From assembly GCA_032718475.1 (NCBI GenBank), contig JAUCBJ010004174.1, positions 1-64,000 of the forward strand: 64,000 bases of DNA. The letters are read 5' to 3'. Shown here piece by piece: positions 1 through 64,000 of this stretch. A program made the translations under genes and the position numbers. Under the pieces are notes generated by a model, which searched no databases, had not been told where the DNA came from, and saw only the letters and a program-made list of their open reading frames with translations. The number at the start of each line of letters is the position of its first letter. Within the stretch, counting starts at the first letter, position 1. The stretch comes from Nemertoderma westbladi. Lineage: Eukaryota > Animalia > Xenacoelomorpha.

Positions 1-304
1 TTTAGTAAGTATTTAGTTTGTTTCTTTGTTTAATATTTTAAGGAATGCAGTCATCATTTTTTCATTAATTTCTTTAAACAATTAAGAATTGATTAAATCA
101 GTCTTAATTTTCATTAACTTTTGGTTTACAGATGCGTTTGCTGAATGATATTACCAAAAATCTATTGGGCTGCTGTATATCTATCACAGAATAGGCACGG
201 GCTGGGATCTGCTGTAGTTCCATCAGATTTGAATATCGTTTATTGGTAGACTTCTTAATTTTTGGCACGTCAGATTGCGGCCCGAAAAAATACAAAAGAA
301 ACTT

Positions 305-442
305 TATTTGAGTTATTTTGGCAAGATAAATATTTTATGTTGAGTGTATCTATTTGAGTTATTTTGGCAAGATAAATATTTTATGTTGAGTGTATCTATT
401 TGAGTTATTTTGGCAAGATAAATATTTTATGTTGAGTGTATC
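305..442. repeat. 46-bp tandem repeat, 3 copies
   Basis: Unit tatttgagttattttggcaagataaatattttatgttgagtgtatc repeated directly. Confidence 0.9.
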
Positions 443-691
443 TAACTATTAACCTAAGTAAGTAAGACGAAATATTGTCGCTTGCCAATAACGCATTTGG
501 GGCCCGCTTATTCATCATATGTAATACATTAGGTAGCAGAAACCTGAAAATGTATTTGCAGTAAATATACTTATTTAATATATTAATATAATACCCATTA
601 CAAATAGTTTATCAGGTAACTTTACTTTATAGTATGTTGTGGGACAACATATAACTGAATAAATTATAAGAAAAACTTCAAAGGAGTAAAA

Positions 692-1135
692 ATGGGTGGA
701 GAAAGTGATGGGTTTAAGATATTGAGCGGCGTAATTATTCTGGTGTTAGTGTCGGTGACGAATGGGCAGGAATGTCGCAACCAGACTGAATGTATCCAGA
801 ATGAAGACGATGTAATCCCAAGGATTAAATGCTGCACGGATATTCGTGAGTGTTGTACCGAGTATCAGTACAACTACGTGAATGACACAATAGCTATGGA
901 TCCTGAAACTGTGAAAACTATCAATATGGTCATATTAATAGTCGCTTCTACCTGTTTCTTATTCAGCATAGCTGTTATGTTGGTTTATTGCTACAAACAT
1001 CGTAATGATAAGCCCAACGTGGTTGCCGTTGGTTACTCAGAATTAGCCATTGCTAGTGATTGTGACCCTCTAATTGGCCAACCGAAACGGCCCATACCTC
1101 GAATGGTGCCTATGGCTTACCCATTGTTTGTATGA
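692..1135 (+). CDS. Intronless 147-aa type I membrane protein with small 6-Cys ectodomain (Shisa/WBP1/VOPP1/CYYR1-like architecture)
   Basis: AAAATGG start. Signal-peptide-like ILSGVIILVLVSVTNG, then C-x5-C...CC-x5-CC, a transmembrane segment MVILIVASTCFLFSIAVMLVYCY and a Pro-rich tail (PMAYP). AATAAA at ~1286. Family call rests on architecture only. Confidence 0.75.
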   Translation: MGGESDGFKILSGVIILVLVSVTNGQECRNQTECIQNEDDVIPRIKCCTDIRECCTEYQYNYVNDTIAMDPETVKTINMVILIVASTCFLFSIAVMLVYCYKHRNDKPNVVAVGYSELAIASDCDPLIGQPKRPIPRMVPMAYPLFV

Positions 1136-1336
1136 CAGACAGACTACCACTACAATGTCCTGAATTTTAATGTTTAATTAATTATTATTTAACTTTAATT
1201 AGTTGTCATTGACTATTTACTTGAGACTTTTATAAAAATTTACATTATAACGTTTTCGTCTCAAGTTAATTGTCAACCTAACTTTAATAAAACTTTTAAA
1301 TGTTCCAGTAAACTAATAGTGTTTTATAAAACAAAC

Positions 1337-1560
1337 CTGATATCGCTAAGATATCTTTGATAGTTTAGTATCCTGGCAACGAAGGCGCCACCCCTAAGTC
1401 CCACGTTGTTGTATCCCAGGTTCAGAACCGTCAGTCTACTGGGGGTCTTTCCCATGGCCAATGAGAGGAGGTACAAATCGTGGTCAGTCAGACTACAGGA
1501 CTCCAAATCCAATGATTGTACAACCGAATTGTTTTCCAATAAAAGACAGACTTCCTCAAA
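1337..1560 (-). CDS. Internal exon of a leucine-rich-repeat (ribonuclease-inhibitor-type) protein gene
   Basis: Acceptor ttctccacag at 1561 and donor AG|gtttgt at 1336. Encodes FEEVCLLLENNSVVQSLDLESCSLTDHDLYLLSLAMGKTPSRLTVLNLGYNNVG with LxLxxN/CxL repeats. Phase 0 join to exon 3328-3725. Confidence 0.85.
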
Positions 1561-1770
1561 CTGTGGAGAAATATTAGCCTGAGTTGTAACTTATTCCGAA
1601 AAAGTCATGCCGTTTAAAAACAGCCTCTGACTAAAGGAGTCTTCTTAAATTGAAGGCTATAGAAATTACCATTGTCTTTGCGATGCGACTGAGTTATACT
1701 GTTCTCATCACAATGAATAAAAAGTAAAACTTTATGTAAATGTATGATTTCAACACGATTGAATTTACCT

Positions 1771-2630
1771 CACGCTTATAGCACAGTATCGATTCTCACC
1801 AACGCTTATAGCACAGTATCGATTCTCACCAACGCTTATAGCACAGTATCGATTCTCACCAACGCTTATACAGTAGCACATAATTTAATTCACTCCAAGA
1901 TTATAGTACATAATTTAATTCACTCCAAGATTATAGCACATAATTTAATTCACTCCAAGATTATAGCACAGAATTTAATTCACTCCAAGATTATAGCACA
2001 GAATTTAATTCACTCCAAGATTATAGCACAGAATTTAATTCACTCCAAGATTATAGTACATAATTTAATTCACTTCAAGATTATAGTACATAATTTAATT
2101 CACTCCAAGATTATAGCACATAATTTAATTCACTCCAAGATTATAGCACAGAATTTAATTCACTCCAAGATTATAGCACAGAATTTAATTCACTCCAAGA
2201 TTATAGTACATAATTTAATTCACTTCAAGATTATAGTACATAATTTAATTCACTCCAATATTATAGCACAGAATTTAATTCACTCCAAGATTATAGCACA
2301 GAATTTAATTCACTCCAAGATTATAGCACAGAATTTAATTCACTCCAAGATTATAGTACATAATTTAATTCACTCCAAGATTATAGCACAGAATTTAATT
2401 CACTCCAAGATTATAGTACATAATTTAATTCACTCCAAGATTATAGCACATAATTTAATTAACTCCAAGATTATAGCACATAATTTAATTCACACCAAGA
2501 TTATAGCACATAATTTAATTCACTCCAAGATTATAGCACAGAATTTAATTCACTCCAAGATTATAGCACATAATTTAATTCACTCCAAGATTATAGCACA
2601 GAATTTAATTCACTCACCATTATAGCGCAG
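1771..2630. repeat. 30-bp intronic minisatellite (two related unit types)
   Basis: Three copies of aacgcttatagcacagtatcgattctcacc, then about 25 copies of cactccaagattatagcacagaatttaatt. Confidence 0.95.
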
Positions 2631-2724
2631 TATCGTTCAATATATTTTTGTACTTATTTTATCTTTCAAATCGTCTAATTAACCAACATGTAAATAATAG
2701 TTTAATGTTACAGCAATACTTAAT

Positions 2725-3250
2725 ACACACATGTTCACGTGGTAAGGATATACACACATGATCACGTGGTAAGGTTATACACACATGTTCACGTGGTAAG
2801 GTTATACACACATGTTCACGTGGTAAGGTTATTCACACATGTTCACCTAGTAAGATTATTCACACATGTTCACCTAGTAAGATTATTCACACATGTTCAC
2901 CTAGTAAGGTTTCATACATGTTCACGTGGTAAGGTTATACACACACGTTCACCTAGTAAGATTATTCACACATGTTCACCTAGTAAGATTATTCACACAT
3001 GTTCACCTAGTAAGATTATTCACACATGTTCACCTAGTAAGGTTTCATACATGTTCACGTGGTAAGGTTATACACACACGTTCACCTAGTAAGATTATAC
3101 ACACATGTTCACCTAGTAAGATGATTCACACATGTTCACCTAGTAAGATCATTCACACATGTTCACCTAGTAAGATTTCATACATGTTCACGTGGTAAGG
3201 TTATACACACACGTTCCCCTAGTAAGGTTTCATACATGTTCACGTGGTCA
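2725..3250. repeat. ~27-bp intronic minisatellite
   Basis: Unit cacacatgttcacctagtaagattatt and variants, about 19 copies. Confidence 0.95.
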
Positions 3251-3327
3251 GATAATAGTAAAAAAGGTTATACACACGAATACAAGTGATAAGAATTTCA
3301 GTTAAAAGTTAAATTCGATACCGGTAC

Positions 3328-3725
3328 CTGATCATTTAGGAAGTTTGTTCCACAGAGGTTTACATTGCAGATATTAACAATAGAACTGGACGGACCAACT
3401 GGTCTCACTGTTTCTATATCATTCTTACAGCTAATAGCTTCATCCACATCTGGGATGATATTATTATCATTCTTCTCACGCATTGCTGTTTTATGATTCT
3501 TCTGATTATCAATGTTAGACGAATCGATAAGTACATCCCTCATAACTAATGCGTCAGCTTTGGCATCAACTTTGTTAATTTCTTCCCCACCACGGTTGGA
3601 TTCGTCTCTGAAGTCGGATTTTCTTACTTTTATCAATCTGGGTGTTTTGAAACTTTCTTTCAGTTTGGTGCCATTATCATGAGAAGTTGATTTCCTTAGT
3701 TTAACCATTCTTCCATTTGGGTATT
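3328..3725 (-). CDS. Exon of the same LRR protein gene (low-complexity N-terminal region and first LRR)
   Basis: Acceptor tttttgcag at 3726 and donor CAG|gtaccg at 3327. Open frame ends ...NVNLCGTNFLNDQ and joins FEEVCLLL in frame. Confidence 0.75.
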
Positions 3726-4010
3726 CTGCAAAAATTGTTTCAAGTTAAAAGAAACTTTCTAACCATTTTTTCCATTCACGGTTCTGTCTATTGTTAAGAA
3801 AAAACATAACTAAAAAATATTTAGATAGGCGTGCATTTTAGGGTGTAACCGCACTCTAGAAACAATCCCCCCATCCCCCTCTCTCATACTGGTTGACAGA
3901 TCACCAACACTATCTATGCTTGTGTGTGTATATTACTATATATTGCTACATACATATTACTATATATATACTTATATTGTATATTGACTGGAATGTGTAA
4001 TCAGGCCTAC

Positions 4011-4023
4011 TTATTTTTTGCAT
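4011..4023 (-). CDS. Possible first coding bases of the LRR gene (MQKI-K)
   Basis: ATG at 4023 and phase-1 donor A|gtaggc at 4010, matching the phase-1 start of exon 3725. Acceptor cctttcag at ~4067. Too short to be sure. Confidence 0.35.
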
Positions 4024-4529
4024 CTACATATCTTGATAACTCCTGTAGTAGCAGTAACCAGAAAATCTGAAAGGTAGTTTCTGCAGGGTGATGCCTATCG
4101 GTGTTACAATGACTCATTAACAATAAGGGAATCATAGACTCTCGGGGGTTATATACTGTTAAAATATTCATATTAATATTTATACGTATGTTGTGCCGAA
4201 CTTAGGCTACAGCATGAAATCAAGTTAATTATATTTTGGTCGCTTCCATGAATGTAACACAAGAGCAAGTCCCGTCAAAGAGCCAGCCTCATTCCTCCAG
4301 GGAAATAGTACTTTTAAAGGAAGTTTATATATAATAAATTGGAAGTTTGCAAAAAACATTGACGCCAGTTTTTCACACAGTTTGGTCATCGTCTCTGCAT
4401 CCAACTTAATATTTCGGCTCTGGATTTTTTTATGATAGTTTTAAACGTCGCAGCTTGCTGTTAAAACTCGACAAACATGCAGTATATACTGTACATGTAT
4501 ATACTGTGTATATACTATAACATGCATAT

Positions 4530-4937
4530 ACAGACAGGGAATTGTCCCTGACAGACTAGGGGTGGTCCCTGACAGACTAGGGGTTGTCCCTGGCAGAATA
4601 GGGGTGGTCCCAGACAGACTGGGGTGGTCCCAAACAGACAAGGGCCACTAGGGGTGGACCCAGACAGACTAGGGTTGGACACAGACAGACTAGGGTTGGA
4701 CACAGACAGACTAGGGGTGGTCCCAAACAGACTAGGGGTGGACACAGACAGACTAGGGGTGGACCCAGACAGACTGGGGTGGTCCCAAACAGACAAGGGC
4801 CACTAGGGGTGGACCCAGACAGAATAGAAGTGGTCCCAAACACACTAGGAGAGGACCAAGATAGAATATTGGTGGTGCCAAACAGACTACATGCATATGG
4901 TCCCAAAGATACTAGGGGTGGTCCCAGATAGACTAGG
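4530..4937. repeat. ~21-bp GC-rich minisatellite, left part (split by the LTR element)
   Basis: Monomer cagacagactaggggtggtcc and variants; the same family resumes at 20813. Confidence 0.95.
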
Positions 4938-5985
4938 TGTTCGCGCTTTTAGACCTTTTAACAGTTTAACCTGCTAATTTAAGTGTCTCCTGAATCGACA
5001 TTTGCCCGTACTAATTGACATCAGCTGAAGCCAGCCTAGCGCGGCGTATGACCCACGGGTGTGGGAGACTGGATTCAGTTCTAGAGCAGTTATTGCAGTA
5101 GGCTACTTTGTATTATTAGATTGATCACTACTATATAATCTCCGACAACTATATTTACTTTCGGGGAAATATTAACAGTTCCTTTGGGACGTGGCGCTTT
5201 AAGTATCAAACAGAGTTATGACTTACACTAATCACAACTAGTGGCAATAAGATATCGCAAATGGCGCATTCTTTAGGAATGCTTTATTAACCTTCACACT
5301 AATGCACACTGATTTGCCGACTGTCACTGATTTTGATCATATATAAGGAGGATTACAACTCACGTAGTTTGGGATTATGAAATAGCATTTATTTCACATA
5401 AAAACCACTATAAATTGAGCCACAATTGCTACTGATACACCCTTCTGCTTACCTCAGTAATTCAGAAAGTCAAGGGGGATTTTACGTTTATCCATCAGTA
5501 TTCTCCAAATATAACATCCATTAATATAAACAGCAATTAACAATAATATAAAACAGTATATTAGAAAACAGTGCGGTGAAATCAGTCAGTATGTATGTAA
5601 TGCAGTGAAATACGTTGGTATGTATGAGTTACGATGTTTCAATGTTAATAGATTTGCGTTCTTATGACTCTAAGCCTCTGATGTTAGGGCGAAAGTCTGA
5701 AAGTCAGAATGTACGAATGAATCCTGAATGAAATATGAATTCTCGGAAAACTGCCGCATTGCGTCATCTCCCATAGGCCGCTGTTAACAGAGAAAGGAAG
5801 ATTGTTCTGCAATTGGCTAAATCTATGTCAACAAAGGTCGATTCCTCACACAAAGGAACAGCTGGTAGATTTCGTCATTCCAACTCTGGGTTTTTGACAG
5901 ACACGTATTTGTACAATTCTAAGCCCTTTTAGAGTATTTAGCGCATTGCGCAAAATGACTTATTTTGACCGCAAAAGCTTTTACA
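4938..5985 (-). repeat. 3' LTR (1048 bp)
   Basis: Begins TGTAAAAGC on the minus strand after a purine-rich GGGAGCGG (PPT-like) and ends ...GAACA next to the TSD. 5356-5985 matches 20185-20812 with about 22 differences by manual count. Confidence 0.9.
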
Positions 5986-6028
5986 CCGCTCCCAGAAAAT
6001 GGGATTTAAGTCTATAATATATATAAAA

Positions 6029-9000
6029 TCACATCCTTCTTTCACGAACGGCGTATTGAAGTTTTTTTAAGACTGGTGAGAGTCTTTTTCTCTTTGGGGC
6101 GAGCCACTTTACTAGGAGGGCTATAACTCCTGGGGGAAGGGTGCAATACAATTGCATCGGAAGGGTTAGGATTGCGGTTGGTGTATCCGCTGGTCGAGGT
6201 ACCCGGTTGATTGATATCGATATTGGTGGATCAGGATTGGACATCCTTTAGGGCTCGTTTCAGGACGGCAGCTCGTACTGGCCCTTGATTGGTTGTCTGT
6301 ACGACAGCGGTGGGTTGACCATACGTAGTGAGGAATTTTCTTGGTTTAATCGTCTTTTCTAATTCGCGTTCCCTGGCTTTGTATTCATATGGTCGTCTAT
6401 GAACTTCTTGTAACTCGGGATGTGCGTTTATGAATAATTCACCATATTCAGGATCTTGGCGGATAAAGTTAATCAGGTTATAAGAATCCAAGCTATTGGG
6501 ATTGATATTTCTCAGATATTTCCGAACGTATTTGGTTGAAACACTCTCGCCTACACGTTTCATCAGTTCATAACTAGGAGTGCGAGATTTTTGTTCAACT
6601 GAGGAAAAGAGATATGGGTGAAACGCATAAACTCCTTCATATGCATATCCTGGATAATATCGGTGGCGTGATTCGCAATGGAGATCCGCACTAGCTTCCC
6701 AAGATCTGATTTAGCGTAATGCAACTATTTCGTCCACGCTTTCTAGGTCTCGGTTGAAAGGGCAATCGAAACTAGTGTGTCCTTTGAATTGGCAGTGATG
6801 ACATTGAGTCATAAATTGAGCACAAACAGCGAAAATATGCTGATCGTTGAGTCGACAAAAATCATAATAAATTTCCATAGGAGGTTGGTCTTTAAAGTAG
6901 GAGCAGCGTTTGTTGGAGTCTAAAGGGGTAAAGTGGTCACATGATGCACATAATCGACAATGTTTCCTAGAATTGTAATTGGCATGCCGATAAATCATAT
7001 GCCGTGAAACGTTGTGGACCTTGATACCATTCCAACACATAATCATTATCACTACACCGGGTGTTATGGGTTGAATTTCTTCAGATTGTAAGCAAATTGG
7101 TTCTTCTTCAACTTGCAGAGCTTCGACGGATGTAGCCATTTTCTCTAGGGAACCCACCGTTTGAACTTCCACAATAGAGTATCCTGTGGGAATTCTGGGT
7201 CTTTGCATGACGGATGAATGTAGATTCTGTACGCAAACGTCCTTGAAAATGGCAAATCCAGCGCTATCCAACTTCTCAGTGGCGGAATCTCTCAAGCTGA
7301 GTCTGGTCAATGCGCGGTCTTTAAACTGACTATCAACGTTACGGAATGGAGTCAGAAAGCGCCTAAAGCATTCGAATCGGATGAATTTATTGTGTTCATC
7401 TAGTTTAGCGAGTTTAGTTCCAAGCACTAAGGGGTGAGCGCGTATAGTTCAACTGTACACATCGGCTAGCAACCGGCAAGTGCGGCGTTCTCGAAGATGG
7501 TATATATAGCTAAGGAGGGACGGAGTGGCACACTCATAAAGCTATAAACAACTCCAGGTGCTATTAATGGTCCATCAAAATATAATCGCGAATAATGGTC
7601 GCCATATATTCGTTGATAACTGATGGGATCCCCAACTTTAAAATTCCATCTGTATTCCTGGAAGGCCAGATGTCCGATGGAGGTTCTTTGTACTTTGTTA
7701 ATTCCACTCGGTGTATTGGCATAAATGGTCCGGAAGGGTATGGGATATTTTCCATATTTCTAAAGTCGTTTTGGAGATCTCCATAAATGGCTGAACCGAT
7801 CTTAACTATTCTTTCGTCGAACAGCATTTCGAGGACTGGTTGGGGTAGCATAGATCCATCTATACCCATTGCTGGTTTACGTTCGGTGTTGGTTACATAA
7901 CGTTGCGCGAGTTCGAATTGTCCATGTATAAGTCTCTTTTGTATATCTGTAAGAGTTTCAAAAGAGTGGTCGATCGCGTCGGAACAGCCCAAGTAAAAAC
8001 ATGGGTAGAACCAGCTAAACCTCATATATGTATCATTCATGTAGTTCGTAGTTCTCCAACAGGAACACTACCTTCGTTATTGTAGGTAACAACTCCGTAC
8101 ATTTCGATAATGTTGCGAGTTTCATTCCACTCTTCTGTGGGCCTTTCTATGGTCATGCCCACCGGATGCCATAATGTCACGCAGTCACTGGCGTTGGGTA
8201 AATCGCAATATTTTAAATAATGCGTAGTATGTGTAGCTTCATCTCCATATATCTGTATTCTTTCTTCTTCAAACAATATATCTAGATTCCAATGGACTAG
8301 TCGAGTTTTAATAAATCCATCGAGATTATATGGAGGTATTACGTCATTTTCTATTCTTGAAACATTATAAGGTTTTCTAAATAAGTTTGCTTTAACTAAT
8401 TGATCTAAATGTTTTTGTAGTTGTTCAAGTTCAACAAGGTTGAGGGGATTTATCAATGGTAGAAACTTTAAACTATGTGTAGGATCTTCGGTTTTCACCA
8501 TATAATATTGAGTTAAATGGACATAGTAGGGGTGGTCTTTGATCCTGTAAAATGAGTTCTATAAAGGTCTAGCGCGTATGTTAACCTCGTGTACCATACG
8601 ATGGATAAGATCCGCTCGATTCTCTGGAGGTTCAACGAGTATACCGTCGACACGAGCAGCTTCGATTGGTGGATGTTGTAACATAGGAGCGTCAGCGATA
8701 AGATCTCGAGATTTCAAGTTGATATCAACCGGTTGAGGTTGTGCTGTCGCGAATAGTTTATCTCCGAAATGAAGAACCATCGAAGGATGAATGACGGTTT
8801 TGGAATAGAGATCAGTCATAAGTATTTGAGCATCAGGTTGGGCTAAAGCTGCTTCTTCTCTCTCGTCCATTTCGATATGTTTCTCCACGAGCTGATTCTC
8901 CTCCGCTTGTCTTTGAAAGCGTTCGTCTAAGAACTCTTGTAGCAAGTATGTACGTCCAAGTTCAATATCTTCCTCCAGATTCTTGATTTCGCGATCGAAC

Positions 9001-10230
9001 TGAGGTAAAGCTAATTCTTTTACCGCTTGGACTTATTGCTGCAATCTACGTTTGTCTAAACAATCGTAGGTTCCCTTTCCGATCTTTTGCCGAATCGCGT
9101 CCAGTGCGTTCCGTATAACACTTTCCTCCACCTCGGTGACAGGTTGTATCGAAGTCAAACCGGGATGATTATACGGGTTGAACGGAGATATTAGATGTCT
9201 GTGTCCCAATCCGGCTAGGTAGGATGGGCAAGTATCCAAAGAGCCCACAACCGGAGTGCTACCGACTAATTGTTCGGGTAACACCAGATCTTTGAACAAT
9301 GAGTACAACTCAGGAGGATCTGTCATACTGTTAGGGTCGAGAGTCTGCGGTCGCACCGGGGAATGAGGAGGTCTGACCGAGTATTCTGAAACTCTGATCA
9401 TAGGTTTACTTAAAGATTGTTTGAGCCGAGCGAGCGTAGGTAGTACGTCGAACAAGTTTCGCTCAAAACTCCCATAAGTACAGCGAGTAAAACTGTGTTT
9501 AGCACAACGTCTCCGCGGGTGTTTATGTCGTTCCGTTTGTTGATTGGGTCTAGGGCATTCATCGCAGCAATACCAAAGACGCACATCTTGTAAAGGAAAC
9601 GCTGGCGATCTTTCTCCAGTTTTACAATATTCCTCCATCTGGTATCATCTATCTGGTACAACAGGTAATGGTCGATTGGTGGTAAGATACATCATAGTAA
9701 AATACAGTCGTTTAAGTTCCATCATGGGATTAGGATGTATACCTTGCGGATATCGAGTTTCTAGATTTTGTTGACTAGCTACATTGAGATAAGTTTCTCT
9801 CAGGAACTCTAAATATTCGTAAAGGTCACTACGCTTGTCCGGTTCTTCAACATCTTCTCTTTCGAGTCGGTTTCGAATAGAATTTTCATGTTCAATTCTC
9901 AGTTTGTTGTTCTGACTCCGCTGGGCATGATATTTAAATAAAATCATCTCCCTTTCGGTATCCACATCGTCAGTATTGTGTAAATCGATAGGATGACCAG
10001 TAGTTAAGAAGTCCATATACGTACCATTACAATGCGTATAGCGAGCGGTGAATTTTCTATAGTCCAAGTCACGCTGGAGCTGTTCCTCGGACATTGGCGG
10101 TTCGATATAACGTCCATCATCTTCCATCGTATGTTGACACGCATCGCCGCTTATCAAACTATCAACAAACGCTTGTAGAGGTAGAGTATATCGCTCCCTG
10201 ATACCAAGATCATCTTCTATAAACTAAGTC
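6029..10230 (-). pseudogene. Extra (ORF3-position) retrotransposon ORF broken into 8 pieces: Cys/His region, coiled coil, DEDDy-like 3'-5' exonuclease fold, zinc-knuckle cluster
   Basis: Co-oriented abutting ORF fragments between integrase and the 3' LTR. Motifs: VVTYNNEG (ExoI-like), LPQPVLEMLFDERIVKIGSAIYGDL (ExoII-like), PLRPSLAIYTIFE (ExoIII-like, ~7490-7530, frame not in the ORF track) and CHHCQFKGHTSFDC (CX2CX4HX4C). Confidence 0.7.
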
Positions 10231-12029
10231 ATAATAGATATATGAGTATATTATTGAGATTATAATAAATAAGGCTAGCGAGCGTCGCCGCCTTTACTCC
10301 CCCTCTGCCCCCAGACAGCCCTGAGATCCTCAGCGATGATGTACTGTTGTTTCTGTGCCCCTTGCCAACGTAGTAGCCACACAACGACAACAATAATCAG
10401 CATGAGTCACTCTACTGTCCGTCCCAAGGGCTCGAATATACTGGAGGTACTTGTTACAGATGTAGGATAACTTTCACAATTGTGGCTCGCTACTGTAAAC
10501 ACACTTTAGTAGTAACATTCACCTATAAATACACAAATTCCACATTCCTGCCATAATTTGTAAAAATTAGGGCCATTTGTCCGTTAGTCAGATGCCTTCC
10601 AGAATGCCACGTTATTATTATGTATCCTTGGATACTATCAAGATGCTATGTATTATGCATGCTATTCAATGGGGTAAGCTTTCTATTGTTCTTTTAACTC
10701 ACTTCTAATTCTAGCGTGGTTGTTACTATGGTGACATTATGCAAAGCTAGCGGTAGAATTAGGGTATTTATCATGCATGCAGATCTGGGATGCTATTTAG
10801 TAGCGACTCTTGGGATATTAATATTCCCTTTATATATGATTTTTATTAATTTTGTCGACTATTGTCTGTACACTGGAGATTCTCTCACACTGCTATACTT
10901 AAAAGGGTGGATCTCCGCTCCCATGATCTATTAATTGACAGAATTTTCGGAATATTAATAAATTGTATAAAATGACAATTTATTTAATTCATGAGAGGAT
11001 ATGAATTTAAAATTTATTCCCGTGAATTTTATTATTTTACATTAAAATAGACACAGTTTTATTCCAGAACATGTCTGGGGCCGCTAATCCTTGATTTCAG
11101 AAATTTTGTCTTTTAAGTATATAAGTACCTATATATAGGTAAGTGCTGCGATATCTTAATCAACTCAAAATTTAGAGGATCTAAGGTTTAACATAATTTT
11201 ATTTTCAACATTTTGTTATACCAAATGTTGTGAATATTTAACAAATAGTTAATATTAGGATGGGCACCGATTTATTCCAGAACATGTCTGGGGACAGGGA
11301 CTGATTCTAGAATTTTGTCTTTCAAGTATATCGGTGGGTGCCACTATCTTAAACGACTAGAATTTCAGATGGTCAAAGGGTTTAACAGATTTATTGGTCA
11401 AAGAATTTAACAGATTTACTTTGACAGCGCTACTGCTAAATTGACATCTTTCTACTATATGTATTATTTAAAATATGGTACGAGAGCAATATTGCAAGAA
11501 GCAATGTGAGTGAGAAGAGGCAAGTCGTTTCAAAGGTCTACCCAGAGCTTGGTTTAGCCGAGACACGAGGATCTGAACTTTGCATTCCTAATACTCTACT
11601 TTACCAATAATACCTAAGTATAGTAGGAGCGGTATAGATTGTACTTTAATAAGTACCGACATTTCATCTTACTGTAGTCACGCATTTATAATAGAATATG
11701 GACAGTAAGGAAAGAGAAAATGAAATTATTCCTCGCCGTTAACTAAATATATTATACTAAGTAATTAAGTAATAATATACGAAATATATTGCACTAATCT
11801 ACTGAATAATTGTTTAAAATATTATTCTACTAAATAAAATTAAATAAAAGGATCATAATAATATAAATTACATAATAATGCGTACATAAATATAAAATAA
11901 AACAAATAAAATAATAGAGTCACACACCCACTCCAATCGCTGTTACATTGTGGAGTCCCTAGATGTTTGTTAGATTAGGGAGGTGGTCGTAGGAAGAGTC
12001 TCTTATTTTCCGTAGTAGCCAGACAACTC

Positions 12030-15000
12030 TCAGTCTCTTTCCAATAAACATAAACGACCAACCGGGCGATTAAGTTGTTGAGTTTCAAAAACGATTCCAG
12101 GTTTCTTGTAGTTACGTCGCATGACTACGAGTTCCACAGATCTTACTAAACCATCATCGGATATATGAGTCTCGATGATACGAACTGTCTGCCACCTCTT
12201 ACGGGAAAGATCTGATTCCACAATGAGGACCATGTCTCCAGCGCTGACATTTTCTTGCTGCACAAACCACTTTTTTCGAAGTTGTAGCGTAGGAAGATAA
12301 TATTTTTCGAAATGGTCAGCAAAACGACTGTATAATAACTGCATAAGTTGCCAAGTTTGTCGGCAGTATTCGTCTCCATCCGTTATTTCCGACTGCGGGA
12401 GCATGGCTACAGGTTTTTTAGTAGGAAATGCACGGGTGTTAGCGCTTCTAGGGAGTCTGGACTCGATGAGACTGGCATAAGCGGTCTCTTGTTGAGATAG
12501 GCGGCTATTTCCTCCATTAATGTCCGCAAAAGTTTGTCGGTGAGATACGTGCGGCACGGCACTACAAAGTTAAATGTGGTCTTCACGCTACATATGAGTC
12601 TCTCCCAACTTCCTCCCCACCAAGGGGCGTCGGCGGCGTTGAAGGTCCAGCTAGATGCTGTTACTCTCAGCTTTAATCTCGTTGTTGGTGCCAATGAAAT
12701 TAGTACCTTTGTCGGATCTCATAGTGTTGCTAGTCCCAAAACGAGAGATTTGTTGGCGTAAACTCAGTATGAAGCTGTTGGTAGATAGATCATTAACCAT
12801 ATCAAGATGGATCGCTCTACAAGTCATACAAACAAAGATGACGCCCCATCGCTTGACTATAGTCCTAGCGCGATACACTTCAATAGGGCCAAATAAATCC
12901 ACACCAGTATTGGTAAAGGGTGGTTCATAACAGCTTACTCTTTCCCTAGGTAATTCTGCCTCTCGCTGTGTTAAAGGCCTACTAAATGCTTTCCTACATG
13001 GTATACAGTTCCTAAGAACTTGGTTTAGAGCTCTACGGGGCTTATGGAAATAATAGCGAGTTCGAATTTCGCTAAGAACTCGTTCTCTACCAGTGTGGTA
13101 AAGCTTACTGTGAACATCTACAATCATCTTGATTTGTATTTCAAGATTTCTAATTAGTATGGGAAACTTAGTGCCAAAGGACAATGGAGCATTGGTTTAT
13201 CTCCCTCCGACACATATTAGCCCATCTATCATTGTGCTAGAAAAAGAATCTCTTAAGCGCATCTGTGGATTTCTCAACAACAGGAAATACCTTTCGGAAT
13301 TCTCGTAACATTGCAGGAGTCTCAGTATCTGCTTATTGGTATCATCATGTTCTTGGTAACTGATCTTCTCAGTTAGAAACTTATTAGGTAGCCGATAAGT
13401 GGAAAGATCTTTGGTAGCATGGACCCTTTCAGCTACTTCCGAAGTGGCGTCATTAGCGATCGTCGTCCTAGAATAGTGATGATGGAACTTTGAATGAAAA
13501 ACTAATGAAACTTTAATTCCATCGGGAGTTTCAACCCTAAGGTAGGCTACTATACCTATTCCGATATCGCTGGCATCTCCAAAAACATGGAGTTGATAGG
13601 AATATGTGGGGAGAACGTGGCCGAAATATGAGCGGGAAATCTTAAAGTTCTCGATGGCTGGTAAAGAATCCCCCCACTTCATCCACTTATTTAGCAGTTC
13701 TCCCTGGAGTGGATCATCCCAAGAGTGGTTTTCGAGCCACATTTGTTGCACCAGACTCCAAGCAACTAGGATTACAGGACTAATGAATCCTAATGGGTCG
13801 AATTAAGTGCTCAGAATACTCAGGCAAATCCGTTTAGTTCGAACGGGGTTTTCACGTTGTTTCAGTTGGAAAAATAAAATGTCTCTCTCTGTGTCCCATT
13901 TCAGTCCAAGGGTTTTAGTTTTGGGGAAATTGTCCTTAATGAGGTCCAGATCTTTAACACCTCGGTCTTCCACTGGGATCGATTCCAGGAACTCATGGGA
14001 GTTACTAGTGAATTTGGTTAGGCGAAATCCACCTCGTTGTAAGCACTCTACCGTTCCCTTGGCAACATCAATTGCTTCTTCCACCAATGGGAGGGACTTT
14101 AGGTTGTCATCCATGTAAATATCTCGTTTGATGTTGTCGATAACTGCTTTAGAGAAGGCGTCTCTATTATCGTCGGCAGTGGTGCGTACTACCGAACAAG
14201 CGTTTGAGGGGCTAGATATGATCCCGAAAGCCTGGATGGTCATCCAGTACTCCACCAGTTCTCGGTTGAGGTTTCCTTCAGGCCACCACAGAAATCGTAG
14301 GCTATCTCGATCCCTAGGTAATGCTTTAACTTGTAGAAACATGCCTTCAATGTCGGAGGCAAAGGCGATAGAATATTGCAGGAGTCATAATAAGATTCCC
14401 AATAAAGTTTGGATTAAGTTAGGTCCCAGCAACAGTTCAGAATTTAGGGATTGTCCCATATAAAGAGCGGAACCGTCGAATACTACCCGGACTTCGTTTG
14501 GTTCACCGGATTTAGGAACGTAATGATGGGTCAAGTAATACGTTCTTTCTGTTATGGGTGTTTTAGCCGGAACTCGCTCCGCGTATCCTTTATCTATAAA
14601 TTTCTTTAATTGCGTCTTATACATCTCTTTGGCTTGATCGTTAGATGATAAGCGCCGATGCAGTTGTTCGATTCTTTTGACGGCTAAAGGTCAGTTATTA
14701 ATAAAGCTGGGTTCTCTCCGCCTAAAAGGCAGACCAATCTCCTTTATATAACGAGTAGTCGTTACCTGGATTTGTTTAGCCCTCTCTTCCTCGACTGATA
14801 ACGCTTTATCGTAGGAATTAGGCTCAACAGCTTCCTGGTTAAAGAATCGCACTGCGTGTTCATCACGTAACTTATTGTTATATCGCTCTACTACCTCATT
14901 AAGTTCGTCATCGCCATAAGTCGATAGTTCGTTATTTTGACATATAAGATTACACAAATTTAATTGATTGGTCCAAGTTTGATTTTCTGTGAGGAGTTCG

Positions 15001-15600
15001 ATGGTGTTATCCTCATCGTATAGGGTCTGGATATCATCGTTGTCTGAGGAGCATGAAGTTCCCTCAGCTATGATGTCCTCGTCTTTCACGGTTTCCACAC
15101 ACTCTCTTACCTGATGGACTTGCTCATTTTCTAACCTTTCTTTCAAAGTCCTGTGAAATACCAATCTACCCTAGTTCTTCCCGTATAAGTTTGCAATGGT
15201 AGCGGTCGAGCAGGCCGTTTCTCAATGGTTTCTAGTGCTTCGTGCGCATTCTGACCGAACAGTATTTGTACCCCTGGGTAATCTGAAATAAATCTGGGGT
15301 CGTTGTATTGCTGGGCAAAGTTGTCCTCGTCCCAGTTATAAGGCTCTACTTGACTAGCAGCAAAGTTCTTTATTGCCACCATTTTAACTGACCTTACAAT
15401 GATCCTATGTAGAAATCCGTGGATACAGTAGATTTCCATACCTGCATAATCCCGGAAAGATTCAGTTTGGTTTGGAATCTTTGTTGACCAGCGAATATAT
15501 CTTCGGCCAGATCTTTATCGATGAAGGTGCCTGACTACCTGAATCAAGGAGGGCATTGACAATAATATTATAATATTGTCCATGTACTCTAAACTGCACC
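12030..15600 (-). pseudogene. pol: BEL/Pao pol (aspartic protease, RT, RNase H, integrase, C-terminal DUF5641-like region) with stops and frameshifts
   Basis: VNALLDSGSQ (~15531-15560); VRVVFDGSA, GQSLNSELLLGPNL, LRFLWW, AFG, IYMDD; LHVFGDAS; H-x4-H...CIPC, GVDLFGP, RSDKGTNF, PWWGGSWERLI; YLPTLQLRKKW...RPVGRLCLL. Confidence 0.95.
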
Positions 15601-15845
15601 ACTGGGAACTCTCTGATGCCGACAGATGGTTACGAAACCTTCTATGAGGGCTGTTGATCCGGAAGGGGTAGTTGGGATTCCTCTCCATCAGTCGCCGCCT
15701 CATAAGTAAGGGCTCGATATACGATATTGTATTGATCATATAACAGGATTCCTTTTCATCAGAAAACTCATCCGTATAGAATCCTTCCATCTCCGAACTC
15801 TGGTCCGTGTTGTTCACATCACTGAACTGTACATGCAGCTCTGGT

Positions 15846-18800
15846 TCACTTACCATCGAACTTGGTGTGCAGTAGGATATGATGTTTCGCTCCACACTTA
15901 GCACACCTCACGTCTGAGTAACAGGTTTTTCTTTCATGTCCTCTCCTGAGGCAATTGTTACATAACCTTTTATCCCAAGTTACACTATGTCTATCCTTTA
16001 ATTCTTTCCTTAAGAATTCCTCACACCCACTCAAGCGATGGGGCCCTTCGCACAATACACACTTAGGTTTGATGTTACTTACCTTAACTTGCATGGTGTT
16101 TTGTACGCTAACTCTTTCTTCGGGCTTCCTACCAGGAATTCTCTTGGGAGACGTAGGAGGAGTTCTGAGTTGTTCTCCCTTGCTACTAGTTCGAAACTTG
16201 GGTTTACTTATGTCCTTACCTTTACTCGTATAATAAGTTCTTTCGGTGTCTTTGCCACTATCTTCGTCATAAGACGTTTGACTCTCATAATCTGTATAAC
16301 ACACTGGTGTTATCTTTCTCCTAGTAACAGGTTTTTCGCTTACCTTGGTTTCCGGAGTCTTATCTTTAGACTGTTTTATTAGCTGTAATCTTACCTCTCC
16401 ATTTAAGAATGACATAAGGTCCGCCATGGTTGGATCTCTCTGATGTTGGTCCATCAAGTATAGAACCTTTTTGTCCCAACGAGTACCTACTCCACCCTTT
16501 GGCAAAGTTGACGCTACGGCTCCTACAACCATAGAACTTTGGTATTCATGAGACTTACCCAACCAGTCTAGCTGTCTACAGATCTCCTGAATCTCATCGG
16601 AAAACTCTATAATCCCGTTGCTAGGAAACTTCCTGGGCGCTACTAATTTCGCATACAGATATCTAGCTATGTTAGTCCTATTACCATACCTGATGTTAAG
16701 GGTATCCCAGACTTGTCTTAATCCGCCAGGATGTCCAATAAACTTTAACGCCATTAACTTGGGAGGACCCTCCAAGCACTCGATGAGGAATCGTAGTTTC
16801 TCTCCGTTGGATAGTACAAAGTTTTGTATGTTATCTTTGTAATATTCATTAAAAGGTAACCATTTCATCTCATCTTCATTAAACTTGACGACCTCACCCA
16901 CCTTTACAGCTTGACGAGCTTCCGTCCTAGCCATCTGACGCGTGAAACTCTCTTGAGCCATCGTACTATTTAATATCGAATTATCGGTATATAAATTTCT
17001 CGGATTATTATCAGATCGGTATGGGATATCATTATCAACAGCTTTATTAATATTATTAATAGGGTTTACTATAGGAGTTTCTACCTCACTAGCAGTATAG
17101 ATGCGTGTAGGCTCCACACCTTGCGCATGAGTTACTTCAGGCCTAAAGGGCTGACACACTGTTACAGGGGGTGGTGGTATACCCATTTGTATATTGACTA
17201 ATTTATCTCGTTCAAGACTGATGTGTTGCTGCACTTCTTGCAACTCTATTTTACTGTCTCGTACTGTTCCCTTTAATAATTGAACAGTTCCTTCTAAATC
17301 TCGGACTTGTTCAGTAGATTTAGCCTTTGTTTGGGCTAACTGTCCGAGTAATTCTTTTAACTCCTGCCGCCCTTCCTCCATCCACTCACCGCGGGTGCGG
17401 GAGCCGCCAACATAGTAGCTGGATGGCACATCGGGGCTACAGGGGATATTCCCTTGAGGAACAGATTTTTCTCAGTATTAATACCAGTCTGAGACTCGGT
17501 AATTTGTCTACTGGCCAAGGGAAGTTTGGTACTGTGTAAAGGGAATTCAGAGTTGTGTTCAGGCAGCAAAAGTGTCTCCATTAAAGGAGTAGTTTTGATA
17601 GCAGGCCTAATTATTTCTGGCTCATCTACTATAGTAGGGAGTCTATCTGCTCATACTACTTGAGTTATTTACTCTCTATCTCTTAAGTTTACATTAGCTA
17701 ATTCCCTTCTCACTGGGGGGGGGGGGGGGTAAGTTAGGTAACTTATGTCCTTTGGGCGCTTTTCTACGTCCGTTAGAATGGGATTTGTTACTTCTACACT
17801 CGGAATCAGTGGTAGTACCTTCGTCTGAGGAGGTAAATCCATGTCTTCGAGAGGTAGATCGAATTAGGAGTTGCATCTGAGTCGCCCCCCTTTGTTTACT
17901 TAAGAAATATTGTCTCGCCTAAATGCTCTCTAACTCTAATTGTGCCTTTGCTTCATCTGCTCTCCTTTCAGCTTCTACTGTGGCATCTTTAAGTTCTACT
18001 TCTGCCTCTGTCGCTGCAGCTTTTAGTTCTGCTTCAGCGGCTGCAGTTCTTTTCCTATCTTCTATTAATCCTTTCTTTATTTGTTCCTCTTTGTCCAACA
18101 CGATAATAATGTCTTCATCTATCTTAGCTTGCTCCGCCACTATAATTTGGGCATCCAATGAGTCTAAAATGAAGTTGGCTGCCTCACTGTTGGGGTGAAG
18201 TCCGGCTAGACGTCTCCTCAGCTCTTTATCACCTATAGCATCCTTCCTTTGAGGTTTTTCGGATACCGCCTCGCTTTCCCCATGGGAGAAGATTGCATCT
18301 GTTGATTCTCCGTAGGCTAGTTGTTCTGCTAACTGAGCCTTCCATTGGGTTGTACCCAGGACCTTAACATTCATTCGCTGGAACCATGTCTTTACTGCCA
18401 CCTGCAGTGATGTATCTTGACTTCTCTTCGAGGCCTCTTCAAACGCTGACAGGATTAATCTGATCATCAATATTCGTTGTCTCACTTGGTATAGCAGTTC
18501 TCCCTGCTCTGGAGGTTCCAGTTGTCCTCGGAATAGCTGTGTTTCCATTCATCCCAGGGTGTTGAAGAATCCTTGGACATATCCGGCTGCTGATCTCTTC
18601 CATACAGCGGGAACTCTGGTATCTCTAACTACGCCCATCTGATGCAGGTCTTCCCAGGCAGCTTCAGATAAGTTAAAAGGGAGTCCGGGTCCGGGAAAGT
18701 TCCATTGAGTTTCCACAATAGACTTTAATTCCTCGAGCGGGTATCCGGCGTAACTATCTCTGGTTGACTGCTTATTTCTCGTCCAGTCCACTTGATGTTC

Positions 18801-19193
18801 TTCTATGGCTAGAAGAACTCGAGTGAGCACTGCCCCAGGAAGAATCAGGAGTGGGTCAGGGTAAACCACTTCTTCCATCTTTGATCCGATCTCGGGCATT
18901 AACACTTCTGTGCTGGAACCAGAGTTACTGAGTGGTGGAGAAATAACCTCTCGGTCAGAGCACTGCTGCTGTTCTACAGCCGTCGCTTGGTCTCGGTTAA
19001 CTTGAGCCCTAGTGCCTATAATAGACCTATGGTGCTTCACTAACCTAGGGTCCGATACAACTACTGTAGGGATGGCCTTTCTTACAGTAGGAGGGGACTT
19101 AGACCTCGATTCGGGCCTTTCTACACTTTGATCTGGGTCACAGCTCGTCTGTTCCAAGAGACTATCGGACATTGTTTGTTTTGGGTCAGACAT
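15846..19193 (-). pseudogene. gag: BEL/Pao gag with long N-terminal extension, interrupted
   Basis: CVLCEGPHRLSGC, CNNCLRRGHERKTC, CAKCGAKHHILLH, and a DUF1759-like core (WLPFNEYY...EKLRFLIECLEG...LNIRYG). ORFs starting at 19193, 18548 and 17876 are one frame broken by single stops. Confidence 0.9.
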
Positions 19194-20184
19194 AATTTAT
19201 TTACAGTTGAATGCCTATCACGATAATAACAGTTAAAGTAAAGTCTAGGGCAAATCCGTATCAACTGTCAGTCTCGTAGTTACCAAATATTGTTACTCAA
19301 TGTAACGTGGGTATATATCGAGTGTTAGAATACCGGTATACACCTATAGTATATATAACAGTATTACTACAGACTAGGATCAATCACTGAATACCGGTAT
19401 ATAAGTTTAGCCTAAGTTATATAAATATATAATAAGCTTACTGTAAACACCGATATTATCAATAATTAAATAATAACTGATTATCCGATTTTAGGAATTA
19501 TTTCCCTTTTCTCTATTACTGATATTAAGTAATAGGTTCAACTGATATTAAGACCTAATTGATGTATAACAGGCCTACTAATTTATAAATCTGATTGAGT
19601 TAAATTTATAAATATATATACCCGTAATGGGTTTTGTCAATTATTGAAATAAATGTTATTATTTCTGAGTAAGAAGTCACTACACAGAGGTTGGACGCTC
19701 TCAGTGGAGTGCTACTTATTAGACACTAAATACTGATAGTTCTACTTAACTAAGTTACTTATCACTACAAATTACTTACGTATAACAGGTTGAGATTACA
19801 CAATCTCTAAGTAAACAATAAACAAAGTTACACATACAATTTTTAGGGTAATTTTACAAGAATTTCACGAACCAGACTAACAAGAATTTAGAATTTCTGG
19901 TTCTTACAGACTGACATGGAATTTACGGAAATTTGAAACCAATAAAGTAGTATTCAATTACGTCGTGTTGTCCAGATAAGGAAATGCCACCGTCTGACGG
20001 CTTATAGTCTACACTATAAACCAATGTACCCAGAGTGTCCTATACCTAGAGATTAATTATCGAAGCCTAAAGCTAACGGACCTATTAACCACGTTACAAC
20101 ACAAAAATGCTGTGTACACACTAAATTAACTTTGAGGAAAGCGCTGTACTATAAACCCTAGATTAGATACTAGCACTTATATTG

Positions 20185-20812
20185 CAACTCACGTACGTTG
20201 GGATTATGAAATAGCATTTATTTCACACAAAAACCACTATAAATTGAGCCACAATTGCTACTGATACACCCTTCTGCTTACCTCAGTAATTAAGAAAGTG
20301 AAGGGGGATTTTACGATTATCCATCAGTATTCTCCAAATATAACATCCATTAATATAAACAGCAATTAACAATAATATAAAACAGTATATTAGAAAACAG
20401 TGCGGTGAAATCAGTCAGTATGTATGTAATGCAGTGAAATACGTTGGTATGTATGAGTTACGATGTTTCGATGTTAATAGACTTGCGTTCTTATGACTCT
20501 AAGCCTCCGATGTTAGGGCGAAAGTCTGAAAGTCAGAATGTCCGAATGAATCCTGAATGAAGTATGAATTCTCGGAAAACTGCCGCATTGCGTCATCTCC
20601 CGTAGGCCGCTGTCAACAGAGAAAGGGAGATCGCTCTGAATGGCTAAATCTATGTCAACAAAGGCCGATTCCTCACACAAAGGAACAGCTGGTAGATTTC
20701 GTCATTCCAACTCTGGGTTTTTGACAGACACGTAGTTGTACAATTCTAAGCCCTGTTAGAGTATTTAGCGCATTGCGCAAAATGACTTATTTTGTCCGCA
20801 AAAGCTTTTACA
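20185..20812 (-). repeat. 5' LTR, partial (628 bp; lacks the counterpart of 4938-5355)
   Basis: About 96% identical to 5356-5985; homology stops abruptly at 20185. Confidence 0.9.
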
Positions 20813-23330
20813 CTAGGGGTGGGCCCAGACAGACTAGGGGTGGTCCAAACATGCCAGGTGTGGTCCCAGACTGACTAGGGGTGGACACAGACAGACTAGG
20901 GGTGGACCCAGAGAGACTGAGGTGGTCCCAAACAGACAAGGTCCACCAGGGGTGGACCCAGACAGAATATGAGTGGTCCCAAACAGACTAGGAGTGGACC
21001 CAGATAGAATATTGGTGGTGCCAAACAGAACAAAGCATATGGTCCCAAAGATACTAGGGGTGGTTCCAGACAGACTAGAGGTGGGCCCAAACAGACTAGG
21101 GGTGGTCCAAACATGCCAGGGGTGGTCCAAACATGCCAGGGGTGGTCGCAGACTGACTAGGGGTGGACACAGACAGACTAGGGTTGGACACAGACAGACT
21201 AGGGGTGGACCCAGACAGACTGCGGTGGTCCCAAACAGACAACGGCCACTACGGGTGGACCCAGACAGAATAAGAGTGGTCCCAAACAGACTAGGTGTGG
21301 ACCCAGATAGAATATTGGTGGTGCCAAACAGATTACATGCATATGGTCCCAGAGATACTAGAAGTGGTCCCAGGCAGACTAGGGGTGGTTACATACAGAC
21401 AGGACTCGTCACAGACAGACAAGGGGTGATCACAGACAGTCTAGGGGTGGTCCAAACATGCCAGGGGTGGTCCCAGACTGACTAGGGGTGGTCCAAACAG
21501 ACTAGGGTTGACCTCTGACAGACTAGGGGTGGTCCAAACAGACTAGGGTTGGTCTCTGGCAGACTAGGGGTGGTTACATACAGACTAGGGTTGGTCTCTG
21601 ACAGACTAGGGGTGGTTACATACAGACTAGGGTAGGTCACGGACAGACAAGGGGTGATAACAGATATACTAGAGGTGGTCCCTGGCAGAATAGGGGTGGT
21701 CCCTGACAGACTAGGGGAGGGCCCAAACAGACTAGGGTTGGTCTCTGAAAGACCAGGGGTGGTTACATACATACTATAGGGTTCGTCATGGACAGACAAG
21801 GGGTGATCACAGACAGAATAGGGGTGGTTACATACAGACTATAGGGTTAGTCATGGACAGACAAGGGGTGATCACAGACAGACTAGGGGTGGTTACATAC
21901 AGACTATAGGGTTCGTCATGGACAGACAAGGGGTGATCACAGACAGACTAGGGGTGGTTACATACAGACTATAGGGTTCGTCATGGACAGACAAGGGGTG
22001 ATCACAGACAGACTAGGGGTGGTTACATACAGACTATAGGGTTCGTCATGGACAGACAAGGGGTGATCACAGACAGACTAGGGGTGGTTACATACAGACT
22101 ATAGGGTTCGTCATGGACAGACAAGGGGTGATCACAGACAGACTAGGGGTGGTTACATGCAGACTATAGGGTTCGTCATGTACAGACAAGGGGTGATCAC
22201 AGACAGACTAGGGGTGGTTACATACAGACTATAGGGTTCGTCATGGACAGACAAGGGGTGATCACAGACAGACTAGGGGTGGTTACATACAGACTATAGG
22301 GTTCGTCATGGACAGACAAGGGGTGATCACAGACAGACTAGGGGTGGTTACATACAGACTATAGGGTTAGTCATGGACAGACAAGGGATGATCACAGACA
22401 GACTAGGGGTGGTTACATACAGACTATAGGGTTCGTCATGGACAGACAAGGGGTGATCACAGACAGACTAGGGGTGGTTACATACAGACTATAGGGTTCG
22501 TCATGGACAGACAAGGGGTGATCACAGACAGACTAGGGGTGGTTACATACAGACTATAGGGTTCGTCATGGACAGACAAGGGGTGATCACAGACAGACTA
22601 GGGTAGGTCACGGACAGACAAGGGGTGATCACAGACAGACTAGGGTAGGTCACGGACAGACAAGGGGTGATCACAGACAGACTAGGGTAGGTCACGGACA
22701 GACAAGGGGTGATCATAGACAGACTAGGGTAGGTCACGGACAGACAAGGGGTGATCACAGACAGACAAGGGGTGATCACAGACAGACTAGGGTAGGTCAC
22801 GGACAGACAAGGGGTGATCACAGACAGACAAGGGGTGATCACAGACAGACTAGGGTAGGTCACGGACAGACAAGGGGTGATCACAGACAGACAAGGGGTG
22901 ATCACAGACAGACTAGGGTAGGTCACGGACAGACAAGGGATGATCAGACAGACTAGGGTGGTCACGGACAGACAAGGGGTGATCACAGACAGACTAGGGT
23001 AGGTCACGGACAGACAAGGGGTGGTCACAGACAGTCTAGGGTAGGTCACGGACAAACAAGGGGTGATCACAGACAGACTAGGGTAGGTCACGGACAGACA
23101 AGGGATGATCAGACAGACTAGGGTGGTCACGGACAGACAAGGGGTGATCACAGACAGACTAGGGTAGGTCACGGACAGACAAGGGGTGATCACAGACAGT
23201 CTAGGGTAGGTCACGGACAAACAAGGGGTGATCACAGACAGACTAGGGTAGGTCACGGACAGACAAGGGGTGATCGCAGATATACTAGAGGTGGTCGCAG
23301 ACAAACTTGCAGTGGTCCCATAGATAGACT
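20813..23330. repeat. ~21-bp GC-rich minisatellite, right part, with 65-bp and 42-bp higher-order sub-arrays
   Basis: Mixed monomers to ~21770, a 65-bp unit (about 12 copies) to ~22590, then a 42-bp dimer to ~23280. Confidence 0.95.
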
Positions 23331-23583
23331 ATCCCTAACAATGGGTAATTGGCGTTGAATTGGTTATTATTAATTAAATGTAATGTAATTGTGACAAATA
23401 ATTTGGGGGGGAAATGGGGAGTTTTGGGTGGGTAAGATGTTACAGAGGCATATTAAGAGACACAGAGTTCAATTATTTAATTTGATGAATGATTTCGTTA
23501 TAAGAATTATTATTAATATTTACATAATAACTTATTGACCAAATTATAATTAAATACTTATTATTAGACTAAATATACCGGTA

Positions 23584-23665
23584 GTACCGATCGGAGTACC
23601 GGTTGGCGTACCGGTTGGCGTTCCGGTTGGCGTACCGGTCGGAGTACCGGTCGGAGTACCGGTCG
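23584..23665. repeat. 12-bp GC-rich tandem repeat, about 7 copies
   Basis: gtaccggttggc / gtaccggtcgga units. Confidence 0.85.
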
Positions 23666-24451
23666 AAATGAACTACTGTTGCAGAATCCCGCCACTTTTA
23701 TCTTTCACAAAAAAATAATTTAAATCTCAAAAGTTTTGATGTCCAAAAATACACGACTGCTTTAGTTTCTTTGTATTTTTTGTAAATGTGGCAAAAAGAA
23801 TTGATTGAATGAATAGATTGAATAAAATGTATAAAATGTATATAACGTATAGATTTATCAAATATAAATGATGATACTATTAAACTAAACAACTATTTGT
23901 AAATGAAAAACACGTGAAGGTTGAACAATAATTATTGTAACTAACTAACAGGAAATAGAGTAATACAGAGTTTCTGTACCGTTATTATTATTTCCACTCA
24001 CGGACAGCAGAATCCTGACCAATTATGGAAGCAACTTGTAAATATTGTTCGGGACTAACCATGGCCTACTACATGTACAGTAGGACCATGGCCATGGGAC
24101 TAACTAAACAAAATAATTCCAATTGTGTACTGATGGCAGTGAAATAAATATAAAGGTTTACTAATTCATGAATGGGAAATGGAATTAATAGCAACCGTAA
24201 TTGACTCTTACGTATATAGAGAACGATTGTACAGGCAATGGGTCTATTTAAACTATATACATAAAATTAGGAAATTGACATTAGGAAATCAAAATTTAAT
24301 ATAAAAAATAAGTTTATGGATGGACCCCTTATAAAAGAGAAAAACGTCATGAAATAATTTTAGAAATTGAAAAATCCAAAAAAAAACAGTAAAAATGCAG
24401 GAAGTATTGAGTTTATAGAGCGAGTAGTTGTCGATCTTCGGATGTATCATA

Positions 24452-24678
24452 TCAGTGGTCCCTAAACAACAAGGAGTCGCTGATATCTATAGTATCTTGT
24501 CGAGACAGTCGTTTTTTACCGGCCTTGCCTCCATGATGTGGCGTCGAACCCAGTTCCTTCCCAATGAAGGTGGTCCCTAGACCGATAGAATCTTGACGGC
24601 TCAACTTACGACTTCTCGACTTAGATTTGGTTATCTTAGTGGACGGGTCTATTGACACTCTCCGGACCTTTCCGCCAT
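24452..24678 (-). CDS. Terminal coding exon of the low-complexity Ser/Arg/Lys/Asp-rich protein gene
   Basis: Acceptor tttctgtag at 24679, phase 1 (G+AT gives Asp), ...KLSRQDS...RLSRQDT...RDH-stop. Confidence 0.75.
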
Positions 24679-26574
24679 CTACAGAAATCATTCAATAATA
24701 CTGTAACATTAACATGCGACACTCAGAGACAAAGGAAAAGGGGATGGGGTCCATCTAAATGCATCAATGATACTACAGGTATGTAGAAACTATAAATATA
24801 ATTATAATTATGTGAATATTATATTTAATAATAATTAAGGTTCAATCAATATTTATTATCATTCAAATTTTTCTCGGTATAGGTTAATCATTACAAAAAA
24901 TTATTTATTTTTGTTCAAATAATCCAAGTTCAATAATGTTAGCCTACCGTCCAAAACTGTCTTACACATTCGTGCCGTCTACCAATCGAAATAAAATGTA
25001 TTCCTAAGCTAACAGTACAAGCCAAGCACTTGTTCTCAAACTGTCGTGAATAAAAGTGAATTAATTTGTAGGTAGATAAGTTTTTTGTAACATTTATTTA
25101 TGATTTATCTAGCATCGATCACCTAGGAATTCAATGAGTGCCAAGTCGCCAGTGTCTTTGTCTACAAAGTGAATGTTGAATGTTGACAGACACTTATGAT
25201 GAGTGCCAACAGTTCACGATGCGAAATTTAAACAAATTTCAAATAAATAAAATCAAAACGGCATTGGCGTAATCCCACCCAATACTCCCCGTCCGTATCC
25301 CGTACTGCCATGGGAAACACAATGCAAAATACTCCAAGTCAAAATCACATTCAAAAACAACGCCAGATAAATCGACTATGGAAAATAAAGAAAATTATTA
25401 ATAAAACTGTTTTATACACTCTTTTTTTGCCAGGAATTTATGAATACAAGTTCATAAAATCAAAATTAATTTTCTTTCGAATGGTATAAAACATTAAGGT
25501 TAATAAAACACACGGTAGATATCATAACTTAATTAGATTCAAACAGTTTAAGTTGTTACACATGGAAAACTAAAAGAACCAATAACATCAAATATTTTTG
25601 TTAAAAATATTATGTAAAAGTAATGGGAATCGTAATAAATTGTATGATAAATAGTGTGCAGAGACAAAAAGTTCGGATTAACTTCATATATTGAGGTTTT
25701 AAATAACAAATTAATTAAAGTAGAAATTAATTCAATAGTTGTTTTATATAATACAATTTATTTATAGGAATATATACTATAAAAATAATTTATTGATAAA
25801 CATATATATGTACAAATACAATGACAATCACAGATAATTTACATTTTGTTTGAGTCTAAATAATACCGTCCTCTGTCCGGTTGACAATTAGTGAATTTTA
25901 AATAGATTCATTCATCTAATTTCCATATATAATTCCCAAATAGCGGTGTAACCGTATACAATTATAATTATTTGCGATATATGAGCTTTTAAAAAAAACT
26001 AATGTGAATCAGTCTTAGGCTTTATGAAGTAGCACAGAATTGATTTTTCGAAGTACAAAATACCGGTGGACTAACGTCGACTTTTTAAATATTTACAGTG
26101 CAGGCAGAGCGGAGAACGGATGTTATACAATGTGATGTCAAATTGTCTATCGCTATCCTCATAGCAATCTGTAGTAAGCTATATGTTTTGTCAATGACAA
26201 AAGAAACAACATTGTTAAATATTCATAAAACTTTATACGAAAATACGAAAGTTTAAATTCCATTTTGCACAGACATTCCCTAAACTAATTTAGCCTTGAT
26301 GCTATTTAGAAGGTTATTAGATTATATTCGTCTAGTCAACTTGTAATACTGTACTGATGATAATAATACTTCTTGTGAAATTATTATAAGCTGACGAAAT
26401 CAAAAATGAATGTAATTTTAAAATTATCTGAAAAATTGGGAAGTTGATAGCTGTTGTCAGAAGATGAGGCCGATATTATATAACAAATTACATAAAAACA
26501 ACCAAATTAGTACAAAATGTGACGTAAAATAGTAGACAGAGGCACAATAAAGGCATTCCTCCAAATCGTGTTGG

Positions 26575-26672
26575 GTGCAGCAGACATTCAGACAGTCGGA
26601 TTCAACACCATGGTAGGTGCAGACATTCAGACAGTCGGATTCAACACCATGGTAGGTGCAGACATTCAGACA
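26575..26672. repeat. 39-bp tandem repeat, about 2.5 copies
   Basis: gcagacattcagacagtcggattcaacaccatggtaggt repeated. Confidence 0.8.
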
Positions 26673-26725
26673 TCGAGGATGGGTGCATCTTCAGTTTATT
26701 TACATTCAAGTCTCTTTCGACTAAC

Positions 26726-26834
26726 CCTTCAGTAAATGTGGGGCAGCAAAGGAAGTCTTTCTTTCATAACCTCTGGCACCCCTACTACTGGCTATTGATC
26801 CACTCCTTGAAGTACGGTCTGATTCACTAGGCTC
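26726..26834 (-). CDS. Exon of the low-complexity protein gene (not in the ORF track)
   Basis: Acceptor ttttag at 26835; EPSESDRTSRSGSIASSRGARGYERKTSFAAPHLLK-G; donor G|gttagt. Phases 0 and 1 fit both neighbours. Confidence 0.75.
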
Positions 26835-27217
26835 CTAAAAGTCAAAACAATTTAAGTTAAATCGAAACGGGGTCTAGAAAACAAACGCCTAAACTATTGT
26901 ATGTCAGGTGCCCGATTATTAATTTTAATATAGAAAAATAAAGTACCAATTTGATTTAAATTAGAAATGTTTAATATTTCGTGTTCTATAATAACTACAG
27001 TAGGTCAATTAATGCAATTAAACATTAAACCAAAGTTGGTACAATGTAGTCTGTCAAAATATTTAAAAGTTTAAAAGGAATTGCGTGGGAGGACAAGCAG
27101 TTCTCCAGTCTGCCGCTTAGAAACGATCCTAATATTATTCGCTTTAATTTGCGTTCTAGAATATATTATATTTTAAGCAAAATTTCAATTAGTCGTTAGC
27201 CACATAATGTATATCCA

Positions 27218-27218
<1 letters not shown>

Positions 27219-27252
<34 letters not shown>
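27219..27252. repeat. (CA)n microsatellite
   Basis: Direct observation. Confidence 0.95.
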
Positions 27253-27254
<2 letters not shown>

Positions 27255-27444
27255 CAACTGTATATCCAGACATACACACCAATACCCCCATACGTTATGT
27301 GAACACATCTTTATATAATATTTATTGGGGTTTTTTCGTCAATCTAATTAATGTATTAAAGGTTTATTGCATGTGTCCTATTACACGTAAAAACCTAGGA
27401 AGTAAATGGTTTAGTGTAGCAAATAAATTATTTGTTCACCTATC

Positions 27445-30400
27445 ACTGAACTGCCTCTACAACGTTCGCTCCACAGTAACTAACCTTAGACAGCGAACCC
27501 GAACTGCCTCTACAACGTTCGCTCCACAGTAACTAACCTTAGACAGCGAACCCGAACTGCCTCTACAACGTTCGGTCCACAGTAACTAACCTTAGACAGC
27601 GAACCCGAACTGCCTCTACAACGTTCGGTCCACAGTAACTAACCTTAGACAGCGAACCCGAACTGCCTCTACAACGTTCGCTCCACAGTAACTAACCTTA
27701 GACAGCGAACCCGAACTGCCTCTACAACGTTCGCTCCACAGTAACTAACCTTAGACAGCGAACCCGAACTGCCTGTACAACGTTCGCTCCACAGTAACTA
27801 ACCTTAGACAGCGAGCCCGAACTGCCTCCACAACGTTCGCTCCACAGTAACTAACCTTAGACAGCGAACCCGATGGTTTACTGAACTGCCTCTACAACGT
27901 TCGCTCCACAGTAACTAACCTTAGACAGCGAACCCGAACTGCCTCTACAACGTTCGCTCCACAGTAACTAACCTTAGACAGCGAACCCGAACTGCCTCTA
28001 CAACGTTCGCTCCACAGTAACTAACCTTAGACAGCGAACCCGAACTGCCTCTACAACCGCTCCACAGTAACTAACCTTAGATAGCGAACCCGAACTGCCT
28101 CTACAACGTTCGCTCCACAGTAACTAACCTTAGACAGCGACCCCGATGGTTTACTGAACTGCCTCTACAGCGTTCGCTCCACAGTAACTAACCTTAGACA
28201 GCGAACCCGAACTGCCTCCACAACGTTCGCTCCATAGTAACTAACCTTAGACAGCGAACCCGTACTGCCTCTACAACGTTCGTTCCACAGTAACTAACCT
28301 TAGACAGCGAACCCGAACTGCCTCTACAACGTTCGCTCCACAGTAACTAACCTTAGACAGCGAACCCGAACTGCCTCTACAACGTTCGCTCCACAGTAAC
28401 TAACCTTAGACAGCGAACCCGAACTGCCTCTACAACGTTCGCTCCACAGTAACTAACCTTAGATAGCGAACCCGAACTGCCTCTACAACGTTCGCTCCAC
28501 AGTAACTAACCTTAGGCGGCGAACCCGAACTGCCTCTACAACGTTCGCTCCACAGTAACTAACCTTAGACAGCGAACCCGTACTGCCTCTACAACGTTCG
28601 TTCCACAGTAACTAACCTTAGATAGCGAACCCGAACTGCCTCTACAACGTTCGCTCCACAGTAACTAACCTTAGGCGGCGAACCCGAACTGCCTCTACAA
28701 CGTTCGTTCCACAGTAACTAACCTTAGACAGCGAACCCGAACTGCCTCCACAACGTTCGCTCCATAGTAACTAACCTTAGACAGCGAACCCGAACTGCCT
28801 CTACAACGTTCGTTCCACAGTAACTAACCTTAGACAGCGAACCCGAACTGCCTCTACAACGTTCGTTCCACAGTAACTAACCTTAGACAGCGAACCCGTA
28901 CTGCCTCTACAACGTTCGTTCCACAGTAACTAACCTTAGACAGCGAACCCGAACTGCCTCTACAACGTTCGCTCCACAGTAACTAACCTTAGGCGGCGAA
29001 CCCGAACTGCCTCTACAACGTTCGCTCCACAGTAACTAACCTTAGACAGCGAACCCGAACTGCCTCTACAACGTTCGCTCCACAGTAACTAACCTTAGAC
29101 AGCGAACCCGAACTGCCTCCACAACGTTCGCTCCATAGTAACTAACCTTAGACAGCGAACCCGAACAGCCTCTACAACGTTTGCTCCACTGTAACTAACC
29201 TTAGACAGCGAACCCGAACAGCCTCTACAACGTTTGCTCCACTGTAACTAACCTTAGACAGCGAACCCGAACTGCCTCTACAACGTTCGTTCCACAGTAA
29301 CTAACCTTAGACAGCGAACCCGTACTGCCTCTACAACGTTCGTTCCACTGTAACTAACCTTAGACAGCGAACCCGAACTGCCTCCACAACGTTCGTTCCA
29401 CAGTAACTAACCTTAGACAGCGAACCCGTACTGCCTCTACAACGTTCGTTCCACTGTAACTAACCTTAGACAGCGAACCCGAACTGCCTCCACAACGTTC
29501 GCTCCACAGTAACTAACCTTAGACAGCGAACCCGAACTGCCTCTACAACGTTCGCTCCACAGTAACTAACCTTATACAGCGAACCCGAACTGCCTCTACA
29601 ACGTTCGTTCCACAGTAACTAACCTTAGACAGCGAACCCGTACTGCCTCTACAACGTTCGTTCCACTGTAACTAACCTTAGACAGCGAACCCGTACTGCC
29701 TCTACAACGTTCGTTCCACTGTAACTAACCTTAGACAGCGAACCCGAACTGCCTCTACAACGTTCGTTCCACAGTAACTAACCTTAGACAGCGAACCCGT
29801 ACTGCCTCTACAACGTTCGTTCCACTGTAACTAACCTTAGACAGCGAACCCGTACTGCCTCTACAACGTTCGTTCCACTGTAACTAACCTTAGACAGCGA
29901 ACCCGAACTGCCTCTACAACGTTCGTTCCACAGTAACTAACCTTAGACAGCGAACCCGTACTGCCTCTACAACGTTCGTTCCACTGTAACTAACCTTAGA
30001 CAGCGAACCCGTTCTGCCTCTACAACGTTCGCTCCTCAGTAACTAACCTTAGACAGCGAACCCGTACTGCCTCTACAACGTTCGTTCCACTGTAACTAAC
30101 CTTAGACAGCGAACCCGAACTGCCTCTACAACGTTCGCTCCACAGTAACTAACCTTAGACAGCGAACCCGTACTGCCTCTACAACGTTCGTTCCACAGTA
30201 ACTAACCTTAGACAGCGAACCCGTACTGCCTCTACAACGTTCGTTCCACTGTAACTAACCTTAGACAGCGAACCCGAACTGCCTCCACAACGTTCGCTCC
30301 ACAGTAACTAACCTTAGACAGCGAACCCGAACTGCCTCTACAACGTTCGCTCCACAGTAACTAACCTTATACAGCGAACCCGAACTGCCTCTACAACGTT

Positions 30401-33400
30401 CGTTCCACAGTAACTAACCTTAGACAGCGAACCCGAACAGCCTCTACAACGTTTGCTCCACTGTAACTAACCTTAGACAGCGAACCCGAACAGCCTCTAC
30501 AACGTTTGCTCCACTGTAACTAACCTTAGACAGCGAACCCGAACTGCCTCTACAACGTTTGCTCCACAGTAACTAACCTTAGACAGCGAACCCGAACTGC
30601 CTCTACAACGTTCGCTCCACAGTAACTAACCTTAGACAGCGAACCCGAACTGCCTCTACAACGTTCGCTCCACAGTAACTAACCTTAGACAGCGAACCCG
30701 AACTGCCTCTACAACGTTCGCTCCACAGTAACTAACCTTAGACAGCGAACCCGAACAGCCTCTACAACGTTTGCTCCACTGTAACTAACCTTAGACAGCG
30801 AACCCGAACAGCCTCTACAACGTTTGCTCCACTGTAACTAACCTTAGACAGCGAACCCGAACTGCCTCTACAACGTTTGCTCCACAGTAACTAACCTTAG
30901 ACAGCGAACCCGAACTGCCTCTACAACGTTCGTTCCACAGTAACTAACCTTAGACAGCGAACCCGAACAGCCTCTACAACGTTTGCTCCACTGTAACTAA
31001 CCTTAGACAGCGAACCCGAACAGCCTCTACAACGTTTGCTCCACTGTAACTAACCTTAGACAGCGAACCCGAACTGCCTCTACAACGTTTGCTCCACAGT
31101 AACTAACCTTAGACAGCGAACCCGAACTGCCTCTACAACGTTCGCTCCACAGTAACTAACCTTAGACAGCGAACCCGAACTGCCTCTACAACGTTCGCTC
31201 CACAGTAACTAACCTTATACAGCGAACCCGAACTGCCTCTACAACGTTCGTTCCACAGTAACTAACCTTAGACAGCGAACCCGAACTGCCTCTACAACGT
31301 TCGCTCCACAGTAACTAACCTTATACAGCGAACCCGAACTGCCTCTACAACGTTCGTTCCACAGTAACTAACCTTAGACAGCGAACCCGTACTGCCTCTA
31401 CAACGTTCGTTCCACTGTAACTAACCTTAGACAGCGAACCCGTACTGCCTCTACAACGTTCGTTCCACTGTAACTAACCTTAGACAGCGAACCCGTACTG
31501 CCTCTACAACGTTCGTTCCACAGTAACTAACCTTAGACAGCGAACCCGTACTGCCTCTACAACGTTCGTTCCACTGTAACTAACCTTAGACAGCGAACCC
31601 GAACTGCCTCCACAACGTTCGCTCCACAGTAACTAACCTTAGACAGCGAACCCGAACTGCCTCTACAACGTTCGCTCCACAGTAACTAACCTTATACAGC
31701 GAACCCGAACTGCCTCTACAACGTTCGTTCCACAGTAACTAACCTTAGACAGCGAACCCGAACAGCCTCTACAACGTTTGCTCCACTGTAACTAACCTTA
31801 GACAGCGAACCCGAACAGCCTCTACAACGTTTGCTCCACTGTAACTAACCTTAGACAGCGAACCCGAACTGCCTCTACAACGTTTGCTCCACAGTAACTA
31901 ACCTTAGACAGCGAACCCGAACTGCCTCTACAACGTTCGCTCCACAGTAACTAACCTTAGACAGCGAACCCGAACTGCCTCTACAACGTTCGCTCCACAG
32001 TAACTAACCTTAGACAGCGAACCCGAACTGCCTCTACAACGTTCGCTCCACAGTAACTAACCTTAGACAGCGAACCCGAACTGCCTCTACAACGTTCGCT
32101 CCACAGTAACTAACCTTAGACAGCGAACCCGATGGTTTACTGAACTGCCTCTACAACGTTCGTTCCACAGTAACTAACCTTAGACAGCGAACCCGAACTG
32201 CCTCTACAACGTTCGCTCCACAGTAACTAACCTTAGACAGCGAACCCGATGGTTTACTGAACTGCCTCTACAACGTTCGTTCCACAGTAACTAACCTTAG
32301 ACAGCGAACCCGAACTGCCTCTACAACGTTCGCTCAACAGTAACTAACCTTAGACAGCGAACCCGAACTGCCTCTACAACGTTCGCTCCACGGTAACTAA
32401 CCTTAGACAGCGAACCAGAACTGCCTCTACAACGTTCGTTCCACAGTAACTAACCTTAGACAGCGAACCCGAACTGCCTCTACAACGTTCGCTCCTCAGT
32501 AACTAACCTTAGACAGCGAACCCGATGGTTTACTGAACTGCCTCTACAACGTTCGCTCTACAGTAACTAACCTTAGACAGCGAACCCGAACTGCCTCTAC
32601 AACGTTCGCTCCACAGTAACTAACCTTAGACAGCGAACCCGAACTGCCTGTACAACGTTCGCTCCACAGTAACTAACCTTAGACAGCGAACCCGAACTGC
32701 CTGTACAACGTTCGCTCCACAGTAACTAACCTTAGACAGCGAACCAGAACTGCCTCTACAACGTTCGTTCCACAGTAACTAACCTTAGACAGCGAACCCG
32801 AACTGCCTCTACAACGTTCGCTCCACAGTAACTAACCTTAGACAGCGAACCCGAACTGCCTCTACAACGTTCGCTCCACAGTAACTAACCTTAGACAGTG
32901 AACCCGAACTGCCTCTACAACGTTCGTTCCACAGTAACTAACCTTAGACAGCGAACCAGAACTGCCTCTACAACGTTCGCTCCATAGTAACTAACCTTAG
33001 ACAGCGAACCCGTTCTGCCTCTACAACGTTCGCTCCTCAGTAACTAACCTTAGACAGCGAACCCGAACTGCCTCTACAACGTTCGCTCCACAGTAACTAA
33101 CCTTAGACAGCGAACCCGAACTGCCTCTACAACGTTCGCTCCATAGTAACTAACCTTAGACAGCGAACCCGAACTGCCTCTACAACGTTCGCTCCACAGT
33201 AACTAACCTTAGACAGCGAACCCGAACTGCCTCTACAACGTTCGCTCCACAGTAACTAACCTTAGACAGCGAACCCGAACTGCCTCTACAACGTTCGCTC
33301 CACAGTAACTAACCTTAGACAGTGAACCCGAACTGCCTCTACAACGTTCGCTCCACAGTAACTAACCTTAGACAGCGAACCCGAACTGCCTCTACAACGT

Positions 33401-33929
33401 TCGCTCCACAGTAACTAACCTTAGACAGCGAACCCGAACTGCCTCTACAACGTTCGCTCCACAGTAACTAACCTTAGACAGCGAACCCGAACTGCCTCTA
33501 CAACGTTCGCTCCACAGTAACTAACCTTAGACAGCGAACCCGAACTGCCTCTACAACGTTCGCTCCACAGTAACTAACCTTAGACAGCGACCCCGATGGT
33601 TTACTGAACTGCCTCTACAACGTTCGCTCCACAGTAACTAACCTTAGACAGCGAACCCGAACTGCCTCTACAACGTTCGCTCCACAGTAACTAACCTTAG
33701 GCGGCGAACCCGAACTGCCTCTACAACGTTCGCTCCACAGTAACTAACCTTAGACAGCGAACCCGAACTGCCTCTACAACGTTCGCTCCACAGTAACTAA
33801 CCTTAGACAGCGAACCCGAACTGCCTCTACAACGTTCGCTCCACAGTAACTAACCTTAGACAGCGAACCCGAACTGCCTCTACAACCGCTCCACCGTAAC
33901 TAACCTTAGACAGCGAACCCGATGGTTTT
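27445..33929. repeat. 53-bp satellite, about 120 copies, derived from an exon/intron junction
   Basis: Unit gaactgcctctacaacgttcgctccacagtaactaaccttagacagcgaaccc, with six 64-bp variants. The last copy overlaps exon 33905-34045. Confidence 0.97.
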
Positions 33930-34045
33930 TTCCGCGCTCCCGGTGGGGGACGTAGAACGGCCCCGGCTGGTGGCCCTTCCCGTTTTATTTCCTGCCGTTC
34001 GTGGGGCGACAGACTCGAGTCCGAGTCGATAGCCACCCGACTAGC
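33905..34045 (-). CDS. Exon of the low-complexity protein gene
   Basis: Acceptor ccctctacctag at 34046; ASRVAIDSDSS...KKPSGSLSK; donor AAG|gttagt; 141 nt, phase 0/0. Confidence 0.8.
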
Positions 34046-34387
34046 CTAGGTAGAGGGAAATAAAGTGAGTTGGAGAGAAATAAAGTGAAAGGCTATGAAA
34101 TTAGATATGTTAGGATATCTTTTAATTATTATTATATTATAATAAGTTTTTCAGAAATGGGAAAAATGAGAAAGCGCATCAAAATTTATTTATTTAAATT
34201 ATTATAAAAGTTATAATATATTAATTATAAGCGGGTTAAGGATGAAGGATAATATAATATATTATATTAATTAATTACAATGTGTCGAACCACTTTGTAT
34301 GTCATCAACACTAGATAATTATGCGATCGTTGAGTTATAAGGTATGTTTATGTATATTATGGTACGTCGTTAAATACCTATACCTAC

Positions 34388-34916
34388 CTCTTTAGTCTTT
34401 GTGATAGTTCGTTCACGTGACGGAGGTCTGTCTCCTTTAAGCTCGGCTCGCTTCGAACCACCTCGTAGACTATCCCGGCTAGACCGCGATCCAGTTGAAC
34501 TACTTTTACTCAATGGTGGACTTTCCCGTTTCGGGGGTGGACTTTCCCGTTTCGGGGGTGGACTTTCCCGTTTCGGTGGTGGACTTTCCCGTTTCGGCGG
34601 TGGTGGACTTTCTTGTTTCGGAGGTGGTGGACTCTCGCGATTAGAAGTGGCTGCGTTGTTGGTTTGTCGGTCGGTCTCCACAGCTGCTTTAGTTTTACGT
34701 TCAGATTGTTTCATTTCCTCTCTAGTAGAACTCGCTGTACTCTTCCGATCGTCATCTCTAGTAGAACTAGCTGCGCTCTTCCTGTCGTCCTCCTTGGGGT
34801 CCTGCTTCTTGGCGGAATCTCGCGTTGCGGTTGACGATTTGCTCTGACGACGATGATCGCTTCGATCGCTCGATGATGAACTACTCGAACTCGAAGAGGA
34901 TGAAGATGACGATGAT
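34388..34916 (-). CDS. Exon of the low-complexity protein gene (poly-Ser, KRESPPP repeats)
   Basis: Acceptor ctttgtag at 34917 and donor GAG|gtaggt; 529 nt, phase 2/0. Confidence 0.85.
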
Positions 34917-35449
34917 CTACAAAGATTATAAGAAAACGCCAAGTTTATTAGTCAAGTTAAGTATTTACAGTATCTATTGTTAGGTTATCTTTTTATATTT
35001 AAAGTGATAATAAAATACATTAATGAAGTTAGATATTAAACTGTAGTGCGGCATAGACAAACTCTTTCACCTTTAATTATGACTCCTATCTATGGCAGCG
35101 CGATAGCATTCGCGATACCTAAACGCAACCTGGTTCGTTCGCATGGATGAGATAGCGATAACGATGTAACTGATCCAACATAGAGCCTTATTCGGGGAAC
35201 GGACCGTATCTGCTATCTTGCTATCGTTTAAACTCCATTACTGGGACGATAGTATTAGCCTTATGCGCGTGCGGCTGTTGAGGCTACAGTATTAGCCAAA
35301 GGCGCGTGCGGCAGTTGAGGCTACAGTAAAGCCTAAAACTGTACGAAAAAGTAAAGAGCTTGTTCGAAACCCAGTGTCATATTTCCACATGTATTCTTTA
35401 TTGTACCAAATACTAATTTCATATTGAACTAAAAATTATATATATACAT

Positions 35450-36956
35450 ACAATATTGCAATGTTCTAGAGTTAATATACGGAAATAATAACCTGAAGCG
35501 AATAAAACTGAATAATCACTGATGCCGTTCCAGAAGCAAATTAACCTGTATAATTACCGAGGCCGCAGGCCGAGGTTATTATATTAGGTTAATTTGCTGA
35601 AGGATAAGGCAGAAGTGATTATTACAGTTTTATTCGCTGAAGGTTTTTATTTCCGTATATTAACTCTAGAACATTGCAATATTGTGTTTATTGTTAATTA
35701 GAGCATATTGAACGAACAACATGACAGCATACTTTGTATTTTTAAGGATCGTGTTCTAATACAAATACGCGTATTCAATTTTTTCAAGCCTTGCGTAGCA
35801 TTTAAATCCATTTCCTTGAATTAATATCGCTCCAGAGGTCGTGGGGTTCTTCCCCTGCAGGCGGGCCAGGATAGTTTTCGTTTTGGCACAAATGCTAAGG
35901 GACTAACCAAACAGGGCGCGCGCATATTTGCTTTGTTACTTAAATGGTCGTTAAATGAGTACCAGTTATCTCTTTGCCTGTAAGGAGTATAGTTCTGAGG
36001 GGTCTATACTGGAAATGAGTCGTGAGACCTTCTTTTCTATTTTTCGTACTTGTTACAAGGAGGTCTCCTTGTTTTTTTTCATTTCCGCACTCATTGCCTC
36101 TAACATAAGGTAAGGACGATACGACCGAATCTGTGCAACTACTGTATATTTTTTTCATTATCTTATTTAATTAATTGTTGCAGAAATCACGTTATTTTAT
36201 TTTCTTCAATACTAGGCTCTTTTCACTGATAAATAAATAAAGATAAACCAAATTTACTATGGATATTCGTAATAATAATACGATTTGTTGGTATTTTTAA
36301 AAACACTAGCTACTGTACCATTTTTATGAATAGACTAACTACCATTGAAAACACTAGCTACCACAAAAATTAAACATGTAACGAGTCGGAAATATGTTCC
36401 AGAACATAAATCACTAGCCAAAACAGCTATACAAAGGCAGAATTATGGTGACACGGGTTAGTTAGTTACACTAGTAGCCCCCCCCCCCCCCCCCCACCCG
36501 GTAAAATTTAATGAAATTAATAAGATGGCAAACAACGAAAAGATCTTAAGTTTTTGTATGCCGTTTCTATCTAATTTAATGATGCTCGCATGGCTTTTGG
36601 TGAGGTCAGATTGTAATAAGAGTTATCATTCTTACGAATACTGGAGTAGAATTTAAAGTGCCAATCTGTCAATCTTATTGAGATGGTCATTTTGCTTAAT
36701 GTGAAATATATAGCTACAGTACATTATTGAAAGAAACCGTAGCAAGTTTGGTATATTGCTGTACCATAGGATAATACATAAAATTATATGAATATACTGC
36801 AACATATATTTTCTAGAATCCCGTATCAGAGCAATTTCTAAGAAAAGAGTATAATTTTAGGAAAAAACAACATTTATAGAACATTTTTTTTAAATTATAC
36901 GATTATAATTTTACCTAGTTTCCGTAGCAATATGCGAAAATTAACAATAAACATAT
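35450..36956. mobile_element. Non-autonomous fold-back DNA element
   Basis: ~235-bp imperfect palindrome at 35451-35684 centred on ccgaggccgcaggccgagg; second inverted pair ~35683-35715 and ~36920-36956; TA-rich flanks. Confidence 0.55.
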
Positions 36957-37892
36957 ATATTTAAATAACTTTGCATTAACAGCTCAACTTCAACTTATTT
37001 ATTTAGAATGAAAACTATTCAGACTTTCGTTGGCAGTAACTTTGTTGCAGGAACACGACGCATTGGAACTTCCATGAAATAATTTACTCGCCGTTACCAG
37101 CTGGGAGATAGAAATAATATATAATGTAGAAATATCGTATTTATATTGAATGTCGCAGACAGTGGCGCACATTGACCGCAAGTAAAAAGTAGGATCTTCA
37201 GAGCAAATTTATCGCAAGGGAAATAAAGTCTAGTTTATTGTTTTGGTTAGAATTCCCCGCCGGTTCATATCTATAGGATTTTATTGAAACTTTGGCGGCA
37301 ATCGGCGTTCAATATCAGTAATATAATATAATATATTTTCAGAACCAGAAAATCATATCAAAATTGATACCCCAAATATGTAAACACTAAAACACAGTTC
37401 TGGAACCCTGCAGCGAAACTGAAAACCATCATCAGACAACAGTTATTATTACACCATGTCCTGGAATATAATGTCGTAATTCATTGACTTGGCACCCCCT
37501 TTTCTACTAATCTTAATGAGATTGCATGACATTTGCATGAAAACAGAGATAATTTCACCTCCCCCATCCTTGTTGGGTGGGGCAGAACTTCGCATTCATT
37601 CATTATCTACAAGCTTTTAAAAATAGTGTCTACGGTGATATTTCAACAATTCCACTGCAGTTATTATTCAACCTTATAGTAATGATTAGTACCAATGGAA
37701 AGCTGGCCATGCTAGGATTCCAAATATGATAAATTCCAAAACATTTGAATTTGGTTGGGAAATAACTGAGATATGGGCAGTAGAAAGTTGCACGTATTTG
37801 TGTCCGCTGCTGACCATTTATTATATTTAATAAGTGCAACATTGGAACATTTTGTTTATCTCATAAGTAGAAGAGTAACTTTAAAGAGTTAA

Positions 37893-39667
37893 GCCTATTA
37901 AACCCGGAGGGGGTGGGCGGGAGAGGGGGGGGGGGTGGGGGGGGGGGTCAATATGACCTCCCCCCCGTGGTTTTTTTGTTATAACTCTGAAACAAACGCA
38001 GTGGGGAATCTGAAATTTTATGACTTTTCCTAAAAATCTATTGTCTTCCTAATATTGAAAATGGTTTTCAAAAATATTGTGAAGTTTTCGAGTTATGGCA
38101 CCATTTTCTAACCCTACTTTTGGCACTTTTTTTTGAGGCGTTTTTTGAAAATTACATTTCATTAAATATGATTTGTAACATCTCTATTTTTTATTTACAC
38201 CGGTTTTTTGGTGTTTACAATTAGATGGAATTCATATAAATAAATTTAAAAATTTCAAACTTGTTTTTTTCGGCGGGTGCCAATTTTTGTGCCAGCTCCA
38301 AATTTTGAAATATGTCAATTTTGTAAATTGATTTTTGAACCTGTTTTTTTGCGCAATTGGGGTTTTTGGGGTTCTGATTTCGATTGAATATATACGAGTT
38401 GCAACAGGCGAATCAAACTTGTATTTTTCGGCGCTGTTTGTGCAAAATCTGGTTCCAGCACGAAATTTTGAAAATCCATTCAATAGTTCAATTGCTTGTG
38501 ACAACTTATTTCTCGCATTTTAGAGGTTTATGGCGGTTCTGAATTCAACGGAATAAATAATTATCTAACTAGACATCTCAAACTTGTATTTTTCGGAAGT
38601 GGGTGCAAAATTTGGTGCTACTGTAGCACCAAATTTTGAAAACCATCAAATATATCATTTGATTGTGTCACCTTGTTTCTTGCGTTATACGGGTTTGTGA
38701 GGGTTCTGAATTCAATGGAATAAATAATTATCTAACTAGACATCTCAAACTTGTATTTTTCGGAAGTGGGTGCAAAATTTGGTGCTAGCACCAAATTTTG
38801 AAAACCATCAAATATATCATTTGATTGTGTCACCTTGTTTCTTGCGTTATACGGGTTTGTAAGGGTTCTGAATTCAATGGAATAAGTAAAAATTGCATAA
38901 GAGTTTTCAAACTTGTATTTTTCGTCGGTGGGTGAAAATTGTTGTGCCAGCACCAAATTTTTGAAAATAAGCAAACTGATCAATAGATAATATCATCTTG
39001 TTTCTTGCGTTATGCGGGTTTATGAGGGTCCTGAATCCGATGGAATCAATAAACTTGTCAGCAAAGACTGCAAAAATCTCAAACTTGTACTTTTTCGTGA
39101 TGGGTACGAAATTTGGTGCTAGCACCAAAATTTCCATATTACGCCGAAAAATACGATTAGTAATTTATATAATTAGCAATTAGAAATCTATTCAATTAGA
39201 ATCAGCGCCCCAGAAAACCTAAAATTGTGAATTTATAACATCGTATAAGAGAATTAAATATTTTGTGTTCAAGCTGAAAAGTGCTGGTTACTTGCTTTTT
39301 TCATTTTTTGCCTACGTAGAGGACTAAAACAGCCATTTATACTAATCAGATTATTTTTAAATATTTTCCAATGGATTTTAAGCACCAGAAAACCTGTATT
39401 GAAACACGATTAGCCGAAAATTGTAATTTTCAAAATTTAAGAAAATTGTTCACAACTTGTAATTTTGGTGCTGCAAAATAACCATCCCAGTACTTTTTTG
39501 AAATTTTTTTTTGGTCGGATTCAGACTAGTGAAATCTATGTACAAACAAAAAAATCAGACGTTTTCGTTAAGATTTGTAGATTTTAGAGGGAGGGGTCAA
39601 TATGACACCACCCCCCCCCCCCCCCCGGTATTTGTTTTGTACATTTTATAGCCCGGTACTAATAGGG
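37893..39667. mobile_element. piggyBac-like non-autonomous DNA transposon, 1.8 kb
   Basis: TTAA on both sides; imperfect TIRs gcctattaaacccgg / cccggtactaataggg; subterminal ggggtcaatatgac motifs at both ends; internal ~150-bp degenerate tandem repeats; no transposase. Confidence 0.75.
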
Positions 39668-39974
39668 TTAAATAATAACTGCCATGTAAATAAATGTATA
39701 ATAATAAATGTGAAATATCACCGGAGTCGCTTTATTAAACTATTGAGGCTAATGAATGAAAGCAAAAAATAAAATCATGGCTCACCCAGTAAGTGGTCGG
39801 GAAGTGAAACTATCTGTTTCAAATTTCATGCAATCTCATTAAGATTTGTAGAAAAGTATGGGGGAGGTTTTTGTATAACCTGTCCATCCGGACATAGTAA
39901 AATTATAGTAAAATACTTCATTATTGTTGTCGTGGTGGACTAAGTGCTGCGGACATCTCTCTATATACATAGTG

Positions 39975-42020
39975 TTACTACTACTACTACTACTACACAA
40001 TCGGCCTGCTGCAATGAAGCTGCACGCACATTGAGATTCTATGCGGCTTAACAAAAATATATATGCCACCACCATGCACCACATGCAATGCGCATTAAGA
40101 ATGCTATGCCGGATTTTCAACAAAATTGCACCGCCACAACTCCCTATCGCCCATGACTTTCGCGAGATTATCCGCATCTTCAAGGCCACTGTCCTTTCGT
40201 AGGCGTCTCAAGAAAGTCATGGGCTGTCCACCATGCTTATTTTCTCCATGGGACTGCCAAAGCACAAGATAGATTGTGCACAAACTGGTCCTCACGGCGA
40301 AAGCAATGTCCTGCAAACCGGAGGCGGCTTTGTTTAAGTGTCAAGCTTGGGGAACCAATGACACCTCCAATGTTATACTACTACTACTAGGATCGGCATG
40401 CTGCATTGCAGCTGCATTTTTAAGAATGCTGTGCCGGCTTGTCAACAAAATTGCACCGCCACAACTCCCTATCACCCATGACATTTGCTAGATCATCCGC
40501 ATCTTTAAGGCCAGTGTCCTTTAAGATGCGTCTCAAGAAAGTCATGGGCTGCCCACCATGCTTATTCACTCCATGAGGCTGCCAAAGTACAAGATTATAC
40601 ACTGGCTGGTCCTCATGGCGAAAGCAATGTCCTGCAAAGCGGAGGCGATTTTGTTTTAGTGTCAAGCTTGGGGGAACCAATGAGACACCTCCAATGTTAT
40701 ATAGTGTCTGGTTGGAGATGTGATGAGAAGTGGCAACGGATGATGCCGTTAGAGATTTGGTCTATTTTGTCCAATGCTGCATGTGCAGTTGGATTCATCA
40801 ATAGACCAATTCCACCATTGCCACTATCATCTGCTGACGCGAGGGCGAGTCGCCAACCGCCCCCCATGTCCTTAATCAGAACCTCATCAGTCTGTCCAGT
40901 CTGCATTCGGTGCTCTTGAACACCCACTGCGCTAAGAGAAAGCTTATCTGCCAAGGCAGTCAGCTCACCTTGTCGCATTGGGGACCCGAGTGTTAGGGTG
41001 TTTACTGAGGCTAGTCTTGTGACTTGCCTCAGATTCACCAATGGCTTTGTTGGTCGGGGTGGAACATGAGTTATAGTGTTATAGTGTCTGGTTGGAGATG
41101 TGTGCATTGTACTTGACAAAGTGAACCCGACGTAGCATTTTTTGTATCCAAAGATTTGATGTCCTCAGCAGTTGTAGCCCAGCTTGGACTCCCATAGAGG
41201 ATAACTGGTACTTCTGCTGCTCTAAATAATCGGAAAGCCCATTCAATGCTGCCCATGTCTTTCCGTTACGTATTCGAAGGTCCTCACCTGACTTCCGGAT
41301 CCATGATCCCAGGTAACAGAAGTCGTCCATATTCTCAAGCGTACCACCCTTAGAGCTTATACTCATACAATCAGACATTTCCTGAGGACTTTAAAAGTTA
41401 GCTGTCAAAATTTTGGTCTCCCTCTAGTGATTCTGAGAGTACTCCGAAGTCATCCGCAAAGTTCTGCTACCTTGGATCATGGGTTCGTAGGTCAGGTGAA
41501 GATCTCCGAATTCGCAAAGAAAGCCTGATCTGCCGTCCACAAGCTATCCAGGACATGGAAGAGCTGTGTTATCTCATGCTCTTTAAAAGTACGCCTTTTC
41601 TGTGCTGCTCTATGGCAGCCTTTGCTGGGCTCTTGTAGACACCAGATATCTGGACTGGATGGTACAGATATCAGTATGCTGCACAGGGTGCACATTTTTA
41701 CTGCACAACATTGTCTATTGTGCACGCATAAGCAATGAGGCGTTATACAGCTATTAACCAAAATCACCCTGTAGAGACGCAGCCAGAAGTTTGATGTGCA
41801 CTGTTTTCGCCGGCAGGATCAACCTGTACACAACCTTGTGATGTGGTCTGTTGGTGAGAATAGGCGTGATAGGCAGCCACTGACTTTCCTCTAACACCTG
41901 CTCAAGGAGGCCGGACTTGAGAACAGGGTTGAGAACTAGGAAAGTGTATGACTGACCGTGAGATCTGGGGGCTCTATGTTGCTGGGCCAGCCGATACTGA
42001 ACCGATGCTGCTTATGTTGC
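39975..42020 (-). mobile_element. Rearranged fragments of an RTE-like LINE
   Basis: RT pieces FADD (~41449-41460) and DDFCYLGSWI; APE endonuclease N-terminus (LASVNTLTL, VGVQEHR, GGIGLLM); two tandem C-termini (LRFAGHCFR...MGDRELWR) with (TAG)n tails; an inverted third C-terminal piece at ~41770-42020. Confidence 0.8.
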
Positions 42021-42537
42021 TGTAGTGACGGATAGGGGATATAGATCAAAACACCCCCCCCCCCCCCCCCCTCCCCCCCTCCCCGCTGCCTATAAACAAT
42101 ACCAAACTGGCTTCTACTAGTAAGTAGTACAAATAGGCAGATACGATGATTAGTGAAGTGAGAGAGAGAGGATAATGAATAAACATAGTAGATATCAACT
42201 AACTAACAAGCAATGCAACAATGTTACACAGTGTGATAAAGATTTATTATAAGATACGTGAAATTAATTATATTAGTTGAAAGAAAGAAACGTTAGTATC
42301 TATAAACTAAATATAAACACAAAATATTTAAAAATAATTAGAAAATAAATAGCTGAATGCAATGAACTGCGACATGTTCGAGTTGTTAAGGCATTCCGAG
42401 TTGTATTCGAGTTTGGTGAGAAACTTGCAACGATTGTGACGTCAGACAGTCCATGCACATTGAGACAGTAAAGCGAATTAGTAGAATGAAATAGTTGTTA
42501 ACATGAACTATGAGCACATGAACCATGTATAACTCAC

Positions 42538-42571
42538 GAGCTTGAACTGGATATTGAGTGTTTATCAGCAG
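42538..42571 (-). CDS. 34-nt micro-exon of the low-complexity protein gene
   Basis: Acceptor ttactacag; (P)ADKHSISSSS-TC; donor gtgagt. Supplies the phase 1 to 2 switch needed for exon 34916. Confidence 0.7.
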
Positions 42572-42909
42572 CTGTAGTAACAAAAAATAACAATTTTACT
42601 ATAAATAAGTTATATATTATATTACTGAACACAAATCGTAATGCTGGAACTTACTTAAAAATATTGTTTTACCATGGCACCTGGAATTCATACACAAAAC
42701 ATCAGTTTCTAAAAATCCTACGGTGTTCTAACTTTGACCCTTTGCCAAATAGGGGGCATGTAATGGGTATAATGAGGACGTATTTCTCACAATTTATATT
42801 CCAGGATTATAAAGTACCATTATTGACTTCCTGTTGACATTATCAACAGTAAAATATATATGAAACAGTTATTGAACATTGGTAGCGGTAGGAGCAGAAA
42901 GTAACGAAC

Positions 42910-43041
42910 GTTTATGTCTCTGGGCATCTGTTGGGTCATCTTTGGAAATACGTTGAATAATTGATTGCTTAACATCATCAGGGATATCATTTTCCGATGC
43001 GGTCACACTACTAGTCGCACTGGAATAGGTTAGGTCAGTAT
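42910..43041 (-). CDS. Exon of the low-complexity protein gene
   Basis: Acceptor ctttctgtag; DTDLTYSS...AQRHK; donor C|gttcgt; 132 nt, phase 1/1. Confidence 0.7.
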
Positions 43042-43676
43042 CTACAGAAAGCAAGAAGTATAGAAAACAGAGGTAAAACAAGTGAGTGTTAGTGGGACAA
43101 TGAATTCAGAAGAGTTAAAACATTTTATAAACTTACTGTATGGAACTAATTCTAAACAATCGCGTCGAAAAAATTTTGGGTCGGCCAAATGTCTTTTTGC
43201 CATTTTTTACTTATGAAACCTCTGTACACATTTTCTGTTCTACTTTTGAAATGAAACCTTGAGCTCTCTCATGGTACGAAAAGGTGGATTCTGTGAACCG
43301 GGCCAATTTACATTTTACGTAGCTACCAAGCTGAAATGTGAGTATAAGAAGAGCCACACCGTCACACCCGCCCAAGCTTCAACAGGAAAGGCATATAAAA
43401 GGAGCATTCGGGTTGTTTCTGGTATTTCGGAGCCAAAAGAAAGAGAAGCCTACTGGTCATCTCTATATTCGCGTTTCACATGTATAGTTGCATCCAAATC
43501 AGGCCAGACACAGTTTTAGGGGACTGTATATTATTTGGATTTTGTATCTAGTCAAACCACCAGGAGCGAGTTCATAGTAAAACAAAATTACATTTCAAAT
43601 TGAATAATAAAAATGGTACTTCGACAATGGGATTAAGGCTAAGATAATTTTAGGACAATCAATTAATCTGGAATAC

Positions 43677-44972
43677 CTGAGCACGATGCCTCGTTTTTCT
43701 CGTCGTATGTTGTACGTTTATTCTTCAACCATTCCGCCGTTTTCTCTTTACGGAGGATCATTGCAGCGGTCGATGGTGACACTTCATCAACAGCACATAG
43801 GTCATTAACTTGGTCTTCATTCACGGACAGCTTAGAATCGAACATGTTGCTTTTGGCTGACTTATCAGAATGGCGTCTACTTTTCGCTGACTTGTCAGAA
43901 TCACGTCTTCTTTTGGCTGATTTGTCAGAATCACGTCTAGTTTTGTCTGATTTGTTAGAATCGCGTCTACTTTTGGCTGACTTGTCAGAATCACGTCTAG
44001 TTTTGTCTGATTTGTTAGAATTGCGTCTACTTTTGGCTGACTTATCAGAATCGCGTCTAGTTTTGTCTGATTTGTTAGAATTGTGTCTACTTTTGACTGA
44101 CTTGTCAGAATCACGTCTAGTTTTGTCTGATTTGTTAGAATTGCGTCTAGTTTTGTCTGATTTGTTAGAATCGCGTCTATTTTTGGTTGATTTATCAGAT
44201 TCGCGTCTAGTTTTGGCGGATTTATCATTTTGGCGTATACTGTACTGGGATTTGCCAGAATCGCGTCTGCTTGTGGCTGATTTCACCGATTCCAATTCCT
44301 TATTGACTGACTGTGCGGATGGTATGGATTCAGGCCTTACAATCTCTTTACTATCATTCACGCCCAACGATACCGGTTTGCTGCTGCCGGCTGACATCAC
44401 AGATGGTATGGATTGCGGCCTAACGACATCCCACTTATCCGTGGCCGATGCATTGCCGAAGCTGCAAGTGTCCTCGGTCCCGATAACATCCTCACTAACG
44501 TAATTGTTGGGGACGTTTGTGACAGACCCAACAATACTGCTTACTACTTCCTCTAAGCTATAATTATCATTTATTTCCTCTGCAAGAGATTCTTCCTTAC
44601 AGGTTTTAATATCCTCTGCATCAGAATCATCTTTGGCGGATGCAATATCCTCTGGAAGAGAATCAACAGTCGTATCCATATCCTCAGCAATACCACCTTC
44701 TTCACTTCTTAAATCAATCTCTTTCACAGACTTCTCATAGGTATTTTCGTAAGAATCATCGTCTGGCTTGTCTATTTCTCTGACTTTCGAAATTTCTTCA
44801 AAAGTTTCTGAGTAATCTTCACTATCAACTTGTTCCAAAGCAGTATCCAAACCATCCTGTGAGTTTTTTCCTCCTTTGCTGCTTAAAAATGAATCATCGT
44901 GTGCATCTTCGCGAGCACTAAGACTGCCACAATTATCTTCAATTTGATCCATAATATCCATTCTTTTAGAGC
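43677..44972 (-). CDS. Large exon of the low-complexity protein gene: acidic region plus about 14 10-aa repeats (RRDSDKSAKS)
   Basis: 1296-nt open frame, acceptor ctgccatag, donor G|gtattc, 30-bp coding repeats at ~43850-44270. Confidence 0.85.
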
Positions 44973-45221
44973 CTATGGCAGTTAAGTAAAAGGGACGATA
45001 ATATAAAATACAACAAGAAAATACTGACATTAATCACATTAAAATTAAAACAAATACACGACAAATAATTGAAAACACTACATAATAAAGCAAAATAAAT
45101 TAGCTATAAGTAATATTGGGAACGTGAAAAACAGTTATATTAAGAAAGATAATAAAACAAAACAGGAAATTTAAATAGCAGACCATTTGAGGGTACGATT
45201 AAATAACTGGAGTTTACAAAC

Positions 45222-45288
45222 CTTTCTGGGTTTCTTCGTGATCGCTATCAAATGATTCCTTGTCGTAATCGTCCTTGTCGTCTTCAAC
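45222..45288 (-). CDS. Most upstream visible exon of the low-complexity protein gene
   Basis: Acceptor tgtttcag; VEDDKDDYDKESFDSDHEETQK-G; donor G|gtttgt; phase 0/1. No earlier exons were located in the window. Confidence 0.75.
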
Positions 45289-45499
45289 CTGAAACAATAT
45301 TAACTGCTACTGAATGTGTTTACAAATTACTTATCGCAATTTTATAGCAAAATTATATTAAAAGATAATTCAGGTCAATAAATGTAAGCGGATTCAATTC
45401 CGATGCATTATCCACCCGAGAATGGGACCTGTGGCATTTTATCAATATAGTTGGGGATACGAGATTACCAATAATAATCTCGCCTCATAACCAACTTTG

Positions 45500-47450
45500 G
45501 GGGGGGGGGGGGGGGGGGCGACACAAGCCCTAAAGCCACAGAGAGAGGTGAGAGGTCAAACCACCTCGGAGGGAGAACACAGCTAGTAGAGGCTAGCGGC
45601 GGGGGGAAACACTCACAGGGAGTGCCAAAGTGACAATTAGTATATTAGCCAATAGCAGGGGGGGAAGCACGTGAACAGAGATAGGAAAGCATCCACTGGG
45701 TACAGAAGGCCAAGTAGAGTAAGAGGTGAAACCAATATCTGTGTGTATCAATCATATATTATTCTGTATTACTGATTTACCGGTCAGCTCATTAATCACA
45801 GAGTTGCAGACCGGTCATAATTTATGACCGTCACAGCCACCAACATCACCAATTAATATCTGTGTCGGAAGATTAATAGGTCTACTGAGAAACACAAACT
45901 CTATTATTTTCCCCGACGGCCTTCAGCCAAAATGACTATAGTACAACAGCCCCAGCAGAACGGTGATGCGTACTTAATCTAACCTGGTCGGGATCTACAA
46001 TCCTGTCACAGTCATAAACTGCCACCTACAACTGACACTGTGACCGCAACACCAGACAAAGATGAGCGAACAGGAGCCCCGACAGTCAGAGGGAGAAAGA
46101 TCGCCGCCGCGGACCCCGGACGACACCACCCAAACGATCCAAGAGGCCGCGACGAGACGGTATCGGCCTGCCACGCCGGATTTGCCAACGAGGGACGATC
46201 CGGCTATCCAAGCGGAGGGCGGCCGTCAACTACGAGGGAGACGCACGACGACGACGGCGGTCGGATTACCGAAGTCGCCGGCCAGCCACAGGCCGAGGGC
46301 GATGGACGGCCCACCAGAACGGCAATGGTGGGGCCGCCGGTACGACGTCGGACGAAGAGAGAAGGTAGAGTCGACAAAGAGGACGTCGGGACGAGTGATC
46401 GGCTACGCAGGGCCTACAACACCACAAAGAAACTACTCAAAGAGGCTAAGGAAGGGAGAAAGGTAGACCAGTCTAAACTATGCCAGAGGCTAGGTGAGTC
46501 GAATAAACATTTTCGTTATTTGGTCCGTTTTGGACAGCGAGAACTGGTGAGTGAGAGAGCGAGGGGGGTCGTCACGGAACTGTTTGAATTGTGGCGGTCC
46601 GGGGTAATGGAGCCAGACGTAGTGTATGTAGGGCCTTACTAGTGGATGCTAGGGGAATTAAGCTAGTGGGATGGGCGGACCCGCACGACGGCGAACCCGA
46701 GGTTAACCCCGAGGATTCGGTGTTATCAGTTAGCGAGAACCCCAGAAAGCGGGGGAAAGTTAGTAGGACAGAGAGGCGACGGGAGTCCGTCGCGACCGAT
46801 AAGTCCGCTACATCCTCTGCGAATACAAGAAGGGCGTTAGAGATAGATCTGGCGTGTCAACTAGACATTGTGGCGCTGGATCAGAAGGAGTTGGAGAGGC
46901 AACTAGACGAGGGAACCGCATTATTAGAGAGAGAGAGAGAGTTAGCGAGGGAATGTAGAGAGAGAGCTGAGAGGGTGGCGAGAGTGTGGCGAGAAACTGC
47001 AGGGAGCGGGAGGAAAGAGAGATGAGTGAGCGTAAAGAGCGCGAGGAATGGGAGGCGAAAGTAGAAAACGAGCGTAGAGAGCAAGAGGCAAAAGTAGAAA
47101 ACGAGCGTAGAGAGTGAGAGGCAAGAGAAGTAAACGAGCGTAGAGAGCGAGAGGCGAGGGAGGCAGAATTAGCAAACCAAAGTTTGAGAGAGGACAGAGA
47201 GAGAGAGCGGGAAAGCGTATGCGGGATGATATGCATACCCGGTTGAGGGGGCTTATGCAATACCAGGCGAAGCAAAAGCGCCGGTTGGAACTGGCGAAGT
47301 TGGGATTATCGGAGAGTGAGGCTGGTTCAGGTAGTATTTACGAGGAACTGGATGTAATGGAAACCTTTGTTAATACCCCACTTACAGGTACCAGACCACA
47401 GACCCAGGACTGGTGTAACCGTACGGGCGGGGGGAGGGGGGGGGGGGTAA
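45500..47450 (+). mobile_element. Degenerate truncated gag-like remnant (possibly the N-terminal part of a BEL-type gag)
   Basis: Broken purine-rich ORFs at 46062-47464 with EVNPEDSVLSVS, a Ser-rich stretch and an E/R coiled coil; bounded by G-runs. No pol, and no LTR pair was found. Confidence 0.4.
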
Positions 47451-47528
47451 TAATAATACGTTAGAAGGAGTTAATATTAATAGTACCGTAACAGACAACC
47501 CTAATCAAACCTTTGTTGCAGTAAATAA

Positions 47529-50500
47529 TTAGCAAGTCGTTAGACTTGATTACTGTAAGAATTGTTGGCTGATTGATTGACTGGCTGGCTGGCTGACTGA
47601 CTGACTGATCTACAGCCAAAGCTACTCTAACGATTTTTATGAAATTTTCACAGCAGCTAGATACCGCGATTCTAAGGTCCCTGGCATGATCGGCTACTCC
47701 GTCCATAGCCTCTGGGCTCGAAAAATAGACGTAAACGAAAAAACGCCATAGGCGCAATGGTAGAATAACACAAATGACAGCTGGTGTCCTGACGAAAAAT
47801 GGCTTATGTAATGCATTTCAACACAAGGCTTAGTAATAAATCGATGAGGTTGCCAAGATTATTATACTTAGTACACCCATACTGTTTGTTTAGGCCCTAG
47901 GACACTCTGTCAAAGCAAATATTAACTGGTTGATTTAGTTTGTGGTTCTACACAGGCTTAGTATAAATCGGTGAGGCTGCCAACTGGTTGGTTTAGTTTG
48001 CAATCTATTACCGCCTCAGCTGATAACTCTTCCCCCTGCTGAATGACTGTTAGGTACAGTGTATTGGCTACATTAATGCCAACATTAATACAGTGGAAGC
48101 TGTATACTTATAAGGTGGAATGTTTACTCAGCCTTATACTGATACTCTCTCTGTAAGGCTAAGACTAACATTATAGTTTGAAATATAAAAATCACTGCAT
48201 CAGGTTTCAGGTTACACACTGTGGCTAAGGCGGAATGTTTACTCAGCCTCATACTGATAATTTGTAAGGCTAACACTAACATTCAAAATGTTTTGTAAGG
48301 TGAATGACATTTATCGGCTATGATTATTCTCTGGTTACTCACTCTGCTAATGTAAGCTGAATGACTATTACACAGTGTGTTGGCTACAGTAATGCCAACA
48401 TTAATACTGTGGAGACTGTATGTTTATAAAAGTGTATGTTTAATCAGCCACATAATATGATTCTCCATAGGCTAACATTATAGTTTTAAATGTAAAAATC
48501 AATGCTTATTATCTTATCAGGTTACACACTGTGGCATTCAATTCCAAATGTTTTATAGGTGAACGGCATTTAGAATGAATGAAATGTATAGAGATGGCCT
48601 AGTAATGTTATTCAATAGAGGAATGGCCAACTAATTACATCTCAACTCAACTCGAGCGAGTGTAGATCGCATTGTTTGTACAGGACAAACAAACCTCGTC
48701 TGTCATAGACAGAGTGTAAGGCATAGAACAATTACACCATCTGGTTTGGCAACTAAATTCCTTTGTCCTACCTACCGCGTAGCTCAGCATTAGTTGAATG
48801 GACAGAACTCTCCACACCATCTGGTGTATAAACTAAAATACATTGTGTCTAATTGTTTATTTATAAATCTTTTGGCCAACATTAATACTGTGGAGACTAT
48901 GTTTATAAAAGTGTATGCTTAATCAGCCACATAATATGATTTTCCATAGGCTAACATTATAGTTTGAAATGTAAAAATCAATGCTTAATATCTGTATCAG
49001 GTTACACACTGTGGCATTAAAAATGTTTTATAGGTGAATGGCTTTTAGCGGCTTCCCTTCAGACCATAGACAAACATTGTTAAGGAAATTTACTTTAGTT
49101 TACTCTACTGTGCCATTCAGGTGAATGGATTTGAGTAATTGCCAAGTTACAGTGTGGAATCTCTCTCTCTGACCATAGGTAAATAACACTTTCCTTCAGA
49201 CCATAGGCAAACATTGTTGATGGAATTTACATTTGATTGATGACTTCCGACTTCTTAACGGCGTCTTGACGCCGTCTCTAGTTAGGAACCGAGAGGTTCA
49301 TTACTGTAAGAATTGCTCGAGACTGGCTGGCTGACTGACTGACTGACTAATCTACAGCCAAAACTACTCTAACGATTTTGATGGAATTTTCACAGCGGCT
49401 AGATACCGCGATTCTAAGGTCCCTGGTATGTTCCACTATTTCGTCCATGAGCCGTGGGCTCGAAAAATAGACATAAACGAAAAAACGCCATAGGCGCAAT
49501 GGTAAAATAACACCCATGACAGCTGGTGTCGTGATGAAAAATGGCTTATGTAATGCATTTCTACAGAAGGCTTAGTAATAAATCGATGAGGTTGCCAAGA
49601 TTATTATACTCAGTACACCCATACTGTTTGTATAGGCCACCACTCTCTGTCAAAGCAAACATTATGAACTGGTTGGTTTAGTTTGAAATCTAATATCGCC
49701 TCAGCTGAATTACTCTTCCCAATGCAATCTATGGTAATATCTCACTCTGCTAATGTAAGCTGAATGACTGTTACGTACACAGTGAGTTGGCTACATTAAT
49801 GCCAACATTATTGCAAAATGTTTTATTGTTGGATTACTCTCTGTCAGTCACCCCTTCAGAACATTGTATAGGGAATTTACTTTAGTTTACTCTACTGTGC
49901 CATTCAGCTGAATGGATTTGAGCGATTGCCAAGTTACAGAGTTGGATCATTCTCTGACCATGGGCAAAGACATCAAATCTTTTTAAAAATATACTTTTTC
50001 CATGTTTTTTTTCTGACCAAAAATTTCAAAAAAAAATTTTTCGTAGCCAGTACTGCCAATCGATTCGCCATCAAAAATAACGCAAAAAATTTTTTTTGCA
50101 AAATTTTAAATTACTGTAAATTTTTGGCGACTGGGGGGGGTCAATTTTTTTCGATCCGCTATAACTCCGGAACGCTTTGTCCAAATTCGATGGGGTTTTC
50201 ATTTTTCAACTTAATTAGATGTCCTCTTTCAGCCTATCCATGTTTCCAAACCCCAAACAGCGCCGTTCAAAAAATAATTTTTTCCAGTTCTAGAATTTTA
50301 CAAATTTCAAAAAAGTTTCAGTATTTTATTAACGCCTTTACGGAATTCGATAGCGTTTTCGATTTTTATATTAAACGCAATATCCTGAATCTCACTAGCA
50401 TAGTTTCGCGTCACCAACGCCAAGACTTCATACTTTTTGAGGAAAATTTTTCTAGAATAATTTTTATTAAATTACATTTATCGCGATTTCTTATTACTGG

Positions 50501-53500
50501 TTGCACATGAATTGATGGAGTTTTCAATTTATTAACTAAACACGATATCGCGCATCGCACCAGCGTGGTTTCGAAATTCCAAAACGAGGTCTTCACTAGT
50601 TTCAGGTCGATTTTGTTCTAGAATTGAGCAACTAATAATATATCGAATTTATTAATAATTATTGTATGAGATATGATTGTATTTTTACATAATTATTAGT
50701 TCTATACTAATTCTCGTTGTCTCTTTTATTTAAAATAAAAAGTCGGTTCCTTATCGGGCCGCTAGGCCCGTCACTAGTTAGGAACCGAGAGGTTCATTAC
50801 TGTAAGAATTGTTTGCTGACTGACTGGCTGGCTGACTGACTGGCTGGCTGATCTACAGCCAAAACTACTCTAACGATTTTGATGAAATTTTCACAGCGGC
50901 TAGATACCGCGATTCTAAGGTCCCTGGTATGTTCCGCTATTTCGTCCATGAGCCGTGGGCTCGAAAAATAGACATAAACGAAAAAACGCCATAGGCGCAA
51001 TGGTAAAATAACACCAATGACAGCTGGTGTCCTGATGAAAAATGGCTTATGTAATGCATTTCTACAGAAGGCTTAGTAATAAATCGATGAGGTTGCCAAG
51101 ATTATTATACTCAGTACACCCATACTGTTTGTTTAGGCCCTGCACTCTCTGTCAAAGCAAATATTAACTGGTTGATTTAGTTTGAAATCTAATATCGCCT
51201 CAGCTGAATTACTCTTCCCAATGCAATCTATGGGAATATCTCACTCTGCTAATGTAAGCTGAATGACTGTTACGTACACAGTGAGTTGGCTACATTAATG
51301 CCAACATTATTGCAAAATGTTTTATTGTTGGATTACTCTCTGTCAGTCTCCCCTTCAGAACATTGTATAGGGAATTTACTTTAGTTTACTCTACTGTGCC
51401 ATTCAGCTGAATGGATTTGAGCGATTGCCAAGTTACAGAGTTGGATCATTCTCTGACCATAGGCAAAGACATCAAATCTTTTTAAAAATATACTTTTTCC
51501 ATGTTTTTTTTTCTGACCAAAAATTTCAAAAAAAATTTTTTCGTAGCCAGTACTGCCAATCGATTCGCCATCAAAAATAACGCAAAAAATTTTTTTTGCA
51601 AAATTTTAAATTACTGTAAATTTTTGGCGACTGGGGGGGGTCAATTTTTTTCGATCCGCTATAACTCCGGAACGCTTTGTCCAAATTCGATGGGGTTTTC
51701 ATTTTTCAACTTAATTCGATGTCCTCTTTCAGCCTATCCATGTTTCCAAACCCCAAACAGCGCCGTTCAAAAATTAATTTTTTCCAGTTCTAGAATTTTA
51801 CAAATTTCAAAAAAGTTGCAGTATTTTATTAACGCCTTTACGGAATTCGATAGCGTTTTCGATTTTTATATTAAACGCAATATCCTGAATCTCACTAGCC
51901 TAGTTTCGCGTCACCAATGCCAAGACTTCATACCTTTTGAGGAAAATTTTTCTAGAATAATTTTTATTTAATTACATTTATCGCGATTTCTTATTACTGG
52001 ATGCACATGAATTGATGGAGTTATCAATTTATTAACTAAACACGATATCGCGCATCGCACCAGCGTGGTTTCGAAATTTCAAAACGAGGTCTTCACTAGT
52101 TGCAGGTCGATTTTGTTCTAGAATGGAGCAACTAATAATAGATCGAATTTATTAATAATTATTGTATGAAATATGATTGTATTTTTACATAATTATTAGT
52201 TCTATACTAATTCTCGTTGTCTCTTTTATTTAAAATAAAAAGTCGGTTCCTTATCGGGCCGCTAGGCCCGTCACTAGTTAGGAACCGAGAGGTTCATTAC
52301 TGTAAGAATTGTTTGCTGATTGATTGACTGGCTGGCTGACTGACTGATCTACAGCCAAAACTACTCTAACGATTTTGATGAAATTTTCACAGCGGCTAGA
52401 TACCGCGATTCTAAGGTCCCTGGTATGTTCCGCTATTTCGTCCATGAGCTGTGGGCTCGAAAAATAGACATAAACGAAAAAACGCCATAGGCGCAATGAT
52501 AAAAACACCAGCTGGCACTCATGAAAAATGGATAGAGATGGCCTAGTAATGCTATTCTATAGGAATGGCCACCTAACAAGGAAATGCTTTCTGTGCCAAG
52601 TATTATCCTCACTCTACAACTCAGACAGTAAGCAAACAAAAGCCGTAGGATTCTAATGTATTACATCATAAGCTGATTGCTCTCCCAATAGCCCTCACAC
52701 ACTCACTGAATCAAATGAAATCGTATATCTATTAGCTTAATGCGAATAGCTGGTAAGCTGAATGCCATTTTAGTTATTGTGAACTGTTGACTGTAGAGTA
52801 GACTGCTATGTTGTATGTATTTAATTAAAATAATTTTCGTAGAGGGAAGTTAATTTGGGATTACTTTCTATCAGATGTAATGTAAGCAAAGCTGTTCAAT
52901 GGGGGTGGGTCATGGGACCCAAATATAGTACATTATGCATGGCAAACATTAATAAAATCATTCAGTCAACCTGGAGGGTATTTGCTTAGTTAACTCTACT
53001 GTGCGAAAAACGAATTTATAATGTTACCCATACTTCAGGTGAATGAATTTTTAGATATTTGTACTGAAGGCAAGGATTTCTGATATAATTAAAATACAAG
53101 ACAGGGGCTTGTTTCGATATATGTAGTTGCGCCCTTCTAGCAGCACGTGAGATAATCAAATAATAGACACAATGTTTGACTTTGTCCCTTCGAGCAGCAC
53201 GTGAGTTTTGCTTTGAGCCTTCGATATATGTATTTGCGCCCTTCGAGCAGCACGTGAATTACATCAAATAATAGACACATTGTTTGACTTTGTCCCTTCG
53301 AGCAGCACGTGAGTTTTGCTTTGACCCTTCGATATATGTATTTGCGCCCTTCGAGCAGCACGGGGAGTCGACTCAGACCGAGCCGAGCTGAGCCGAGCCG
53401 AGCCGAGCCGAGCCGAGCCGAGCCGAACCAAGCCGAGCCGAGGCGAGCCGAGCCGAGCCGAACCAAGCCGAGCCAAGCCGAGCCGAGCCGAGCCGAGCCG

Positions 53501-56500
53501 AGCCGAGCCGAGCCGAGCCGCGCCAAGCCGAGCCGAGCCGTGCCAAGCCGCGCCAAGCCGAGCCGAGCCGAGCCGAGCCGAGCCGAGCCGAGCCGAGCCG
53601 AGCCGAGCCGAGCCGAGCCGAGCCGAGCCGAGCCGAGCCGAGCCGAGCCGAGCCGAACCGAGCTGAACCGAGCCGAGCCGAGCCGAGCCGAGCCGAGCCG
53701 AGCCGAGCCGAGCAGAGCCGTGCCGAGTCGTGCCGTGCCGAACCGAGCCGAGCCGAGCCAAGCCGAGCCGAGCCGAGCCGAGCCGAGCCGAGCCGAGCCG
53801 AGCCGAGCCGAGCCGAGCCGAGCCGAGCCGAGCCGAGCCGAGCCGAGCCGAGCCGAGCCGAGCCGAGCCGAGCCGAGCCAAGCCGAGCCGAGCCCAGCCG
53901 AGCCGAGCCAAACCGAGCCGAGCCGAGCCGAGCCGAGCCGAGCCGAGCCGAGCCGATCAAGCCAAGACGAACTTAATCGTGCCCAATCGTGCAAGACCGA
54001 GCCGAGCTCGTTGTCTCTTATATATGAAATAAAAAGTCGGTTCCTTATCGGGCCGCTAGGCCCGTCACTAGTTAGGAACCGAGAGGTTCATTACTGTAAG
54101 AATTGTTTGCTGATTGATTGACTGGCTGGCTGACTGACTGATCTACAGCCAAAACTACTCTAACGATTTTGATGAAATTTTCACAGCGGCTAGATACCGC
54201 GATTCTAAGGTCCCTGGTATGTTCCGCTATTTCGTCCATGAGCCGTGGGCTCGAAAAATAGACATAAACGAAAAAACGCCATAGGCGCAATGGTAAAATA
54301 ACACCAATAACAGCTGGTGTCGTGATGAAAAATGGCTTATGTAATGGATTTCTACACAAGGCTTAGTATAAATCGATGAGGTTGCCAAGATTATTGTACT
54401 CAGTACACCCATACTGTTTGTTTAGGCCCTAGGACACTCTGTCAAAGCAAATATTAACTGGTTGCTTTAGTTTGAAATCTAATATCGCCTCAGCTGAATT
54501 ACTCTTCCCAATGCATTGTATGGGAATATCTCACTCTGCTAATGTAAGCTGAATGACTGTTACTTACACAGTGAGTTGGCTACATTAATGCCAACATTAT
54601 TGCAAAATGTTTTATTGTTGGATTACTCTCTGTCAGTCACCCCTTCAGAACATTGTATAGGGAACTTACTTTAGTTTACTCTACTGTGCCATTCAGCTGA
54701 ATGGATTTGAGCGATTGCCAAGTTACAGAGTTGGATCATTCTCTGACCATAGGCAAAGACATCAAATGTTTTTAAAAATATACTTTTTCCATGTTTTTTT
54801 TTCTGACCAAAAATTTCAAAAAAAAATTTTTCGTAGCCAGTACTGCCAATCGATTCGCCATCAAAAATAACGCAAAAAATTTTTTTTGCAAAATTTTAAA
54901 TTACTGTAAATTTTTGGCGACTGGGGGGGGGTCAATTTTTTTCGATCCGCTATAACTCCGGAATGCTTTGTCCAAATTCGATGGGGTTTTCATTTTTCAA
55001 CTTAATTTGATGTCCTCTTTCAGCCTATCCATGTTTCCAAACCCCAAACAGCGCCGTTCAAAAATTAATTTTTTCCAGTTCTAGAATTTTACGAATTTCA
55101 AAAAAGTTGCAGTATTTTATTAACCCCTTTACGGAATTCGATAGCGTTTTCGATTTTTATATTAAACGCAATATCCTGAATCTCACTAGCCTAGTTTCGC
55201 GTCACCAACGCCAAGACTTCATACTTTTTGAGGAAAATTTTTCTAGAATAATTTTTATTTAATTACATTTATCGCGATTTCTTATTACTGGTTGCACTTG
55301 AATTGATGGAGTTTTCAATTTATTAACTAAACACGATATCGCGCATCGCACCAGCGTGGTTTCGAAATTCCAAAACGAGGTCTTCACTAGTTGCAGGTCA
55401 ATTTTGTTCTAGAATTGAGCAACTTATAATAGATTGAATTTATTAATAATTATTGTATGAAATATGATTGTATTTTTACATAATTATTAGTTCTATAATA
55501 ATTCTCGTTGTCTCTTTTATTTGAAATAAAAAGTCGGTTCCTTATCGGGCCGCTAGGCCCGTCACTAGTTAGGAACCGAGAGGTTCATTAGGAACCGAGA
55601 GGTTCATTACTGTAAGAATTGTTAGCTGACTGGCTGACTGACTGATCTACAGCCAAAACTACTCTAACGATTTTGATGAAATTTTCACAGCGGCTGGATA
55701 CCGCGATTCTAAGGTCCCTGGTATGTTCCGCTATTTCGTCCATGAGCCGTGGGCTCGAAAAATAGACATAAACGAAAAAACGCCATAGGCGCAATGGTAA
55801 AATAACACCAATAACAGCTGGTGTCGTGATGAAAAATGGCTTATGTAATGCATTTCTACAGAAGGCTTAGTAATAAATCGATGAGGTTGCCAAGATTATT
55901 ATACTCAGTACACCCATACTGTTTGTATAGGCCACCACTCTCTGTCAAAGCAAACATTATTAACTGGTTGGTTTAGTTTGAAATCTAATATCGCCTCAGC
56001 TGAATTACTCTTCCCAATGCATTCTATGCGAATATCTCACTCTGCTAATGTAAGCTGAATGACTGTTACGTACACAGTGAGTTGGCTACATTAATGCCAA
56101 CATTATTGCAAAATGTTTTATTGTTGGATTACTCTCTGTCAGTCACCCCTTCAGAACATTGTATAGGGAATTTACTTTAGTTTACTCTACTGTGCCATTC
56201 AGCTGAATGGATTTGAGCGATTGCCAAGTTACAGAGTTGGATCATTCTTTGACCATAGGCAAAGACATCAAATCTTTTTAAAAATATACTTTTTCCATGT
56301 TTTTTTTTCTGACCAAAAATTTCAAAAAAAATTTTTCGTAGCCAGTACTGCCAATCGATTCGCCATAAAAAATAACGCAAAAAATTTTTTTTGCAAAATT
56401 TTAAATTACTGTAAATTTTTGGCGACTGGGGGGGGGTCAATTTTTTTCGATCCGCTATAACTCCGGAACACTTTGTCCAAATTCGATGGGGTTTTCATTT

Positions 56501-59500
56501 TTCAACTTAATTCGATGTCCTCTTTCAGCCTATCCATGTTTCCAAACCCCAAACAGCGCCGTTCAAAAATTAATTTTTTCCAGTTCTAGAATTTTACAAA
56601 TTTCAAAAAAGTTTCAGTATTTTATTAACGCCTTTACGGAATTCGATAGCGTTTTCGATTTTTATATTAAACGCAATATCCTGAATCTCACTAGCCTAGT
56701 TTCGCGTCACCAACGCCAAGACTTCATACTTTTTGAGGAAAATTTTTCTAGAATAATTTTTATTTAATTACATTTATCGCGATTTCTTATTACTGGTTGC
56801 ACATGAATTGATGGAGATTTCAATTTATTAACTAAACACGATATCGAGCATCGCACCAGCGTGGTTTCGAAATTCCAAAACGAGGTCTTCACTAGTTGCA
56901 GGGCGATTTTGTTCTAGAATTGAGTAACTAATAATAGATCGAATTTATTAATAATTATTGTATGAAATATGATTGTATTTTTACATAATTATTAGTTCTA
57001 TAATAATTCTCGTTGTCTCTTTTATTTGAAATAAAAAGTCGGTTCCTTATCGGGCCGCTAGGCCCGTCACTAGTTACTGTAAGAATTGCTCGAGACTGGC
57101 TGGCTGACTGACTGATCTACAGCCAAAACTACTCTAACGATTTTGATGAAATTTTCACAGCGGCTAGATACCGCGATTCTAAGGTCCCTGGTATGTTCCG
57201 CTATTTCGTCCATGAGCCGTGGGCTCGAAAAATAGACATAAACGAAAAAACGCCATAGGCGCAATGGTAAAATAACACCAATAACAGCTGGTGTCCTGAT
57301 GAAAAATGGCTTATGTAATGGATTTCTACACAAGGCTTAGTATAAATCGATGAGGTTGCCAAGATTATTGTACTCAGTACACCCATACTGTTTGTTTAGG
57401 CCCTAGGACACTCTGTCAAAGCAAATATTAACTGGTTGGTTTAGTTTGAAATCTATTATTGCCTCAGCTGAATTACTCTTCCCAATGCAGTCTATGGAAA
57501 TATCTCACTCTGTTAATGTAAGCTGAATGACTTACGTACACAGTGTGTTGGCTACATTAATGCCAACATTATTGCAAAATGTTTTATTGTTGGATTACTC
57601 TCTGTCAGTCTCCCCTTCAGAACATTGTATAGGGAATTTACTTTAGTTTACTCTACTGTGCCATTCAGCTGAATGGATTTGAGCGATTGCCAAGTTACAG
57701 AAGAGTTGGATCATTCTCTGACCATAGGCAAAGACAAATCTTTTTAAAAATATACTTTTTCCATGTTTTTTTTTCTGACCAAAAATTTCAAAAAAAACTT
57801 TTCGTAGCCAGTACTGCCAATCGATTCGCCATCAAAAATAACGTAAAAAATTTTTTTTGCAAAATTTTAAATTACTGTAAATTTTTGGCGACTGGGGGGG
57901 TCAATTTTTTTCGATCCTCTATAACTCCGGAACGCTTTGTCCAAATTCGATGGGGTTTTTATTTTTCAACCTAATTCGATGTCCTCTTTCAGTCTATCCA
58001 TGTTTCGAAACCCCAAACCGCGCCGTTCAAAAATTAATTTTTTCTAGTTCTAGAATTTTACAAATTTCAAAAAAGTTGCAGTATTTTCATTAACGCCTTT
58101 ATGGAATTCGATAGCGTTTTCGATTTTTATATTAAACGCAATATCCTGAATCTCACTAGCCTAGTTTCGCGTCACCAATGCCAAGACTTCATACTTTTTG
58201 AGGAAAATTTTTCTAGAATAATTTTTATTTAATTACATTTATCGCGATTTATTATTACTGGTTGCACATGAATTTATGGATTTTTCAATTTATTAACTAA
58301 ACACAATATCGCGCATCGCACCAGCGTGGTTTCGAAATTCCAAAACGAGGTCTTCACTAGTTGCAGGTCGATTTTGTTCTATAATTGAGCAATTAATAAT
58401 AGATCGAATTTATTAATAATTATTGTATGAAATATGATTCTATTTTTACATAATTATTAGTTCTATACTAATTCTCGTTGTCTCTTTAATTTAAAATAAA
58501 AAGTCGGTTCCTTATCGGGCCGCTAGGCCCGTCACTAGTTAGGAACCGAGAGGTTCATTACTGTAAGAATTGTTGGCTGATTGATTGACTGGCTGGCTGA
58601 CTGACTGATCTACAGCCAAAACTTAGGAACCGAGAGGTTCATTACTGTAAGAATTGTTGGCTGATTGATTGACTGGCTGGCTGACTGACTGATCTACAGC
58701 CAAAACTACTCTAACGATTTTGATGAAATTTTCACAGCGGCTAGATACCGCGATTCTAAGGTCCCTGGTATGTTCCGCTATTTCGTCCATGAGCTGTGGG
58801 CTCGAAAAATAGACATAAACGAAAAAACGCCATAGGCGCAATGGTAAAATAACACCAATAACAGCTGGTGTCGTGATGAAAAATGGCTTATGTAATGTAA
58901 TGCATTTCTACAGAAGGCTTAGTAATAAATCGATGAGGTTGCCAAGATTATTATACTCAGTACACCCATACTGTTTGTATAGGCCACCACTCTCTGTCAA
59001 AGCAAACAATAACTGGTTGGTTTAGTTTGAAATCTAATATCGCCTCAGCTGAATTACTCTTCCCAATGCAATCTATGGGAATATCTCACTCTGCTAATGT
59101 AAGCTGAATGACTGTTAAGTACACAGTGAGATGGCTACATTAATGCCAACATTATTGCAACATGTTTTATTGTTGGATTACTCTCTGTCAGTCTCCCCTT
59201 CAGAACATTGTATAGGGAATTTACTTTAGTTTACTCTACTGTGCCATTCAGCTGAATGGATTTGAGCGATTGCCAAGTTACAGAGTTGGATCATTCTCTG
59301 ACCATAGGCAAAGACATCAAATCTTTTTAAAAATATACTTTTTCCATGTTTTTTTTTCTGACCAAAAATTTCAAAAAAAAATTTTTCGTAGCCAGTACTA
59401 CCAATCGATTCGCCATCAAAAATAACGCAAAAAATTTTTTTTGCAAAATTTTAAATTACTGTAAATTTTTGGCGACTGGGGGGGGGGTCAATTTTTTTCG

Positions 59501-62500
59501 ATCAGCTATAACTCCGGAACGCTTTGTCCAAATTCGATGGGGTTTTCATTTTTCAACTTAATTCGATGTCCTCTTTCAGCCTATCCATGTTTCGAAACCC
59601 CAAACAGCGCCGTTCAAAAATTAATTTTTTCTAGTTCTAGAATTTTACAAATTTCAAAAAAGTTGCAGTATTTTATTAACGCCTTTACGGAATTCGATAG
59701 CGTTTTCGATTTTTATATTAAACGCAATATCCTGAATCTCACTAGCCTAGTTTCGCGTCACCAATGCCAAGACTTCATACTTTTTGAGGAAAAATTTTCT
59801 AGAATAATTTTTATTTAATTACATTTATCGCGATTTCTTATTACTTGTTGCACATGAACTGATGGAGTTTTCAATTTATTAACTAAACACGATATCGCGC
59901 ATCGCACCAGCGTGGTTTCGAAATTCCAAAACGAGGTCTTCACTAGTTGCAGGTCGATTTTGTTCTAGAATTGAGCAACTAATAATAGATCAAATTTATT
60001 AATAATTATTGTATGAAATATGATTGTATTTTTACATAATTATTAGTTCTATACTAACTCTCGTTGTCTCTTTTATTTAAAATAAAAAGTCGGTTCCTTA
60101 TCGGGCCGCTAGGCCCGTCACTAGTTAGGAACCGAGAGGTTCATTACTGTAAGAATTGTTAGCTGACTGGCTGACTGACTGGCTGGCTGACTGATCTACA
60201 GCCAAAACTACTCTAACGATTTTGATGAAATTTTCACAGCGGCTAGATACCGCGATTCTAAGGTCCCTGGTATGTTCCGCTATTTCGTCCATGAGCCGTG
60301 GGCTCGAAAAATGGACATAAACGAAAAAACGCCATAGGCGCAATGGTAAAATAACACCAATGACAGCTGGTGTCCTGATGAAAAATGGCTTATGTAATGC
60401 ATTTCTACAGAAGGCTTAGTAATAAATCGATGAGGTTGCCAAGATTATTATACTCAGTACACCCATACTGTTTGTATAGGCCACCACTCTCTGTCAAAGC
60501 AAACATTAACGGGTTGGTTTAGTTTGAAATCTAATATCGCCTCAGCTGAATTACTCTTCCCAATGCAACCTATGGGAATATCTCACTCTGCTAATGTAAG
60601 CTGAATGACTGTTACGTACACAGTGAGTTGGCTACATTAATGCCAACATTATTGCAAAATGTTTTATTGTTGGATTACTCTCTGTCAGTCTCCCCTTCAG
60701 AACATTGTATAGGGAATTTACTTTAGTTTACTCTACTGTGCCATTCAGCTGAATGGATTTGAGCGATTGCCAAGTTACAGAGTTGGATCATTCTCTGACC
60801 ATAGGCAAAGACATCAAATCTTTTTAAAAATATACTTTTTCCATGTTTTTTTTTCTGACCAAAAATTTCAAAAAAAAATTTTTCGTAGCCAGTACTGCCA
60901 ATCGATTCGCCATCAAAAATAACGCAAAAAATTTTTTTTCCAAAATTTTAAATTACTGTAAATTTTTGGCGACTGGGGGGGGGGGGTCAATTTTTTTCGA
61001 TCCGCTATAACTCCGGAACGCTTTGTCCAAATTCGATGGGGTTTTCCTTTTTCAACTTAATTCGATGTCCTCTTTCAGCCTATCCATGTTTCCAAACCCC
61101 AAACAGCGCCGTTCAAAAATTAATTTTTTCCAGTTCTAGAATTTTACAAATTTCAAAAAAGTTGCAGTATTTTATTAACGCCTTTACGGAATTCGATAGC
61201 GTTTTCGATTTTTATATTAAAGGCAATATCCTGAATCTCACTAGCCTAGTTTCGTGTCACCGATGCCAAGACTTCATACTTTTGAGGAAAATTTTTCTAG
61301 AATAATTTTTATTTAATTACATTTATCGCGATTTCTTATTAATGGTTGCACATGAATTGATGGAGTTTTCAATTTATTAACTAAACACGATATCGCGCAT
61401 CGCACCAGCGTGGTTTCGAAATTCCAAAACGAGGTCTTCACTAGTTGCATGTCGATTTTGTTCAAAAATTGAGCAACTAATAATAGATCGAATTTATTAT
61501 CAATTATTGTATGAAATATGATTGTATTTTTACATAATTATTAGTTCTATACTAATTCTCGTTGTCTCTTTTATTTAAAATAAAAAGTCGGTTCCTTATC
61601 GGGCCGCTAGGCCCGTCACTAGTTAGCAAGTCGTTAGACTTGATTACTGTAAGAAAAAAAAGCTACTGGCTACTGGCTACTGGCTACTGACCTAGAGCAA
61701 AAACGGCTCTAACGATTTTGATGAAATTTTGCATGGACCATGAAAATGGATTTCTAAGGGTACTTGTGAAATCGCGGTTTAAATTGAAACATCTCAACTT
61801 GTTTTATTTCGAAAAATAGCCACAAAACACGAAATTTGCCATAGGCGAGGCGCAATGATAAAACACCAGCTGGCACTCATGAAAAATGTATAGAGATGGC
61901 CTGGTAATGCATTCAATAGGAAGGGCAACTAACAAAGAAGTATTGTCTGTGCCAAGTTTTATTATCACTCTACTCTACAACCCAGACAGTAATCAAACAA
62001 AACATTAACTGGTTTAGCTGGGTATTACAGTCTCAGCTGAATAACTCTTCCCAATGCATCCTTGCTATGTTAATTAATTGGCGTGCAAGCTAAATGACTG
62101 TTAGTTAAACAGTGTGTTGGCTACACAGTGTATTGTACTATGCTCTCATTGCATTATTGTTTTATTTTGAAATCTTTGCGCCAACATTAATACTGTGGAG
62201 GCTGTATGTTGATAAGGCTGCATGTTTACTCAGCTTCATAATGATTCTCCATAAGGCTAACATTATAGTTTGAAATATAAAAATCTGTTATTATAATTGT
62301 TGTATTTAATTAATATCGTGGTTTACATTGAACAGTGTAAATTGTTTATCGCGGTTTACATTGAAACATCTCAACTTGTTTATTTATTACTAAAATAAGA
62401 ACGAATTTGTCTTATCACTTCTTGTGCGCGATTGTATTGAATTCATGACAACTGCTATTATTATTATTAATCAATTGACACCTCGACTCCTCTCTGAGAC

Positions 62501-62556
62501 TCCGACTACTCTATCCGATAGAATAAAATAGTCATTTCGCTAACTGCTCTCTATCT
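47529..62556 (+). mobile_element. Head-to-tail array of 10 non-autonomous Helentron/Helitron-type (HINE/DINE-1-like) elements
   Basis: Each unit has a 5' TT, a subterminal IR with a small palindrome, a (GACT/GGCT)n microsatellite, a 3' complementary subTIR, a GC hairpin and CTAG. Units start at 47529, 49282, 50778, 52278, 54072, 55569, 57074, 58539, 60125 and 61623. Confidence 0.85.
53378..53956. repeat. (GAGCC)n pentanucleotide microsatellite inside one Helentron unit
   Basis: About 115 copies; source of the AEPSR/LGSAR pseudo-ORFs. Confidence 0.97.
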
Positions 62557-62628
62557 TACGGTGGCTGAAAGCGGCCAAAATAATTCACTACTTTTTTAAT
62601 TTTTAATTTGATCAACATTTTTTTCTTG

Positions 62629-62959
62629 AATTTCAACCCGGGTTGAAATTAATATCAACCCGGGTTGAAATTAATATCAACCCGGGTTGAAATTAATATC
62701 AACCCGGGTTGAAATTAATATCAACCCGGGTTGAAATTAATATCAACCCGGGTTGAAATTAATATCAACCCGGGTTGAAATTAATATCAACCCGGGTTGA
62801 AATTAATATCAACCCGGGTTGAAATTAATATCAACCCGGGTTGAAATTAATATCAACCCGGGTTGAAATTAATATCAACCCGGGTTGAAATTAATATCAA
62901 CCCGGGTTGAAATTAATATCAACCCGGGTTGAAATTAATATCAACCCAGGTTGAAATTG
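62629..62959. repeat. 22-bp palindromic tandem repeat, about 15 copies
   Basis: Unit tcaacccgggttga-aattaata; copies are identical except the last. Confidence 0.97.
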
Positions 62960-63177
62960 AATTATTCGTACCGGTACTGTAGAATGTAATATGAGGTAAT
63001 GTCATGTTGTAGGAGTAGGAGTAGAGCTGTAGTCTGCAGTCTGTAGAGGCAGAGACTGAGAGAGGCTGAGAGGTTGGCTTATCACAGTATCAGTGCAGTA
63101 CTGCAGTACCAGTGACGGTGCTACGGTGCTTGGTCAGTTCCAGTTGGTAACCTAATTCTGTAATTCACGATCTAAAA

Positions 63178-64000
63178 ATGAGTAGGCCCAGTCCTAATAG
63201 TAGGCCTAGTGTTACTGGTGAATTAGGACTACCGGCACCATTGCCTATTACTCACGAACGACGACGGTTATTATCGGAGTTAAGAAGTTACATAAACCTT
63301 GGTGTTGAAGACATTAATCGTGTCACTGGTCGGAGCGACGGCGTTACCTGTAGGCTTACTAGCGGCACATCTAGAATGGTTACCGGTACCGGTACTGAAA
63401 GTGAAACGGCTTCTGATTCCGGCGATTCATCGGATAATGATTTTCGAGATGAGACAACGCGTTTGCGTCGGATACCTTCGACTACCGATACTGATAGGCT
63501 TCACCTTCCCTCACGCTCGTCCTCAAGTCATTTGCGCAACTCTCGTAGATTTTCGCGCGCGAAGAATAGGCCTCTGATAGGGAGCCTAGGTAAAGTTGGT
63601 CGGCCTTCTCAATCGACTAAAGTTGTTATCGTTAAACTTAAAGTTCGTTACATTAATTCCACGAATGCAGATAGCATCACCATTAGAAAGCCCTTGGGTG
63701 AGAGTAATTCTTTGAAGATGAGTCTACCAATGGATGCGAACTTATCGGTCGTTAAAAAGTTGATTCTCAATAAAATATTTATTGAAGAGCATAACCGTTG
63801 TTTGAGGGAGCAAGGATTTCCCTCAAACCGTAATTCTTATTCGTTTCAATTAACTAACTTACAAGGCGAGAAACTTAAGCCAAAGTTTTGTTCCCTTCGA
63901 CAGTATACATTGGAGCGGTGTGTTTTAGGATCCTTAAAAATCGCTGTTGTTGGAGAATTGCCCGAAGAGGATACCGGTAATGAGTTGGAGAACGATTCAA
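63178..64000 (+). CDS. Uninterrupted ORF of at least 274 aa running off the window; unknown, probably a transposon accessory protein
   Basis: Manual translation from AAAATGA gives MSRPSPNSRP...SDSGDSSDND...KVVIVKLKVRY...LKMSLPMDANLSVVKKLILNKIF...YSFQLTNLQGEKL..., with no stop. Absent from the ORF track because it has no stop in the window. Confidence 0.75.
   Translation, partial: MSRPSPNSRPSVTGELGLPAPLPITHERRRLLSELRSYINLGVEDINRVTGRSDGVTCRLTSGTSRMVTGTGTESETASDSGDSSDNDFRDETTRLRRIPSTTDTDRLHLPSRSSSSHLRNSRRFSRAKNRPLIGSLGKVGRPSQSTKVVIVKLKVRYINSTNADSITIRKPLGESNSLKMSLPMDANLSVVKKLILNKIFIEEHNRCLREQGFPSNRNSYSFQLTNLQGEKLKPKFCSLRQYTLERCVLGSLKIAVVGELPEEDTGNELENDS

Follow-up and report, generated by a model that had tools for sequence, protein, structure and literature searches.

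The LTR retrotransposons Juno and Vesta of bdelloid rotifers and the Athena/Terminon retroelements are described as carrying an ORF3 that encodes a DEDDy exonuclease (PMC5408684). DEDD nucleases have also been reported in other mobile elements: Dada transposases carry a DEDDy domain (PMC3706591), and KolobokD carries a DEDDh nuclease (PMC9587614). Among host enzymes, the RNase D of Trypanosoma brucei (TbRND) is described as combining a DEDD domain and CCHC zinc knuckles in one protein (PMC9181182). BEL/Pao elements with an env gene belong to the Belpaoviridae, whose profile gives a length of 4.2-10 kb (PMC8742986), and an automated survey lists a median of 7.4 kb and a maximum of 22.8 kb for BEL/Pao elements (PMC3118150, file 9). 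A DEDDy ORF3 in a BEL/Pao element was not found described in our literature search.

The window, that is, the whole 64,000-nucleotide stretch of Nemertoderma westbladi DNA, contains a BEL/Pao copy with an extra ORF (ORF3) in the env position. While DEDDy ORF3s of rotifer LTR elements are already known, the putative DEDDy-like ORF3 of a BEL/Pao element is likely new.

The BEL/Pao copy and its layout

The element occupies 20812 to 4938 on the minus strand (15.9 kb) and is flanked by a 5-bp target duplication (Table 1). Its termini are TG at 20812 and CA at 4938, with CCTAG on either side. Because CCTAG is found 12 times within 409 flanking bases, a match of this kind is weak by itself, and it is the phase and the CA end that support the duplication. 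The preliminary description had the integrase-end stop (12030) and the LTR start (5985) right; the far end of the element lies at 4938, not where the 633-base LTR match stops.

The shared part of the 5′ LTR matched 5352-5986 with 96.2% identity over 635 columns (12 transitions, 9 transversions, and 2 gap columns). No 5′ counterpart was found for the 3′ LTR part 5351-4938, and the distal portions of the two ends did not match: 19197-20180 showed no similarity to 4940-5351 (score 28; shuffles 27 ± 4). There is no TGG directly after the 633-base LTR match; a candidate primer-binding site (CA...TGG) occurs near 19290-19275 on the minus strand, with a putative likeness to tRNA-Arg, which like tRNA-Gly serves as primer in BEL/Pao elements. 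Self-priming received no support at two candidate sites, where the longest LTR complement was 7-9 bases.

Besides broken N-terminal pieces, the gag region holds a 541-aa piece with a capsid-type domain and Cys/His knuckles. Pfam cut-offs were passed by PF03564 (DUF1759, E = 6.6e-10) in gag and by PF05380 (E = 9.8e-24), PF17921 (E = 2e-8), and PF18701 (E = 1.4e-19) in pol. The order of pol is that of BEL/Pao (RT YMDD at 14117, PF05380 region at 13802-13500, integrase at 13196-12030), and no protease was identified in the broken stretch 15907-15143. Membership in BEL/Pao is indicated by the two LTRs, the TG...CA ends, the short duplication, the gag and pol domains, and the pol order. The copy is decayed and dead. 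The spacer behind pol contains short internal direct repeats, and its main frame is interrupted by 14-21 stops in every 600 bases.

Table 1. Features of the BEL/Pao copy, with positions in the window
Feature	Position	Strand	Remark
Target-site duplication, upstream copy	20813..20817	-	CCTAG; phase agrees with flanking minisatellite
5′ LTR, part shared with 3′ LTR	20181..20812	-	Begins TG
AT-rich leader or unmatched distal 5′ LTR part	19197..20180	-	
gag region	15846..19196	-	Broken N-terminal pieces 18549-19196, 17919-18548, 17357-17650
pol, broken	12030..15907	-	RT, RNase H region, integrase; Pfam and motifs
Spacer between pol and ORF3	10224..12029	-	Non-coding; 1,806 bases, 34% GC
Extra ORF (ORF3), decayed	6042..10223	-	~1,390 codons; env position, after integrase and 1.8-kb spacer
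ORF3 N-terminal 745 residues	7989..10223	-	No recognisable domain ahead of nuclease-like part
ExoI-like motif	8070..8093	-	Degenerate in this copy
ExoII-like motif	7774..7848	-	Aspartate present; best site in whole ORF3
ExoIII-like motif	7490..7540	-	Aromatic-x3-PL-x6-Y-x3-E
Zinc-knuckle cluster	6762..6959	-	One complete, two probable; downstream of nuclease-like domain
Purine-rich tract	5986..5999	-	Short, weak polypurine tract; sequence just before 3′ LTR
3′ LTR	4938..5985	-	Bounded by target duplication (TG...CA)
Target-site duplication, downstream copy	4933..4937	-	CCTAG

ORF3 and its sister copies

The preliminary description had read the region 6029..10230 as one decayed gene of about 1400 codons, split into eight co-oriented ORFs. 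We found these eight minus-strand pieces (9645-10223, 9033-9644, 8559-9032, 8037-8558, 7564-8067, 7466-7759, 6711-7448, and 6231-6710) and a ninth, 6042-6230, in the frame of the preceding piece; the ORF is thus present, but its main frame ends at 6042 and not at 6029. Read as a single gene, with X at the breaks, it spans 1390 codons and contains 8 stops; the frame is broken three times. One minus frame contains 17 stops per 1399 codons, compared with 66-94 in the five others. In-frame ATGs are located at 10232 (a stop follows) and 10127. The reading path goes from frame A (10223-7987) to frame B (to ~7734), frame C (to 7470), and again frame A (to 6042); we chose it because, compared with this copy, the sister contigs show length differences near 7985-7986, 7727-7734, and 7469. 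As noted earlier, ORF3 has no transmembrane segment (the highest 19-residue hydropathy was 1.17), and an env identity was rejected on this ground.

Sister contigs covered the ORF3 region in four of four runs from three studies, and the family is very abundant, with tens of thousands of sister contigs in three runs. Three stops and the frame breaks within 7380-8180 are absent from most of these contigs.

It is very improbable that ORF3 comes from an unrelated nested element such as a DEDD-bearing DNA transposon (Dada, KolobokD). Such an origin would fit the presence of both DEDDy and CCHC motifs in Dada transposases and a Dada domain being the best match to one motif by eye, and ORF3 is linked to pol only in the present copy, no contig joining the two in another one. 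However, neither terminal inverted repeats nor a flanking duplication, which the preliminary description had named as signs of a nested insertion, were found around ORF3. ORF3 is also co-oriented with the element, its end lies 57 bases from the LTR, and the purine tract between them is intact. Pfam gave no transposase signal, and no joint omitting ORF3 occurred among the 15 listed of 258.

A comparison among copies, which the preliminary description had proposed, was done on the nuclease-like 800 of the 4,180 bases of ORF3. Among the 40 best-supported differences of the 149 listed at a 20% share, 24 were synonymous, where 11.0 ± 2.7 would be expected and none of 20000 simulations reached the observed count, and 22 were at third positions (p = 0.003). 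Single-frame readings lack this excess, with 12-14 synonymous differences each. The synonymous excess shows that the nuclease-like part was under purifying selection. Our results support ORF3 as a genuine, selected, non-env accessory ORF of the BEL/Pao element.

Nuclease-like motifs and zinc knuckles

Three motifs resembling ExoI, ExoII, and ExoIII of DEDDy nucleases had been pointed out, and all three are at their described places. ExoII is the strongest: its block was reached by 1 and 3 of 2000 shuffles, and hhalign gave E = 0.002-0.02 (0-2 of 100 shuffles). By-eye counts of gapless identities were 12/25 with Dada-2_LB and 8/25 with WRN in the published alignment (PMC3706591, Fig. S1). When DEDDy profiles were compared with 20 windows of ORF3, E fell below 0.1 in only two, both at ExoII.

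The other two motifs scored less well. The ExoI block ranked 3 of 1360 and 8 of 1362, not above shuffles, and a chain test placed it at 8070-8093 in two of the three completed profiles. The acidic pattern of ExoI is absent from this copy and is kept in sister contigs of all four runs, at 63-100% of depth. ExoIII reads Y-x3-E, not Y-x3-D, after W/F-x3-PL-x6; this pattern, widened after the site was seen, occurred in 47 of 20000 shuffles, and the block ranked 5 and 22 of 1371, again not above shuffles. In hhalign, the ExoI and ExoIII pieces did not beat shuffles (16-96 of 100). HH probabilities were at most 13%, and global hhalign found nothing. Successive motifs are separated by 100 and 90 residues, where the reference sequences have 57-62 and 65-68.

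Tests on the whole arrangement gave mixed results. In a five-block colinear test, the score was reached by 9 of 400 shuffles with a WRN/EXD-like profile (built from 18 low-score loci minus the RNase D sequence L101) and by 2 of 400 with an RNase D profile; the same test with an NrnC profile was negative (277 of 400). HMMER on the ORF3 read-through reached no more than 5.6 bits; this score came from the RNase D profile and was matched by 0 of 1000 shuffles. Significance was not reached with the WRN/EXD-like profile (49 of 1000) or the mixed one (44 of 1000), and two profiles yielded no domain. A second degenerate DEDD half, noted by eye around residues 1005-1075, was dropped for want of profile support (27-53 of 60 shuffles).

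Neither PF01612 nor another nuclease family matched in Pfam, NCBIfam, or PHROGs, and PF01612 was absent even with E limits of 1 or 10 in searches of separate pieces, over which the domain is split in three frames. The Pfam check suggested earlier returned no nuclease family. The N-terminal part gave no notable match in these three libraries and no homologue. No ORF3 homologue was found in 5.8 billion clusters (whole ORF, 766-2440 aa; frame-B piece, 294-2000 and 91-293 aa), in 1.84 billion representatives queried with the first 1200 main-frame codons, a reading that does not carry ExoII and ExoIII in frame, in PDB sequences, or, for the frame-B piece, in Atlas. Exact look-up, viral contigs, and metagenome contigs were all blank, and no homologue search returned the DEDDy ORFs of Juno, Vesta, or Athena. 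These collections are thin in animal repeats, and the blanks do not show absence. The exonuclease fold named in the preliminary description was not observed: structure predictions of two unbroken single pieces without alignment were uninformative (pTM 0.34 and 0.19), and the best Foldseek hit of a predicted piece had E = 4.2.

With library, homologue, and fold searches all blank and one 25-residue motif clearly over background, ORF3 could be a selected accessory gene whose middle part has another fold and resembles an exonuclease by chance; many families are recognisable to a reader, so p ~0.001 is not decisive. We hold this to be unlikely, given three motifs in the correct order, the internal spacing of ExoII and ExoIII, which agrees exactly with published alignments, and what the sister contigs independently show for ExoI. 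The DEDDy likeness proposed earlier is thus favoured by ExoII, the sister-contig ExoI, and the ExoIII spacing, and weakened by the blank searches and the low scores of ExoI and ExoIII alone. We consider the nuclease-like part to be, quite probably, a DEDDy homologue that has diverged and contains two insertions. It had been called a captured module; since no homologue was found, no donor is in evidence.

Behind this part lies a complete knuckle, CX2CX4HX4C, at 6803-6762, with probable ones at 6866-6822 (degenerate in this copy) and from 6959-6933 onward; in Pfam the region reached PF13917 at E = 0.053, under the cut-off. The knuckles had escaped notice in the preliminary description. Atlas neighbours of the region gave zf-CCHC at 0.85, a lead only.

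Possible role and relation to known systems

The best explanation of the whole, at a probability of roughly 0.6, is that a BEL/Pao retrotransposon family of high copy number has ORF3 as its third gene, decayed in this copy, and that this gene likely encodes a DEDDy exonuclease with knuckles, a helper of the element. The protein would be cytoplasmic, with a WRN/RNase D-type 3′-5′ exonuclease domain followed by RNA-holding zinc knuckles. Because 1.8 kb of non-coding DNA separates ORF3 from pol, it may have had an RNA of its own, produced by splicing or by an internal start. The knuckles may have tethered the protein to the RNA-protein particle of the element, where it might have trimmed 3′ ends of element RNA or of copying intermediates, much as the trypanosome RNase D knuckles supply RNA to the active site. 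It would have served the element's own cycle and not as an envelope.

If the homology holds, we judge it an even call whether working copies retained catalysis, in which case E would serve as their fourth acidic residue. A catalytically dead homologue acting as an RNA-binding scaffold or decoy, as EXD1 or Maelstrom, both raised as inactive derivatives in the rotifer study (PMC5408684), is an unlikely alternative in which the replaced last D, the long insertions between motifs, and the weak ExoI and ExoIII scores would find an explanation, and the knuckles could bind RNA without catalysis. However, the ExoI acidic pattern is present in sister contigs, ExoII retains its D, ExoIII retains Y and an acidic residue, and the rotifer ORF3s, also D/E-swapped (DEED), were judged possibly active in that study (PMC5408684).

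An active nuclease might instead have acted against host small-RNA defence, destroying or trimming piRNAs or their precursors and lifting the silencing of the family. The WRN-type nucleases mut-7 and Nibbler shape small RNAs, and the abundance of the family would agree with such a role. High copy number has many possible causes, however, and the rotifer extra ORFs are reported not to track copy number (PMC5408684), so we regard this role as decidedly doubtful. The same holds for a fuller version, in which a large WRN/mut-7-type exonuclease, with a DEDE active site supplied by three knuckles and borne on ~700 residues of unknown fold, would have been gained independently of the rotifer ORF3s and, by disarming small-RNA silencing, have led to the high copy number.

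The likely exonuclease gene resembles those of Juno, Vesta, and Athena in being an ORF of its own behind pol, placed where env would be, with no transmembrane segment and with DEDDy-like motifs bearing a D/E swap, the function being putative on both sides. It differs in its BEL/Pao host, in its ~1,390 codons, and in the ~700 unassigned residues in front and the knuckles behind; the rotifer ORFs were compared by description only. As described, those ORFs have strong profile homology, which the BEL/Pao ORF3 lacks, and show no departure from neutrality, whereas ORF3 was under purifying selection and therefore did something for the element.

With the WRN-exonuclease/mut-7/EXD group and RNase D (PF01612), ORF3 shares a gapless ExoII, the internal spacing of ExoIII, and the motif order, but it is under every family threshold, its spacings are ~40 and 24 residues longer, and its last acidic residue is E. 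Dada and KolobokD are, like this element, mobile and DEDD 3′-5′ exonuclease-bearing, and Dada-2_LB gave the best by-eye ExoII match; they are DNA transposons, however, and the Dada domain is described as lying inside the transposase. Relative to env-bearing BEL/Pao elements, the gag-pol backbone and the third-gene position are the same, while here the third gene does not encode a membrane glycoprotein and the element is longer than the Belpaoviridae profile (15.9 kb vs. 4.2-10 kb).

TbRND also joins a DEDD domain to several CCHC knuckles, which in that enzyme are described as binding RNA and feeding the active site, but it is a host mitochondrial enzyme of ~350 residues with no homology to ORF3 shown. 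PDB entries 7c42 and 7c45 are presumably TbRND. The match to these entries puts the nuclease at residues 16-200 of 351, yet the review places the knuckles N-terminally (PMC9181182).

Most of the ORF3 protein (~700 residues in front and 200 behind) is without a relative in the searched collections. If the domain call holds, BEL/Pao would be a second major LTR lineage to have taken a DEDD nuclease into the place of env. What seemed a rotifer curiosity would then be a repeated solution, raising the question of which stage in the LTR cycle, or in host silencing, calls for 3′ trimming; as the family is abundant, there are probably unbroken copies with which this can be tested.

The BEL/Pao element and its ends

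The element is 15.9 kb long and lies within a minisatellite. Between the two members of its terminal repeat pair, minus-strand Pfam matches above the cut-off were found for DUF1759, Peptidase_A17, Integrase_H2C2, and DUF5641, which is the customary BEL/Pao set. CCTAG flanks the element on both sides, and the surrounding minisatellite stays in phase across it. Because CCTAG is common in the flanking minisatellite (12 times in 409 bases), the argument for a target duplication is carried by the phase and the CA end. Stops and frameshifts interrupt gag and pol, and this copy is therefore dead.

Beyond the common 633 bases the two ends are wholly unlike, and no local similarity between the unmatched stretches was detected. 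Both are covered by sister contigs (contigs of public DNA runs that match the element). The mismatch would be explained if part of the 5′ LTR had been deleted or replaced, or if two subfamilies had recombined.

Coordinates of features of the element and elsewhere in the window
Feature	Position	Strand	Basis or remark
Element start, TG	20812	-	Sequence
Element end, CA	4938	-	Sequence
633-base repeat pair	5352-5986 / 20181-20813		96.2% identity; 21 substitutions and 2 gap columns
3′ end past shared repeat	4938-5351		414 bases, terminal CA
5′ end past shared repeat	19291-20180		About 890 bases, terminal CA then TGG
Host minisatellite	4530-4937 and 20813-23330		CACCCCTAGTCTGTCTGGG-like unit, drifting to a different unit further right
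Broken coding sequence ahead of gag capsid part	17357-19196		About 600 codons, acidic and proline-rich; no Pfam match
YMDD	14117	-	Sequence motif
Direct repeats of pol-ORF3 spacer	11033-11331 and 11370-11418		90 bases at 76%, 24 bases at 92%; possibly regulatory
ORF3, nine same-direction pieces	10223-6042	-
ExoI-like, ExoII-like, ExoIII-like motifs	8093-8070, 7848-7774, 7540-7490	-	Sequence; agrees with preliminary description
Middle zinc knuckle	6822-6866		Three adjacent codons differ from nearly all sister contigs
Complete CX2CX4HX4C zinc knuckle	6803-6762	-	Pattern
Tandem array	27340-34000		Long; 53-base unit, copies 95-98% alike
155-aa piece	40697-41164	-	By eye, resembles endonuclease end of a non-LTR retrotransposon
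456-aa open frame	43663-45033	-	Acidic, followed by 13-residue Ser/Arg/Asp/Lys repeats; may be a large host exon
Near-identical pair	49872-50510 and 51486-51971		About 1.6 kb apart; local duplication or repeat
Tandem array	62626-62963		22-base near-palindromic unit

Coding sequence and selection in ORF3

The preliminary description placed an extra ORF with no transmembrane segment between the integrase stop and the LTR. Our results bear this out: ORF3 consists of nine co-oriented pieces, one frame across it has few stops (17 in 1399 codons, against 66-94 in the remaining five frames), and no transmembrane segment was found in it (hydropathy at most 1.17). A spacer of 1,806 bases (34% GC), beginning after the integrase stop at 12030, separates it from pol.

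The sister contigs came from four public DNA runs, representing three samples and three studies under one species label; the best-matching run may be the source sample itself. Records matching the element at 80-100% likeness numbered 28,679, 42,736, 15,288, and 582 per run, and the contigs covered all 30 element bins, ORF3 included, so the region is not absent from sister copies. That ORF3 belongs to a nested element is very improbable: neither a terminal inverted repeat nor a duplication was found bounding it, and the 15 joints shown (of 258) include no case that skips it, although no contig of the four runs joined ORF3 to pol in another copy. The extra-ORF claim survives this check. In run X5, one contig lacks 2,825 bases of ORF3, its joint spanning 7033-9857; it is an internally deleted derivative without the nuclease-like part.

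Within 7380-8180, length differences between sister contigs and this copy near 7985-7986, 7727-7734, and 7469 fix the reading path as A, B, C, A (frames joined across breaks). The joined ORF3, with X at breaks, ran to 1390 codons, interrupted by 8 stops and 3 frame breaks. Selection was assessed in 7380-8180 on the best-supported 40 of 149 differences at 20% share. On the joined path, 24 were synonymous, 13 were not, and 3 lay at stops private to this copy; 11.0 ± 2.7 synonymous differences were expected, and none of 20000 simulations reached the observed number. A single-frame reading of the same differences yields 12-14. This synonymous excess shows that this part of ORF3 encoded a protein under purifying selection.

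Resemblance to DEDDy exonucleases

Searches run piece by piece or with the main frame gave no nuclease match in Pfam, NCBIfam, PHROGs, PDB sequences, or Atlas, and no homologue in cluster and representative collections, exact look-up, or viral and metagenome contigs. Structure prediction of single pieces gave no usable model and no confident fold match. Since the library scans had taken only pieces or the main frame, we used 58 bacterial PF01612 loci to construct profiles (17 WRN/EXD-like, 10 NrnC-like, 10 RNase D, 20 PolA, and all 58).

With HMMER on the joined ORF3, the ExoII motif was the best site for three of five profiles. Only the RNase D profile exceeded all shuffled-sequence controls (5.6 bits, 0/1000); the other two were equalled by 49/1000 and 44/1000. 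As an ungapped block, ExoII was the highest-ranking site in ORF3, reached by 1/2000 and 3/2000 shuffles. hhalign gave it E values of 0.002-0.02 (0-2/100 shuffles; probabilities 2-13%), and of 20 ORF3 windows only the two that contain it reached E < 0.1. Counted by eye in the published alignment of PMC3706591 (Fig. S1), its 25 residues share, gaplessly, 12 identities with Dada-2_LB and 8 with human WRN.

A five-block colinear test recovered the ExoI and ExoII positions of the preliminary description with two of three profiles (9/400 and 2/400 shuffles equal the score) and was negative with NrnC (277/400). Alone, the ExoI block (ranks 3 and 8 of ~1360) and the ExoIII block (ranks 22 and 5 of 1371) were not above shuffles, and both were weak in hhalign. 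ExoI is degenerate in this copy; sister contigs fit the acidic pattern in all four runs (63-100% of depth), which adds weight and was predicted by the DEDDy hypothesis. Further weight comes from ExoIII, whose internal spacing is that seen for WRN, mut-7, and RNase D, again in that figure; the pattern occurs in 47/20000 shuffles, F having been permitted at the W position and E at the D position after the site was seen. Two features count against the DEDDy reading: the final acidic residue of ExoIII is E, and the inter-motif spacings are 100 and 90 residues, against 57-62 and 65-68 in references (one mis-parsed row omitted).

The proposed DEDDy-like exonuclease is supported in part, by the ExoII motif, the ExoI pattern of sister contigs, and the ExoIII spacing; ExoI and ExoIII are weak when taken singly, and the searches brought up no library profile, homologue, or fold. 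We put the probability that the middle of ORF3 is homologous to a DEDDy domain at about 0.75, and regard a chance resemblance as unlikely.

Possible role and known parallels

ORF3 also contains zinc knuckles, which the preliminary description did not have. Two probable knuckles lie immediately upstream of the complete one; the three odd codons make the middle one degenerate in this copy. Pfam gave the knuckle a match below the cut-off (E 0.053), and the Atlas neighbours, which are zf-CCHC clusters at 0.85, serve as no more than a lead.

Because the spacer makes fusion with pol unlikely, ORF3 would be expressed from an RNA that is spliced or that starts internally. Its product may be a cytoplasmic, RNA-tethered 3′-5′ trimmer that works on the RNA-protein particle of the element itself. 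Trypanosome RNase D follows the plan proposed here: several CCHC knuckles accompany its DEDD domain, and they bind RNA and pass it to the active site (PMC9181182). A dead domain serving as an RNA-binding scaffold is doubtful, and a counter-silencing nuclease is less probable still; the likelihoods of the alternatives partly overlap with that of the DEDDy reading and are not intended to sum to one.

PMC5408684 describes DEDDy ORF3s in the rotifer LTR elements Juno and Vesta, as well as in Athena/Terminon elements. Their activity is unproven, and they showed no departure from neutrality, in contrast to the purifying selection in 7380-8180 here. These genes are cited in three reviews (PMC6431247, PMC5718144, PMC6338049), and Dada and KolobokD DNA transposons also carry DEDD domains (PMC3706591, PMC9587614). 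For Belpaoviridae, the ICTV profile lists gag, pol, and env, and nothing else (PMC8742986). "Exonuclease" does not occur in the main text of a survey of 7,861 BEL/Pao elements (PMC3118150). Literature listings and the opening lines of abstracts yielded no BEL/Pao element with a DEDDy gene; Repbase, GyDB, subscription journals, and supplements lie outside this scope and may include one.

Selection, size, knuckles, and host lineage set ORF3 apart; on the other side, rotifer elements offer a precedent, this copy is dead, and fold and homologue searches came up blank. Judged from sequence, BEL/Pao would be a new host lineage for a gene type already known in rotifer LTR elements.
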